A DNA stretch of 45,211 nucleotides from Candidatus Methanomethylicia archaeon (lineage in GTDB: Archaea; Thermoproteota; Methanomethylicia; CALHIW01): assembly GCA_038845975.1 (NCBI GenBank), contig JAWBQF010000022.1:1-45211 (forward strand), in the 5' to 3' direction. Both the position numbers and the translations under genes were made by a program. Below the pieces are notes generated by a model, which did no database searches, had not been told where the DNA came from, and worked only from the letters and a program-made list of their open reading frames with translations. Shown here piece after piece: positions 1 to 45,211 of the stretch; the stretch's first letter is position 1; the number at the start of each line of letters is the position of its first letter.

Positions 1-2
1 TA

Positions 3-470
3 GCTGGACCTGCTAGAGTATTCGACTCAGAGGAGGATGCTGTAAAGGCATTACTAAATGGTGAAATTAAACCTGGAACCATAATGGTTATTAGATATGA
101 AGGACCTAAGGGAGGCCCTGGAATGAGAGAAATGTTTGATATTCTACAAATACTCTTAGGCATGGGTTTATCTGAATCTGTTGCTCTAGTTACTGATGGT
201 AGGTTTTCAGGCTCCAATAAGGGTGGTGCTATAGGTCATGTTTCACCTGAAGCAGCCGAAGGTGGGCCAATAGCAGTAGTAAGAGATGGAGACATCATAG
301 AGATAGATATACTGGGGAGAAAACTGAATGTAAGTCTTTCTGATGAGGAGATTAGGAGACGGCTAAATGAATGGAAGCCTCCTGAGTTTAAAGTTAAGAA
401 AGGCATATTAGCATTATACTCAAAAATTGTCGAATCAGCAGATAAAGGTGCAACATTAAGATCTAACTAG
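3..470 (+). CDS. ilvD: Dihydroxy-acid dehydratase, C-terminal part (5' truncated by window)
   Basis: [23 protein letters not shown] and [14 protein letters not shown] motifs; frame open to window start. Confidence 0.95.
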
Positions 471-639
471 TAGATTAACGTCTTCATTTAATGTTAAATA
501 TCCATTTCTAAGTTTATCTATTGATACTAGTACAAGCTATTACATAGGTTATCATAAACGTGGAACTACATCTATATGGATATGTATGTGTACATAACTC
601 ATAATTAGATAAGGTCGCACACCATTAAACAATCAAATA

Positions 640-775
640 CATGTGGAAGATGGAGAATTAAAGACATGAATAAAATCATGGTCTAATAAGAGAAGTAATA
701 AAATGATATAACATCTAAGTTTGATGGTATAAAGGTATGATTCATGAAAAACTTAAATATTTTGAAAACGCCTCT
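640..775 (+). repeat. Degenerate IS-end-like repeat, family A, copy 1
   Basis: Ends catgaaaaacttaaatattttgaaaacgcctct; same core at 4893-4920 (+), 17571 (-) and 23473 (-). Confidence 0.6.
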
Positions 776-900
776 ATGCCTAGCTATGAGAAAATCTATA
801 AGATCTTTAAGGAAAATAGTGTAGTGGTTGGGAAGAACCGTATAACTATTTATTACTTCTAACTATACGTGGAGTCTAGTAAGGTATGTTTAACTTGTAT

Positions 901-1947
901 TACTTATAGCTAAGATATCTTGATATTCCTATTTTAAGAATAGGATCTGCGACTTTATAGCAGCCATTTATTTTCTCTAGAAACCCTGATTTACCAGGTT
1001 TTTATGATGTTAGATAATGTGTTGTTAGGGATTTTCCATATTTTGCCTCAAAAGCCTTCTTTATCTCATTCCATCTTAAGCCCTTACTACTTACTACTAT
1101 TTTTAGAATACCAACATATCTTTCCCTTCTTATTCCATATATATTTAAGGCATGATCAGCCTCCATTGCTGAAAGTTTTAAAGCTTTCTCCACTATCATA
1201 CTAATTGTCTCCCTACTTCTAGCATAGGAATGTCCAAAGTATGTAAGCCAACCTATTACTCCATCAAACTTCTTTATAGCCTCCTCTATAGTATCATCTG
1301 GAATTTTTACCCCCTTCTGTTCAAAGCCTCTTACTAGAAACTCTCTAGCTTTCTGAGGACTAAGTTTACCTAACTTAACCTCCATGTATGGTCTTCCAAA
1401 TAAAGGAGCATCAGAATCATTAACTTTTAGGAAATTGTAGAGAAGCCCTATTTTAGAGCCGGATACTATTACTTTTAAGTCCAAGTGATCATATATATGC
1501 AATAAGACCGTTAAAGTTGTAGTTTGATCTTCTTAGTTCTTGAGCTTCATTCAATACTAAAATCTTCCCTTTAAGGCATTCAACTAACTTCAGAAAGGTA
1601 TCTTTCTATCCATTTTCCTTATTCTAAGCCCGAAATCCCTATGCTTACTTCCTCTACCCCACGTAGAACTCTCCTAGTCCAAGACTTCTTATTCAATTCA
1701 TCTTCCAGAAGGATGAAGAAATCCTTTATAGATATGGCGCCTGATGGAAGTAATCTACAGTCTAGAAATAGATACTCCAAACCGGAAATGTTAAGACCTG
1801 TAAGAATTAGTGGGGTTTTTCCATATCTTCTAAGTCCAGTAACTACTATAAGTTTCTCTCTATTTAGACCTCCGATAAAGGACTTTAATTCCTCCTCCAT
1901 ATTGAAAAATCTTCTATTCTCATCTTTAGCTCCGGATCGAAATACAA
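901..1947 (-). pseudogene. Archaeal P-loop ATPase with C-terminal wHTH, several frameshifts
   Basis: YFDP N-terminus, Walker A GLRRYGKT, VSGS..GLL, LFGR, DGVIGWLTYFG and GFLEK..YKVADPIL lie in different frames. Confidence 0.85.
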
Positions 1948-2005
1948 GTTACCCCTAACTTAGTTACTCCCCTTACCTTTATAAAAACATTTTGTAACAA
2001 TTAAA

Positions 2006-2777
2006 GGATACTGTTACCTTTAGGTTTATGTTATTGCTGGTGGTTTTCCTAGTGTTTGATGGGGTCTTATCCAGTTATACCAGAGTATGAAGAAAGAGGA
2101 ATAAGTTGATCTTTATGAGTTCCTTTCTTGTCTGAAGTTGTGTAGAATCTTCTTGTTCGATCCTTAAGTGTTCGAAACCATCGCTCTATTGCATTTCTTA
2201 GTGAAGATTTGATGTCTTCATCTTAGACCATGGTTATGCGATGCCTGGAATACCATGACCCCTAATAGGATTAGGAGCTTATTAACACATGTCTTAAGGA
2301 CTTACTTCAGGAAAAGATAGCATTCAACATGTTCTCCGCCATGAATTCCTTATTGCTAAAAGCTCTTTGTCCTAACGTATATTGCAGCCCATAATAGAAA
2401 TGATGCCTCCTCAGCTTCATCTCATCAATAGCTACCATCCCTCTATTGGATTCACATCAATCCCTACGCTTTCAATCTTTTGAATCCAACACCATACTGA
2501 TACATGGCTCACATCAACAACCGACAAACGTAGCAATATCCCTATAACTAAGCCATGTAGGGAATACATGCCCTAGCTTCTTTTAAGCAAAACCTTATCT
2601 GAAAACTCCTTTATCTCTTAGGGCTTTGAGAAGCTTATCTTATTAATATCACCTCCAAAGAATAACTTCTCAAAGCCCTCTCAAAAATCTAAAAGTAACA
2701 ATATCCATAGAGAAAATAAAAAATTTAAATCTATTTTTCCTTTTTATTGATGTTAAGATGTTTACCGGACAGTACTG
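2006..2777 (-). mobile_element. Decayed IS6-family insertion sequence (~770 bp)
   Basis: Minus-strand fragments VSHVSVWCWIQK, VAIDE, RNAIERWFRTLKDRTRRFY and WYNWIRPHQTLGKPPA; ends GGATACTGTT and GACAGTAC. Confidence 0.85.
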
Positions 2778-2832
2778 GATAACTTATCCAAAAACTATAT
2801 ATGTTACCTCTTAAATACTAATTCTGGGAATT

Positions 2833-3945
2833 ATGAGTGAGCTCTTTCCACCAACAGATATGAAATGGCATGCTAATGCAACTAAACGGTTTGCTTCGCC
2901 TTTCGTAGGTGTTAATCATGATAGAATTGATGTGGATCCAATAGTTCTAGCTCATGCAGCTACCGTGCTTGGCTATACTATAAAGGATTTCTATACAAAG
3001 CCTGAGCTCGCTGTAAGGCTTGTCGCATATCTTAATGAGCTTTACGACCTATTGCCGGTAACTCATTGGTTCTACTCAAATGTTTGGATAGATGCTCTTG
3101 GAGCTAAGCTTGAACCTACTGAAACACTACCCTACATTGTTATAGAGCCACGTCCAATCCAAACACCAGAGGATGTTGATAAGCTTCATGTTCCTGATGT
3201 TGATGAAGTTTCTAAGAGCATGTGCGCACAATTATACTTTAGAGCTTACGATCATGTTAAACAAAATATTCCACATATGTTTGTACCCATAGCTTTTGCC
3301 TTCTGTCTCTTCGGAATGGCTGCTGAGCTTGTAGGCCCAGAGAAATTCATTATATGGACACGTAGACAGCCTAAACTATGTCATAAATTAATGGAGAAAG
3401 TTACTGAAACTGCAGTAAATGGAGCTATAGCTATTGCTAACAGGTATGGATTTGCTATGCTGGTTATGGGGTCTGTACTTGCAAACTCAGCAGTCCTCTC
3501 ACCTAAGGGTGTTAAGGAGTTTTCATTTGATTACCATATGAAATATATTAAGAAGGCTTTTAAGGGAGGTGCTGGACCACAGCTATGGTATCACTTATGT
3601 GGTGATCATTCAAGAGATTGGCCTGTCTGGAAAGACCTAATAATATCTCCATTTACTGTCCTACATATAGGATACTATGAAGATAAACCATTTCCAGGCG
3701 ATCTTATGAAGAAGGAGTTTGGAAATAAGTTAACCATAATGGTTTCTGTAGATACGAAGCTTATGGTAGATCCCAACTTTAATAGAGTTTATGAGCAGGC
3801 TAAGACTCAGCTTCTTGCAGCTAGAGATTCTCCGAGAGGATGTATACTTGGAACAGCTTGTGAAACACCAGTTCCAACAAATCCTGGGAACATACTTGCA
3901 CTTGTAAAGGCAGCTCGTGATTTTGGAACATATGGAACATGGTAG
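2833..3945 (+). CDS. MtaA/CmuA-family methylcobamide:thiol methyltransferase (UroD superfamily)
   Basis: Zn ligands HLCG and C-terminal GCILGTACETP; 370 aa UroD-like layout. Confidence 0.85.
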   Translation: MSELFPPTDMKWHANATKRFASPFVGVNHDRIDVDPIVLAHAATVLGYTIKDFYTKPELAVRLVAYLNELYDLLPVTHWFYSNVWIDALGAKLEPTETLPYIVIEPRPIQTPEDVDKLHVPDVDEVSKSMCAQLYFRAYDHVKQNIPHMFVPIAFAFCLFGMAAELVGPEKFIIWTRRQPKLCHKLMEKVTETAVNGAIAIANRYGFAMLVMGSVLANSAVLSPKGVKEFSFDYHMKYIKKAFKGGAGPQLWYHLCGDHSRDWPVWKDLIISPFTVLHIGYYEDKPFPGDLMKKEFGNKLTIMVSVDTKLMVDPNFNRVYEQAKTQLLAARDSPRGCILGTACETPVPTNPGNILALVKAARDFGTYGTW

Positions 3946-3953
3946 GTGGTTTC

Positions 3954-4415
3954 ATGATTGAGGTTATTATCCCAAAAGATATTGAAAAAATCCTATCTGA
4001 GAGAGGAATAACTATCGATAATGTAAGGGAAGTTATTGAGTATGGAGAATCAACAGGAGAAAAAATATGTTTACCAGCTGAAAATAAGTTTCTAGCAAAG
4101 AAGGTAATAGGGAAAGCTACATTCTATACTGTATATTCACCATTAGAGAATAGGTTTACATTACATTCAGCTTACGCGCATAAAATGTCTATGAAGGAAC
4201 CTATAGATATTATATTAGCTGAAACTACAGACTGGGTATGCTGTAAATGTAATGAAAAAATGGTTCGCTCCAACATAGATATGGAGTATTTAGGAATAGT
4301 TAGAGCAGCTCCGGGAATATCATGTCCTAAATGTAAGTTAAGCTTCATAGAGGAATATATAGCGGGAAAAACACTAGTTGTTGCTGAAAGCCTACTTGAG
4401 AAAAAACGTGCATAA
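3954..4415 (+). CDS. DVU_1557-like redox protein fused to a small N-terminal domain
   Basis: WVCCKC..YLG..CPKC..FIEE..ESLLEKK C-half; N-half VIEYGESTG..HSAYAHKM; GGTGG SD before the ATG at 3954. Confidence 0.7.
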   Translation: MIEVIIPKDIEKILSERGITIDNVREVIEYGESTGEKICLPAENKFLAKKVIGKATFYTVYSPLENRFTLHSAYAHKMSMKEPIDIILAETTDWVCCKCNEKMVRSNIDMEYLGIVRAAPGISCPKCKLSFIEEYIAGKTLVVAESLLEKKRA

Positions 4416-4427
4416 ACCTAAAACTTT

Positions 4428-4679
4428 TTATTTTGAGGGGCTTTCACCGAAATCCCTACAATATTCTGAAAGTATTCTCGATAAATATCTACTAATAGAT
4501 TTCGCCTCTTTTTTAGATGATGTTATTCCTATACTTGTGATTTTAAATTCATGCTCACATTTTGGGCATCTTACATACTCACAGCCCAAAATAGATTCTG
4601 GACATCCCTGACATGATATCGTACGTGAATATAGAAGACTAAATTCAAATCCACATATAGGACATCTAACCATCCTCAT
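4428..4679 (-). CDS. Small Cys-rich (Zn or Fe-S) protein, ~83 aa
   Basis: CPICG..SCQGC..GC..VRCPKC; GGAG SD favours a start at 4679 or 4673 rather than 4874. Confidence 0.75.
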   Translation of the reverse strand: MRMVRCPICGFEFSLLYSRTISCQGCPESILGCEYVRCPKCEHEFKITSIGITSSKKEAKSISRYLSRILSEYCRDFGESPSK

Positions 4680-4892
4680 ACTTCTCCAAAATCTAGAACC
4701 AACGCTGTATTGCTGTATACATGATGGAATACTATAATTCATAGTATTATGGATTATGTCTTCTATATAAATCTTTTGTAAAAACAGAGGCTTTGTTAAC
4801 TTTAGCTTTATTTGGGAGTTCCCTCCCCTATTTATGGTGATGATATATCTAAAGTTATTAGGTTTGTGCAACAACTTGAGGTATGGACTAGG

Positions 4893-4920
4893 GAAAGCTT
4901 AAATATTTTGAAACCACCTC
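4893..4920 (+). repeat. Degenerate IS-end-like repeat, family A, copy 2
   Basis: gaaagcttaaatattttgaaaccacctc matches 746-774. Confidence 0.6.
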
Positions 4921-4924
4921 TTTA

Positions 4925-4998
4925 GTATAACTGGATAAGACCTCATCAGATCCTAGGAAGACCGTCAACAATAACGTAAACCTAAAAGCAACAGTATC
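4925..4998 (+). mobile_element. IS6 3'-end fragment with terminal repeat
   Basis: gtataactggataagacctcatca..aaacctaaaagcaacagtatc is an inverted copy of about 2007-2082. Confidence 0.85.
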
Positions 4999-5039
4999 GG
5001 TAAGAATAGCCGATAAATATTTATGAATGAGTATTATCT

Positions 5040-6149
5040 ATGTTTATGTCTAAAATGAGGCTTATCATGGTTGGTGGTTTTTTAGGATCTGGGAAAACAA
5101 CATTAATTATAAATTTAGGTAGAAAATTCATTTCAGAATTTGGTAGAAGGATAGCTATAATCACTAATGATCAAGGGAATGTTCTTGTTGATACTAAAAT
5201 AGCGGAGATGCTCGGATTTACATATGCTGAGGTTACGCATGGATGTTTCTGCTGTAGATTTCCGGATTTTATGATGAGAATACAGGAAATACTGAATAAG
5301 ATAAATCCTGACATAATATTAGCTGAGCCTGTCGGAAGCTGTGCAGACCTCCTTGCAACTGTATATGCTCCTCTAAACAAATACTATAAGGAAACAGTGG
5401 ATTTATCACCATATCTTGTACTTATTGACTCATCTACAATTCTTGACTATAATCAAAAATTTAATTTAGTCTCTCCAAGAGAGCCCATAGGATTTCTTCT
5501 TTCATGGCAAATTAAGGAGGCAGAGATTCTTGGAATAAATAAGGTGGATTTAGTTTCCAATAGGCAGATAGAAATAGTGGAGGAGCTTGTTAAGAAAATT
5601 AATAGTGAAGCTGAAATCATTCAGGTTTCAGCGAAGACAGGCTACAACATAGATAAACTTATTGAAATCCTACTAACTAGAAATCATAGATCTAGATCAA
5701 GTCTTGATATTAAGTATGATGTATATGGTAGAGCTGAAGAGGAGTTTGGATGGTTTAATGCTTCATGTAAAATAATGTTTAAGCAACCAGTAGACTTAGA
5801 AGACTACGCTAGAAGCTTAATGAATGAAGTTGCTGAGAGAATAAATACTAGAGGAGGGTTAATAGCTCATGAAAAGATGCTTTTCTTCACCAGGGAAAAC
5901 TCGGTTAAAGCAAGTTTTATAGTTTCTAAGGGAATAATAGATTTTATAGGTAAATTACCTTTAAAACTTAATGAAGTTAATATTATAGTTAATATTAGAG
6001 CTAAACTAACACCTGAACATATAACGGAAAGCGTGGAGGAAGCATTTAATATCGTAAACTTTAGATTTAATGGAGAACGTAAAAATTGGATTTTTAATAG
6101 CTTTAAACCACAATATCCAATACCATACTATCGCCTACCTCATACGTAA
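5040..6149 (+). CDS. CobW/COG0523-like G3E GTPase metallochaperone
   Basis: GGFLGSGKTT, GCFCC, EPVGSC, NKVD and SAKTG motifs. Confidence 0.9.
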   Translation: MFMSKMRLIMVGGFLGSGKTTLIINLGRKFISEFGRRIAIITNDQGNVLVDTKIAEMLGFTYAEVTHGCFCCRFPDFMMRIQEILNKINPDIILAEPVGSCADLLATVYAPLNKYYKETVDLSPYLVLIDSSTILDYNQKFNLVSPREPIGFLLSWQIKEAEILGINKVDLVSNRQIEIVEELVKKINSEAEIIQVSAKTGYNIDKLIEILLTRNHRSRSSLDIKYDVYGRAEEEFGWFNASCKIMFKQPVDLEDYARSLMNEVAERINTRGGLIAHEKMLFFTRENSVKASFIVSKGIIDFIGKLPLKLNEVNIIVNIRAKLTPEHITESVEEAFNIVNFRFNGERKNWIFNSFKPQYPIPYYRLPHT

Positions 6150-6522
6150 AGCTATTGCTGGAAGTAAAGGTGAAAATTTATAGATATGAAATTTGAAGGA
6201 TTTTAAGGAGGAAAAGACGAATAGAAGAATACCTACTATTAGAATATATTTACTGTATTGGTAAACAGTAAGACCTATATCTAGTAATTTTGAAGTATTC
6301 TGTTAAGCCTAGTGGATTATAATATGCCTAATGAGATGTAATTTACGTATTTCCTATAGCTGATGAGAATACTAATCTTAGCCCCAATAAAGTCTTAAGA
6401 GACCTATGGCTAAGTTCTCTTAAGATATTATACATAGTCTCTAAACGAAGACCATGGAGCTCTCAGATCATTGCCAATTAATAAAGTATATATGTTCCTG
6501 CTTACACTTAGTCTAGAGTGAT

Positions 6523-7884
6523 GTGTGGATGGAGAAGATAGGGGAAACTCGTAGTTTATGTCCGTTCTGTCTTAAGGTTGTTGATGCTGAGAAAATTGTT
6601 GATGGAGATGATGTATACCTGTTAAAGAAATGTATGGAACATGGAGAATTTAAGGTTCTTATCTGGAGAGGATACAAATCATATACGGAGAGATTTAAAT
6701 TCAATATTAGGAAGAGAAAGCCGAAATCGATAACTAGACTGGATAAGGGTTGTCCTCTTGATTGTGGTCTTTGTCCCCATCATAAACAGAAAACATGTGT
6801 TACAGTTCTTGAAGTTACAAGTAGATGTAATTTAAGATGTCCAATATGTTTTGCGAGCGCTGGCGATTTTGGATCCTTTCATCCTGATCTTGAGGACATA
6901 TGGAGAATGTATAGGTTAATTATAGAAAATACAGATAAACCATATGTTGTACAGATAAGCGGTGGGGAGCCTACAGTAAGAAAAGATCTTCCGGAAATCG
7001 TTTCCATGGGTAAGGAAATGGGAATAGATTATATTGAGCTTAATACAAACGGTATATTGCTAGCTAAGGATTTAGATTTCCTTAAGTCCTTAAAGGAGAG
7101 CGGACTTGATGCTCTCTACTTTTCGTTTGACGGTTTAACCTCTGATGTCTACGTTAGGAGATGCGGTATTGATCTTCTTGATCTTAAGATGAGAGTTCTT
7201 GAAAACTGTAGGAAGATAGATTTAAGTGTTATTTTAGTTCCTGTTATTGATAGGGATATAAATTATCATCAGATAGGAGATATTATAAGCTTCGCTAAGA
7301 AATGGGTTCCAACAGTTGTAGGAGTACATTTCCAGCCAGTTGCATACTTCGGTAGGATAGGTAAAAGCCCCGAGAATAGAGACAGAATTACAATACCTGA
7401 CATTTTGGAAGCTATAGAGAAGCAGACAAGAGGCGAATTGAAAGAAGAGAACTTCACTCCGACCTCCTGTACAAATATCCATTGCGATGCTAGAAGCTTT
7501 TCGATATTGGATGCTAATAATAGGCTTTTACCGTTAACACATAAGGATTTAGGAGTAAGCGGGAATATTGTGGATATAGCTGAGGTAATAAGGAAATGCA
7601 TTTGTGATCTATGGAGAATGCCTATTGGAAATCTATGTAGTAACTCTACTCCAGGTAGTTGGGAGGAGTTTATAGAGTTAGCGAAAACACGATACCTAAC
7701 AGTTTCAGCTATGGCTTTTCAGGACGCCTGGACTGTTGAAACGGATAGATTAGAAGAATGCTGTATACATGTTGTTACACCTACCGGAAAACTAATTCCA
7801 TTTTGTGCATTTAACGTCTCATCAATTAACGGTCAAACCTTGTATAGACATAAAGAGCTTAATTATCTAAATGATGAATATTAA
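6523..7884 (+). CDS. Radical SAM protein, TrsS-like (Tes/TrsS group), Cys form
   Basis: SLCPFC..CMEHG..IWRG, GCPLDCGLC, CNLRCPIC, GGEPT, FQDAW..RLEECCIH..LIPFCAFN..G..LYR. Confidence 0.8.
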   Translation: MWMEKIGETRSLCPFCLKVVDAEKIVDGDDVYLLKKCMEHGEFKVLIWRGYKSYTERFKFNIRKRKPKSITRLDKGCPLDCGLCPHHKQKTCVTVLEVTSRCNLRCPICFASAGDFGSFHPDLEDIWRMYRLIIENTDKPYVVQISGGEPTVRKDLPEIVSMGKEMGIDYIELNTNGILLAKDLDFLKSLKESGLDALYFSFDGLTSDVYVRRCGIDLLDLKMRVLENCRKIDLSVILVPVIDRDINYHQIGDIISFAKKWVPTVVGVHFQPVAYFGRIGKSPENRDRITIPDILEAIEKQTRGELKEENFTPTSCTNIHCDARSFSILDANNRLLPLTHKDLGVSGNIVDIAEVIRKCICDLWRMPIGNLCSNSTPGSWEEFIELAKTRYLTVSAMAFQDAWTVETDRLEECCIHVVTPTGKLIPFCAFNVSSINGQTLYRHKELNYLNDEY

Positions 7885-7955
7885 GTAAGCCAATATTTTA
7901 GCCATAGCCAAGCATAAAGTTTACTGGAACTATAAAGTAAGATTTTAAGTACTGA

Positions 7956-8156
7956 TTAACTGACAATAATCTCTCTAACTTCAGGTATTTTTTCCTTCAA
8001 TAATTGCGTTATCAATTGCTTACAGATAGGACATGGATTCTTAAGCACGACTTTAACATCACCATTTTCACTTATATCTATTTCACTATAGCCATTTCTA
8101 TAAACTTCAAGAAAAGGCTTAATAGCATTTAAAATATCCATTACCTTCTCTCTCAT
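7956..8156 (-). CDS. NifU C-terminal/Nfu-like Fe-S carrier
   Basis: IKPFL..G..V.V.L..CPIC..LKEKIPEV pattern; GGTG SD before the ATG at 8156. Confidence 0.65.
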   Translation of the reverse strand: MREKVMDILNAIKPFLEVYRNGYSEIDISENGDVKVVLKNPCPICKQLITQLLKEKIPEVREIIVS

Positions 8157-8395
8157 ATAAAACACCTAGACTATAAAATTTAAAGCGCTTAATAAGCTTT
8201 ACGTATAGTGGGGCATGCCTAAAAATTGCATACTCCCATTGAAAGCCATACTCTCTTCCATGCTTTTAGGATGGATTGAAGAACTTGGGACTGAGGTGAA
8301 CAGGCCCTGAGTTGCCAGGCCCTCAGGTTTGATGGGCTCTAAAGGAATTTTGGGCGCGTCCCGAAATCCCCTCTTCACGTATAGTGAAGAGGGAC

Positions 8396-9338
8396 TGGCA
8401 ACTTAAGAAGGAAGCTACAATATACTAAGCTCCAAGTCTAGTGGAGAATTACATAAACTCAAGCTTTATCTGGTTTCTATTTATTGTTATAGCATGGTTA
8501 AGTTCATTAGGAGAATCATTTATATTGATTGCTTATATATTTTCGTTGGGTTCTGGTAACTTAAGAAGTTATATGAATTCTATTGCTAATTCTTCATGTT
8601 TAAAATTTAGTAGATACTAAGATCTTTAGGGGAATTAGGATTCTATTGAAGGTTAAGACGCTTGGCTAGCATTCTATATTCAGCTTGAAGATGTTTCAGA
8701 GCATTATCCAAATCATGGATATCTAAATAGCTGTGGAGGCGAATATAAGCTTAAAAGATAAATGTAGATTTATAAGAATTCTAAAGGATGATCTAGATAA
8801 GGACTTAATGTATTAGTATTGGTTTATGATAAATATTAATAGTGAAGTAATAGCCATGAAGCTACGGAAACCTCATGATATCAACAGTTCATCGATGAGA
8901 CATTAAGTATTATGATGGGAAGCAACATCCTCATTGATAATATTTTATGGTTCTAAGCTTCTGAAGCCTTTAGATGTATTATGTTAGAGGTAACTTTCGG
9001 TGAAAAGTATATTGAAGTTAGATATCCATCATTTAGCGAAGAATTAGAGTATTTTCAGATTAATAATGAACTTATCGCAAAACTCCTGGGTATACTGTTA
9101 TTCATGACTATAGTTATAACACATCTAAATAATTCAACTTTAAGCTAACTAGTTTTGCAATAAGTTCAATGTTAAACTCAGTAAACCATATTCAAGTAAT
9201 TAAATACTATCATTCATTAAGCAATTATACTACAATACCTATGAAGTGAACTTAAGTTGTCACATCTAAATTAAGTTATGAATTTCATTAATAGAACCTG
9301 ACAACTTAGTATATTGTAGCTTCCTTTTTAAGTTGCCA
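8396..9338. repeat. 943-bp ORF-less segment bounded by 34-bp inverted repeats
   Basis: 8396-8429 tggcaacttaagaaggaagctacaatatactaag vs reverse complement of 9305-9338: 33/34 identical. Confidence 0.85.
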
Positions 9339-9375
9339 TCTCCCATTAATATTTAGTTAAGATTTATAAGTTTGT

Positions 9376-9930
9376 ATGAAGAAACTTTTTATGAGCTTAC
9401 TGAGTAATGATAAAATGGGCTTAATTAGGGTTTTTACCGGTAGTGGTAAGGGAAAGACTACATCGGCTTTCGGTTATGCATTAAGGTTAATTGGATATGG
9501 AATGAAAGTTTGTATTATCCAATTTATGAAATCCGGACTATATGGTGAATTTATTGCAGCTGAAAAGCTAAGGCCATTTTTAACAATTATACAGTTTGGA
9601 GAAAAGCGTTTTGTTAATAAGGAGGATATTGATGATAATGATATTAGAAAAGCTAAAGAGGCTTTAGAATATGCTGCCAAAACCATTAAGAGCGGTAACT
9701 ACGACCTAGTAATCCTTGATGAAATCAACGTGGCTATTGGCTGGAAGCTCGTAGATCTAGAGGACGTTATTAAAATACTTAGAGAGAAGCCGAAACATGT
9801 TGAAGTTATTTTAACGGGTAGGTATGCTCCTAAGGAGTTAATGGATGTAGCAGATGAAGTAGTAGAATATGTGGAAGTAAAGCATCCATCTAAAATAGGG
9901 ATAAAGGCTAGACCTGGAGTAGAGTATTAA
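9376..9930 (+). CDS. cobO: ATP:corrinoid adenosyltransferase CobO/CobA/BtuR
   Basis: FTGSGKGKTTSAFG, IIQFMK, ILDEIN, ILTGR and EVKHP..G..ARPGVEY; TATA at 9363 suggests a start at 9391. Confidence 0.95.
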   Translation: MKKLFMSLLSNDKMGLIRVFTGSGKGKTTSAFGYALRLIGYGMKVCIIQFMKSGLYGEFIAAEKLRPFLTIIQFGEKRFVNKEDIDDNDIRKAKEALEYAAKTIKSGNYDLVILDEINVAIGWKLVDLEDVIKILREKPKHVEVILTGRYAPKELMDVADEVVEYVEVKHPSKIGIKARPGVEY

Positions 9931-10246
9931 GTTAGAGACTTTAATGAATTAATTTACTTATCATGTTGACTTTAAATGTTGTATATCTATGCTTTCCTCA
10001 CGAGAAGTTACACTTCATCATATCTTTTCTATATTATCCGCTTCTAGCTTTAAGAACATCCCTATATTACGCTATTGATATAGTAGCACCTCCATGTGTT
10101 ATCGCTTACATGGTTAAGCTTATCGTAAATCATAATTTCTCCTAATTTAAACTCAATACCTACCTAAATATTCTACTTAATTTGATAGAATATAAAATTT
10201 ATTAGAATAATAAAATTTAAATATATTTTATATAATCTTGTTTATC

Positions 10247-10492
10247 ATGACTATCACGCTAAATTGTTTGGAAGAGGGGAAAACTGCAGTGGTAAAGGAG
10301 ATACATTTAAGTAATTATGTGAGGAGGAGACTAATGGCTCTTGGATTATTAATAAACTCACGCTTGAAAGTTCTAAGAAAAGCACCATTAAAGGGAGCTA
10401 TTCTAATAGGTGTTAGAGGTTGCCCACTTATTATAAGTCATGATTTAGCAGGGAAAATAGTTGTTGAGGAATGGAATATAGGAAATGATTAG
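10247..10492 (+). CDS. feoA: FeoA
   Basis: RRRLMALGL..KAPLKG..VRG pattern; overlaps feoB start. Confidence 0.9.
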   Translation: MTITLNCLEEGKTAVVKEIHLSNYVRRRLMALGLLINSRLKVLRKAPLKGAILIGVRGCPLIISHDLAGKIVVEEWNIGND

Positions 10493-12410
10493 AATAGGTT
10501 TAATTGGGCCTCCTAATTCCGGTAAGAGCACTATATTCAATAAACTTACGGGAGTATATCAAATAATTGGGAATTGGCCTGGTAAAACTGTAGAAACTTT
10601 AGAGAGGAAGGTAAAGTATAAAGGCAATTTCCTTCTACTTATAGATTTTCCAGGCATGCAAACTCTTACCCCAATAAGTATGGAGGAGAAGATCGCTATA
10701 AAATATATAATTGAAAATAAGCCGGATGTTATAATTCAAGTTGCAAGTGCAATCGATCTTGAAAGAAGCCTATATCTCTCCTTAGAATTGATCGAGCTCG
10801 GAGTACCTATTGTAGTAGCATTAAACCAGTTTGATGAAGCCGTAAAGCAGGGATTTGTAATAGATGCTGAAAAATTATCTGAAGTTCTCGGAGTACCAGT
10901 AATACCTACTATTGCTATAAAGGGAATAGGAATTGATAAGTTGATTGAGAAAGCCCTTGAACTAGCCCGTTCCAGAACAGGAATAGCATATAATGGTAGA
11001 AATATATATGAGGATATTAAATTACAAATAAATAAAGTAGTAAGTATAATTAGGAAGGTTTTACCTGAATACTACCCTCTAGAATGGATCTCACTTAGAC
11101 TTTTAGAGGAGGATCCATGGATTACCAATATGATAGTTAAGTTAGATCCTAAAGTGAAGGATATCCTAGAGGAGGAGAGGAAAGTTATTGAGAAGACTAC
11201 CGGTTTACCCCCCTCTATTCTTATGGTTAATAGAAGACGTTTACTTGCCGAAAGGATTGTAAGTCAGGTTAGGAAAGTTAAGCCAGTAGGTAAAAGTAAC
11301 TTCATTAAATTCCTAGATGTCTTTTCCACTTCTCTCTATGGATATTTCCTGCTAGCAATAGTTATGGCTACTGTTTTTACGGTAACATTTAGGGTAGGAT
11401 TACTTTTTAGGGATGTGATTAACTATATCTTTCTTGAAGTCTTTAACTACTTTTCATTCAAGACAAACAATATATTTCTAAATGCTGTATCGTCTGGAGT
11501 TCAACTATCCCTATTGGTAGGTTTAAGCTTTGTTATTCCTCTAGTTTTTCTATTTCACTTCTTCTTTTCTCTTTTAGAGGATAGCGGCTACCTGCCTCGA
11601 GCTGCCTTCCTAATGGATAAGGTTATGAGGAAAATAGGTTTAAACGGTAAAGCCTTCATACCTCTACTCTTAGGATATGGCTGTAGCGTACCTGCATGTG
11701 TAAGCTGTAGGATTTTAGATAGTGATAAGGAGAGATTTATATCCTCTCTAATAATAACTCTTATTCCATGCGCATCTAGGATGGTTATAGTTTATGGTTT
11801 AGTAGCTATTTATATTGGGCTAGTAAACGCGTTAACGATATATTTACTTAACTTAATTCTAGCTCTCTTAATGGGTATGATTGTAGGACGAATTGTTGGC
11901 CTACATCATGAATCAACTGGTCTATTAATGGTTTTACCTCCTTTCAGAATTCCCTCAATAGAAAATTCCCTCAAGAAGACTTGGATAAGAGCGAGAGACT
12001 TCATATATTTAGCTATTCCTATTATAGTTGTAGGTACTATTCTATTAAAGATATTGGAAATTGAGGGATTGATGGGATATTTAAATGTTTTATTTGACTC
12101 CTTATTTATGAGGGTATTCGGTTTACCAGGTTACACATTAAGTTTCCTTCTATTTGGTGCTATAAGAAAGGAGTTCGCCCTAGTATTTTTAATGACGACC
12201 ATGAACGGCAATCCCCTAAACTATTTATCCCAAAACCAGCTCATCATCTTTACATTAATTACATTATTCTACATACCATGTGTTGCAACAATTATTACCT
12301 TAATAAGAGAGCTTCAATTAAAAAGGACTTTAGTAATTATTGGAGTGAACCTTCTAGTAGCTATTACTATTGGATTCTGTGTTAACATAATTCTACGATT
12401 ATTAAGCTAG
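10485..12410 (+). CDS. feoB: FeoB-family metal transporter
   Basis: GPPNSGKST, GNWPGKTVE, DFPG, LEDSGYLPRAAFLMD, GYGCSVP and YIPCVAT motifs. Confidence 0.95.
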   Translation: MIRIGLIGPPNSGKSTIFNKLTGVYQIIGNWPGKTVETLERKVKYKGNFLLLIDFPGMQTLTPISMEEKIAIKYIIENKPDVIIQVASAIDLERSLYLSLELIELGVPIVVALNQFDEAVKQGFVIDAEKLSEVLGVPVIPTIAIKGIGIDKLIEKALELARSRTGIAYNGRNIYEDIKLQINKVVSIIRKVLPEYYPLEWISLRLLEEDPWITNMIVKLDPKVKDILEEERKVIEKTTGLPPSILMVNRRRLLAERIVSQVRKVKPVGKSNFIKFLDVFSTSLYGYFLLAIVMATVFTVTFRVGLLFRDVINYIFLEVFNYFSFKTNNIFLNAVSSGVQLSLLVGLSFVIPLVFLFHFFFSLLEDSGYLPRAAFLMDKVMRKIGLNGKAFIPLLLGYGCSVPACVSCRILDSDKERFISSLIITLIPCASRMVIVYGLVAIYIGLVNALTIYLLNLILALLMGMIVGRIVGLHHESTGLLMVLPPFRIPSIENSLKKTWIRARDFIYLAIPIIVVGTILLKILEIEGLMGYLNVLFDSLFMRVFGLPGYTLSFLLFGAIRKEFALVFLMTTMNGNPLNYLSQNQLIIFTLITLFYIPCVATIITLIRELQLKRTLVIIGVNLLVAITIGFCVNIILRLLS

Positions 12411-12439
12411 CTACACGAGTATTTTAACTTGTCGACAAA

Positions 12440-13175
12440 AGTCTCCTGTATAAGCTGAAGACGAAAGCTGATAAGCATTATAGTTGATTAGGAAGTCTCT
12501 AACTATGAGGTATGAGCTCGATAAGAGTTTCATTCAGTTTATACTCTATAGCATCACTTTATTCAAGTAAAATATTATAGACAAGTACCTGGAAGCGAAA
12601 AATTGTGGATTTTAAAGCAGAAAGCGAGGAAGTAAGTAGAAGCTTCGATGTAGAGATTCTAAGCATTAAGTACGAGAAGAATCATTTTCACATGATTTTC
12701 AAGGCTAAACCCACATTAGATATTCCGAAATACATCAACATAATAAGCAATAACATCAATAGAAACTCTTGAAGTAAAGGAAAAGCTTTAGAAAGGTTTC
12801 CTACTTTCCTATTACTGGAAGTTTTGAAAATTTACGTTAAGGAAAGGATAATGCTTAGCTATAAGTTTAGGCTCTACCCAAGAAAAACATGAAGAAAGGC
12901 TGCTGGAAACTTTGAAGTTGTATAGGCTAAATTCCTTCATTTGCTTAAATATAAGGCTAAAGCGCTAATGTTCAGGTTATAAAGGTAAGCCTAAGAGGTG
13001 CTTCTAGAAGGCTGAAATATAAAAATCCCATAAGGAATCGAATTTCCGACTATAGAATAAAGATGAGAGGTTGGGACAATCTGGATGCCTGTTAAAATGG
13101 GTTTCTCTGAAGAAAATACTCGTGAACTCTATTACTGAAGCAGGAAGAACATTGCGATAGCAAGGAATAGCTTGC
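12440..13175 (+). mobile_element. Decayed IS605-group element (tnpA pseudogene plus internally deleted tnpB)
   Basis: TnpA fragments HSVYTL and HFHMIFKAKPTLDIPKYIN (HuH); TnpB start MLSYKFRLYP at 12851 and LLKYKA; right-end-like gaagcaggaag..tagctt; ends approximate. Confidence 0.85.
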
Positions 13176-13628
13176 TTATTGCTGAATATGTTCTTACTTG
13201 GGAATTTGTTAACATTTTATGGACTTATCTTCGTACGCTAATTCTCTATTTACTAAGTGCTTAACAGGTTAGCATCGAATCTTTTCTTCATTGATACTCT
13301 TAAATTAGGAGGCATATGTTTAAACTTAATTTAACAACTTATAAGCTTAGAGGATGTTTAGGAGCGTATAACTGTTAATATTGGTGAAGTGGCATTCATA
13401 AGTGTTTAAAAGATATGTGGTAAAGAAATGATATGTTAAATACTTTGCTTTTAACATTGAAGCTAGGGAATTGTAGCTATGCATATTGCTATGAGCGATA
13501 TTATACACGACGAATTATTGTTAGAAAACTATTACGCTCTTGCATTCTAGTAAATGATGGCTTACTTATATTAGCCTGATCTATATCATGATGTTATTAT
13601 AAGTCCGATAGCAAGAGAATCAATTAAT

Positions 13629-13756
13629 GCTTTGTGGCTTAACTCTGAAATTTGCAAATTCAAGTTTACATAAAGTACGAAAAGCTTAATAAGCATTCCT
13701 ATAACCATAGTATTTAATGATATAGATTACGAGAAATGAATATTAAGCCACAAAGC
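13629..13756 (+). mobile_element. 128-bp MITE, copy 1
   Basis: 14-bp TIR GCTTTGTGGCTTAA; flanking direct repeat (t)caattaa; 126/128 identical to reverse complement of 36109-36236. Confidence 0.92.
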
Positions 13757-13937
13757 TCAATTAACCTATACTTAATTGTAGAAATGATAAAGTACACTAT
13801 TTGATTAGGGAACAAGAGCGAATGATTAAATTAAGAATACTGCAGTTCAGAACTATTAGAGTATCTCATGTATACCGTATTATCGTATTATTCTATAAAG
13901 CGATGAATTTATTAATAAATGAATGCTAGTAATAATT

Positions 13938-13994
13938 GGCAATGAAATCGCGAGCAGCATCTGAACAGTGATGAACCCAAGCTCACATTGAGCC
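13938..13994 (+). ncRNA. Candidate C/D-box guide sRNA
   Basis: GCAATGA(C)-15 nt-CTGA(D')-aca-GTGATGA(C')-13 nt-TTGA(D), ggc/gcc ends, locally GC-rich, TATA-like TTTATTAA about 30 nt upstream. Confidence 0.5.
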
Positions 13995-14364
13995 ATGATT
14001 ATAACTTACTCAATGTAGAAGAATCAATCTACATTTTATCCAATTCATAATGAAATATTTTATTAAATAGTGTTCAGATAAAAGAATATTTAAAGGCTAG
14101 AGGGCTTTTCTGTATGAATATATAGACACCATAATTATATTCAAGCTATTTCTTCTTTGATCTAAAGGAGTCTATTACCCAGATACTTATCATTCCTAAT
14201 TTTAGCTTCACTTGATAAATGCTATAAGAGTAAAGAGTTATTAGAACTGCCTCCCAGTTCTAAGCATGAATTATAAGGTAAGTACAGGGATTGGAGTACC
14301 GATTTATGGTTTTCATTAAGATTAAGTGAAGCTTCAAGGATAGGATGAGCTAACTATATGTGAG

Positions 14365-15279
14365 TTATTCTAGACTTATGAATTTTTTAATTTCTTCCCT
14401 ACTCGGTAGGTTTAATCCTCCGCCAAGCTTCTCTACTTTAAGTGCTCCTATAATGTTTGCTAGTTTGAGGGAATATTTTATATCTTTCTTCCTCATGAAT
14501 CCGTAGATAAATCCAGCATTAAATACATCTCCAGCTCCAGTAGTATCTATTGGTTTTCTAGCTATTGTCCCCTCCTCAATTATTTTGTCGTTATAGTGTA
14601 CTTGAGCTCCTCTTTCTCCCATCTTCACTACAAGTATTCCTTCTGATTTAAGCTTTTCAATTGGTTTTCCTATATGTTTTTCAATTAGTTTTAACTCATT
14701 AATATTTAGGAAGCATATCTTAATACTCTCCAGAATTTCTTTAATCTCTTCTACTGGTATTAGGTTGACTAGAGGGCTTACATCGAAGAATATATCTATT
14801 CCTCTATCTCTACATATCCTGAAGGCTTTATATACAGCTTCATTTTCATATCTTGATGATATTCTCGCTAAGCTATAGCCTGAGAAATACAATGCCCTAG
14901 TATTGAACATGTCTTCTCTTATGTCCTCAGGCTTTAGGAAAACTGTTTCCCTATCGAATAGGGATATGAATGATTTTCTTCCTTTATATGTTAGAACTAA
15001 ACATGCCTTGGTTAAACCTTTCTTAACAATTACGCTTTCAACATCTATATTCTCTTTTACCAATGCATTTCTGATCGTGTCCCCGCTTATATCGTTTCCT
15101 ACACATCCTACTGCCTTAACTTTTAATCCCAGTCTTGAAGCCATTATTAGGAAGTTACTTGATCCTCCTGGCTGTCTCTCGATTCTTAATGGAATTAACG
15201 CTGATTCCGGCTTTAAAGGTTTAGGTAGCTCCAATATTATGTCTAGGATTAAATCATTTACTGTAGTAACATCATACAT
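14365..15279 (-). CDS. PfkB/ribokinase-family kinase
   Basis: PGGSSN, VGCVGND..G, N..E, VKMGERGA and DTTGAGDVFNAGF motifs. Confidence 0.92.
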   Translation of the reverse strand: MYDVTTVNDLILDIILELPKPLKPESALIPLRIERQPGGSSNFLIMASRLGLKVKAVGCVGNDISGDTIRNALVKENIDVESVIVKKGLTKACLVLTYKGRKSFISLFDRETVFLKPEDIREDMFNTRALYFSGYSLARISSRYENEAVYKAFRICRDRGIDIFFDVSPLVNLIPVEEIKEILESIKICFLNINELKLIEKHIGKPIEKLKSEGILVVKMGERGAQVHYNDKIIEEGTIARKPIDTTGAGDVFNAGFIYGFMRKKDIKYSLKLANIIGALKVEKLGGGLNLPSREEIKKFISLE

Positions 15280-15769
15280 TGCCTAGCCTCCTTTTAATTG
15301 ATTGGAAGATTATTGATGCTAATATAACGTTTACATATGATGCTACCATAAGTGATGGTGTTAAAGCTACTGCAAGCCCGAGGCCGAAGAATGGAGAGAA
15401 TAAAAACCCTCCAAGACCATTAAAGGTTGCAGCTATAATTGTACCTATTACTAGTCCTTTAGGTAAGTAATCATACGACAACTTAAGTAGAGAAGTAGCC
15501 CCCATCATGAATAATGCTATAAGTATATGTAGGAATCCTAGAGGGAAACCCGCATTCATTGATGTAGCTATATGTCCTAGAGCAGCTATAACTACCCCCT
15601 CAATATATCCGAATGCTAGGATTGAAAAGTATCCTGGAAGTGAATCAAGAGCTACAGTTCCTGTAGGGCTTGGAATCTTTATGAATGATCCTATAACAGC
15701 CAGAGATGTAAATATAGCTATTCTAGCTATTCTAACTGTTTTATGTTTACTCTTCAATATACTTAGCAT
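15272..15769 (-). CDS. cblT: ECF S-component, CblT-like (alpha-ribazole transporter)
   Basis: IKIPSPTGTVALDSLPGYF..GH..GFPLG..H; hydrophobic; adjacent to the CblS-like gene. Confidence 0.75.
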   Translation of the reverse strand: MLSILKSKHKTVRIARIAIFTSLAVIGSFIKIPSPTGTVALDSLPGYFSILAFGYIEGVVIAALGHIATSMNAGFPLGFLHILIALFMMGATSLLKLSYDYLPKGLVIGTIIAATFNGLGGFLFSPFFGLGLAVALTPSLMVASYVNVILASIIFQSIKRRLGNV

Positions 15770-15826
15770 AAACTCTCATGTTTGAGATGGATAAATATTT
15801 TTCCAAGTGTATTACAGATGTAGTAC

Positions 15827-16786
15827 CTAAATTATTTCCCCTATGGCTATATATGGTTTAGCTATATGTTTTGAGATTTCACTAAGTCTATTCCTATCGA
15901 TTGCAGCTATTATTGATGTAGCTGGTCCAGCTGATCCTTGGAGGTTAAGCTTTACGTCATCATATATTTTAATGTTCCTACCAATGTATTTAGCGAGAAT
16001 ATATGCTTTACTTAACGCTCCATCACTATCTACAGGTATTACCTCATGGATAAAGGGGAGATCTAGAAGTTTTAGAAGCTCCTTTAAACTTGGAATTTCA
16101 CCATTTAGATCTGCCTTAACAACCTCGTATCCTACACATGGTCTTCCAAGCATAACTATAATATCTCCTACCTGAGCAGTTCCAATCTTCAGATTTCTCT
16201 CATAGGAGAAGCCAATAACATTTACTCCTACTCCTGTCTGTATGGTGTGGAAATTCTCCTCAGTATCTATGCTTAGAATCAATGGGTCTAGATATATTTT
16301 CATCATTTCAGACCTGATTCCCCTAACTATTTCAGCTCCAATAGGCTCCATCTCAACACATATTGATGCTGAAACATATATAGGCCAAGATCCTGTAGAT
16401 AGAATCTCCATTAATGCTGCTCTAGTTATAAGTCTACCTAGAGTGAATCCATCAACCTTAACCTCATCCATGGGTTTAGGTCCTACACCACCTGATGAAA
16501 TACATGTTAAAGATAGAGTCATGCCATTAGGAAATCTTATAAATGTACAATTCCCCCTCCTACTTATTGAGAGACTTGATGGAGATATCTTAAAGTTTGG
16601 AGTTAGAATACCTCCTATATTCCTAATCATTTCCAAATATGTTAATAATGCATACTTTAATATCTGTGATCTAGGTAATCCATAACGTTCAGATATGAAG
16701 TTAAGCTCACTTACAATTTCTTTAGAGAGACGACAGCTAAGAATTCTACTATTACTTATAGTTTTACTAGTTGATCCCCTCATCAT
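15827..16786 (-). CDS. Ribbon-helix-helix domain fused to a CblS-like (PurM-fold) domain
   Basis: N-terminal ILSCRLSKEIVSELNFISERYGLPRSQILKYAL; GGVGPK..D, ALMEILSTG, TEENF..QTG.GV, G.P.VG.EV and SAGPAT. Confidence 0.8.
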   Translation of the reverse strand: MMRGSTSKTISNSRILSCRLSKEIVSELNFISERYGLPRSQILKYALLTYLEMIRNIGGILTPNFKISPSSLSISRRGNCTFIRFPNGMTLSLTCISSGGVGPKPMDEVKVDGFTLGRLITRAALMEILSTGSWPIYVSASICVEMEPIGAEIVRGIRSEMMKIYLDPLILSIDTEENFHTIQTGVGVNVIGFSYERNLKIGTAQVGDIIVMLGRPCVGYEVVKADLNGEIPSLKELLKLLDLPFIHEVIPVDSDGALSKAYILAKYIGRNIKIYDDVKLNLQGSAGPATSIIAAIDRNRLSEISKHIAKPYIAIGEII

Positions 16787-17445
16787 ACTATTTTGTAATC
16801 ATTTACCTTAATATAAATATAATCATTTTCCCTTATTATGCTATGATTTAATACTTGAATTGATTTTCTATAAATTGGAGATCTTAACACGATTGTATGG
16901 TATTCTCCTTTTTCACCGCATGGATCAATATTTACTGAAGAGCAGTATTCTAGAAACTCATTAAGAAACTCCTTATTTATTGTTTTCCCCAACAGTTTTC
17001 CATTCAATTTATCTCTTACACCACATATTATAGCCTCTATTCCATCATTTACCTCCTCAATTAAGATGTTTTTTGACTTCTCTTCACCACCAACCCATAA
17101 TGGCTCCACGCATTTAATACCTATAGGGCTACATAGTTTTTCAAGCCAGTTATAATGATCAATTAAGTAAATATCTCCCCCCACTACAGCTTCCACCCCT
17201 AGCTTCACTAGTAATCCTCTTAGAAACTCTACCTCAACCCCCTTCCTTGGGGAGCATTCAATTAACGGTAAACCTATAAGTTTAGCTTCAACTCTAACAA
17301 CCTCAATGTTTAATGCATGAGGAGATACTCTAGGAAAATCATAATTACAATATATTAAATACTTAACATCTAACCCCATTTTTAAGGCCTTAAACAATGC
17401 ATAAATAGACTCCTTACCTCCTGAAAAGAAAGATGCTGAAATCAT
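16783..17445 (-). CDS. Dph6/diphthine-ammonia-ligase-like PP-loop ATPase
   Basis: FSGGKES, GDIYL..H..W, EPLW and DPCGEKGEYHT motifs. Confidence 0.85.
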   Translation of the reverse strand: MISASFFSGGKESIYALFKALKMGLDVKYLIYCNYDFPRVSPHALNIEVVRVEAKLIGLPLIECSPRKGVEVEFLRGLLVKLGVEAVVGGDIYLIDHYNWLEKLCSPIGIKCVEPLWVGGEEKSKNILIEEVNDGIEAIICGVRDKLNGKLLGKTINKEFLNEFLEYCSSVNIDPCGEKGEYHTIVLRSPIYRKSIQVLNHSIIRENDYIYIKVNDYKIV

Positions 17446-17570
17446 ATCTATCCCAACATATCTACTTCATATAGCATCTAATAAACTCTACTAAACATGA
17501 TTAACAGCTCAGTATATCTTCTAGTTATTGGATTCTTAATCTTTTCTATAGGATCCTTACGGGATTGCTA

Positions 17571-17850
17571 CAAAATATTTATGTTTTCACGGTTTATACT
17601 ACTTAACATTGCCGCTTCTCATCATATTTTTACTATCGTTCCTCTAATGTTTTAGCCATGTACTAAATCTTTCATTGCTATCCTCATTCTCTATAGCTTC
17701 CACATTATGGTATGTTCTCCTATTTCCAGGTTTATAGTATGTTGCTTAAAGCCATTATTTCTCAATCTGTTTTTATCCCATCAATATCATGCACTGAGTC
17801 TCCATGCTTAGGCTTATAATCAAGCTAGTGGTCGTCGAAGATATTGAGTC
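17571..17850 (-). repeat. Degenerate repeat, family A, long copy
   Basis: Colinear blocks shared with 23473-23740: caaaatattt, tatagcttcca.attat, tagtatgttgct, atgctta.gcttataatcaag. Confidence 0.7.
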
Positions 17851-18064
17851 ATGGCTGATTCATTTCCATTATCCTTAATGAATTGTCTTACCAAGATATT
17901 CTCATCGATAATTACCCATTAGATTACTAAATAACTCTAGTTATTGAGGATAATAGGGTGATAAGCCAATTAACTCATTAGAATTAGGACCTAGACAATT
18001 TTAGGTGTTCTTAGAATTCCTATACCTATTAAGAAAGTCTCCTAAGGATATATATGTTATTATA

Positions 18065-18816
18065 GAACTCATTGCAAAACTATTCAAGTTTTCCTCTTTA
18101 TTCTTTCTTCGTGGAGTTTCTGAGATTAGCGATGATGAATGGAAGCTTATTAAGTCCTTGCTTTCTCCTAGAATTAGTAGGCCTAGTGTTGATGATATGC
18201 TTGTTGAACGGTATTCTATACGTACTTATTACTGGTACAGATGGATATGTCTTCTAATTATGACATTACTCAACTTCAGGAGGCTTAAGAGGTGGAGGAG
18301 CTAGCGTTTGGAGCAAATACTTAACTTCTTAATATCTAAGGGTTACTTTAGGGTAAGCATAGATAAAGTTGTCGTCGATAGCAATTAGGGCTAGGAAAGG
18401 GGGTGCTTGTAGGCTATGATGGATATAAGCATATTAAGGATACGAAGATTCATGCTTTTGTATCGCCTGAATCCCTACCCTTAAGCCTTCAGGTTGGGCC
18501 AGGTAATGAGCATGATTCCAAACGCTTCGTAAAGCTCCTTGAGGATGTAAGGGTTAAGCATGGTAGACCTAGGAGTTATAGGAGACTCAGCATACGACAC
18601 TAAGAAGATTAGAGCACACCTTAGAATAGAGGAATCAAGGCAAACATAAATTTAACCCAGGGAGTAAGCCTAAACGTGGAAGACTATATGGATTTGATGA
18701 GAAGGCATATAAAAGCATTCAAAATAAACATAAGATATGAAAGGCTAGCATCAACATTCCCAGTATTCATACAGGTAACATGCATAATAATATACTTGAG
18801 GGTTTACAATGAGTTC
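18065..18816 (+). mobile_element. IS5-family element with decayed transposase
   Basis: TIR GAACTCATTG(C/T)AAA and TA duplication; fragments ISDDEW, LNGILYVL.TG, GYDG.K..TKIH, GNEHDS, GDSAYD and RYERLA. Confidence 0.9.
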
Positions 18817-18818
18817 TA

Positions 18819-18935
18819 TCATATTATAAGCAATCCATAACATATATGGAAGGAATACTATTGGCAATCATAATGGATAGAGACTAAACTTGAGGCTTAG
18901 TCTCTATAAAGATGATGGAACATCACGCTTTTATA
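18819..18935 (+). repeat. Repeat family B, copy 1 (internal 11-bp hairpin at 18877-18907)
   Basis: tcatattataagcaatccataacatatatgg..aatcataatggatag..aagatgatggaaca aligns to 24941-25035. Confidence 0.75.
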
Positions 18936-19206
18936 ACATCCGGATAAGCATCTTAACAACTGGGCGTGTCCAAAATTCATTCATAGAGCCACCTTACTAC
19001 AATCTTTAAGCTTCTATTAAGTTTGATGGGAGAAACGTTAGATTTTATGGTTAATAATACTATCATTAACGTAAGCTCTATGAGGAAGATTGTTTATGTT
19101 GCTTGAGCCATTATTGAGGTAAACTCTATACGTATATGTGATGTTACAAACATGCTTAAGTTCACAAAGCCCAAAAATAGGAAGAAAAGTTTAAATAGAA
19201 ACAGAC

Positions 19207-21339
19207 ATGAAAGAATATATGGAGAAAGCATATGAGTATGCAAGAGAAACATATTATGGTATAGTAAAAAGGGCTGAATGCATAGCATATGGGATTCTTG
19301 AAAAAGAAATTTCATACACAATTGCCCTCAAGGTCCAGCCACCAGCACAGAATGCAAACTATACAATAGAAAAAGCATCAAAAGATACCCAGTATTCTCC
19401 GATTAAGGAGGAAGTTGATCTTATAGGATCTTCAGACGAGTTTAGAATATGCATTTTAGAGAATGTTCCAGGATTTCCATATGATAAATGCAAATACTAT
19501 CAGGCATACGGGATAATGGGCAAGATAGACATTTACATACCAGTAAAAATTGAGGTTTCAAAAAGAGTTGAAGGCAAGCCGGAAGACTTTATTCCATATG
19601 AAGTTTCAGCAATAATAGAATTGGCTGATCCACCAGAAAAACGACCAAAAGGAAGAAATGGAGCAAAATTTATAGATTCCATTATAAAAAAGGTTCCAGG
19701 AGGCGACAACTGTCCAGACATATTTGCTCCAAATGACTTCAGTGACAGGTGTAGAAGTAAAGGCGGCATAGACAAGATACAAAAAATAATATTGGATGAA
19801 AATAAAAAGGAATTTAAACTCTATAATTCTAATGCAGTCTTAGTACCAATAAAGGAAGTTGACGAAAGTAAAAAAGGCTATGCAAAAATATATTTACATT
19901 TTCCACCCATCAATGGAAATAATTATAGTCTTAAAATAAAACTTATCAATGGATGTGAAGAAGCTGTTTTAAAAGACAAGAATAATCCAAACTTACAAGT
20001 ACCTTATGTTCAAACTCCAACAATAACAATATGGAAAAGAGTTACGATAGAAATGATAGCTCTACAGGAGGGAATAAAATATGAGGACATAAACTGGAAA
20101 CTTATAAAGTCAACATTTTCACCTGCCTTTATAGAAGTTGAGGAACCGCCGCCGGGAAAAAGATACACGATAATGATGAAAGATTGGATGGATTATTTGG
20201 AAAAGGTAGTTTATAGTACTTGGCAAACTAATGCATGGAAAATATATAAAAATGCTAAATATACTACTATTCATCAACAAGACTTTGGTAGCTATTCTTT
20301 CCCCCAACCCCACAATAATATACCGAATTCTCAACTATTAACACCACCAGACAATAATCCAAAAAATCCTAACGAAACAACTTGGATGTTTTTAATGAAT
20401 ATAGCTAAGGAGATTTTTAAAGATATGCTTAATAAAATCAATAAAAATTATTACAACTTAATATCTTATCCTCTAAAAGGATATAATATTGGCTTCTGCG
20501 TTCTATTATGTAAACCTCCATTTTTGGGGTCAAGAGTTGGAGGATTACACTTTGGTAATAAACAGTTCTATTTTGTCTCAGGATGGAATATGGAAAAGAA
20601 ATTCGTCCACGAGCTTGGGCATGCGCTCTTTTTAACTCATGGGGCAACATATCTTGTAAGAGAATCTGATTATAAATTTATAACAAGTCGTGAAGAACTT
20701 GGTTCTGAAGGACCATACTGGGATGATCATGACAGCGAAGACATGATGTCATGTGTAATGTCATATTTTGCTAATGTTAATTGGCACTTCTGTGGTCTAT
20801 GCCAACTAAAGCTAAGATTATATGATAAGGAGAAAATGATAACAGGCAAAGACAATATCTTAAGAAAAATGTTGTATAGTAAAAAACCGAAAGTTTACTG
20901 GGTTGAAGATGTTCTCAAACAATCACAAAATGGAAAAATTCCCTGGCTTAAATTCCATGCAAACTCTAAATTCATTCTCAACAAAGGCGATGAAAAAGAG
21001 CTTAGATTAATTCCGTTATATCCTCCTGAAATTGTAAACAACGTAGATTATTACAAGGATTTAACAGGATTTACAAAAGGTATAAAGGGATCAAGTCCTG
21101 GTAGAGGATCCTGGCTTGTAGAAATAGAGGATCATGATTCAGGGCAATCTCGTATGGGAAACGTTAATGTCACAAAAAAGGGTAATTTTTGGATTTCAAC
21201 CATCAAAATCAACTACAGAGGGAAGACAACAGTAAAGTATAGAATTTATTACGACATAAATAAGTTTGTAGAAAGCGACCCACTAGTTATTGAAACAATA
21301 GAGGAACAAATGAGTAAGGTTGATAATTTTGAGCTTTAA
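19207..21339 (+). CDS. Large protein with metzincin-like Zn-metallopeptidase domain
   Basis: HELGHALFLTH, Met-turn-like CVMSY and FCGLC; A-rich codon usage unlike neighbours. Confidence 0.75.
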   Translation: MKEYMEKAYEYARETYYGIVKRAECIAYGILEKEISYTIALKVQPPAQNANYTIEKASKDTQYSPIKEEVDLIGSSDEFRICILENVPGFPYDKCKYYQAYGIMGKIDIYIPVKIEVSKRVEGKPEDFIPYEVSAIIELADPPEKRPKGRNGAKFIDSIIKKVPGGDNCPDIFAPNDFSDRCRSKGGIDKIQKIILDENKKEFKLYNSNAVLVPIKEVDESKKGYAKIYLHFPPINGNNYSLKIKLINGCEEAVLKDKNNPNLQVPYVQTPTITIWKRVTIEMIALQEGIKYEDINWKLIKSTFSPAFIEVEEPPPGKRYTIMMKDWMDYLEKVVYSTWQTNAWKIYKNAKYTTIHQQDFGSYSFPQPHNNIPNSQLLTPPDNNPKNPNETTWMFLMNIAKEIFKDMLNKINKNYYNLISYPLKGYNIGFCVLLCKPPFLGSRVGGLHFGNKQFYFVSGWNMEKKFVHELGHALFLTHGATYLVRESDYKFITSREELGSEGPYWDDHDSEDMMSCVMSYFANVNWHFCGLCQLKLRLYDKEKMITGKDNILRKMLYSKKPKVYWVEDVLKQSQNGKIPWLKFHANSKFILNKGDEKELRLIPLYPPEIVNNVDYYKDLTGFTKGIKGSSPGRGSWLVEIEDHDSGQSRMGNVNVTKKGNFWISTIKINYRGKTTVKYRIYYDINKFVESDPLVIETIEEQMSKVDNFEL

Positions 21340-22780
21340 AGAAAATCTTAAACTTCAAATAAAGTTTAAGAGAAGAAAGTTTGTTAGGGGAGAATCTATT
21401 CCAGTAAGGGTTTGCCTAGAAAATGTAGGTTCAGACACTCTATTAATTAACGAACTAACATCTTTATCAAGTTCTTTATATTTTAAAATTTTGGGAAAGT
21501 CAGGTTTTAAGAAATCGTTTACGCAACTTAGCTGGCTTTCACGTGAAGGCATCATACTACCCCCACCTGAAACAAAAACTTTTACGTTATCTCCAAATAG
21601 TAAAAAATGTTTGGACTTAGATTTGACAAAAATTTGTGGAGAACTAGCTGAAGACCTTTATAAAATAAAGGCAACATACACCTCTCACGGAATACTTTTC
21701 ATAGATTCAGAAATTGTCCGGATAAAGATTATACCATCAAAACCAGTATACATTTCATCAACTAGAGATTATTTAAGATATGTTTATAATCCAATATATA
21801 GTGTTTGGATTAATAAATATGACACGAAATACTTCTTATATTTAATGATGAACAGTCCAAACTTTCCTAAAAACATTTGGTACAATAAGTGTATAACGAG
21901 ATTAGATAAACCTTATGAGGTGCATGTTGCATTGCCTGAAAATTACGACCAAGGAAAAAATTGTATAGTTTGGAGTGAAAAAAACACTCTCTTTAAATGT
22001 ATTGTAGAAGATGAAAAGTTTTCTCTGAAAGGTTTCGAATTACCCTTCCAGGTAGACCGCATACTTGAACCGGCATATTTTTGTGAAGATGGAGTTTTAA
22101 TAACTTTAGCATACAGTTTTGTAGACAATTCTTCAACTATATATTTGATTAAGATAGGAGAAGACGGAAATGTTCAAATAAAATCTCTAGAAACATTCAA
22201 AGGAGTATTGGATGAATATAATCTTGTCTATGATGAAAGAACACGAGTACACCTAGTTTATACGATAAAAGGATACAATGAATGTTATTATATTAAAATT
22301 TTTGGCGAAAACCTAGAAAAAGAGAGTAAAAGCATACTTTTTAAGAGCAAAAGCCAATGCTTTGCACTACAGCTTTCAAATAATTGCATAAGTGATGAAG
22401 GAGAAAGAATTTTAGCCTTACACTATCTAATATTAGAAGACGATAGATTAAATGCCCACATTCTAAATGTTAATGAAAGGGTTGAAGTAAAAAACATTTT
22501 TATACCGGTTCAAAAAGAGCTTAGGTTAAGGTGTATAGATGTTATTTTAGACGAAACCTGCATGCCACACTACCTCTTCCAAGACAAAAATGGCATACTA
22601 TGGTATCAGCCAGTAGAAGGGGACATGATGCAGGCCTCCGAAAAAGGTGAAGTATGTCCTGGAAACATAGAGTTTCCAAAACTATTAATATCGTCAAGTC
22701 TAAGTATACATCATGGAATATTCATTAGATATATCAAAGATAGAAGAAATTTTGTGTACAAGAAGCTTGAGAAACTTTAA
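21320..22780 (+). CDS. Hypothetical beta-rich protein coupled to the peptidase
   Basis: 486-aa ORF overlapping the upstream stop; same A-rich composition; Ig-like GESIPVRVCLENVG N-terminus. Confidence 0.75.
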   Translation: MIILSFKENLKLQIKFKRRKFVRGESIPVRVCLENVGSDTLLINELTSLSSSLYFKILGKSGFKKSFTQLSWLSREGIILPPPETKTFTLSPNSKKCLDLDLTKICGELAEDLYKIKATYTSHGILFIDSEIVRIKIIPSKPVYISSTRDYLRYVYNPIYSVWINKYDTKYFLYLMMNSPNFPKNIWYNKCITRLDKPYEVHVALPENYDQGKNCIVWSEKNTLFKCIVEDEKFSLKGFELPFQVDRILEPAYFCEDGVLITLAYSFVDNSSTIYLIKIGEDGNVQIKSLETFKGVLDEYNLVYDERTRVHLVYTIKGYNECYYIKIFGENLEKESKSILFKSKSQCFALQLSNNCISDEGERILALHYLILEDDRLNAHILNVNERVEVKNIFIPVQKELRLRCIDVILDETCMPHYLFQDKNGILWYQPVEGDMMQASEKGEVCPGNIEFPKLLISSSLSIHHGIFIRYIKDRRNFVYKKLEKL

Positions 22781-23009
22781 CCTTCAACCCCCAATTCCTA
22801 GACAGGTTAGAAGTCTATAGTCTTCAACTTTAGGCTTTTCAAGTTCTCCCACTCTTCAGAAGCTTCACGTATTCATCTTCACCTTTAGCTCTATGGATCC
22901 ACCTCAACAATCCAGTCAAATTTTTCAAAGGGTTTAACATATTCTTTCGTAACGAAGTATATAAGCATCTTCAATGGGAAATCGCAGAAAAGACCATGCT
23001 GAACACAAT

Positions 23010-23450
23010 TAAAAGATTAGATAATACTATCCTGCTATCCTTAAGCTTCCTTGATTGTTCATGGCTATTTGTATATAAGCTTATATTGGTACGGCTTTCA
23101 AGGATTAGGAGGTTGAGGGTTAATAGCTTGATGAAACGGTTTATGGTAGTAGGCTATTCATGTAGTATGTATTGATGTTTAGCTAATTATGAGGCTTACG
23201 TTCCGTAATCAGTCTTAGATATTGGGTAGTTGAAGGGCTTGAAGTAGTATGTTCATATAAGATCTCTTAGTATATGCTTTAAGTGATTAAGCAAAAATCA
23301 CATAAAGTCTTTAGGATAGTTAAGCAGCGTTCAGATTATTAAAGTATAGAATCAAAGACTTAATCTTTAAGGGAGACAGCAAGAAACTAACCTAGCTACA
23401 TATGCGTACATAACCTAATAAAAACATAAACAAGAAGTGATGACAGTATG
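23010..23450 (+). mobile_element. Possible highly decayed IS6-like remnant
   Basis: DETV and IDV fragments; ends aaacataaac..gacagtat resembling the IS6 end. Confidence 0.35.
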
Positions 23451-23472
23451 GTGAATACAGGCTACTTATGAT

Positions 23473-23740
23473 GTGGTTTTCAAAATATTTAAGTTTTCAT
23501 GCCTTAGTGTATTACTATACTGCTAGTCTTTACATTTTATGATCTATGTTTAGTCATGTATCAAATATTTTACTGTTAACATTATAGCTTCCATATTATC
23601 TCTCTATTTTTAGGTTGTAGTATGTTGCTCAAAACATCATTTCCTAATCTATCTCATCCGTATTGTACGCTGACTTTATGCTTAAGCTTATAATCAAGTC
23701 TCGGCGATCTTTAAGTTATGAATGTATCGAGCTTATGACT
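23473..23740 (-). repeat. Degenerate repeat, family A, long copy
   Basis: gtggttttcaaaatatttaagttttcatg, then blocks colinear with 17571-17850. Confidence 0.7.
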
Positions 23741-23910
23741 AGATGATTAGTAGTGGATTTCCATCAACAACTACATGACCTTTATCCCTCCTATACCTAA
23801 ACATCATAACTATAATTTAATTCTCATTAGCTTCTATGCTTATAGTAGTATCGCCTATATACTTAAATGATTGAAGACTTAATATTCTATTCTTATAGAA
23901 GAATAGAATA

Positions 23911-23950
23911 ATACTATAAGCAATATCATAACATATATGAAAGATATATT
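23911..23950 (+). repeat. Repeat family B, 40-bp core, copy 2
   Basis: 39/40 identical to 24943-24982; directly preceded by a perfect 12-bp hairpin at 23883-23910. Confidence 0.9.
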
Positions 23951-24016
23951 TTAGCTCTGCTTTCTAAAATAAGACTACAGTCTCCGCTCTACTAGTAGTT
24001 TATGTTTTGAGATAAA

Positions 24017-24790
24017 TCAATCTATAGGCACTTCTGGATATATGTTGATTACCTCCCCCTTAAACTCCATTTCCCTATGGGTATAGTAAACGTTTTTCAA
24101 ATATTTTTTAGCTATTTCTACAGCTTCAATTACCTCTTTAGGGGAGGGGGATCGCCATGGCACATTGCCGAACGGCATGAAGCCATCGATTCTATACGGT
24201 ATATATGGATTAATATTTGCAATGAATTTAGCTATTTTCTCAATTTCATCTAGTCCAACCAATCCTGGAATTAAAATGCTTTCCGCCATAACTTTAATCC
24301 TGCTTTCACTAGCAAGCTTAAAATTATCTAGAACAGGCTTATTAGTTTGCCCTGTATAGAAATAGTGGATATCATCATTGTATGCTCTAATACTTATACA
24401 AATACTTGTAAGACCTGCTTTCTCCAGCTTTCTTATCATTTCCCAGTCTAAGATATAGCCATTAGTTGTCAAATAGGTTTTAATATTGAAATCATTAAGC
24501 AGCCGTATTACCTCCGGCAACTCTTCATCAAGAGTAGGTTCAGCTCCACCTAGAATAGCCTCTCCAGTATTGATTTTTCCAATAATAGACTTAAACTCAC
24601 TTAAAGTTAATAGCTTAATATGCTTAATTTCTTTGAGGCGGCGTTTTAAATCTTCTGGGAGATGATAATACCATATAGTATCCTTTAAATAGCAGCCTCT
24701 ACATTGAAAGTTGCATCCCTGAAAAGATATATAAATAGAATTATCATATGTATGTTGTACAATCTGATAAATCCTCGTCATCTCCATCAC
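24017..24790 (-). CDS. Radical SAM protein, activase-like
   Basis: GCNFQCRGC, GGAEPT, TNGY and LIPG motifs; paralogue of 26210-27034. Confidence 0.9.
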   Translation of the reverse strand: MMEMTRIYQIVQHTYDNSIYISFQGCNFQCRGCYLKDTIWYYHLPEDLKRRLKEIKHIKLLTLSEFKSIIGKINTGEAILGGAEPTLDEELPEVIRLLNDFNIKTYLTTNGYILDWEMIRKLEKAGLTSICISIRAYNDDIHYFYTGQTNKPVLDNFKLASESRIKVMAESILIPGLVGLDEIEKIAKFIANINPYIPYRIDGFMPFGNVPWRSPSPKEVIEAVEIAKKYLKNVYYTHREMEFKGEVINIYPEVPID

Positions 24791-24940
24791 TTAACAAATA
24801 GTTTAAATAAACTCGCTTAAAGCTTTGCTGTTTAGTAAATCTGTCTAAGTAGGATTAGGTAAATTAATTTAAAAATAAGTAGTTAGATCTAATGTTTTTA
24901 ATATTTAAAGGTTGTTATGGTCTACAATAATGTTTAATTA

Positions 24941-25035
24941 TCATACTATAAGCAACATCATAACATATATGAAAGATATATTATCAGTAATCATGATGAA
25001 TAGGATTGAAGCTGAAGATGATGGAACACTATGTT
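24941..25035 (+). repeat. Repeat family B, copy 3
   Basis: Contains the 40-bp core plus the extension shared with 18819-18935. Confidence 0.85.
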
Positions 25036-25047
25036 TTCAGCGATAGG

Positions 25048-25093
25048 TTTATAAGTTTAATTTTTTAGGTAGAATTGCCTGGTAAAATTTCCT
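25048..25093 (+). promoter_or_regulatory. TATA box plus two tandem candidate operator sites
   Basis: TTTATAAG at 25048; GGTAGAATTGCCT (25068) and GGTAAAATTTCCT (25081). Confidence 0.55.
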
Positions 25094-25109
25094 ATAAATA
25101 AGTGAGAAT

Positions 25110-26213
25110 ATGAATTGGAAGCTGGTTTCAGCTATCTTAGTTATAGCTTTGATAATAGTTGGCTATATAGCTATCCAATCCTTAACTACTTATAAAACCT
25201 ACACCATTACTAGTACTGAGTATAGAACAACTGTAACAACAGCTATCGAATATAGAACAGTAACAAAAACAGTAACAACTCCACCTCCAAAGTATCCGTT
25301 AACAGTTATGGATTTTCTAGGTAGAAATGTAAATATTACTAAGCCTCCACTAAGAATTGTTTCCTGTTCTCCACTATGTACGGAGGTTGCTGCTGTACTT
25401 GAACTTACAGATTTTATTGTCGGCGTTGATGATTATACTGATTTTCCTCCAAGTATTGTTAAGCTTAAGGAGCAGGGTAAGGTTTCAAGTGTTGGTGGTG
25501 TTACAACTTTAAGCGTTGAAGCTGTTGCTACGCTTAAACCTGATTTAGTTCTAGTTTCAGCAAGCCTCCAGAAGAAGTTTATACCTACGCTTGAGGAGCT
25601 TGGATTAACAGTTATAGCTTTAGATGCTAGAAACATTAATGATGTTTATAGTGAGATATTGATTCTAGGTAAAGTTACAGGTAGGGAGGAGCTTGCTGAG
25701 AGGATTGTTAATGAGATGAAGGATAGGATTGAAGCTATTCAGCAATCCCTCGCGGCTGTTAGAGTTAAGGTTAAGGTTTTCCAGTCTTCATGGCTTGAAC
25801 CAATATGGACTACAGGTAATGGAACATTCCTAAACGATATAATAAGACTTGCTGGAGGATACAATGTGTTTATGGATGCTAGTGGATGGATAACTGTAAG
25901 CCCTGAATCTATAGTTGAGAGGAATCCTGAAGTTATATTTATTGGATGCACAATGATGGGTTTAAAACCTGAGGATGTTGAGTTAAAGCTAAAACAGATT
26001 CCAGGATTAGAGAATGTAGAGGCTGTAAGAAAGAATAGAGTCTACTTACTTTACGAGCAGGCTGAAAACATATTTGTAAGAGCTGGACCGAGAGTTGCTG
26101 AGGCTATTGAGCTTCTAGCTAAAATACTATACCCTGAAGTATTCAATACTAATATTCCGAATGTTATAGGGGATAATTATTTAAACTACGTTAAGCCCAT
26201 GGTGAAGCAATGA
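25110..26213 (+). CDS. btuF: BtuF-like ABC substrate-binding protein, membrane anchored
   Basis: N-terminal TM helix, Thr-rich linker, YPLTV.DFLGR.V.I..PP.RIVS, LKPDLV and RAGPRV. Confidence 0.8.
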   Translation: MNWKLVSAILVIALIIVGYIAIQSLTTYKTYTITSTEYRTTVTTAIEYRTVTKTVTTPPPKYPLTVMDFLGRNVNITKPPLRIVSCSPLCTEVAAVLELTDFIVGVDDYTDFPPSIVKLKEQGKVSSVGGVTTLSVEAVATLKPDLVLVSASLQKKFIPTLEELGLTVIALDARNINDVYSEILILGKVTGREELAERIVNEMKDRIEAIQQSLAAVRVKVKVFQSSWLEPIWTTGNGTFLNDIIRLAGGYNVFMDASGWITVSPESIVERNPEVIFIGCTMMGLKPEDVELKLKQIPGLENVEAVRKNRVYLLYEQAENIFVRAGPRVAEAIELLAKILYPEVFNTNIPNVIGDNYLNYVKPMVKQ

Positions 26214-27034
26214 ATACTAAAATATTCCACATAACTTTTTATGATTATGACTTATCAGCATACATACACTTCCTAGACTGCAACTTTAAATGTAGAGGAT
26301 GTATAAGAAAGATAAGCATATGGGATAATCACCTACCTACCAATGTAAGAAACAATCTTAAACTGTTGAGAAGCTTAAAGATTGAGGAGCTTAGAGATAT
26401 TGTAAATATACTAATTCGTAAATACAGCTTGAAACGTGTAGTTCTCGGTGGTGGTGAACCTACAACAGATAGCTCTCTACCATCAATACTTTCACTATTA
26501 GAGTCTTTAAATATTGAGGTTAAACTACTGACAAATGCTTACAGTATGGATAGTGAGGTAGCTAGTATGCTGGCCCGTAAGGGATGTGAGGCTATTGTAA
26601 GTATTAAATCAATTGATCCCAGTAAGCATCTAGACTATACAGGCTTTCCTCTCAATCGGGTTTTAGAGAATTTTTCAGGAATGTATAGGCTTGGTGTAAA
26701 TGTATCTGTTGAAACAATACTTATTCCAGGCTTTAATGATCCTATCGATATAGTAGGTATAGCTAAATACATATCATCAATAAATAGTGGAATACAATTA
26801 ATTATAGATTCATATGTTCCTGTACCCGGCTCTTCATGGAGGAGACCGAATATGAATGAGCTTGAAGAAGCTGAATATCTATCTAAACAGTATCTTTCAA
26901 ATGTTTATTGTAGAGGTAAAGTAATATCGGAAGGTAGAGGTAGAGTATATTTAGTATATCCAAATCCCCAGGATAACCTTAATATTCCTGAGTTTGCAGG
27001 CTATAATATTTCAAATTGTTTTGAGGGAATTTAA
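26210..27034 (+). CDS. Radical SAM protein, activase-like
   Basis: CNFKCRGC, GGGEPT and ETILIPGFND; ATGA overlap with btuF. Confidence 0.9.
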   Translation: MNTKIFHITFYDYDLSAYIHFLDCNFKCRGCIRKISIWDNHLPTNVRNNLKLLRSLKIEELRDIVNILIRKYSLKRVVLGGGEPTTDSSLPSILSLLESLNIEVKLLTNAYSMDSEVASMLARKGCEAIVSIKSIDPSKHLDYTGFPLNRVLENFSGMYRLGVNVSVETILIPGFNDPIDIVGIAKYISSINSGIQLIIDSYVPVPGSSWRRPNMNELEEAEYLSKQYLSNVYCRGKVISEGRGRVYLVYPNPQDNLNIPEFAGYNISNCFEGI

Positions 27035-28053
27035 TGTACGTTAAGGCTAAGAAGCTTAAACTACTAGTAACTACATTATCCGGCATAGTTATTCTATTTC
27101 TTCTAAGTATTCTCTCATTATCTATTGGCGCTTCACGTATTGGATTTCTAGATGTTCTACAGGCTATTAGGGGGATTGGTGATCAATCTATTGTTAATGT
27201 GGTTTGGAATATTAGGTTTCCAAGACTTCTCTCAGCTATGCTTGTCGGCTTCCTTCTTTCTGTTTCAGGAGTTGTTATGCAGACTCTATTCCGTAATCCA
27301 CTTATAGATCCATATATTGGAGGTATTGCTTCAGGAGCTGCTTTCGGGGCATCTTTATCCCTCCTACTTGGATATACTCTTCTATCCCCTTCATCACCAT
27401 ATGCAATACCATTAACATCATTTATTGGCTCCTTCACCTCCCTTCTATTAACACTCCTACTTTCACGTTTAGCCGGTGGATCACCATTAAGCCTCCTACT
27501 TTCAGGAATTGCTGTAGGTCTCTTCTTCTCTTCAGCTACAACTGTAGTTATAGTGGCTGGTGGGGAGAAGGCTCATGGAGTTATTTTCTGGCTTTTCGGA
27601 AGCTTTGTAACATCTTCATGGCGTTTCCTAGCAATAGCATTCCCAGTATCGATTATAGCCATTATGTACGTGTTTCTAAATGCTAGAAGGCTTAATGCTC
27701 TCCTCCTAGGTGATGAAGATGCCTCCCAGCTTGGAGTAAGCGTTAAAGTGTTAAGATATACTCTACTAACTATTCTATCTATACTTTCAGCTCTAGCAGT
27801 ATCCTTCAACGGTATTATTGGATTTATAGGTTTAATGGCTCCACATATATCTAGACTTATTGTTGGTAGTGATCATAGGCTCCTCCTACCTTTAAGTATG
27901 CTTATAGGCTCAACAATTCTTGTTCTTGCAGATGTTGCTGCTAGAATGCTTATAGCTCCAGCAGAGCTTCCTGTAGGTGCTATAACCTCCGTTATGGGTG
28001 TACCTGTCTTTATACATCTATTATTAAGAAGGGGTAGATACTATGAGCTTTAA
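27034..28053 (+). CDS. btuC: BtuC/FecCD-family permease
   Basis: IRFPR, MQTLFRNPL.DP, LGDEDASQLGV, GIIGFIGL.APH and ELPVG motifs. Confidence 0.9.
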   Translation: MYVKAKKLKLLVTTLSGIVILFLLSILSLSIGASRIGFLDVLQAIRGIGDQSIVNVVWNIRFPRLLSAMLVGFLLSVSGVVMQTLFRNPLIDPYIGGIASGAAFGASLSLLLGYTLLSPSSPYAIPLTSFIGSFTSLLLTLLLSRLAGGSPLSLLLSGIAVGLFFSSATTVVIVAGGEKAHGVIFWLFGSFVTSSWRFLAIAFPVSIIAIMYVFLNARRLNALLLGDEDASQLGVSVKVLRYTLLTILSILSALAVSFNGIIGFIGLMAPHISRLIVGSDHRLLLPLSMLIGSTILVLADVAARMLIAPAELPVGAITSVMGVPVFIHLLLRRGRYYEL

Positions 28054-28822
28054 GGAGATAATTGTTAGTGATTTATCGTTTAGTTATGGTAGGGTTGAAG
28101 CATTAAGGAAGATATCGTTCACTATACGTGGAGGTGAATTTATAGGTATTCTAGGCCCTAATGGCTCCGGTAAAACTACACTACTGAAATGTCTATGTAG
28201 TCTTCTAAAACCATACGGTTCAATATATATTGATGGAACATCAATATATAAGTATAGTGCCAGGGAAATTGCAAGAATGATCTCCTATATTCCACCAACA
28301 CCTCTTCCAGGTGGGCTATCAGTATTTGATACCGTCTCCCTAGGTAGGACTCCCCATATGAAGGGTTTATGGTGGGAGTCTAGAGAGGATGAGGATCTAA
28401 TTCAATACTCTCTAAAATCTTTAAATCTGGATGGATTAGCTGACAGGAGGGTTTGTGAGCTTAGTAGTGGGGAGCAGCAGAGGGTTAAGATAGCTAAGGC
28501 TATTACACAGCAGCCTAAAATACTGCTTGTAGATGAGCCTACAGTTCATCTTGACTTAAAGCATCAAGTTGAGATTATGGATATTCTTAAAAGCCTAACA
28601 TATAAGGGGTTAGCTGTCATAGCTGCACTCCACGACTTAAATCTAGCACTAACATATAGCGATAAAGTCGTAGTTTTAAATAGTGGTAGAATTGTTGCTT
28701 ATGGTGATCCGAAAGTAATCCTTACAGAGGAGTTGATAGAGAGGGTTTATGGTGTTAAGGTTAAGATCATGTGGGATAATGAGTTAAACCATCCAGTAAT
28801 AACAATACTTAAAGCGGGCTGA
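28043..28822 (+). CDS. btuD: BtuD/FecE-family ABC ATPase
   Basis: GPNGSGKTT, LSSGEQQRV, DEPT.HLD and HDLNLA motifs. Confidence 0.9.
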   Translation: MSFKEIIVSDLSFSYGRVEALRKISFTIRGGEFIGILGPNGSGKTTLLKCLCSLLKPYGSIYIDGTSIYKYSAREIARMISYIPPTPLPGGLSVFDTVSLGRTPHMKGLWWESREDEDLIQYSLKSLNLDGLADRRVCELSSGEQQRVKIAKAITQQPKILLVDEPTVHLDLKHQVEIMDILKSLTYKGLAVIAALHDLNLALTYSDKVVVLNSGRIVAYGDPKVILTEELIERVYGVKVKIMWDNELNHPVITILKAG

Positions 28823-28828
28823 TGTTTT

Positions 28829-29596
28829 ATGAGGATAGTTAGCTTATGGCCCTCGATATCAGATACCATATCTAAACTCGGATTAGAGGATTCTATTATT
28901 GGTGTTACACCATACTGTTTAAAATACTTAAAGTTAAAGCATAGAGTTGTTGGGAGCTGTCTTGAGGTCGATTCTCCTAAGCTTAGTAATCTAAAACCTG
29001 ACATAGTACTCCTAGAAGGTAGACTGCAGAAGGGTATTGCTGAGAAATTGATGAGGGAGGGATATAGTGTATATCTAATTCCATTTCCAAGAAGTATATT
29101 TGGAATTCTTGAAAACATAATTCTCATAGGTTCAATACTTGGAAGGCTTACTGAAGCTAGGAGGCTAGCCTACGAAATACTTAACGAGTTGATTGGTCTT
29201 AAAAGGAGGGAGCTAGCGGGATCCATATATGTTGAGCTTTGGCTTGGTGATGATATTGTTACATGCGGATCATTAACGTATATCGATGATATGCTTTCCT
29301 GGATTGGTCTTCAAAACATATTTAGTGATGTAGCATCCGAATTCTTTAAGCCTAACTTTAACCATGTTAAGATAAGGAATCCCCACTTAATTGTAGTAAA
29401 TTATGAACCCTATCCTAAGCATAGAGAGAGGATATCTAATATACTGGAAATCTTTAAGGAGAGGGGATGGGAGGATATGGAGGCTATTAAGAGGAGGAAA
29501 GTAATACTGATAGAAGAGAGCAGTACTGTTAACCTAGCTCATCACGGTCCATCAACAATTACCAGTACATTAAGATATCTCTTATCAAGGTCTTAG
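28829..29596 (+). CDS. Second BtuF-like binding protein without signal peptide
   Basis: Starts directly at MRIVSLWPS; LKPDIV, NIFSD and HHGPS; no hydrophobic N-terminus. Confidence 0.85.
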   Translation: MRIVSLWPSISDTISKLGLEDSIIGVTPYCLKYLKLKHRVVGSCLEVDSPKLSNLKPDIVLLEGRLQKGIAEKLMREGYSVYLIPFPRSIFGILENIILIGSILGRLTEARRLAYEILNELIGLKRRELAGSIYVELWLGDDIVTCGSLTYIDDMLSWIGLQNIFSDVASEFFKPNFNHVKIRNPHLIVVNYEPYPKHRERISNILEIFKERGWEDMEAIKRRKVILIEESSTVNLAHHGPSTITSTLRYLLSRS

Positions 29597-29597
29597 A

Positions 29598-30451
29598 ATG
29601 AATAGCCAAACCTATAGGAAAATACCATCTATAGAAGCTATAGTAAGCCCAGTAAGGAGGATATATATTAATCTAGCAGGATGCAATTTTAATTGTAGAT
29701 CCTGTTTTGCAATAGCTAAGTATGATGTTGGCAGAGAGTTTACAGTTAGCAATCTTGTAGAATTTATACTTAAAATATGCAGTTATATATGGGGGATATA
29801 GCCAGCGAAGCTGTATTAACAGGCGGTGAGCCAACTCTTAACCCCTCCTATATGTTTAATCTGATCGAGAGGTTAAAGAATCTTAATATGAAGGTTGAGG
29901 TTTCAACTAATGGATACCTACTTGCTAATAAGGATTATATAGATAAGCTAAAGAAATGTTGTGTTGACCTAGTTAAAATAGATTTAAAGGCATTCAGTAA
30001 TGGCATACATCAATGGTATACGGGTAAGGATAATGAAAACGTATTGAAAGCTATTAAGCTATTACATGATCAAAATATAAATTTCCTTATACGTACAATC
30101 TTTATCCCTGAAGTAGTTGATTTTAATGAGATCGAGAGGATAGCATTATTCATAGCAGGTATTAGTAGGAATATTCCATATAGAATATACCAATTTGTAC
30201 CTAGCCCTGGAATTTCAAGAAGACCTACAAGAGATGAGATGATCAAGGCTTTAGAGATAGTTAAACAGTATTTAAATGATGTTAATGCACTAATTGATGT
30301 TGAATCCTTCCGTGCTGATTGGAGACATATTGAAATATGTTCTGACGATCTTTATGAAGTATATAGGGATATAGCTGAAAAATCGGAAAAAGCCATTAGA
30401 GGATGGAAGCAAAGATATAGAATAGTTAAAATGAGCGAGATATCCAAATGA
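29598..30451 (+). pseudogene. Radical SAM protein, activase-like, split by a 1-nt frameshift (possibly an assembly error)
   Basis: GCNFNCRSC in the first ORF and TGGEPT/STNG/IDLK in the second; one extra G in GGGGG at 29791-29795 fuses them. Confidence 0.8.
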
Positions 30452-30466
30452 ATTTGGGATGGCGTT

Positions 30467-31156
30467 ATGGTTAAAGCCTATATAGTCGGCGTCGGTCCCG
30501 GCTCATCTGAGTACTTAACGGAAAAGGCTAGAAAAGTAATTAGTGAAGCAGATATTATTGTTGGCTGGAGGCTTGATTTACTGCCTGCAGATAAACTAAT
30601 TAAAAATAAGGAAGTCTACATACAGGATGTTGATAACTATATTGAGGTTGTTAGTAGAGCTGCTGAAAGAGCTAAGCTAACAGGTAAAAGTATTGCCGTG
30701 TTGAGGATAGGTGATCCATGCATTTCATCAGGTCTAAACGGTCTTCTAAAAATATTTAAGGACTTTGATGTCGAAATTATTCCCGGAATAAGCTCCATAC
30801 AAGTTGCAGCATCTATAGCGAAAATAAACCTTGATGAATCCGTTATAGTTTCCCTTCATGATGGTGGGAATGCTATTAGAAAGATGGAGTTTATAGCTAA
30901 TATGCTTAATTATGGTAGACATGTAATACTACTTACAGGCCCTGAGCTTAAATTAGAGGAAGCTGCGGGAGCTCTAATCGCTAACGGTATAAGTAAGCAA
31001 ACACCAGTTATTGTCTGTGAAAATTTAACGCTTAGAGGAGAATATGAAGGACTTCATGAAAACGTGTTTGTAGGGGTATTAGAGGATCTCCTATTGAGGA
31101 GATTTTCATGGCTTTCAATAGTTGTTATTAAATGTAGGGATCATAATGAATATTAA
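30467..31156 (+). CDS. CbiE-like tetrapyrrole (class III) methyltransferase
   Basis: IVGVGPGS.EYLT..A, GDPC.SG, IPGISSIQ.A, SLH and CENLT motifs. Confidence 0.88.
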   Translation: MVKAYIVGVGPGSSEYLTEKARKVISEADIIVGWRLDLLPADKLIKNKEVYIQDVDNYIEVVSRAAERAKLTGKSIAVLRIGDPCISSGLNGLLKIFKDFDVEIIPGISSIQVAASIAKINLDESVIVSLHDGGNAIRKMEFIANMLNYGRHVILLTGPELKLEEAAGALIANGISKQTPVIVCENLTLRGEYEGLHENVFVGVLEDLLLRRFSWLSIVVIKCRDHNEY

Positions 31157-32172
31157 CCCCCCATCACTAGTTCTTTGGTTTGCTACGGAGAAATGCGATG
31201 TCGGATGTAAACACTGCTGCTATCCACCCCTAAGTGGAAGAGAGCCGGGAACTGATGAAGCTAAGCTTTTAATATCAAATGTAGCTAAGCTCGGAGCTAA
31301 ATACTTTGCTTTTATAGGTGGTGAACCACTACTTAGAGAAGATATTACTGATCTAGTTAAATACTGTATTAATTGTAGGTTGAAGCCCTATATAGTTACG
31401 AAGGGTGGAAGATTAGCCGGCGGGGAGGCTGAGAAGCTAGCTAAAGACCTCCATAGGTTAGGAGTTAAGATTACGGTTGCTGTTGATGGTGTAACCCATT
31501 CAGTTATAGATGCGATATGCGGAAAGCCTGAAATATACGATAGGATTATGAATACCATTAAGGTATGTTTAAAACACAATATTCTTCAAGGCTTCGTAAC
31601 TGCGGCATTAAAGCCAAACATCTCCGAGATACCGTTAACACTTGATTTAGCATCAAAGATCAATTTGGAGAGATGTGTAATATTTGGAATTAGGCCTACA
31701 GGTAGAGGTAGAAGTACATTTAATATGTTTGCCCCCTCACCTTTAGAATACGAGGAATTCATGAGGAAGATAGCTTTAGAAGCTAGGAGGGGAAGATGGA
31801 GGCAGGAAGTTTTCGTTTATGATCCGTTATTTATGAGAATACTTAAAGAGACTTCTTCACAACAGTACTCTAAAATATGTAGGATAGTTATATTTTGATA
31901 TAGATTCTATGGGTTATGTAATGCCATGTCTCTTCGCATCTTTAAGGTTTGGAAACATACTGGAAGATCCTATAGAGGAGACACGTTACAATATGATTGT
32001 TAAGACGAGAGATCTAAGAGATCCTGAAAAGCTAAAGGGAAAATGTAGATCCTGTAATTATAGGAGTATATGTGGAGGATGTAAGGTTAGATCATATGAG
32101 TTAGGTGGAGACTGGTTTGGGGAGGATCCATTATGCAGCTACAACCCGGAGGAATCTACATCGTCGGGATAG
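31146..32172 (+). pseudogene. Radical SAM/SPASM protein (NirJ/Ahb-like) split by a frameshift near 31886
   Basis: CDVGCKHC and GGEPLLR; SPASM Cys motifs (MPC, C..C.....CGGC..R, DPLC) lie in the second ORF. Confidence 0.8.
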
Positions 32173-32801
32173 GTCCCGGAGATCCTCAATATCTAACTCT
32201 AAGAGCAAGAGGAATTCTGGAAAGAGCTGATATTATAATTGGATTTAGACAGGTATTATCCATAGTAAGGAATATGACTGGTGGAGTAATGTTAGCTCTT
32301 GATAACGATGTAGTTAATACATTAAAATACGTAAGTATGGAAGCTAAGGCAGGAAAGCTATGTGTAATATGCTGCTGGGGTGATCCTAAATTCTCTAATG
32401 TAGAGTTTATTAAACTCATTAGAGAAGTATGTGAAGATGTTAAAGTTATATGTGGGATAAGCTCTATACAGATAGCTTGCTCTATACATGGATTACCGAT
32501 GGAGGAGGCAATATTTATAACATTTCATAAAAGCGGATCATTAGATAACGATAAGAATGAATTATTAACATTCCTAAGGAATAGTACGAGGAAGATAGTA
32601 TTGCTACCTAGACCGTGGGATTTCATGCCAAGGGAGATAGCGGAGTTCCTAATAAACAATAATTTGCCTCCTGAAATTAAATGTACTATATATGAAAACC
32701 TTACTCTAGAAAATGAGAGAATTAGGAGATTTAGGTTGCTTAATCTAGCACATTGTAGTGAGAGATTTAGCGATTTAACCATAATGATTATAGAACGTTA
32801 A
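32133..32801 (+). CDS. Second CbiE-like tetrapyrrole methyltransferase
   Basis: IVGIGPGDPQYLT, GDP.FS, GISSIQ.A, TFH and YENLTLENE motifs. Confidence 0.88.
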   Translation: MQLQPGGIYIVGIGPGDPQYLTLRARGILERADIIIGFRQVLSIVRNMTGGVMLALDNDVVNTLKYVSMEAKAGKLCVICCWGDPKFSNVEFIKLIREVCEDVKVICGISSIQIACSIHGLPMEEAIFITFHKSGSLDNDKNELLTFLRNSTRKIVLLPRPWDFMPREIAEFLINNNLPPEIKCTIYENLTLENERIRRFRLLNLAHCSERFSDLTIMIIER

Positions 32802-32813
32802 AATCATTTAGTT

Positions 32814-33830
32814 ATGTATTCTCCACATCATATAGCCTGGCAAACAACATATAAATGCAACTTGTCATGTATTCACTGCTATGCAGCTGGTGTAAGTAAA
32901 AATTTACTCTCAACAACTGAAGCTAAAAGAATCATTTTAGAGGCATTAGAGATAGGTGTAAAGGCATTTGTGTTTACAGGAGGCGAACCCCTACTTAGAG
33001 ATGACATTATGGATTTGATAATTTATGTCTCTGATTTAGGTTTAAAACCTATACTAGCAACTAACGGTACCCTACTAGATGAAAATAGAATTAGAATATT
33101 AAAGGAATTTAAGGCATCAGTAGCAATAAATCTTCCGGCAATCAATGAAGAGATACACGAAAAATTCACGGGCGTAAAATCATCATTAAGGCTTAAGCTT
33201 AACACAATCAATAAATGTAGGGAATATGGATTAGAATGCTCCATTGGAATTGCTATTACTAAGTTAAACATGGTGGATATTGATTCCATAATTCAACACA
33301 TGGAGAATATGGAGATCGATATACTCGCCACCATACCCTGCGGTAGAGCCTCACCAGATATTATTCCAAGCGGTTTTGAATACTATTCCCTCCTTAAACA
33401 TCTTCATGATAAATGGAAAGCATACCCAATGAATATGTATGGAAAAGCTAGAATATATGTTTATGAACCCATATACAATGCTTTACTTGCTATAAGTAGC
33501 TATATGGAGAGTTTAAGTAGGCTTTGCTCAATAGGTGAAACCCTACATGTAATGGAGGATGGTAGTATTAAAACTTGTATTTATCTACCATACGTTTTAG
33601 GTAACGTAAGAAAGACAAGTTTAGCTAATATATGGAGGAAGCTAGTCTATGATAAACTTATAGGTAGACTTAGAGATCCCAAAGAGCTTAAGGGATACTG
33701 TAATGTTTGTAAATTAAGGAATGTATGTGGAGGATGTAGAGCAAGAGCCTACCACATGGTAGGAGATTTATTTGCCTCAGATCCTATATGTAGCCTACCT
33801 ATTAGTACTAACGGTAATATCTCCATATAG
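32814..33830 (+). CDS. Radical SAM/SPASM protein (NirJ/Ahb-like)
   Basis: W.TT..CNLSCIHCY, TGGEPLLR, ATNGT and CNVC..CGGCRARAY..GD..SDPIC motifs. Confidence 0.9.
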   Translation: MYSPHHIAWQTTYKCNLSCIHCYAAGVSKNLLSTTEAKRIILEALEIGVKAFVFTGGEPLLRDDIMDLIIYVSDLGLKPILATNGTLLDENRIRILKEFKASVAINLPAINEEIHEKFTGVKSSLRLKLNTINKCREYGLECSIGIAITKLNMVDIDSIIQHMENMEIDILATIPCGRASPDIIPSGFEYYSLLKHLHDKWKAYPMNMYGKARIYVYEPIYNALLAISSYMESLSRLCSIGETLHVMEDGSIKTCIYLPYVLGNVRKTSLANIWRKLVYDKLIGRLRDPKELKGYCNVCKLRNVCGGCRARAYHMVGDLFASDPICSLPISTNGNISI

Positions 33831-34384
33831 CTAACTGTTTAAGTGGATCTAGAAGCTAGACTTAGTAAGAAATGTTTTCGGTTAAGCATAAATAGCTTAA
33901 TGATATTTCAGCATTTAGTATTGTTATTAAAGAATGCCTTAGCTCCCTAAGCAATGGTTTCCGATTCTACTATACTTCCATTCGAAGATATTCGATTATG
34001 ATCTATTCCTTTAAGAGTTTTAGAGTCGTGATACATCATTAATTAAGAACTTCACCCTCATCACAATACTTCACTGAGAATTCTATGTTATGATGTTCTT
34101 GTAGGCTCTCATAGCTATCATCATATTCCTTGATATCTAGTTCTATAGCGATCTTCTCATCAATATTGGTTTCAATTCATCTAGAGCTATAACTTCCAGA
34201 ATTCTAATAATTTACATTATTTCTCATTAAGCCCCTCATTAATAGATTTCCTAGAACTCATGGCCTCAGACAATATTCTAAATCCTATAAACATCTAGCA
34301 TGAAACAATAATAAAATTTTATAGGTTATAAGCTCTATTTGTATTTAATGGAAACGCTTAAATGTCCGCTTAAAATATTATGTT

Positions 34385-35395
34385 GTGAAGGCTGCAGTTC
34401 TTAGAAGGATAGATTTAATTGAGAATAAACCTATTATTATTGAGGATTTAGATATTCCTATCCCTAAACGTAAACAAGTAGTTATAAAGGTTTCTGTATG
34501 TGGTATTTGCCGTACCGAGCTTGATGAGGCTGAGGGAAGGCTGAAGCCTAAGCTTCCAGTTATTCCTGGACATCAAGTTATCGGTAGGATATATGAGTCT
34601 GGAGCCGAGGTATCCAAGTATAGAGGGGGTGAAAGAGTTGGTGTTGCATGGATATATCACTCATGTGGTAAATGTAGCTTCTGCTTAAGAGGACTTGAAA
34701 ATCTATGTTATGAATTTAAAGGTACTGGATGTGATGTTGATGGTGGATATGCTGAGTACATGGTTGCCTACGAGGATTTCACATATCCAATCCCTAACGT
34801 ATTTACAGATGTTGAAGCAGCTCCACTACTATGTGCTGGCGCTATAGGTTATAGAGCTCTAAAACTTACAGGTATGAGGAATGGAGAGATTATAGGGCTT
34901 TACGGCTACGGATCCTCAGCACATATTACTCACCAATTAATCAAGTATCTATATCCAGACAGTAAGGTCTACGTATTTACTAGAAGAAGAGGAGATGAAC
35001 CTAGCAGGCTAGCTGAGAGATATGGTGCAGAATGGGTTGGTGAAACAGGTGAAACACCACCTAGAAAGATTAACTATGCTATAGATACAACCCCTACAGG
35101 AATACCTGTAAAGGAGGCTTTAAGAAATCTAGAGAAAAACGGAAGACTAGTTATGAACCTAATAAGAAAGGAAACACTAATTCCAGAGCTTGACTACACG
35201 ATCCTATGGGGTGAAAAAGAAGTTAAAACCGTTGCAAACATTACAAGGAAAGATGTTGAAGAATTCCTGAAGTTAGCAGCTGAAATACCTATTAAACCTG
35301 AAGTAAGAGAATTCAAATTAGAGGAAGTAAATGATGCTCTATTCATGCTTAAACATGGAAAATATAGGGGAAGCGGAGTATTAAAGATAAGTTAA
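34385..35395 (+). CDS. Zinc-dependent alcohol dehydrogenase family protein
   Basis: CGICRTELD, PGHQ, CGKCSFC..ENLC and APLLCAG motifs. Confidence 0.92.
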   Translation: MKAAVLRRIDLIENKPIIIEDLDIPIPKRKQVVIKVSVCGICRTELDEAEGRLKPKLPVIPGHQVIGRIYESGAEVSKYRGGERVGVAWIYHSCGKCSFCLRGLENLCYEFKGTGCDVDGGYAEYMVAYEDFTYPIPNVFTDVEAAPLLCAGAIGYRALKLTGMRNGEIIGLYGYGSSAHITHQLIKYLYPDSKVYVFTRRRGDEPSRLAERYGAEWVGETGETPPRKINYAIDTTPTGIPVKEALRNLEKNGRLVMNLIRKETLIPELDYTILWGEKEVKTVANITRKDVEEFLKLAAEIPIKPEVREFKLEEVNDALFMLKHGKYRGSGVLKIS

Positions 35396-36108
35396 ATCCA
35401 GCTGGAATATTTACCAGTTAGCTAAGTACTAGATGCTTATGCCAAGTTTAAAATTCATAGTCTAAACACTAGGAAATATGCTTAAGCTTTGAAATTACTT
35501 TAATCATAGTTAAGCCGTTTACATGAAGTCCCCATTATTAAAGTTAAACATACTTCCAAAAACATGATAGGGAATAACATTGCCTCAAAGAATACATAGC
35601 AAAACCATTAACAAAGCCTATTGATTTACTTTCATGAATCTAATTTCAGTATTTTCCTAAAGCCATATCTAGCTCAACCCATACAGCTTTGATTAGAACA
35701 CATGACACTACACATACAATACATCAAGGTATGGCTTCACCTACCTTCTATAAATTATATTCTGAGTAAAAGGTTTAATTACATCAGTTTTGTTTAAACT
35801 ATTACCTATACTTACAGTAGATGTAGACTTCAATATTCTAGATTTAAAGGATTAAGAGCCTATGAAAGCAGTATAGTTAAGGAGGGAGTGTTGCTGGAGG
35901 AACTGTTATAGCTGTAATTATGAAGATAGGATTTCCATAGCAAAGAATGATATACTTAGAGAAGTTGAGGAAAACTATGAGCAACTAATAGGCTTAAAAT
36001 AGCTCTTCACATCAACTCTACATCATAGTATATGTGTAACATGTTAAATTGTCTAGATCATTCTCAACGTATTGCTGAAAGTAATTATTAGAGTTAGTGA
36101 TAGATTTA

Positions 36109-36236
36109 GCTTTGTGGCTTAATATTCATTTCTCGTAATCTATATCATTAAATACTATGGTTATAGGAATGCTTATTAAGCTTTTCGTAATTTATGTAAA
36201 CTTGAATTTGCAAATTTCAGAATTAAGCCACAAAGC
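36109..36236 (-). mobile_element. 128-bp MITE, copy 2
   Basis: Inverted near-identical copy of 13629-13756; flanking direct repeat atagattt(a). Confidence 0.92.
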
Positions 36237-36242
36237 AATAGA

Positions 36243-36267
36243 TTTATAAGTAAGGGTAATTTTGCCT
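36243..36267 (+). promoter_or_regulatory. TATA box plus candidate operator
   Basis: TTTATAAG at 36243, 29 nt before the ATG (leaderless geometry); GGTAATTTTGCCT at 36255. Confidence 0.55.
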
Positions 36268-36271
36268 AAAT

Positions 36272-37213
36272 ATGTATGTTTCCATAGAGAATTTTAAAGA
36301 TGATTTGCTTAAAATATTGTATGGTGTAGTTAGTGAAGATATTGGTGAAGGTATTCTTCTTTCAGGTGGATTAGACACTTCAATACTTGCTTATTTACTA
36401 CGTAGATATGTAAAGCCTGAAGCTGTAACTGTATGTTATGGCTATGATGCACCGGATTTATATTATGCCAAGATAGTAGCTGAGTTTTTAGGTTTAAAGC
36501 ATCATGTTAAAAGCTTTACTGTGGAGGATGCTTTAGGGGCTACTAGAAGTATTATTAGGATTCTTGGAACTTTTGATCCTATGGAGATTAGGAATGATAT
36601 ACCTCTATATATTGGGTTAAGATACGCTAAGAGTTTAGGTTTAAAATCCATTGTAACAGGTGATGGTGGAGATGAGCTTTTCGCAGGCTATCCATTCCTA
36701 TTTAAGCTTAAATGTGAGGAAGTTGAGGAATGGATTAGAAACGTATCTAGTAGATGGTTTTTCGCTGCTAAGCCTCTAGGTGAATCTATTGGTTTAAGGG
36801 TAATACAGCCCTTCACCAATACCAAGATTGTAGGTTTCGCATTGAAAATCCCTGTTGAGTTAAAGATTGGAGAGTTTAGAGGGGTTAAGTATGGTAAATG
36901 GATTCTACGTAAGGTTTTTGAGGAGTATTTACCTAGTGAAGTTGTTTGGAGACCTAAAAACCCATTAGAGATAGGTAGTGGAAGCGTAAAGCTTTCGGAA
37001 ATTTTTAGAGTTGATGACTACGAGTTTAGGGAGCTTTCTAAAATCGTTAAGCTTAGAGACGCTGAGCAAGCATTCTATTTTAAAATATATCTTGAAATCT
37101 TCAAGGAACCTCCTAAGCCTGGAAATGGTGAATATAAATGTCCAAGCTGTGGTGGAGGAGTTAAAGCTGGACAGAGATATTGTAGGGTTTGTGGATATTA
37201 TCCCTTGCGGTGA
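36272..37213 (+). CDS. Asparagine-synthase-like PP-loop protein (no glutaminase domain) with C-terminal Zn ribbon
   Basis: LLSGGLDTS, TGDGGDELFAGY, KWILR, WRPK and CPSCG..CRVCG motifs. Confidence 0.88.
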   Translation: MYVSIENFKDDLLKILYGVVSEDIGEGILLSGGLDTSILAYLLRRYVKPEAVTVCYGYDAPDLYYAKIVAEFLGLKHHVKSFTVEDALGATRSIIRILGTFDPMEIRNDIPLYIGLRYAKSLGLKSIVTGDGGDELFAGYPFLFKLKCEEVEEWIRNVSSRWFFAAKPLGESIGLRVIQPFTNTKIVGFALKIPVELKIGEFRGVKYGKWILRKVFEEYLPSEVVWRPKNPLEIGSGSVKLSEIFRVDDYEFRELSKIVKLRDAEQAFYFKIYLEIFKEPPKPGNGEYKCPSCGGGVKAGQRYCRVCGYYPLR

Positions 37214-37217
37214 ATTT

Positions 37218-38255
37218 ATGGTTAATACTTTAGCTATACTTCTCGATGGGGCTGCTGATGATAGAATACCTGAGTTAAACTATAGAACTCCTCTTGAAGC
37301 TATTAGGAAGCCATTTATTGATGGCTTAGCTTCAAGAGGCATATATGGTTGTACGGATTCCAAAGAGTATACTCATCTATTCCTACTTGAGCTTCTTACA
37401 GGTAATAGTATATCCATTCCTAGAGGCGTTGTTGAGGCTTTAAGTTTTAACATATCTTTAGATTCCGGATACGTTGCCTATAGGCTTAGTCCAGCTATTA
37501 TCGAGAATGGATTTATTAAATGGATTTACAATTTATCTAAGGAGAATGAGCTTAGGATATTTAGAGCTGTAAATGATAGTTTAAGATATTTGGAATCCCC
37601 GAAAATATATTTCTACAGTGGCTGTAAGGGAGTTCTTATAGTTAAATCATCGAAAATACTAGATTTCCCATCCCCTCCATCACCTTCAATGCTTAACATT
37701 GACCTAGATATGTTTAGAGACTTCATTACTAGCATAGCCTCCAAAGCTAATGGTTTAACACTAATACCCTGGGGTGGTGGGAAGCTGGAGCCTATTAACG
37801 TTAAGTCTAAGGTTAAACTGTTAACTATCATCTCTAAAAGTCCATCAGTACTTGGTATAGGCAATATTTTAGGTTTTAGTAGTATTAGAGTTAGTAACAG
37901 CGTTTCTGAGGGTTTAGATAAGTCATTGGAGTACCTTAAAACATCTAATGTGCTTCTACATGTTGAGGAGATCGATGATATAAGCCATACGAAATCCTTT
38001 AGTTTAAAAATGTCGATACTGGAGGATATCGATTTAAAGCTTAGAAGTAAAATTGAGGAGATGGAGGGGTTTAGAGTTGCCATTATTATAGATCATGGAA
38101 CCTCATCACTAACAGGTAAACATTTAGACGTTAATGTGCCGTTTACAGTATCCAAAGTTACTGGAACCCTGACTTTTAAAGTTAGATTCTGTGAGGGAAT
38201 TGGAGACTATACTCCACTTAAAAGCTTAGCTGAGGTGTTGTTCAATGGATATTGA
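37218..38255 (+). CDS. ApgM-like metalloenzyme (alkaline phosphatase superfamily), divergent
   Basis: LLDGAAD..TPLEA..P.ID.LA..G, LHVEEIDDISH and DHGT..GKH..VP; start at the ATG at 37218. Confidence 0.8.
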   Translation: MVNTLAILLDGAADDRIPELNYRTPLEAIRKPFIDGLASRGIYGCTDSKEYTHLFLLELLTGNSISIPRGVVEALSFNISLDSGYVAYRLSPAIIENGFIKWIYNLSKENELRIFRAVNDSLRYLESPKIYFYSGCKGVLIVKSSKILDFPSPPSPSMLNIDLDMFRDFITSIASKANGLTLIPWGGGKLEPINVKSKVKLLTIISKSPSVLGIGNILGFSSIRVSNSVSEGLDKSLEYLKTSNVLLHVEEIDDISHTKSFSLKMSILEDIDLKLRSKIEEMEGFRVAIIIDHGTSSLTGKHLDVNVPFTVSKVTGTLTFKVRFCEGIGDYTPLKSLAEVLFNGY

Positions 38256-39339
38256 TTTGGAGATTAAAGGTAATGACTTAGTTGTAACTCTTCCATGGGA
38301 GGCTAAAGCATTATCTACAACTGTTTATGGTGGAGGCTTTAAAAACAATCTTAAATATGTAGTTTTCCATCATGTTCCACACGACTTTAACGCTGATCCT
38401 ATAAATGAATGTAAACATGTTCTTGAAGATTTAGGTCTTAACATGAATCAATCATCAATATTCCTTACAGCTGTTTCCATACCTGAAAGCTATGTAGCTG
38501 TTAAGGATGGTGTTGATGATGTGTCCTGCTTCACTACAGTAACTGTTGGGTTAAGTAATCCTGTCAGTATTGCATGTAGTAGTCTAGATAAAGGAATCTC
38601 AACAATAAACATTCTTGTAGTTGTGGATTGTGATGTTTCAGATAACGGCTTAGTTGAACTTGTTAAGACAGTAACTGAATCCAAGGTTTCAGCAGTTCAC
38701 GACTTAGATTTGAGATGTGGATTATCCTACGCTATTGGAACCTCAACAGATGCTTTAATTGTAGCTTCTCTTAGAAAGCCTCCAACTAAAATCTATACTG
38801 GTCAAATTACATCTGTAGGAAGCCTAGTATCTAGGCTTGTTCATGAAGCTGTTATTAAGGGAGCTGAGAAGTGGGGTTTTAGCCGGAATAGATCTATAGT
38901 TAGAAGACTTGAGGAGAGGGGGATTAAGCTAAATGATATTATTGATTCTGCCTTAACCCTCTTCATACCGTGGAATGGCTTAAAGCCTAAGGAAGCCTAC
39001 GAATTGATTAAAAGTGAATTATTAAGATGTTTAGAGGATATTAATGTTGTAAGTATTATTGATGCTGCTTTAAGACTTGATGAGGATGCAAGAACAGGGC
39101 TTATACCGAATCTAAATCCTCAACAGTATTTCTCAGATCCTGTAAATCTGGTTTCAGATGAGATTCTAGCATTATCTCTAGCCCTCTATCTTAATGGATG
39201 GAATGCTGTTTTTGAGCTTTACAGATATGATACTAGGAAGCCTGGAATACTATCAAGGCTTCCACCATTCATAGATGATATTATAGCTTCACTAATAGCT
39301 GGCGTAACGTCGAGAATTTATAGTTCTAGAAGGCTATGA
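38245..39339 (+). CDS. cbiS: Adenosylcobinamide amidohydrolase / alpha-ribazole phosphatase fusion (CbiZ-CobZ)
   Basis: LTAV, TINI, TESK and GTSTD (CbiZ); LEERGI, DINV, DPVNLVSDE, YD..KPGIL..LPPFIDD (CobZ). Confidence 0.88.
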   Translation: MDIDLEIKGNDLVVTLPWEAKALSTTVYGGGFKNNLKYVVFHHVPHDFNADPINECKHVLEDLGLNMNQSSIFLTAVSIPESYVAVKDGVDDVSCFTTVTVGLSNPVSIACSSLDKGISTINILVVVDCDVSDNGLVELVKTVTESKVSAVHDLDLRCGLSYAIGTSTDALIVASLRKPPTKIYTGQITSVGSLVSRLVHEAVIKGAEKWGFSRNRSIVRRLEERGIKLNDIIDSALTLFIPWNGLKPKEAYELIKSELLRCLEDINVVSIIDAALRLDEDARTGLIPNLNPQQYFSDPVNLVSDEILALSLALYLNGWNAVFELYRYDTRKPGILSRLPPFIDDIIASLIAGVTSRIYSSRRL

Positions 39340-39941
39340 AGACAATAGTAATGGCTGGAGGTATTGGGAGAAGACTTGGAGTTGATGAGAAGCCTCTAGT
39401 TGATATTTGCGGTAAACCAATGATAGAATGGGTTATTGATGCTTTAAGGAAAACTCGTGGAATAGATGAAATAGTAATCGCCACATCAAGACATACCTGG
39501 AAAACACGTAGATGGGCTGAGTCTAGAGGATTCGGAACTATTGAGACAAGCGGGCTTGGATATGAACATGATATTGCTGAGGTCTCAGCTTATGGTACAC
39601 CATGCCTAGTTATAGCTTCAGATCTACCATTAATAAAATCTGAAACAATAGAGAAAATAGTTAGGGAGTCGTTAAGCATCAACTCCCAAATAATAACCGT
39701 TGTTACACCATTAGAGAACTATATTAGACTTTCAGATGTTAAAAGTATTTCACCCTTAAACCATAGATATCAGCCTACCGGCATATCTATAGTTAAGTCG
39801 CCGATTAGGCTAGGTGTTGAGTCATCATATAGTAGTTTAGTTATTGAATCATCAATTGAGCTTTTAAACGTAAATACCTTAAATGAGCTTCAGATTGCAA
39901 GAAGTATTTTATGTGGTGGTAGGAATGATTCACGGCGGTAA
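39336..39941 (+). CDS. cobY: GTP:adenosylcobinamide-phosphate guanylyltransferase
   Basis: MAGG.GRRL..EKPL..GKPMI, GY..D, SDLP and NVNT..EL; operon context. Confidence 0.88.
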   Translation: MKTIVMAGGIGRRLGVDEKPLVDICGKPMIEWVIDALRKTRGIDEIVIATSRHTWKTRRWAESRGFGTIETSGLGYEHDIAEVSAYGTPCLVIASDLPLIKSETIEKIVRESLSINSQIITVVTPLENYIRLSDVKSISPLNHRYQPTGISIVKSPIRLGVESSYSSLVIESSIELLNVNTLNELQIARSILCGGRNDSRR

Positions 39942-40998
39942 TGTATGGATTTACGGTGGGCCAAGTAAAGTTCTAGATTTCAGTTCAAATACGAATCCCT
40001 TAGGCCCCCCTAAACTATTAGCTGACGCCTTAATGGAGGCTATTGAGGGAAATATTTTCTCATACTATCCCGAGCCAACATATACTAGCCTTAAAGAATC
40101 TCTATCTAGATTTCTTAATGTTGACTGTAGGCTAATAGAGGTGTTTAATGGTGCTTCTGAAGCACTCTTCCAGTTAGCCTACATGTTTAATCCCCTAAGC
40201 TTTGTTTTAACACCACCATCATTCATAGAGTATTGGCGTATTGCATACTCTCTTAATAGAAGAATTTATGAGGTAAAATATTTAGATATGGGTGATAACT
40301 ATATTCTAGATATTGATGGAATTGTTAAGGCTTTAAGTAGGGTAAGTAATGGATTAGTATATATATGTAATCCCAACAATCCTACTGGAACCTTGACTGT
40401 AAGGAAAGGTATTGAGGAGATTGTTTTAGAGGCTTCGAGAAGGGGTAGCCAGGTTATTGTTGATGAATCATTCATGGATTTCACTATGGAGAACCAATCA
40501 GTTATTGAGCTTGTAGAGAACTATGAGAATCTACATGTAGTTAAATCGTTAACTAAGATTTTCGCCTCACCTGGATTAAGACTTGGACTAGTAGTATCAA
40601 GTAGAATTGAGGATATGGGGAGATTCATGGCTCCATGGCGTGTAAACATCTTAACATCGTACGCATTCAGCAAATTCCTACAGGATTTAAGCTATGTTAA
40701 TAACTATATTGATAGATCTCGTAGAGTCATATTTGAAGAAGTTAGCAGATTAATACCTATCCTTAAAGATTTGAGGACGAATCCATACAATACATCAGTA
40801 AACTTCATACTGGTCAAGCTATCTCTTAGAGTAGACTCAACAGCATTAACTGAGACTTTAGCATTAAGATATGGAATACTTATTAGAGATGCCTCAACAA
40901 TACCTGGCCTAAATAAAAGCTATATTAGGATATCCGTGAGGAGAAGTAGTGATAATTTAAAGCTTATGAAGGCTTTAGGTGAAGCTTTAAGTGTCTAA
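39925..40998 (+). CDS. cobD: L-threonine-O-3-phosphate decarboxylase
   Basis: HGGN, DFSSNTNPLGPP, CNPNNPTG, DESF.DF and SLTK.F..PGLRLG motifs. Confidence 0.88.
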   Translation: MIHGGNVWIYGGPSKVLDFSSNTNPLGPPKLLADALMEAIEGNIFSYYPEPTYTSLKESLSRFLNVDCRLIEVFNGASEALFQLAYMFNPLSFVLTPPSFIEYWRIAYSLNRRIYEVKYLDMGDNYILDIDGIVKALSRVSNGLVYICNPNNPTGTLTVRKGIEEIVLEASRRGSQVIVDESFMDFTMENQSVIELVENYENLHVVKSLTKIFASPGLRLGLVVSSRIEDMGRFMAPWRVNILTSYAFSKFLQDLSYVNNYIDRSRRVIFEEVSRLIPILKDLRTNPYNTSVNFILVKLSLRVDSTALTETLALRYGILIRDASTIPGLNKSYIRISVRRSSDNLKLMKALGEALSV

Positions 40999-41731
40999 GG
41001 CTTTTAAAGCTATTAAATCATTACTATCCTTCTTCACAATAATTCCTGTAGGTGAATGCAATATTGATGATACTGCTGAATACTTTTACCTCTCCCCAAT
41101 AATTATCGGATTAACAGTAGGCACCATACCCGCAATATTAGTAGTTGCTTTATCCAGATATTTTAGAGTTCCCTTACTGGTTGTTTTCTCATTTACGCTT
41201 TACATGTTTATTACTGGCTTCCACCATGTTGATGGCCTTATGGATTTTGCAGATGCATTAATGGTTAGAGGGTCTATGGAGAGGAGGAGGGAGGTGCTTT
41301 ACGATAAGTATACTGGCTCAGCAGCCATAATCTCAGTAGCTTTAAATCTATTATTAGCTATTACTGCTCTATCAGTCCTTCCTATACATAGTATTTTTAA
41401 AGCATATATAGCCTCCTCAACGTTTTCAATGCTGGCAGCTGTTACTGCTTCATATATGGGTCCACCCATGATGCATGTAGGTTCTGGAAAGCTATTCATA
41501 GATAAAATTAAGGGTAGGAAGGATAGGGTTACTATTGCATTATTTTATTCAATTATGATTGCACTATTGCTTGGCATTCATGGAGTTTCCTCACTCATAC
41601 TCTCCCAAATAGTTTCTCTACTGATTGTCTATAAGGCTAGGAAGGCTTTCGGCGGCTTAAATGGAGATGTTCTCGGAGCGATAATCGAACTTTCAAGAAC
41701 AGCCTCAATAATTGGATTTGCCATTTCATGA
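40991..41731 (+). CDS. cobS: Cobamide synthase
   Basis: SFFTIIP, TGFHHVDGL.DFADA and FGGLNGDVLGA..E motifs. Confidence 0.92.
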   Translation: MSKAFKAIKSLLSFFTIIPVGECNIDDTAEYFYLSPIIIGLTVGTIPAILVVALSRYFRVPLLVVFSFTLYMFITGFHHVDGLMDFADALMVRGSMERRREVLYDKYTGSAAIISVALNLLLAITALSVLPIHSIFKAYIASSTFSMLAAVTASYMGPPMMHVGSGKLFIDKIKGRKDRVTIALFYSIMIALLLGIHGVSSLILSQIVSLLIVYKARKAFGGLNGDVLGAIIELSRTASIIGFAIS

Positions 41732-41737
41732 TGGTCT

Positions 41738-42685
41738 ATGGAGGTTATATTAGCCTTAATAATTCTCATACTTTCAATATTACTAGATATATTTTACGGT
41801 GAACCTAAGGGAAGGCTATTAAGACTACATCCGGTAGTTTTATGTGCCTCAATAAGTAGACTGATTGTAAAGCCTAATTCAAGTAGAATTCATGGATTAC
41901 TAACATTTACAATACCTGTCTCCATAGTTTTAGCAATATATTTTTCAATACAATACCTAGCCCTACAATTACTAGGTATTTTAGGTTATGTTATAGTTTC
42001 AGTATTAATATTGAAGACAACGTTCTCAATAAATCTACTCTATAGTATTGTAGTGAATGCATATAAGTCTATGGAGAGTGGGAATTGGAATAATGCAAGA
42101 CACTATGTTCAGCAAATAGTTAGAAGAAATGTATATGTTCTCGATGAGGAGCATACAGTATCAGCAGCTATAGAGTCCCTGTTTGAAAGCCTTGTTGACG
42201 GATACATTTCCCCACTATTCTACTATCCATTCCTAGGCGTTAAAGGCTCACTTCTACAAAGAGCTGTAAACACTATGGATAGCCTCGTAGCCTATAAGAC
42301 TCCTGAATATATGGGTGAGGGATATGTATCCGCTAAGGCTGATACCATTCTAAACTATGTTCCTGCAAGATTAACAGCCATACTAATCATAATATCCTCA
42401 GCAATTCTAAAACTTAACTGGAGGAGAGGATTAAAAATACTTTTAAGAGACCATTCTAAAACTGAAAGCCTAAATGCTGGATGGCCTATTTCAGCTATAG
42501 CTGGTGTTTTAAATGTAAAGCTTGAAAAAATAAACGCCTACAGTATAGGAGATCCCGGGGAGAGGTTAACCCCCAAGAAAATAATGGAGGCTATTAAAAT
42601 ATATAAATTATCAACAATTCTAGCAACACTACTAATACTAACCCTTACAATTATAGTTAGAAAAACATTACCATGGATTCTATAA
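41738..42685 (+). CDS. cbiB: Adenosylcobinamide-phosphate synthase
   Basis: GEP..HPVV, IESL.ESLVDG..SPLFY, VNTMDS, PARLT and NAGWP motifs. Confidence 0.93.
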   Translation: MEVILALIILILSILLDIFYGEPKGRLLRLHPVVLCASISRLIVKPNSSRIHGLLTFTIPVSIVLAIYFSIQYLALQLLGILGYVIVSVLILKTTFSINLLYSIVVNAYKSMESGNWNNARHYVQQIVRRNVYVLDEEHTVSAAIESLFESLVDGYISPLFYYPFLGVKGSLLQRAVNTMDSLVAYKTPEYMGEGYVSAKADTILNYVPARLTAILIIISSAILKLNWRRGLKILLRDHSKTESLNAGWPISAIAGVLNVKLEKINAYSIGDPGERLTPKKIMEAIKIYKLSTILATLLILTLTIIVRKTLPWIL

Positions 42686-42774
42686 TATACCCAAAATGGA
42701 ATTCATAGCTAACAGCCTCATTCGCTTAGCTGCTATGCAGCTAGTATATATTACTTTTATGATTCTAAAGTATT

Positions 42775-43320
42775 TTAGCTGTTAACCATTGATTTAACTA
42801 TTCTTTTACCCCTCGGCTGAGGAATAATTTTAAGCTTAGCATTTTCAAAATCAAGGTTAAGCTCATATCCCTCAAATAATTCATGTAGAAAAACAGCTAA
42901 TGCACTAACCTCAGAGTGAGGCTGATTTGTTACTGAAACATTCCAATCTGCAATTAAATACATTTCCCGTGGAACCTTTCTACTACCTACAACCACAAGC
43001 TTTCTCCTAGTAGACCTTCTTATCTCCCCAATAACATCTCTAATAGGAAGCCCATACATTGTAAGATGAACTACTTCACCACTACTCTTCCAGCTTCTAG
43101 CAAAACGTAAGGGGTTCTCTACATACTGAACTTTAAACCCACCACCCCATAAGCTCGTAACTTTCCCAATGGTTTTAATTATATTCTCATCAAAGTCACC
43201 TGAAAAATACATACCTTTAGCTCCAAATGCACGGGCAGCTAATGCTACATGAGATGTTACCCTTACATCCCTCATTACTCTATGTGAAAGCCTTAAAACC
43301 CAAACCTCCATTAACCCCAT
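42775..43320 (-). CDS. trm56: tRNA (cytidine56-2'-O)-methyltransferase
   Basis: LRLSHR..RD.RVTSHVAL.ARAFGA, VHLTMYG, KVP and NQPHSEVSALA motifs. Confidence 0.95.
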   Translation of the reverse strand: MGLMEVWVLRLSHRVMRDVRVTSHVALAARAFGAKGMYFSGDFDENIIKTIGKVTSLWGGGFKVQYVENPLRFARSWKSSGEVVHLTMYGLPIRDVIGEIRRSTRRKLVVVGSRKVPREMYLIADWNVSVTNQPHSEVSALAVFLHELFEGYELNLDFENAKLKIIPQPRGKRIVKSMVNS

Positions 43321-43662
43321 AACCACCTACAGTTTCCTAAGGATCATTAAACATTTAAGTTTTTCCAAATAATCTAGAAACCAAATTAGATAAAGAAGTT
43401 AATATTATAATTACATCCCACCTTATCCACGGGCTCAGGAATACATTAGATCAGCAAAACTTGAATTATTTTGGTTAGGTTATGATGAACAATACGTTAA
43501 ATATGACTAATATAAATACAGCTAATAGATCAGACATCATCAATGTGTATACAGTAACATTTATGGATCTAGCAAGTATATCAAATATATCTGAAATAAA
43601 TACCTTTAATGGATCAGGCGCATTAACAGTAATATTGGTATTAATCTTAAAATGATGAAACA

Positions 43663-44259
43663 CTATTTGTTAAGGGAATGAAGCGGAGCAGCTTTTATTA
43701 TTTCTTGTAGTTTATTTACTGATTCATCAATGGTATTTATAGTGTAGTTTTGATGCTTCTCTAGGAATTTCTCTCTATGTTCACCTTCAAGCCATAAATG
43801 ATAATATAGGCTATTATATAGATCAAATAATGCATTTATAAGCTCACCTAACCATTCAGTAAGAACTTCTCTTGATGTATTCTCACTACTTAAATAGGCG
43901 CTTATTCTAATGATGGTTTGTGCTAGGTGTTTTGAATAGGATTTTAAATTAAATAATGTATTACTTAGCTCAGGGTATTTATAGGCTAAATCACCACTAT
44001 GGTAAGCTATAATATAGAAACCCTCATAGGACCTGCCTAAAAGAAATACTGCTTCAGTAAGCTTACCTTTCTCTAAGTAAATTATAGTATCATTAAGCCA
44101 GTGATAAACATAATCTACTTCATCACATAGAGGGATAACAATTCTATGTTTTGTATACCATGCATCATATTGCTGGTAATTAACCACAATATATGTGAGA
44201 TAAAGATTAAGGAGACTAGAGAGAATAAGAAAAATAGAAATAATTTTAGTGATGTGCAT
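43663..44259 (-). CDS. Hypothetical membrane-anchored helical protein
   Basis: 198-aa ORF with N-terminal TM segment and AGGTGA SD. Confidence 0.7.
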   Translation of the reverse strand: MHITKIISIFLILSSLLNLYLTYIVVNYQQYDAWYTKHRIVIPLCDEVDYVYHWLNDTIIYLEKGKLTEAVFLLGRSYEGFYIIAYHSGDLAYKYPELSNTLFNLKSYSKHLAQTIIRISAYLSSENTSREVLTEWLGELINALFDLYNSLYYHLWLEGEHREKFLEKHQNYTINTIDESVNKLQEIIKAAPLHSLNK

Positions 44260-44269
44260 TATGTATCAC

Positions 44270-45211
44270 CTACGGTATGACTACTATGTTATACATTGTG
44301 CTTGGAAAGTTTACTTGATGAGATACCAAGTATCCCTCTTCATATTGATGTATAAGAACATTACCCCAAACCTTCATTTTATAGCTTCCAATATCTTTTG
44401 GATTCATGTCAAACTCAACCCCGACATCATTTGGCCTTCTCCCATTTCGTCCATTTAAATATCCAAAAATTTCATTCCATCCTAAGTAGTCAGGATACTG
44501 CTTTCTAGGTCCATAATTATCCCAGTATAACCTTTGCGAATCAGGCTCAGAGGTGCTTGCTATTACTTGAGCCCACCATATTTCAACTGTTATGAAACCA
44601 ATGGATGGAAGGTAAAGGGGAAAGATAAAGTACCTATAGTCTACATTTCCTCTTGGTTCAGGATCAAATGGATCAAGGTTTCCAATACTTGTCTGTATGT
44701 ATACTTTGAATGCATTATATTGCCATATCATAGGTTCTCCCTCAGGGTAAGGCCACTGCTCAGTAGTTAAAAAGTCAATTCTAAACGATTTAGAGCCTTC
44801 ACTCTTCTTTATTATTGAATGATTATAGTTCTCAGAAGATCTTCTTTGTCCAAGCACATCCATATATATTTTCCAAGACCATTCCCCCTCTTTTCCCTGA
44901 ATATATCCAAATCTCCCGTACTGAACATTTTCACTATCTTGTGTTTCTTTATTGTTCAATTCATGGCTTGGTTCTTGTGATTTATCTTTCTCCATTATTC
45001 CTGATTCTATTAGTTTTCTTGATGCTTCTCTATGTATTTTTATTGCTTTCTCCTTATTTTTTAATGCTATGAATGATGATACACCCCTTATTAATCCTGA
45101 TATTCCATCACTATATATTGATATGATTATTTTATTATCTTTTGATTCCATTATTTTAATGTCTTTATGAGTTTCAGCTTCAATACATTTTGATTCATAT
45201 GTTTCACCTAG
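44270..45211 (-). CDS. Hypothetical protein, 5' truncated by window
   Basis: Frame of the 293-aa ORF stays open to position 45211; aromatic- and Pro-rich. Confidence 0.7.
   Translation of the reverse strand, partial: LGETYESKCIEAETHKDIKIMESKDNKIIISIYSDGISGLIRGVSSFIALKNKEKAIKIHREASRKLIESGIMEKDKSQEPSHELNNKETQDSENVQYGRFGYIQGKEGEWSWKIYMDVLGQRRSSENYNHSIIKKSEGSKSFRIDFLTTEQWPYPEGEPMIWQYNAFKVYIQTSIGNLDPFDPEPRGNVDYRYFIFPLYLPSIGFITVEIWWAQVIASTSEPDSQRLYWDNYGPRKQYPDYLGWNEIFGYLNGRNGRRPNDVGVEFDMNPKDIGSYKMKVWGNVLIHQYEEGYLVSHQVNFPSTMYNIVVIP

Follow-up and report, generated by a model that had tools for sequence, protein, structure and literature searches.

A protein of 319 residues encoded in a 45,211-nucleotide archaeal contig (hereafter the window, meaning the whole stretch of DNA analysed) joins a ribbon-helix-helix (RHH) domain to a domain resembling the alpha-ribazole kinase CblS, and is probably a transcription factor serving alpha-ribazole salvage, derived from CblS and sensing a ligand without catalysis. 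Its gene and domains are as follows.

15827 to 16786, minus strand: RHH plus CblS-like fusion gene, 319 aa, stop codon included (open reading frame, homologues, architecture)
16613 to 16747, minus strand: RHH DNA-binding domain, residues about 14-58, with the strand ILSCRLS (homology, modelled helices 22-35 and 39-55)
15830 to 16573, minus strand: CblS-like PurM-fold domain, residues 72-319, predicted non-catalytic sensor (homology, Foldseek, weak AIRS Pfam match)

The original prediction read this open reading frame as an RHH plus CblS-like fusion, and its homologues, its fold and the RHH_1 matches of its relatives bear that out. Full-length homologues were found at E values of 1e-110 to 1e-67, well above chance. 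The fusion protein itself has no Pfam match to PF01402 (RHH_1) at E ≤ 0.01 and gives a weak RelB-like NCBIfam match at residues 19-55 (E 0.13); the RHH is therefore assigned by homology without a direct Pfam match, as a putative domain. RHH_1 was found in 76 of 80 aligned fused relatives (best E 4.8e-10) and AIRS in 72 of the 80, and the target keeps R19, L20, L37, R39, S40, A46, L47 and Y50, which are near-invariant in the family. As anticipated, the N-terminus modelled as an RHH, with both helices present after an extended segment in an AlphaFold model of mean pLDDT 86.7. A homodimer model scored 0.79 against 0.43 for the best control (in the benchmark, the mark was reached by 20 of 30 solved same-chain pairs and 1 of 23 solved single chains), a score that may mirror likeness only, because PurM-superfamily dimers have already been solved. 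Contacts agreed to at least 81% across runs, with partner pLDDT of at least 83, and the interface comprised RHH residues 13-54 of both copies together with strands of the PurM N-domain. Residues 13-22 and 39-54 of both copies touch, such that in the model the strand-helix-helix units would pair as a dimer with a two-stranded ribbon. We dropped a toxin-antitoxin reading of the RHH because there is no toxin partner gene and the RHH is joined to a 250-aa domain.

CblS is described, in a passage of PMC6461909, as an alpha-ribazole kinase and CblT as its transporter. Residues 72-319 of the fusion (248 aa) align end to end with residues 1-247 of P0120 (247 aa; 34% identity, E 1e-42), a protein whose name, alpha-ribazole kinase (CblS), is its NCBI/UniRef annotation. 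By this full-length homology, and by its position inside the family tree, the target appears to be a CblS-family member. Foldseek on the fusion model returned 107 matches at E ≤ 0.001, with the best families at about 1e-14 to 1e-11 (SelD 3u0o, E 3e-14; ThiL 5cm7, 8e-14; HypE 2z1f, 1e-13; PurM 9jzz, 1e-12), which suggests that the C-terminal domain adopts the two-domain PurM fold. PDB sequences were searched with the protein itself and with profiles of 10 and 129 rows; no match was significant and no CblS structure came up, so that residues were mapped onto solved PurM-fold enzymes by motifs. Neither the target nor six relatives matched any CblS-specific NCBIfam model.

The fusion shares full-length homology, a PurM-type fold and a cblT-like ECF S neighbour with Firmicutes CblS, a comparison made with CblS-named NCBI/UniRef relatives in place of the Listeria or Geobacillus proteins. 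It differs in its added RHH and in its residues, with Ile for the CDSxGG Asp, Asn for the RD Asp, and R78 and S174 changed. CblS catalyses, whereas the fusion is predicted to sense instead. Two codons mark the main changes.

16550 to 16552, minus strand: codon of N79, in a column where all ungapped unfused members have Asp
16499 to 16501, minus strand: codon of I96, at the position of the Asp in the CDSxGG motif

Residues 76-80 of the fusion read RRGNC and residues 95-100 read CISSGG, confirming in translation the RGN and CISSGG of the original prediction. The CblS motifs that it gave were also correct: in the columns where the target has G-N and C-I-S-S-G-G, unfused relatives show R-D and C-D-S-x-G-G. 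The family alignment likewise upheld the claim that two acidic residues were replaced (N79, and I96 for the CDS aspartate). At column 79, 127 of 130 unfused sequences have Asp and the remaining three a gap, and Asn occurs there only in 4 of 73 fused members (the target and P0002-P0004). At the CDS Asp column, all 129 unfused sequences carry D and none of the 73 RHH-fused sequences does (T in 41, S in 24, I in 4, A in 4). An exhaustive search added 145 representatives at 50% identity: the RHH-fused ones (8/8) carry T or S at this column, while the 136 others have D in 128, a gap in 5, and N, G or H in 3. Loss of the CDS Asp is thus universal among the RHH-fused members sampled, with T, S, I or A as the alternative residues. 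The RHH-fused forms make up a single clade in the family tree (support 0.99), so the link between fusion and Asp loss counts as one evolutionary event that was later maintained, and not as many separate ones. A metagenome scan for close relatives suited to promoter footprinting gave only an identical copy, and the one other genome in the order (62% complete) had no match to the fusion.

Forty columns are conserved at ≥ 90% in the enzymes; the fused set keeps 33, partly keeps 3 and has lost 4 (R78, D96, E127 to D, and S174). Since most fused proteins retain D79, D107, D/E127 and D208, they may still bind nucleotides to some degree or even be active. The target's own clade has the extra changes D79N, G253D, E260K and K284G at columns conserved in both groups, and for this reason its ligand may differ from that of the Bathyarchaeia proteins. 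In ThiL, the metal-coordinating Asp30, 47, 75 and 211 are strictly conserved according to a section of PMC13254938, and the 17 residues between Asp30 and Asp47 equal the spacing of fusion positions 79 and 96. The third ThiL metal ligand falls within the [DE]x4G[AS]xP motif, which part of PMC2978367 reports to be involved in ATP and Mg binding. At this motif the target reads E127-ILST-G-S-W-P, unfused CblS proteins Ex4GAxP and most fused forms Dx4GAxP; by sequence, the target appears to keep this PurM-superfamily signature. Motif and spacing together suggest that positions 79, 96, 127 and, tentatively, 208 are equivalent to the ThiL metal ligands, in which case the full set of metal-coordinating acidic residues would be broken in the target by Asn at 79 and Ile at 96. 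In a weak match (E 0.29), column 96 also pairs with the TTDGVGTK Asp of P. horikoshii PurM.

The genes around the fusion, and two further features of the window, are listed here.

15272 to 15769, minus strand: cblT-like ECF transporter S component, 165 aa, predicted regulated gene (PF12822, E 1.4e-8)
14365 to 15279, minus strand: PfkB-family kinase, 304 aa, candidate replacement alpha-ribazole kinase (PF00294, E 2.5e-42)
16783 to 17445, minus strand: PP-loop ATP pyrophosphatase of Dph6-like / TTX_0299 type (PF01902, E 1.3e-47)
35837 to 35990, plus strand: degraded 3' end of an archaeal cobT-like gene, broken by frame shifts (cobT-like protein from locus L018 as tblastn query)
38245 to 42685, plus strand: nucleotide-loop and corrinoid salvage cluster, an alpha-ribazole-phosphate-consuming pathway (Pfam matches)

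The fusion is linked to cblT as CblS-family genes are, with the cblT-like S component 57 bp downstream. This S component is 35-54% identical (tblastn segments) to S components beside cblS in archaeal and bacterial loci. The PfkB gene overlaps it by 8 bp and encodes a protein under every NCBIfam equivalog cut-off; PfkB genes also lie in operons beside the fused regulator at L002 and L038. On the other side, the Dph6-like gene overlaps the fusion start by 4 bp within the same transcription unit, and its protein matches NF052347 below the cut-off of that model. The cobT-like remnant consists of collinear pieces in frames +1, +3 and +2, with no ORF longer than 35 aa there; in the organism's own genome (93% complete) neither a PF02277 cobT nor a match to the archaeal cobT-like protein was found, nor any other CblS-like gene. 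The salvage cluster holds cbiZ with a PgpA-like domain, a cobY-like gene, a cobD-like aminotransferase gene, cobS and cbiB. The window as a whole is rich in cobamide salvage genes.

In a synteny sample of 37 loci, 30 of them fused, the fused gene is divergent from an operon of ECF-S (cblT) and unfused cblS in 18 of the 30. Elsewhere it faces a cobT-like gene (L018) or an iPGM-like gene (L019), each with cobD-cbiB, or, in a Nitrososphaeria locus (L038), genes for ECF S-AA'-T, an ADP-ribosylglycohydrolase-family protein and PfkB. In Bathyarchaeia, a palindrome, GTATTACA-N2-TGTAATAC, with a spacer of 2 nt, precedes the fused gene, and the window has a counterpart, a candidate operator that is new relative to the original prediction.

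15809 to 15826, no strand assigned: candidate operator, imperfect palindrome GTACTACA-TC-TGTAATAC in minus-strand reading (consensus match and PWM)
15791 to 15800, minus strand: A/T-rich TATA-like box AAATATTTAT, read from the sequence, 8 nt downstream of the operator

The window palindrome begins right after the fusion stop codon, in the 57-bp gap before the cblT-like gene, and with respect to cblT is oriented like the Bathyarchaeia sites. It has one mismatch to the Bathyarchaeia-derived consensus and is the sole match in the window. With a PWM built from 18 Bathyarchaeia sites, it scored 17.7 (next best in the window, 4.4), the top score of 5,528,116 genome positions; a second position scores almost equally (17.6) but sits within an ORF. 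Sites scoring at least 12 lie within 170 bp upstream in 12 of 18 other distinct fused loci and at 0 of 720,792 background positions. The six non-seed fused loci in which the site is missing are four Nitrososphaerales loci, L017 and L051, the last with a variant palindrome only (score 6.9). Loci in which the two promoters are separated (L023, L025 and L027) have two palindrome sites each, and in a Methanocella genome regulator and cblT-cblS operon are on different contigs, each with a palindrome (score 12.2 for the regulator, 33.3 for the operon). The palindrome is thus conserved beside the fused gene and/or the cblT promoter across several archaeal classes, which gives independent support to the original reading of a candidate transcription factor, one that would bind DNA at this site.

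The degenerate pattern, allowed up to one mismatch, occurs at 3 places in the genome of the organism; read backwards as a control, it gave 1 forward and 2 reverse hits. We discarded two of these places (L057, within an ORF, and L056, weak) and took the window site alone as meaningful; PWM matches C3:8765 and C37:3788, both within ORFs, were set aside as chance. No strong operator was found at the btuF or cob promoters, which the original prediction had named as EMSA targets; the only strong one in the genome precedes the cblT-like gene, and no PWM site lies upstream of the Dph6-like gene. The TATA-like box is some 26 nt upstream of the cblT-like start codon (ATG), the usual archaeal TATA-to-start distance, and on that spacing it is a putative promoter element of this gene. 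With an operator upstream of BRE/TATA, the regulation could be activation or repression.

We propose that a dimeric fusion would bind the palindrome through its RHH, abutting the BRE/TATA of the cblT-like gene, and would control a two-gene unit made up of the S component and the PfkB kinase. Its C-terminal domain would be a former alpha-ribazole kinase that has kept most of the conserved pocket; because enzyme-invariant residues are lost while the pocket is mostly kept, this domain is predicted to be a small-molecule binding module and not a catalyst. The effector would most likely be alpha-ribazole 5'-phosphate or alpha-ribazole, since related regulators adjoin operons that make alpha-ribazole phosphate, either by cblT-cblS salvage or through a cobT-like gene with cobD-cbiB. 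With no cobT or unfused cblS found in this genome, phosphorylation of the alpha-ribazole that the S component imports would fall to the co-transcribed PfkB kinase.

It is unlikely, in our estimate, that a transcription factor at this operator answers to a different effector (with ATP/ADP, a free base, for instance DMB, a complete cobamide, or another riboside on which the S component and PfkB act as candidates). The operator, the orientation and the adjacency to a cblT homologue are all conserved with cblT-cblS loci, cobamide salvage genes fill the window, and the regulated operons elsewhere share the production or use of alpha-ribazole phosphate. The target clade may nonetheless have changed specificity: the four clade-specific changes strike columns that all other members conserve, cblS is replaced beside the fusion, unlike in Bathyarchaeia, by genes for a PfkB kinase and a PP-loop ATPase, the substrate of the S component is only predicted, and the Nitrososphaeria partner operon holds an ADP-ribosylglycohydrolase-family enzyme with PfkB.

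We regard as improbable a bifunctional protein that binds DNA, is still an alpha-ribazole kinase and, as the sole CblS, supplies alpha-ribazole phosphate. Such a protein would fit an own genome in which no unfused cblS or cobT was found, such that some kinase is needed, as well as the 33 of 40 enzyme-conserved columns kept in fused forms and the precedent of RbkR, described in part of PMC8305020 as bifunctional, both regulator and enzyme. It fits poorly with the CDS column, where all 129 enzymes have Asp, the target has Ile and none of 81 fused sequences has Asp; with the further loss of D79 and the changes at R78, C95 (partly) and S174 in the target; and with the PfkB kinase co-transcribed with the window S component. 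Where intact cblS adjoins, moreover, as in 18 of 30 fused loci, the locus can do without a catalytic fused copy. It is scarcely credible that the RHH is instead a dimerisation or interaction module (e.g., antitoxin-like) and the palindrome a terminator or the site of another factor: against the missing direct Pfam match of the target, the antitoxin families among the RHH matches and a palindrome right after a stop codon, a possible place for a terminator hairpin, stand a Bathyarchaeia palindrome that lies upstream of the fused gene and not after it, its presence at the cblT promoter even where that promoter is apart from the fused gene or on another contig, an A/T-rich stem with a 2-nt spacer and no T run following on the transcribed strand, and no toxin partner gene.

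A ligand-sensing transcription factor for alpha-ribazole salvage, the reading we prefer, can be set beside known systems. The cobalamin riboswitch RF00174 lies directly upstream of cblT in both bacterial cblT-cblS loci scanned (L037 and L036), and scans of the window and of archaeal loci L008 and L034 found none, in agreement with the predicted contrast between bacterial riboswitches and protein-based control in archaea. It acts on the same genes from the same place directly upstream of cblT and is therefore likely a functional analogue of the fusion and its operator. It differs in being an RNA that senses the complete corrinoid, whereas the fusion is a protein, its pocket of lower-ligand type and its candidate operator in DNA. 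ThiR is an archaeal vitamin regulator that combines a DNA-binding domain with a pathway enzyme domain, and in both RbkR and ThiR the DNA-binding fold is an HTH. The fusion resembles them in its proposed design, in which an enzyme domain is reused as the ligand module of a factor controlling the same vitamin pathway in archaea, and differs in its RHH in place of an HTH, its PurM-fold kinase domain and its cobamide lower-ligand pathway. The parallel with ThiR and RbkR drawn in the original prediction held for this shared design and did not extend to catalysis, since RbkR is bifunctional and keeps its enzyme activity while the fusion lacks enzyme-invariant residues. By architecture and operator, the fusion would be classed with enzyme-derived archaeal vitamin regulators, as a likeness of design without homology to ThiR or RbkR. 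MetJ and NikR are RHH metabolite-responsive repressors, likewise with an RHH dimer joined to a ligand-binding domain and a palindromic operator near the promoter; here, however, the sensor would be a PurM-superfamily pseudo-kinase that, in the model, itself dimerises through its N-domain.

We suggest more tentatively, as an idea somewhat short of probable, that the CblS-derived archaeal pseudo-kinase family is a protein sensor of alpha-ribazole 5'-phosphate that takes over the role of the B12 riboswitch in the lower-ligand branch. Bound to one palindrome beside a shared A/T box, such a sensor would shut its own divergent promoter and would also govern the cblT-cblS or cobT promoter on the other side. 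It would read the lower-ligand branch and not, as the B12 riboswitch does, the finished cofactor. In the window lineage, cobT would have decayed, cblS would have gone and PfkB would have taken over phosphorylation, leaving the sensor as the only surviving CblS copy.

We know of no transcription factor for the archaeal cobamide nucleotide-loop or lower-ligand branch. A search of open-access full text found no published description of such a regulator or of the fusion, consistent with the earlier impression that it was undescribed. If our interpretation is true, this would be, going by the literature searched, the first described protein sensor of a lower-ligand nucleotide. The family offers a regulator that lends itself to direct testing, its candidate operator being defined to 18 bp and its candidate ligands few. 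It also provides a clean natural example of an enzyme turned sensor, in which one invariant Asp is replaced throughout while 33 of 40 conserved columns persist, and it points to candidate missing enzymes, namely a PfkB alpha-ribazole kinase and the ADP-ribosylglycohydrolase-family partner. Finally, it would give a handle on the choice between making and scavenging the lower ligand in uncultured Bathyarchaeia, Nitrososphaeria, Methanocella and the window lineage, a choice that bears on B12 cross-feeding in sediments and soils.

The fusion gene is one member of a four-gene string on the minus strand of the window:

16783-17445, minus strand: Dph6-like / TTX_0299-type PP-loop ATP pyrophosphatase, its stop overlapping the fusion start by 4 bp
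15827-16786, minus strand: RHH + CblS-like fusion gene (ORF), 319 aa
15272-15769, minus strand: cblT-like ECF-transporter S component, after a 57-bp gap from the fusion
14365-15279, minus strand: PfkB-family kinase, with an 8-bp overlap with the S-component gene

By Pfam alone the target was nearly silent, with AIRS at E 0.011 and neither an RHH match (RHH_1 included) nor an AIRS match at E ≤ 0.01. A word-indexed search returned 83 relatives, about 64 of them full-length (roughly 309 aa) and the others shorter and without the N-terminal part; most of the full-length relatives carry precomputed RHH_1 and/or AIRS domains, and their NCBI name is "ribbon-helix-helix protein, CopG family". When 80 fused members (i.e., those with the N-terminal RHH) were scanned singly, RHH_1 was found in 76 and AIRS in 72. 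In the AlphaFold model of the target (pLDDT 86.7), two helices (22-35 and 39-55) lead through a linker of low confidence into a two-domain alpha/beta body, which Foldseek placed in the PurM superfamily (SelD, ThiL, HypE, PurM and PurL at E 3e-14 to 1e-11). With a profile built on unfused members, the search pulled bacterial proteins named alpha-ribazole kinase or alpha-ribazole-5-phosphate synthase in NCBI and UniRef (P0100, P0120, P0154, P0157, P0167 and P0184), and target residues 72-319 aligned with one of these over its full 247 residues at 34% identity (E 1e-42). The published roles of CblS and CblT are alpha-ribazole kinase and partner transporter, respectively (PMC6461909). Because family context, model fold and end-to-end alignment to a kinase-named protein agree, the original prediction of an RHH-CblS fusion is correct. 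Public names for fused and related proteins are "CopG family", "selenophosphate synthetase-related" or hypothetical, and we found no description of the fusion in the open-access full-text literature.

The motifs RGN and CISSGG, read earlier as marking the loss of two acidic residues, are present in the target (R77-G78-N79 and C95-I96-S97-S98-G99-G100); the replaced residues are N79 and I96, and ungapped unfused members have Asp at both columns. We aligned the target with relatives from the word-indexed and profile searches (203 sequences, including P0001, the window's own protein, which was dropped from the counts; the N-terminally cut P0065 was counted as fused). Column 96 was Asp in 129/129 unfused members and in none of the 73 fused members (Thr 41, Ser 24, Ile 4, Ala 4). 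At column 79, all ungapped unfused members and 67/73 fused ones had Asp, and Asn occurred there only in the target's small clade. Searching 1.84 billion representatives exhaustively yielded 445 matches at E ≤ 0.001, among which 145 new sequences were examined. Eight had an RHH-like N-terminus, all with Thr or Ser at column 96, and one with a hydrophobic non-RHH extension kept Asp; the remaining 136 comprised 128 with Asp, 5 fragments and 3 reading N, G or H. In the unfused CblS-family representatives P0261, P0331 and P0332, the CDS aspartate is replaced by N, G and H, in that order; these could be sequencing errors or additional non-catalytic branches.

The fused set forms a single clade (FastTree support 0.99), within which the target and P0002-P0004 form a subclade (support 1.0). 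The association of fusion with Asp loss therefore represents one ancient event, maintained since, rather than repeated convergence. Fused proteins keep 33 of the 40 columns conserved at ≥ 90% in the enzymes; the four losses are R78, D96, S174 and E127 (replaced by D), and three more columns, among them C95 (replaced by S), are retained in part. Judged from the alignment, a pocket retained minus a few invariant residues is the pattern expected of an enzyme turned binding module. The target clade carries further substitutions at otherwise invariant columns (D79N, G253D, E260K and K284G), so its ligand may differ.

A published account of ThiL describes its metal-coordinating Asp30, Asp47, Asp75 and Asp211 as strictly conserved, with Asp47 and Asp75 holding the Mg that contacts the gamma-phosphate (PMC13254938), and one of the PurM superfamily ties the motif Dx4GAxP to ATP and Mg binding and locates the GVGTK stretch by the substrate site (PMC2978367). 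The 17-residue spacing from position 79 to 96 equals that from ThiL Asp30 to Asp47, an Ex4G[AS]xP motif begins at position 127, and a weak profile match (E 0.29) aligned CDS-GG-VG-K with TTD-GVGTK of P. horikoshii PurM. Positions 79, 96 and 127 would map to the Mg/ATP sites of the PurM fold; a sequence search of the PDB found no CblS structure.

Homodimer prediction scored 0.79 vs 0.43 for the best control; among proteins of solved structure, 20 of 30 same-chain pairs reached that mark, as did 1 of 23 single chains. Because PurM-fold dimers have already been solved, this score measures likeness and is not proof. Runs agreed in at least 81% of contacts, with partner pLDDT of at least 83. The interface consists of RHH residues 13-54 and strands of the PurM N-domain, and the model indicates that both dimerising modules, RHH and PurM, can be satisfied at once.

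Among 37 genome loci, 30 have the fused gene and six have unfused cblS only; the remaining one is truncated at a contig end. In 18 of the 30 fused loci, all Bathyarchaeia-type, the fused gene diverges from an operon that pairs a cblT-like S-component gene with unfused cblS. The divergent operon of L018 begins with a cobT-like gene (weak PF02277, just above the cut-off) and that of L019 with an iPGM-like gene, each followed by cobD and cbiB. In Nitrososphaeria, the divergent L038 operon encodes a complete ECF transporter (S, AA' and T), then an ADP-ribosylglycohydrolase-family gene and PfkB (the last two at L038:2862-4900), and the divergent L002 operon holds the latter two in the same order (L002:5927-7923). 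The ADP-ribosylglycohydrolase family, also seen in L003-L005, acts on alpha-ribosyl bonds, so its enzyme may process alpha-ribosides such as alpha-ribazole. An S-component gene directly precedes cblS in 5/6 unfused-only loci. The partner operons are all of the lower-ligand and nucleotide-loop branch.

Divergent intergenic regions share two conserved features, an A/T box, ATAAAAG (CTTTTAT on the other strand), and, about 10 nt away, a palindrome, GTATTACA-N2-TGTAATAC, whose distal half is often TGTAGTGT. An operator matrix (PWM) was built from 18 Bathyarchaeia sites, with the window left out. Of 18 further distinct fused loci, 12 had a site scoring ≥ 12 in the 170 bp before the RHH-coding start; 0/720,792 background positions (> 1.3 kb from a fused gene's RHH-coding start) reached that score. 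Such a site was absent from the other six non-seed loci (four Nitrososphaerales loci, L017 and L051), L051 having a related palindrome that scores 6.9. Loci with an extra gene between the promoters (L023, L025 and L027) have a site ahead of the regulator and another ahead of cblT. In a Methanocella genome (G202), the regulator (L059, contig C10) and cblT-cblS (L034/L062, contig C61) are on different contigs; the regulator's own palindrome, GTGCTACA-TT-TGTAGCAC, scores 12.2 and the cblT-cblS site 33.3. By its sites, Methanocella is a natural case of predicted in-trans regulation, in a phylum other than the window's.

The window has a single palindrome match (15809-15826), one mismatch from consensus, which scores 17.7 vs 4.4 for the next best window position and ranks first among all 5,528,116 positions of the 2.77-Mb genome. 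The genome runners-up (17.6 and 15.7), both inside ORFs, were rejected. The palindrome abuts the fusion's stop codon and is followed by 8 nt, AAATATTTAT, 21 nt and the ATG of the cblT-like gene, and its GTATTACA half faces cblT, as in Bathyarchaeia. The spacing from AAATATTTAT to the ATG fits a leaderless archaeal promoter. A matrix learned in another class thus finds its sole window match at the one place the hypothesis predicts.

Cobamide salvage genes are dense in the remaining window, which encodes a corrinoid adenosyltransferase, a BtuF/C/D-like transporter and a loop cluster (cbiZ with a PgpA-like domain, then cobY-like, cobD-like aminotransferase, cobS and cbiB). Dph6-like / TTX_0299-type homologues also lie near cobamide loop genes elsewhere (L033:4198-4830, L024:16546-16908 and L032:9831-10037); this recurrence, with co-transcription of the PP-loop ATPase and the fusion, hints at a role in the cobamide pathway. 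An iPGM-like 'Metalloenzyme' gene (37011-38255, plus strand) precedes the cbiZ cluster, and a similar one (L019:6525-7820) heads the cobD-cbiB operon adjoining the regulator; it is a recurrent member of the loop-assembly neighbourhood. Two long ORFs at 19207-22780 (plus strand; 710 and 486 aa) have no Pfam match at E ≤ 0.001, the first containing an HExxH-like stretch (HELGH). At 24017-33830, six radical-SAM and two tetrapyrrole-methylase genes are interleaved with BtuF/C/D-like transporter genes, an unusual cluster adjoining the B12 salvage genes.

In the 93% complete genome, PF02277 detected no cobT (control genomes gave matches), the archaeal cobT-like protein encoded in L018 had no match, and the fusion was the one CblS-like gene found. 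Collinear segments spread over three frames at 35837-35990 (plus strand), immediately before the nucleotide-loop cluster, match residues 309-360 of the L018 cobT-like protein (L018:6811-7902); they look like the frame-shifted, decayed 3' end of a cobT (the last ~52 codons). It is therefore likely that this lineage relies on alpha-ribazole import and must have a kinase, a role for which the co-transcribed PfkB is the natural candidate. PfkB genes also adjoin the regulator in L002 and L038; no unfused cblS was found in the two genomes concerned (G204 and G205). Two EcfT/CbiQ genes elsewhere in the genome could energise the solitary S component.

We infer each functional step of the proposed regulator as follows: a dimer would bind the palindrome through the RHH ribbon, and the CblS-derived domains would bind a lower-ligand nucleotide, altering DNA affinity. 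Alpha-ribazole 5'-phosphate would be the favoured effector, with alpha-ribazole the alternative, because the cblT-cblS and cobT routes, both found with this operator architecture, converge on the phosphate, which is also the product that a CblS pocket would naturally bind. The Bathyarchaeia site lies upstream of the cblT TATA; it also lies between the A/T box and the regulator ATG, which suggests autorepression. The window site lies upstream of the cblT-like TATA only and might act by activation or TFB exclusion, either being compatible with the sequence.

ThiR is a regulator of parallel design. RbkR, also parallel in design, is described as both regulator and enzyme (PMC8305020). The fusion differs from both in its parts, an RHH joined to a predicted pseudo-kinase of the PurM fold. 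RF00174 cobalamin riboswitches lie directly upstream of cblT-cblS in both bacterial loci scanned (L037:7126-7311, 106 bits; L036:2274-2469, 87 bits), and none was found in the window, L008 or L034. This distribution among the loci scanned supports the earlier proposal that a protein stands in for the riboswitch.

Follow-up and report, generated by a model that had tools for sequence, protein, structure and literature searches.

A putative corrinoid-processing module with a CbiE-like methyltransferase pair in a cobamide-salvage locus of a Candidatus Methanomethylicia archaeon

What does a BtuFCD-type importer do in one operon with radical SAM (rSAM) enzymes and CbiE-like methyltransferases, in a genome in which genes for making the corrin ring were not found? 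We analysed positions 1-45,211 of contig JAWBQF010000022.1 (here called the window) of the Candidatus Methanomethylicia archaeon assembly GCA_038845975.1, in which the cluster occupies positions 24017-33830 (Table 1). A divergent rSAM gene (rSAM_div) is followed by BtuF1, rSAM_A, BtuC, BtuD, BtuF2, rSAM_B, CbiEl1, SPASM1, CbiEl2 and SPASM2, and the operon junctions between 25110 and 33830 are overlaps or gaps of at most 15 nt. The original prediction had named this gene order and these families, which profile matches across the cluster bear out, and had read them as an uptake-plus-tailoring locus, a reading that our analysis supports.

Table 1. Features of the window, with profile scores and model cut-offs.
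Feature	Coordinates	Strand	Evidence
CobA, ATP:corrinoid adenosyltransferase	9376-9930	+	PF02572, 201.7 bits; TIGR00708, 179.8 (cut-off 167.75)
Dph6-like PP-loop ATP pyrophosphatase	16783-17445	-	PF01902, 162.6 bits
rSAM_div, small rSAM, 257 aa	24017-24790	-	PF04055, 89.3 bits; CNFQCRGC motif
BtuF1, importer substrate-binding protein	25110-26213	+	PF01497 (Peripla_BP_2), 126.1 bits
rSAM_A, small rSAM, 274 aa	26210-27034	+	PF04055, 66.2 bits
BtuC-like permease	27034-28053	+	FecCD, 305.7 bits
BtuD-like ATPase	28043-28822	+	ABC_tran, 108.5 bits
BtuF2, BtuF-like binding protein without leader	28829-29596	+	PF01497 from residue 3 (profile position 1)
rSAM_B, third small rSAM, split	29598-30451	+	CNFNCRSC in frame 0
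CbiEl1, divergent CbiE-like class III methyltransferase	30467-31156	+	PF00590, 115.5 bits; TIGR02467, 120 (cut-off 92.9)
SPASM1, AhbD/NirJ-like rSAM/SPASM	31146-32172	+	+1 frameshift at TTTT 31893-31896
CbiEl2, CbiE-like methyltransferase	32133-32801	+	PF00590, 106.1 bits; TIGR02467, 132.5 (cut-off 92.9)
SPASM2, intact extra AhbD/NirJ-like rSAM/SPASM paralogue	32814-33830	+	AhbD, 196 bits (cut-off 500)
AsnB-like synthetase domain	36272-37213	+	PF00733, 146.9 bits; PP-loop SGGLDT
apgM-like metalloenzyme	37011-38255	+	PF01676, 40.7 bits; apgM, 114 (cut-off 320); 'proposed homoserine kinase', 59.9
CbiS (CbiZ+CobZ)	38245-39339	+	Pfam; 243.5 (cut-off 250)
CobY-like	39336-39941	+	Pfam; 112 (cut-off 250)
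CobD	39883-40998	+	Pfam; 213 (cut-off 290)
CobS	40991-41731	+	Pfam; 149.7 (cut-off 110), passes
CbiB	41738-42685	+	Pfam; 328.5 (cut-off 273), passes

The claim that no other cbi gene lies here stands for ring synthesis but not for salvage: CbiS, CobY, CobD, CobS and CbiB lie directly downstream of the cassette on the same strand (38245-42685), and CobA lies upstream. A MITE-like insertion separates the cassette from the AsnB-like gene. It is uncertain whether the apgM-like gene, between the AsnB-like gene and CbiS, belongs to the system; its actual start is probably near 37215. The original prediction made no mention of the downstream salvage genes, the PP-loop enzymes, the missing leader of BtuF2 or the two frameshifts described below.

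In the genome (G000; 93% complete) we did not find HemB, HemC, CbiD, CbiC or MCR, nor CbiA or CbiP (including by tblastn at E ≤ 1e-3), nor any ring methylase beyond the cassette pair. With tetrapyrrole and corrin-ring genes not found at this completeness, the organism appears unable to make B12-type rings, and conversion of cobalt-precorrin-7 to cobalt-precorrin-8 in the strict sense would be a dead end for want of CbiC. The genome has three TP_methylase genes: CbiEl1, CbiEl2 and a Dph5-like gene on C3. This count, with CbiD, CbiC, HemB and HemC not found, argues against the objection that the methylases are the usual CbiE of a pathway whose other genes lie outside the cluster.

The GxGPG, GDP, PGISS, Q and H motifs are common to CbiEl1, CbiEl2 and canonical CbiE. 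CbiEl1 retains the SAM motifs and has lost the canonical PRPWDFMP loop together with K140 and T188, which are conserved in canonical CbiE. With fused and BtuF-adjacent forms it makes up one clade of 14 rows (support 100/99), no member of which adjoins CbiD. CbiEl2 has the canonical CbiE signature residues; its best full-length model scores 189.8 (cut-off 302), and its clade, nine paired copies plus L019 (support 88/85), is sister to canonical bacterial CbiE.

Several lineages of archaea, and some bacteria, have cassette genes together next to BtuFCD and CbiZ/CbiB/CobS. The core arrangement is thus conserved elsewhere, and the refutation that it might occur in no other genome fails. CbiEl1 and CbiEl2 are directly adjacent in all seven other loci that have both. 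Two relatives (L013, L127) read BtuF-BtuC-BtuD-rSAM-SPASM-CbiEl1-CbiEl2-AsnB-like-Dph6-like, and L127 adjoins CobY-CobS-CbiZ-CbiB-CobD. L130 reads CbiA, BtuDCF / CbiEl1-CbiEl2-leaderless BtuF-CobA-CobD-CbiP-CbiB-CbiZ-CobS-CobY. In L026 and L129 the pair occurs alongside BtuF or BtuC, and the L134 locus contains two small rSAM genes, CobA, CbiB and two copies of CbiZ; in L018 and L128 (Thermoplasmata lineage) the pair stands with no corrinoid gene alongside. CbiD is nearby in none of 15 pair-type loci, compared with 36 of the 77 loci L019-L095. The rSAMs are missing from the L130, L026, L129 and L018 versions and therefore lie outside the core. These loci do not sustain the idea that (methylase, SPASM) forms two parallel modules: in relatives a single SPASM gene precedes both methylases, which stand side by side, and the conserved SPASM copy is here the frameshifted SPASM1. 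The conserved unit is the adjacent CbiEl1/CbiEl2 pair, not a (methylase, SPASM) repeat, and the alternating layout is specific to this lineage.

BtuF1 and BtuF2 are the sole Peripla_BP_2 proteins of the genome, and the BtuC-like gene is its single FecCD permease, so there is a single FecCD-type importer. BtuF1 begins with a membrane anchor and a Thr-rich linker and scores 98.8 against the NCBIfam BtuF model (cut-off 234); likewise, neither the BtuC-like nor the BtuD-like protein reaches its NCBIfam equivalog cut-off. BtuF2 starts MRIVSLWPS, has no anchor and, from its sequence, is presumably cytoplasmic; we propose that it is a carrier handing the corrinoid to the enzymes. A leaderless BtuF-like protein is a frequent companion of the methylase pair, with counterparts after the pair in L026 and L130, and L134 encodes a 517-aa protein in which a Peripla_BP_2 binding domain and a CbiE-like domain are fused.

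Five rSAM genes are present, as predicted, but two (rSAM_B and SPASM1) are interrupted in the assembly. We checked both frameshifts in four public runs (X7, X8, X9 and X11; X9 comes from another study) and in the metagenome contig L126, which is 99.8% identical to the region. Frame 0 of rSAM_B reaches TAG at 29799 and the rest lies in the -1 frame, the shift falling at a G5 run (29791-29795); the gene is whole in X9, which has the extra G, and the G is missing in X7, X8, X11 and L126. SPASM1 has an in-frame stop, TGA at 31896 (TTT TGA), and its T-run shift is present in all four runs and in L126, that is, in every assembly examined. Four of its five SNPs are nonsynonymous; synonymous SNPs make up four of four in BtuF1, BtuC and BtuD and two of three in CbiEl1. 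SPASM1 may be dispensable or dead in this organism. Judged by its N-terminal part (31122-31898; 58-63% identity to the L013 and L127 genes), it is the orthologue of the SPASM gene of the related cassettes.

SPASM2 is 25% identical to SPASM1, has no close counterpart in the related loci compared, and also matches NirJ2 (185, cut-off 500) and AhbC (159, cut-off 650). Among known families, AhbD and NirJ2, which act on tetrapyrrole side chains, come nearest to the SPASM enzymes, whose scores are nonetheless far under the AhbD, NirJ and AhbC cut-offs, in line with the original prediction. Among the small enzymes, rSAM_div is a paralogue of rSAM_A (38% identity) and rSAM_B (40%), with its best NCBIfam matches (MoaA, activases) all far under cut-offs. 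Counterparts of rSAM_A at 42-47% identity follow BtuD in L013, L014 and L127, and in the ESM Atlas it sits next to clusters of archaeal rSAMs that are uncharacterised.

The AsnB-like gene is present in a single genomic copy. Its product ends in a zinc ribbon, lacks a glutaminase domain and aligns to AsnB residues 224-508 alone; in L013 and L127 a counterpart at 39-42% identity lies directly 3' of the two methylases. We propose that this enzyme amidates corrinoid carboxylates. The Dph6-like protein scores 117 against the archaeal Dph6 model (cut-off 197) and 143 against the TTX_0299 family (cut-off 250), and in L013, L014 and L127 this cassette-linked paralogue comes immediately after the cassette. 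Its identification as true Dph6 was rejected, because it falls under the cut-off and C19 carries a better match to Dph6. The methylase pair is accompanied by CbiA and CbiP in L130, L133, G041 and G042, and by the AsnB-like and Dph6-like genes where CbiA/CbiP were not found (G000 and G036), in the handful of related lineages where amidation genes could be checked; G036 is weak evidence because that genome is just 75% complete.

We give about an even chance to the reading of the cluster as an accessory module for corrinoid processing, set within the sole corrinoid importer and the cobamide-salvage genes, whose substrates are imported corrinoids entering upstream of amidation. That the substrate class is corrinoid is almost certain. 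BtuF1-BtuC-BtuD would import an incomplete corrinoid, which would pass to leaderless BtuF2 as a cytoplasmic carrier. A CbiEl1/CbiEl2 heterodimer would C-methylate the macrocycle with SAM, by homology most likely at the meso carbons C5 and/or C15; an AhbD/NirJ-like SPASM enzyme would alter a side chain, and the carrier-bound corrinoid would be the target of the small, activase-sized rSAMs. Free carboxylates would be amidated by the AsnB-like and Dph6-like PP-loop enzymes, replacing the missing CbiA and CbiP, and the cobyric-acid-level product would enter the CobA, CbiB, CobY, CobS and CbiS steps. On these steps entry would be upstream of cobyrinate a,c-diamide, whereas known cobinamide salvage enters later. 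Gene adjacency and a single fusion are all that points to the heterodimer and to the hand-off by the carrier. Weighing against the reading are the missing CbiC, the frameshift in the conserved SPASM gene, the versions without rSAMs and the Thermoplasmata pair; nor did the literature searched document a natural pool of under-methylated, unamidated corrinoids. Our literature search found no published description of the module.

It is possible, if unlikely, that the module repairs rather than finishes, restoring cobamides that hot, acidic water has damaged. Propionamide side chains lost to hydrolysis would then be re-amidated by PP-loop enzymes (or CbiP), epimerisation would be reversed or adducts taken off by the rSAMs, and the methylases would perform some repair step. 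Mild acid hydrolysis of B12 gives the b-, d- and e-monocarboxylic acids. All 14 runs containing the window either carry the label "hot springs metagenome" or originate in such studies, relatives are thermophile-type MAGs (Thermoprotei, Nezhaarchaeales, plus a Conexivisphaera homologue), and the salvagers G041 and G042 retain CbiA/CbiP, which are unneeded for cobinamide salvage. However, C-methylation mends no known damage, yet the methylase pair is the system's most conserved part, and the bacterial loci L024 and L042 carry a CbiE-like gene beside BtuFCD.

We consider it improbable that the corrinoid is a cofactor, in a split version of the B12-dependent radical SAM methylases in which a cobamide sits on BtuF2, its cobalt is methylated from SAM by the CbiE-like proteins, and the rSAMs pass the methyl group on to a substrate. 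The rSAMs themselves lack a B12-binding domain, the L134 fusion joins binding protein to methylase, and a heavy cobamide user would fit placement near salvage genes equally well; but no gene or peptide in any of the loci is a candidate for the substrate, no rSAM accompanies the pair in the core loci L130, L026 and L129, and the link to CbiA/CbiP or PP-loop amidases is unaccounted for. There is likewise a small chance that the CbiE-like proteins are non-catalytic escorts or sensors that pass the corrinoid to CobA, CbiZ or CbiB, as the residues lost from CbiEl1 and the position of such proteins near the importer (L018 and L128 excepted) might suggest; both paralogues, however, keep all SAM-binding motifs across distant lineages, which is unexpected for a pure binder.

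Import and conversion of another tetrapyrrole (heme, siroheme or an F430-like compound), which the original prediction had entertained, is very improbable. BtuF1 matches IsdE (85 bits), the BtuD-like protein matches a heme ABC ATPase (217.8, cut-off 261) and the SPASM enzymes have the affinities noted above, but the flanking genes all belong to the cobamide nucleotide loop and salvage, every neighbour with an assignable function is cobamide-specific, at this locus as in L127, L130 and L134, and MCR, HemB and HemC were not found in the genome. A decaying remnant, with methylases left from a lost de novo pathway, would suit one operon with two frameshifts, the relaxed look of the SPASM1 SNPs and the MITE-like insertion, but is very unlikely given a CbiEl1 clade found only in salvage settings and conserved at 48-64% identity over at least three archaeal groups (as judged by record title or kinship), an intact rSAM_B in another population (X9) and the synonymous SNPs of BtuF1, BtuC, BtuD and CbiEl1.

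Read as an accessory corrinoid-processing module, the cluster suggests an undescribed route for finishing or repairing scavenged B12 precursors.

The gene order between positions 24017 and 33830 is as the original prediction had it, both in the gene calls and in the family matches, and the junctions within the operon either overlap or are spaced by no more than 15 nt (see table). The operon itself is real. The bounds first drawn around it were too narrow, and cobamide salvage genes continue downstream on the same strand. The host genome (G000; 2.77 Mb, 93% complete) contains the window as one whole contig of 45 kb (C22). MCR was not found in this genome. A scan of the window at Rfam gathering thresholds returned 0 matches, and a tRNA scan of the window returned none.

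Features of the corrinoid uptake and salvage region and its surroundings
Feature	Position	Strand	Remark
UroD-family protein	2833-3945		weak MtaA-like matches
DUF7479	3939-4415
CobW-related GTPase	5040-6149
Radical SAM protein	6523-7884		passes TrsS model (519.8 vs 490)
CobA	9376-9930
PfkB-family kinase, ECF-transporter S component, 319-aa protein without family match	14365-16786	-	one operon with the Dph6-like gene
Dph6-like PP-loop gene	16783-17445	-
rSAM_div, small radical SAM	24017-24790	-	transcribed divergently from the operon
BtuF1	25110-26213	+	membrane anchor and Thr-rich linker
rSAM_A, small radical SAM	26210-27034	+
FecCD permease (BtuC)	27034-28053	+
ABC ATPase (BtuD)	28043-28822	+
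BtuF2	28829-29596	+	no leader; sequence opens on the fold's first strand
rSAM_B, small radical SAM	29598-30451	+
CbiE-like 1 (CbiEl1)	30467-31156	+
Radical SAM/SPASM 1 (SPASM1)	31146-32172	+
CbiE-like 2 (CbiEl2)	32133-32801	+
Radical SAM/SPASM 2 (SPASM2)	32814-33830	+
Zinc alcohol dehydrogenase-like gene	34385-35395	+
AsnB-like synthetase domain with zinc ribbon	36272-37213	+
apgM-like metalloenzyme	37011-38255	+	between the AsnB-like gene and CbiS-CobY-CobD
CbiS (CbiZ fused to CobZ), CobY, CobD, CobS, CbiB	38245-42685	+

The cassette sits within an island of cobamide salvage genes and is itself part of corrinoid uptake and salvage. Peripla_BP_2, FecCD and ABC ATPase proteins encoded in one operon make up a BtuFCD-type importer, the sole FecCD-type system in the host genome. 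All three components score below the equivalog cut-offs (BtuF, 98.8 vs 234; BtuC, 222.5 vs 334; BtuD, 142.4 vs 281); the BtuFCD name rests on context, and corrinoid transport is suggested by the salvage neighbors here and in two related loci (L127 and L130). The salvage set (CbiZ, CbiB, CobY, CobS, CobA and ribazole phosphatase) is present, with CbiB, CobS and CobA scoring above their cut-offs and the others scored lying just or well below (CbiS, 243.5 vs 250; CobY, 112 vs 250; CobD, 213 vs 290). Archaeal cobinamide salvage, as outlined in PMC8305020, comprises BtuFCD, CbiZ/CbiS, CbiB, CobY, CobS, CobZ and CobA, and BtuFCD adjoining CbiZ is used as a salvage marker in PMC11697101. The window contains the same type of importer and the same downstream enzymes in one island. 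Known salvage, however, begins with cobinamide or an intact cobamide and does without methylases, radical SAM enzymes and amide synthetases, whereas the window adds nine interleaved genes (three small radical SAM enzymes, two SPASM radical SAM enzymes, two CbiE-like methylases, the AsnB-like gene and the Dph6-like gene), and the amidotransferases CbiA/CbiP or their stand-ins are retained with the cassette. The cobamide remodeling enzymes CbiZ and CbiR, hydrolases that act on the nucleotide loop, offer a second comparison: they too are encoded beside corrinoid uptake genes and reshape scavenged cobamides, but nothing comparable there uses SAM chemistry on the ring or its side chains.

The host genome contains three TP_methylase genes, namely CbiEl1, CbiEl2 and one Dph5-like gene. 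CbiD, CbiC, HemB, HemC and a SUMT-like methylase were not found in this 93% complete genome, nor were CbiL, CbiH and CbiF; CbiA/CbiP were likewise not found, and tblastn searches (E<=1e-3) that took their queries from related loci did not recover them either. With none of CbiD, HemB, HemC, CbiC and CbiA/CbiP found, the organism seems to have no means of making tetrapyrroles, corrins included. An absence of CobT is given no weight, as the Pfam model used also failed on the controls Haloferax and Methanosarcina.

Cassette genes recur beside BtuFCD or salvage genes in other genomes; the alternation of methylase and SPASM genes does not. L013 (in genome G036) and L127 (an 84-kb metagenome contig) share the order BtuF-BtuC-BtuD-rSAM_A-SPASM-CbiEl1-CbiEl2-AsnB-like-Dph6-like, and in L127 the cassette lies back to back with CobY-CobS-CbiZ-CbiB-CobD. 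L014 (in genome G033) reads BtuFCD-rSAM_A-CbiEl2-Dph6-like, with the Dph6-like gene in two pieces. L130 carries CbiA and BtuD-BtuC-BtuF (minus strand) next to CbiEl1-CbiEl2-leaderless BtuF-CobA-CobD-CbiP-CbiB-CbiZ-CobS-CobY. CbiEl1-CbiEl2-leaderless BtuF recurs in L026, from a Thermoprotei MAG; L129 has the methylase pair beside BtuF and BtuC, and in L018 and L128 (both Thermoplasmata) the pair stands alone. In L133, BtuF-like genes and a CbiEl1-like gene are followed by CobQ- and CbiA-type genes. L134 combines a CbiE-like gene, two small radical SAM enzymes, two CbiZ, a class II ribonucleotide reductase, CobA and CbiB, and encodes a 517-aa fusion of a BtuF-like domain with a CbiE-like domain. 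The class II-type reductase gene (L134:3606-5363) lies inside this salvage locus with two CbiZ.

The original prediction had taken a repeated methylase-SPASM pair as a sign of two parallel modifications. That reading is not supported: in each of the seven further loci with both methylases the two are neighbors, and nothing close to SPASM2 was found in the related loci. The alternation in the window is a local rearrangement. The cassette is also rare. In a 401-genome sample of the host phylum, a close CbiEl1 (64% identity) occurs just in G036 besides the host, and the remaining 64 matching genomes have single matches at <=40% identity; among 401 sampled genomes of the phylum to which the Thermoplasmata genome G041 belongs, a close CbiEl1 occurs in G041 alone. 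The one other genome of the host genus (62% complete) gave no CbiEl1 match.

Both methylases pass the CbiE domain model TIGR02467 (CbiEl1, 120; CbiEl2, 132.5; cut-off 92.9) and match PF00590 (TP_methylase) with 115.5 and 106.1 bits, respectively. Neither passes the full-length PRK05787 equivalog CbiE models (best scores 121.8 vs 291 for CbiEl1 and 189.8 vs 302 for CbiEl2), and 2BB3 is among their nearest solved structures. In a maximum-likelihood tree of 55 rows, CbiEl1 and fused or BtuF-adjacent forms make up one clade of 14 rows (support 100/99). The CbiEl2 clade comprises nine rows and one Dehalococcoidia sequence (support 88/85); its sister is the canonical CbiE of Nitrospinota, Verrucomicrobiota and others, located in ordinary cbi clusters. 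The GxGPG, GDP, PGISS, Q and H motifs are kept in both clades. CbiEl2, which has a 48% identical homologue in Conexivisphaera calida, keeps the PRPWDFMP loop and the K140-equivalent like its canonical sisters; CbiEl1 lacks this loop and several other canonical positions, while a separate set of residues is invariant within its clade (W34, P40, Q53, Y58, F97 and W215). A search for longer, fused relatives of CbiEl1 gave just two TP_methylase+CbiG fusions and missed the BtuF fusion of L134.

CbiE, or the CobL N-terminal domain, is the cobalt-precorrin-7 C5-methyltransferase of de novo B12 synthesis. The cassette proteins belong to the same family by TIGR02467 and keep the SAM motifs, but the partners CbiD, CbiC, CbiL, CbiH and CbiF were not found in the host genome, two adjacent paralogues stand where CbiE and CbiT would be expected, CbiEl1 branches off in a clade of its own and its loop is altered, and one relative is fused to a BtuF-like domain. 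The methylases are not the ordinary CbiE of a pathway completed elsewhere: CbiD and CbiC were not found in the host genome. None of the 15 pair-type loci has CbiD within reach, as against 36 of the 77 loci L019-L095. The pair occurs without a ring pathway in four genomes: the host, G036 (75% complete), G041 and G042 (Thermoprotei). G041 makes uroporphyrinogen and carries a SUMT-like gene. A role of the CbiE-like pair as a SUMT substitute was ruled out, since the host and G036 lack HemB and HemC.

Taken as a whole, the following reading is tentative and rather unlikely to be correct in full: certain archaea, together with a small number of bacteria, would import a cobalt-corrinoid at the cobyrinic-acid level that is still unamidated and not fully methylated, and a BtuF-like protein in the cytoplasm would act as its carrier; ring methylation would be finished by a heterodimer of CbiE-like proteins, the radical SAM enzymes would perform side-chain chemistry, and the AsnB-like and Dph6-like enzymes would amidate in place of CbiA/CbiP, so that corrin-ring intermediates would be shared. 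A corrinoid is the inferred substrate of the cassette.

The evidence for early entry comes from the amide-forming enzymes. The AsnB-like protein (313 aa) aligns solely to residues 224-508 of a 554-position model (144.9 vs 499) and lacks the N-terminal glutaminase domain of asparagine synthase B; searches of PDB sequences with this gene led to AsnB. The Dph6-like protein scores 117 against the archaeal Dph6 cut-off of 197.3, and a better-scoring Dph6 copy lies elsewhere in each of the three genomes G000, G036 and G033 (that of G000 on contig C19, with 225.9 bits to PF01902). By these scores, the cassette-linked gene is evidently not a true Dph6. Its split paralogue in L014 lies at G033:C133:302-948; G033 also has a full canonical cbi pathway. 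The PP-loop motifs SGGLDT and SGGKES are kept in the two amide-forming candidates. In the cases open to checking, CbiA/CbiP-type amidotransferases accompany the methylase pair, in L130 and L133 inside the locus and in G041 and G042 at other genomic sites, and the AsnB-like gene and Dph6-like paralogue accompany it where CbiA/CbiP were not found (the host genome and the 75% complete G036). L127, known from a single contig, carries the same two PP-loop genes. The proposed job is that of CbiA/CbiP (CobB/CobQ), which are found at the corresponding position of the locus in L130 and L133, but in the host the AsnB-like and Dph6-like genes stand there instead and the folds are unrelated. Judging by their complementary distribution alone, the PP-loop enzymes may be analogues of CbiA/CbiP. 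Cobinamide salvage needs no ring amidation, and keeping either amidation set, as seen in a small number of lineages, therefore argues that the handled compound carries free carboxylates and that the pathway may be entered upstream of cobyrinate a,c-diamide.

The main rival to early entry is repair, in which heat-hydrolyzed cobamides would be re-amidated and would pass through further steps. Near-identical DNA occurs in public runs labeled hot springs metagenome from several studies (those listed include no RNA run). By homology, the pair would methylate meso carbons; in de novo synthesis, C5 is methylated by CbiE and C15 by CbiT. The substrate cannot be ordinary cobalt-precorrin-7 because CbiC is absent, which counts against a simple CbiE role. 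The literature searched also documents no natural supply of corrinoids that are under-methylated. Class III methylases are dimers, and the adjacency of the paralogues suggests that CbiEl1 and CbiEl2 may form a heterodimer.

PF04055 and PF13186, the radical SAM core and the SPASM domain, match SPASM2 and the two halves of SPASM1. The SPASM enzymes have a CX3CX2C motif and SPASM cysteines and align end to end with AhbD, NirJ and AhbC, their best-scoring families. The side chains of tetrapyrroles are decarboxylated or removed by AhbD, NirJ and AhbC, which are radical SAM enzymes with a SPASM domain. SPASM2 stays below the equivalog cut-offs (AhbD, 196 vs 500; NirJ2, 185 vs 500; AhbC, 159 vs 650), as does the L013 orthologue of SPASM1 (182 vs 500), and PDB sequence searches gave generic SPASM matches for SPASM2. 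With all scores far below the cut-offs (182-196 vs 500-650), these do not look like ordinary AhbC/D, a possibility that the original prediction had raised against itself. Their nearness to AhbD/NirJ2 in sequence fits side-chain chemistry on a tetrapyrrole, which would take over tasks assigned to other enzymes in de novo synthesis. That the cassette handles another tetrapyrrole is less likely than early entry or repair: the partners of the SPASM enzymes are corrinoid genes, unlike those of AhbD/NirJ/AhbC, and the host genome showed no siroheme or heme pathway.

The small radical SAM enzymes (~250-275 aa) have a single N-terminal CX3CX2C cluster. In size, cluster and top weak NCBIfam matches they resemble the glycyl-radical-enzyme activases (PflA, NrdG and YjjW), but all their scores are far below the cut-offs (best, rSAM_B with 75.7 vs 250.2 for the YjjW type), no glycyl radical enzyme partner is encoded within the window, and they recur with the BtuF-like domain and CbiZ in L134. 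For rSAM_A, the ESM Atlas returned generic archaeal radical SAM clusters only, and PDB sequence searches returned weak MoaA matches. A split B12-dependent methylase system, in which the corrinoid would be a cofactor and not the substrate, is also less likely. A cobalamin-binding domain, as in B12-dependent class B radical SAM methylases, was found in none of the five radical SAM enzymes.

An activase-sized, single-cluster build is known in enzymes that act on large, protein-borne targets. A cytoplasmic BtuF-like carrier may present the corrinoid to the enzymes; this is suggested by the fusion in L134, by the leaderless BtuF that follows the pair in L026 and L130, and by the leaderless BtuF2 that precedes rSAM_B and the pair in the window. 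An escort role, in which the CbiE-like proteins would bind the corrinoid and hand it on without catalysis, is less likely as well; both methylases keep their SAM motifs.

Two genes of the cassette are frameshifted. The reading frame of rSAM_B is restored by a -1 shift at the G5 run 29791-29795, and that of SPASM1 by a +1 shift at TTTT 31893-31896. In the zero frame the latter site is TTT TGA, similar to a slippery codon with a stop after it. Both shifts are also present in L126, a 99.8% identical metagenome contig (40 substitutions, and one indel elsewhere). Contigs of four public runs were compared over 29400-32400. Run X9, from another study, has one extra G (G6 vs G5) that restores the frame and leaves rSAM_B whole; the rSAM_B lesion is thus polymorphic. 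The T-run shift is kept in all four runs, and shift-corrected SPASM1 aligns without loss to intact orthologues (…CRIVIF and DIDSMGYVMPC on the two sides of the shift, against …CMIGRYLDIDSSGNAMPC). Sequencing error was ruled out for the T-run, identical in all four runs and L126; with the G-run polymorphic, this ruling is confined to the T-run. Selenocysteine at TGA 31896 was also ruled out, the downstream part of SPASM1 being in another frame. SPASM1 may be a recently fixed pseudogene or a recoded gene. Four of five SNPs in SPASM1 are nonsynonymous. Synonymous changes account for all four SNPs in the importer genes BtuF1, BtuC and BtuD and for two of the three in CbiEl1. Simple decay of the cassette is a less likely explanation.

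Several neighboring genes may extend the salvage functions. The apgM-like protein gives 59.9 bits with a model named 'proposed homoserine kinase' and may catalyze the L-threonine kinase step (EC 2.7.1.177). This step is described as a gap in archaeal cobamide synthesis in PMC8305020. Copies of the S component and the 319-aa protein, 39-40% identical, lie at the end of the salvage locus L130 (L130:15730-16617). By analogy with CblT/CblS, the basis of the idea of alpha-ribazole salvage, these genes may serve to salvage a lower-ligand part such as alpha-ribazole. The block 2776-7884 resembles the corrinoid methyltransferase and selenium-linked clusters treated in PMC10418091. The palindrome TGGATAACTTATCCA at 2776-2790, just upstream of the UroD-family gene, is the one TGGAT-N-ATCCA site of the window, a number equal to chance expectation, and no such palindrome precedes BtuF1 in the window. 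In L026, L129 and L130, CbiEl1 and with it the pair are preceded by palindromes of the form TGGATGGA-N3-5-TCCATCCA, and in L127 BtuF is preceded by GGTTGGATAATCCAACC; these may be a candidate corrinoid operator.

A MITE-like repeat of ~135 nt has two copies in the window (13625-13761 and 36101-36240, the latter between the cassette and the AsnB-like gene) and at least 25 further copies in the host genome at 76-98% identity. Neither Pfam nor NCBIfam has a match to two large overlapping ORFs at 19207-22780 (710 and 486 aa). All four SNPs in the 710-aa ORF are nonsynonymous, and at 21978, within the 486-aa ORF, near-identical assemblies differ by a homopolymer (A7 vs A6).

In the literature searched, mostly titles and the starts of abstracts, no publication was found to describe corrinoid salvage operons that contain CbiE-like or radical SAM genes. 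The cassette is a variant of cobamide salvage, and potentially a new pathway if the early-entry reading is true. It would then involve new corrinoid chemistry, for which radical SAM reactions on a corrinoid held by its carrier, and amidation by PP-loop analogues of CbiA/CbiP, are candidates. Genome scoring for B12 dependence would change, since an isolated 'CbiE' currently counts either as noise or as the mark of a producer. Current B12 ecology sets producers against salvagers of cobinamide or complete cobamides; were early entry true, earlier or damaged corrin intermediates would also be traded and completed after uptake, and corrin-ring intermediates would join cobinamide and complete cobamides as shared goods in microbial communities.
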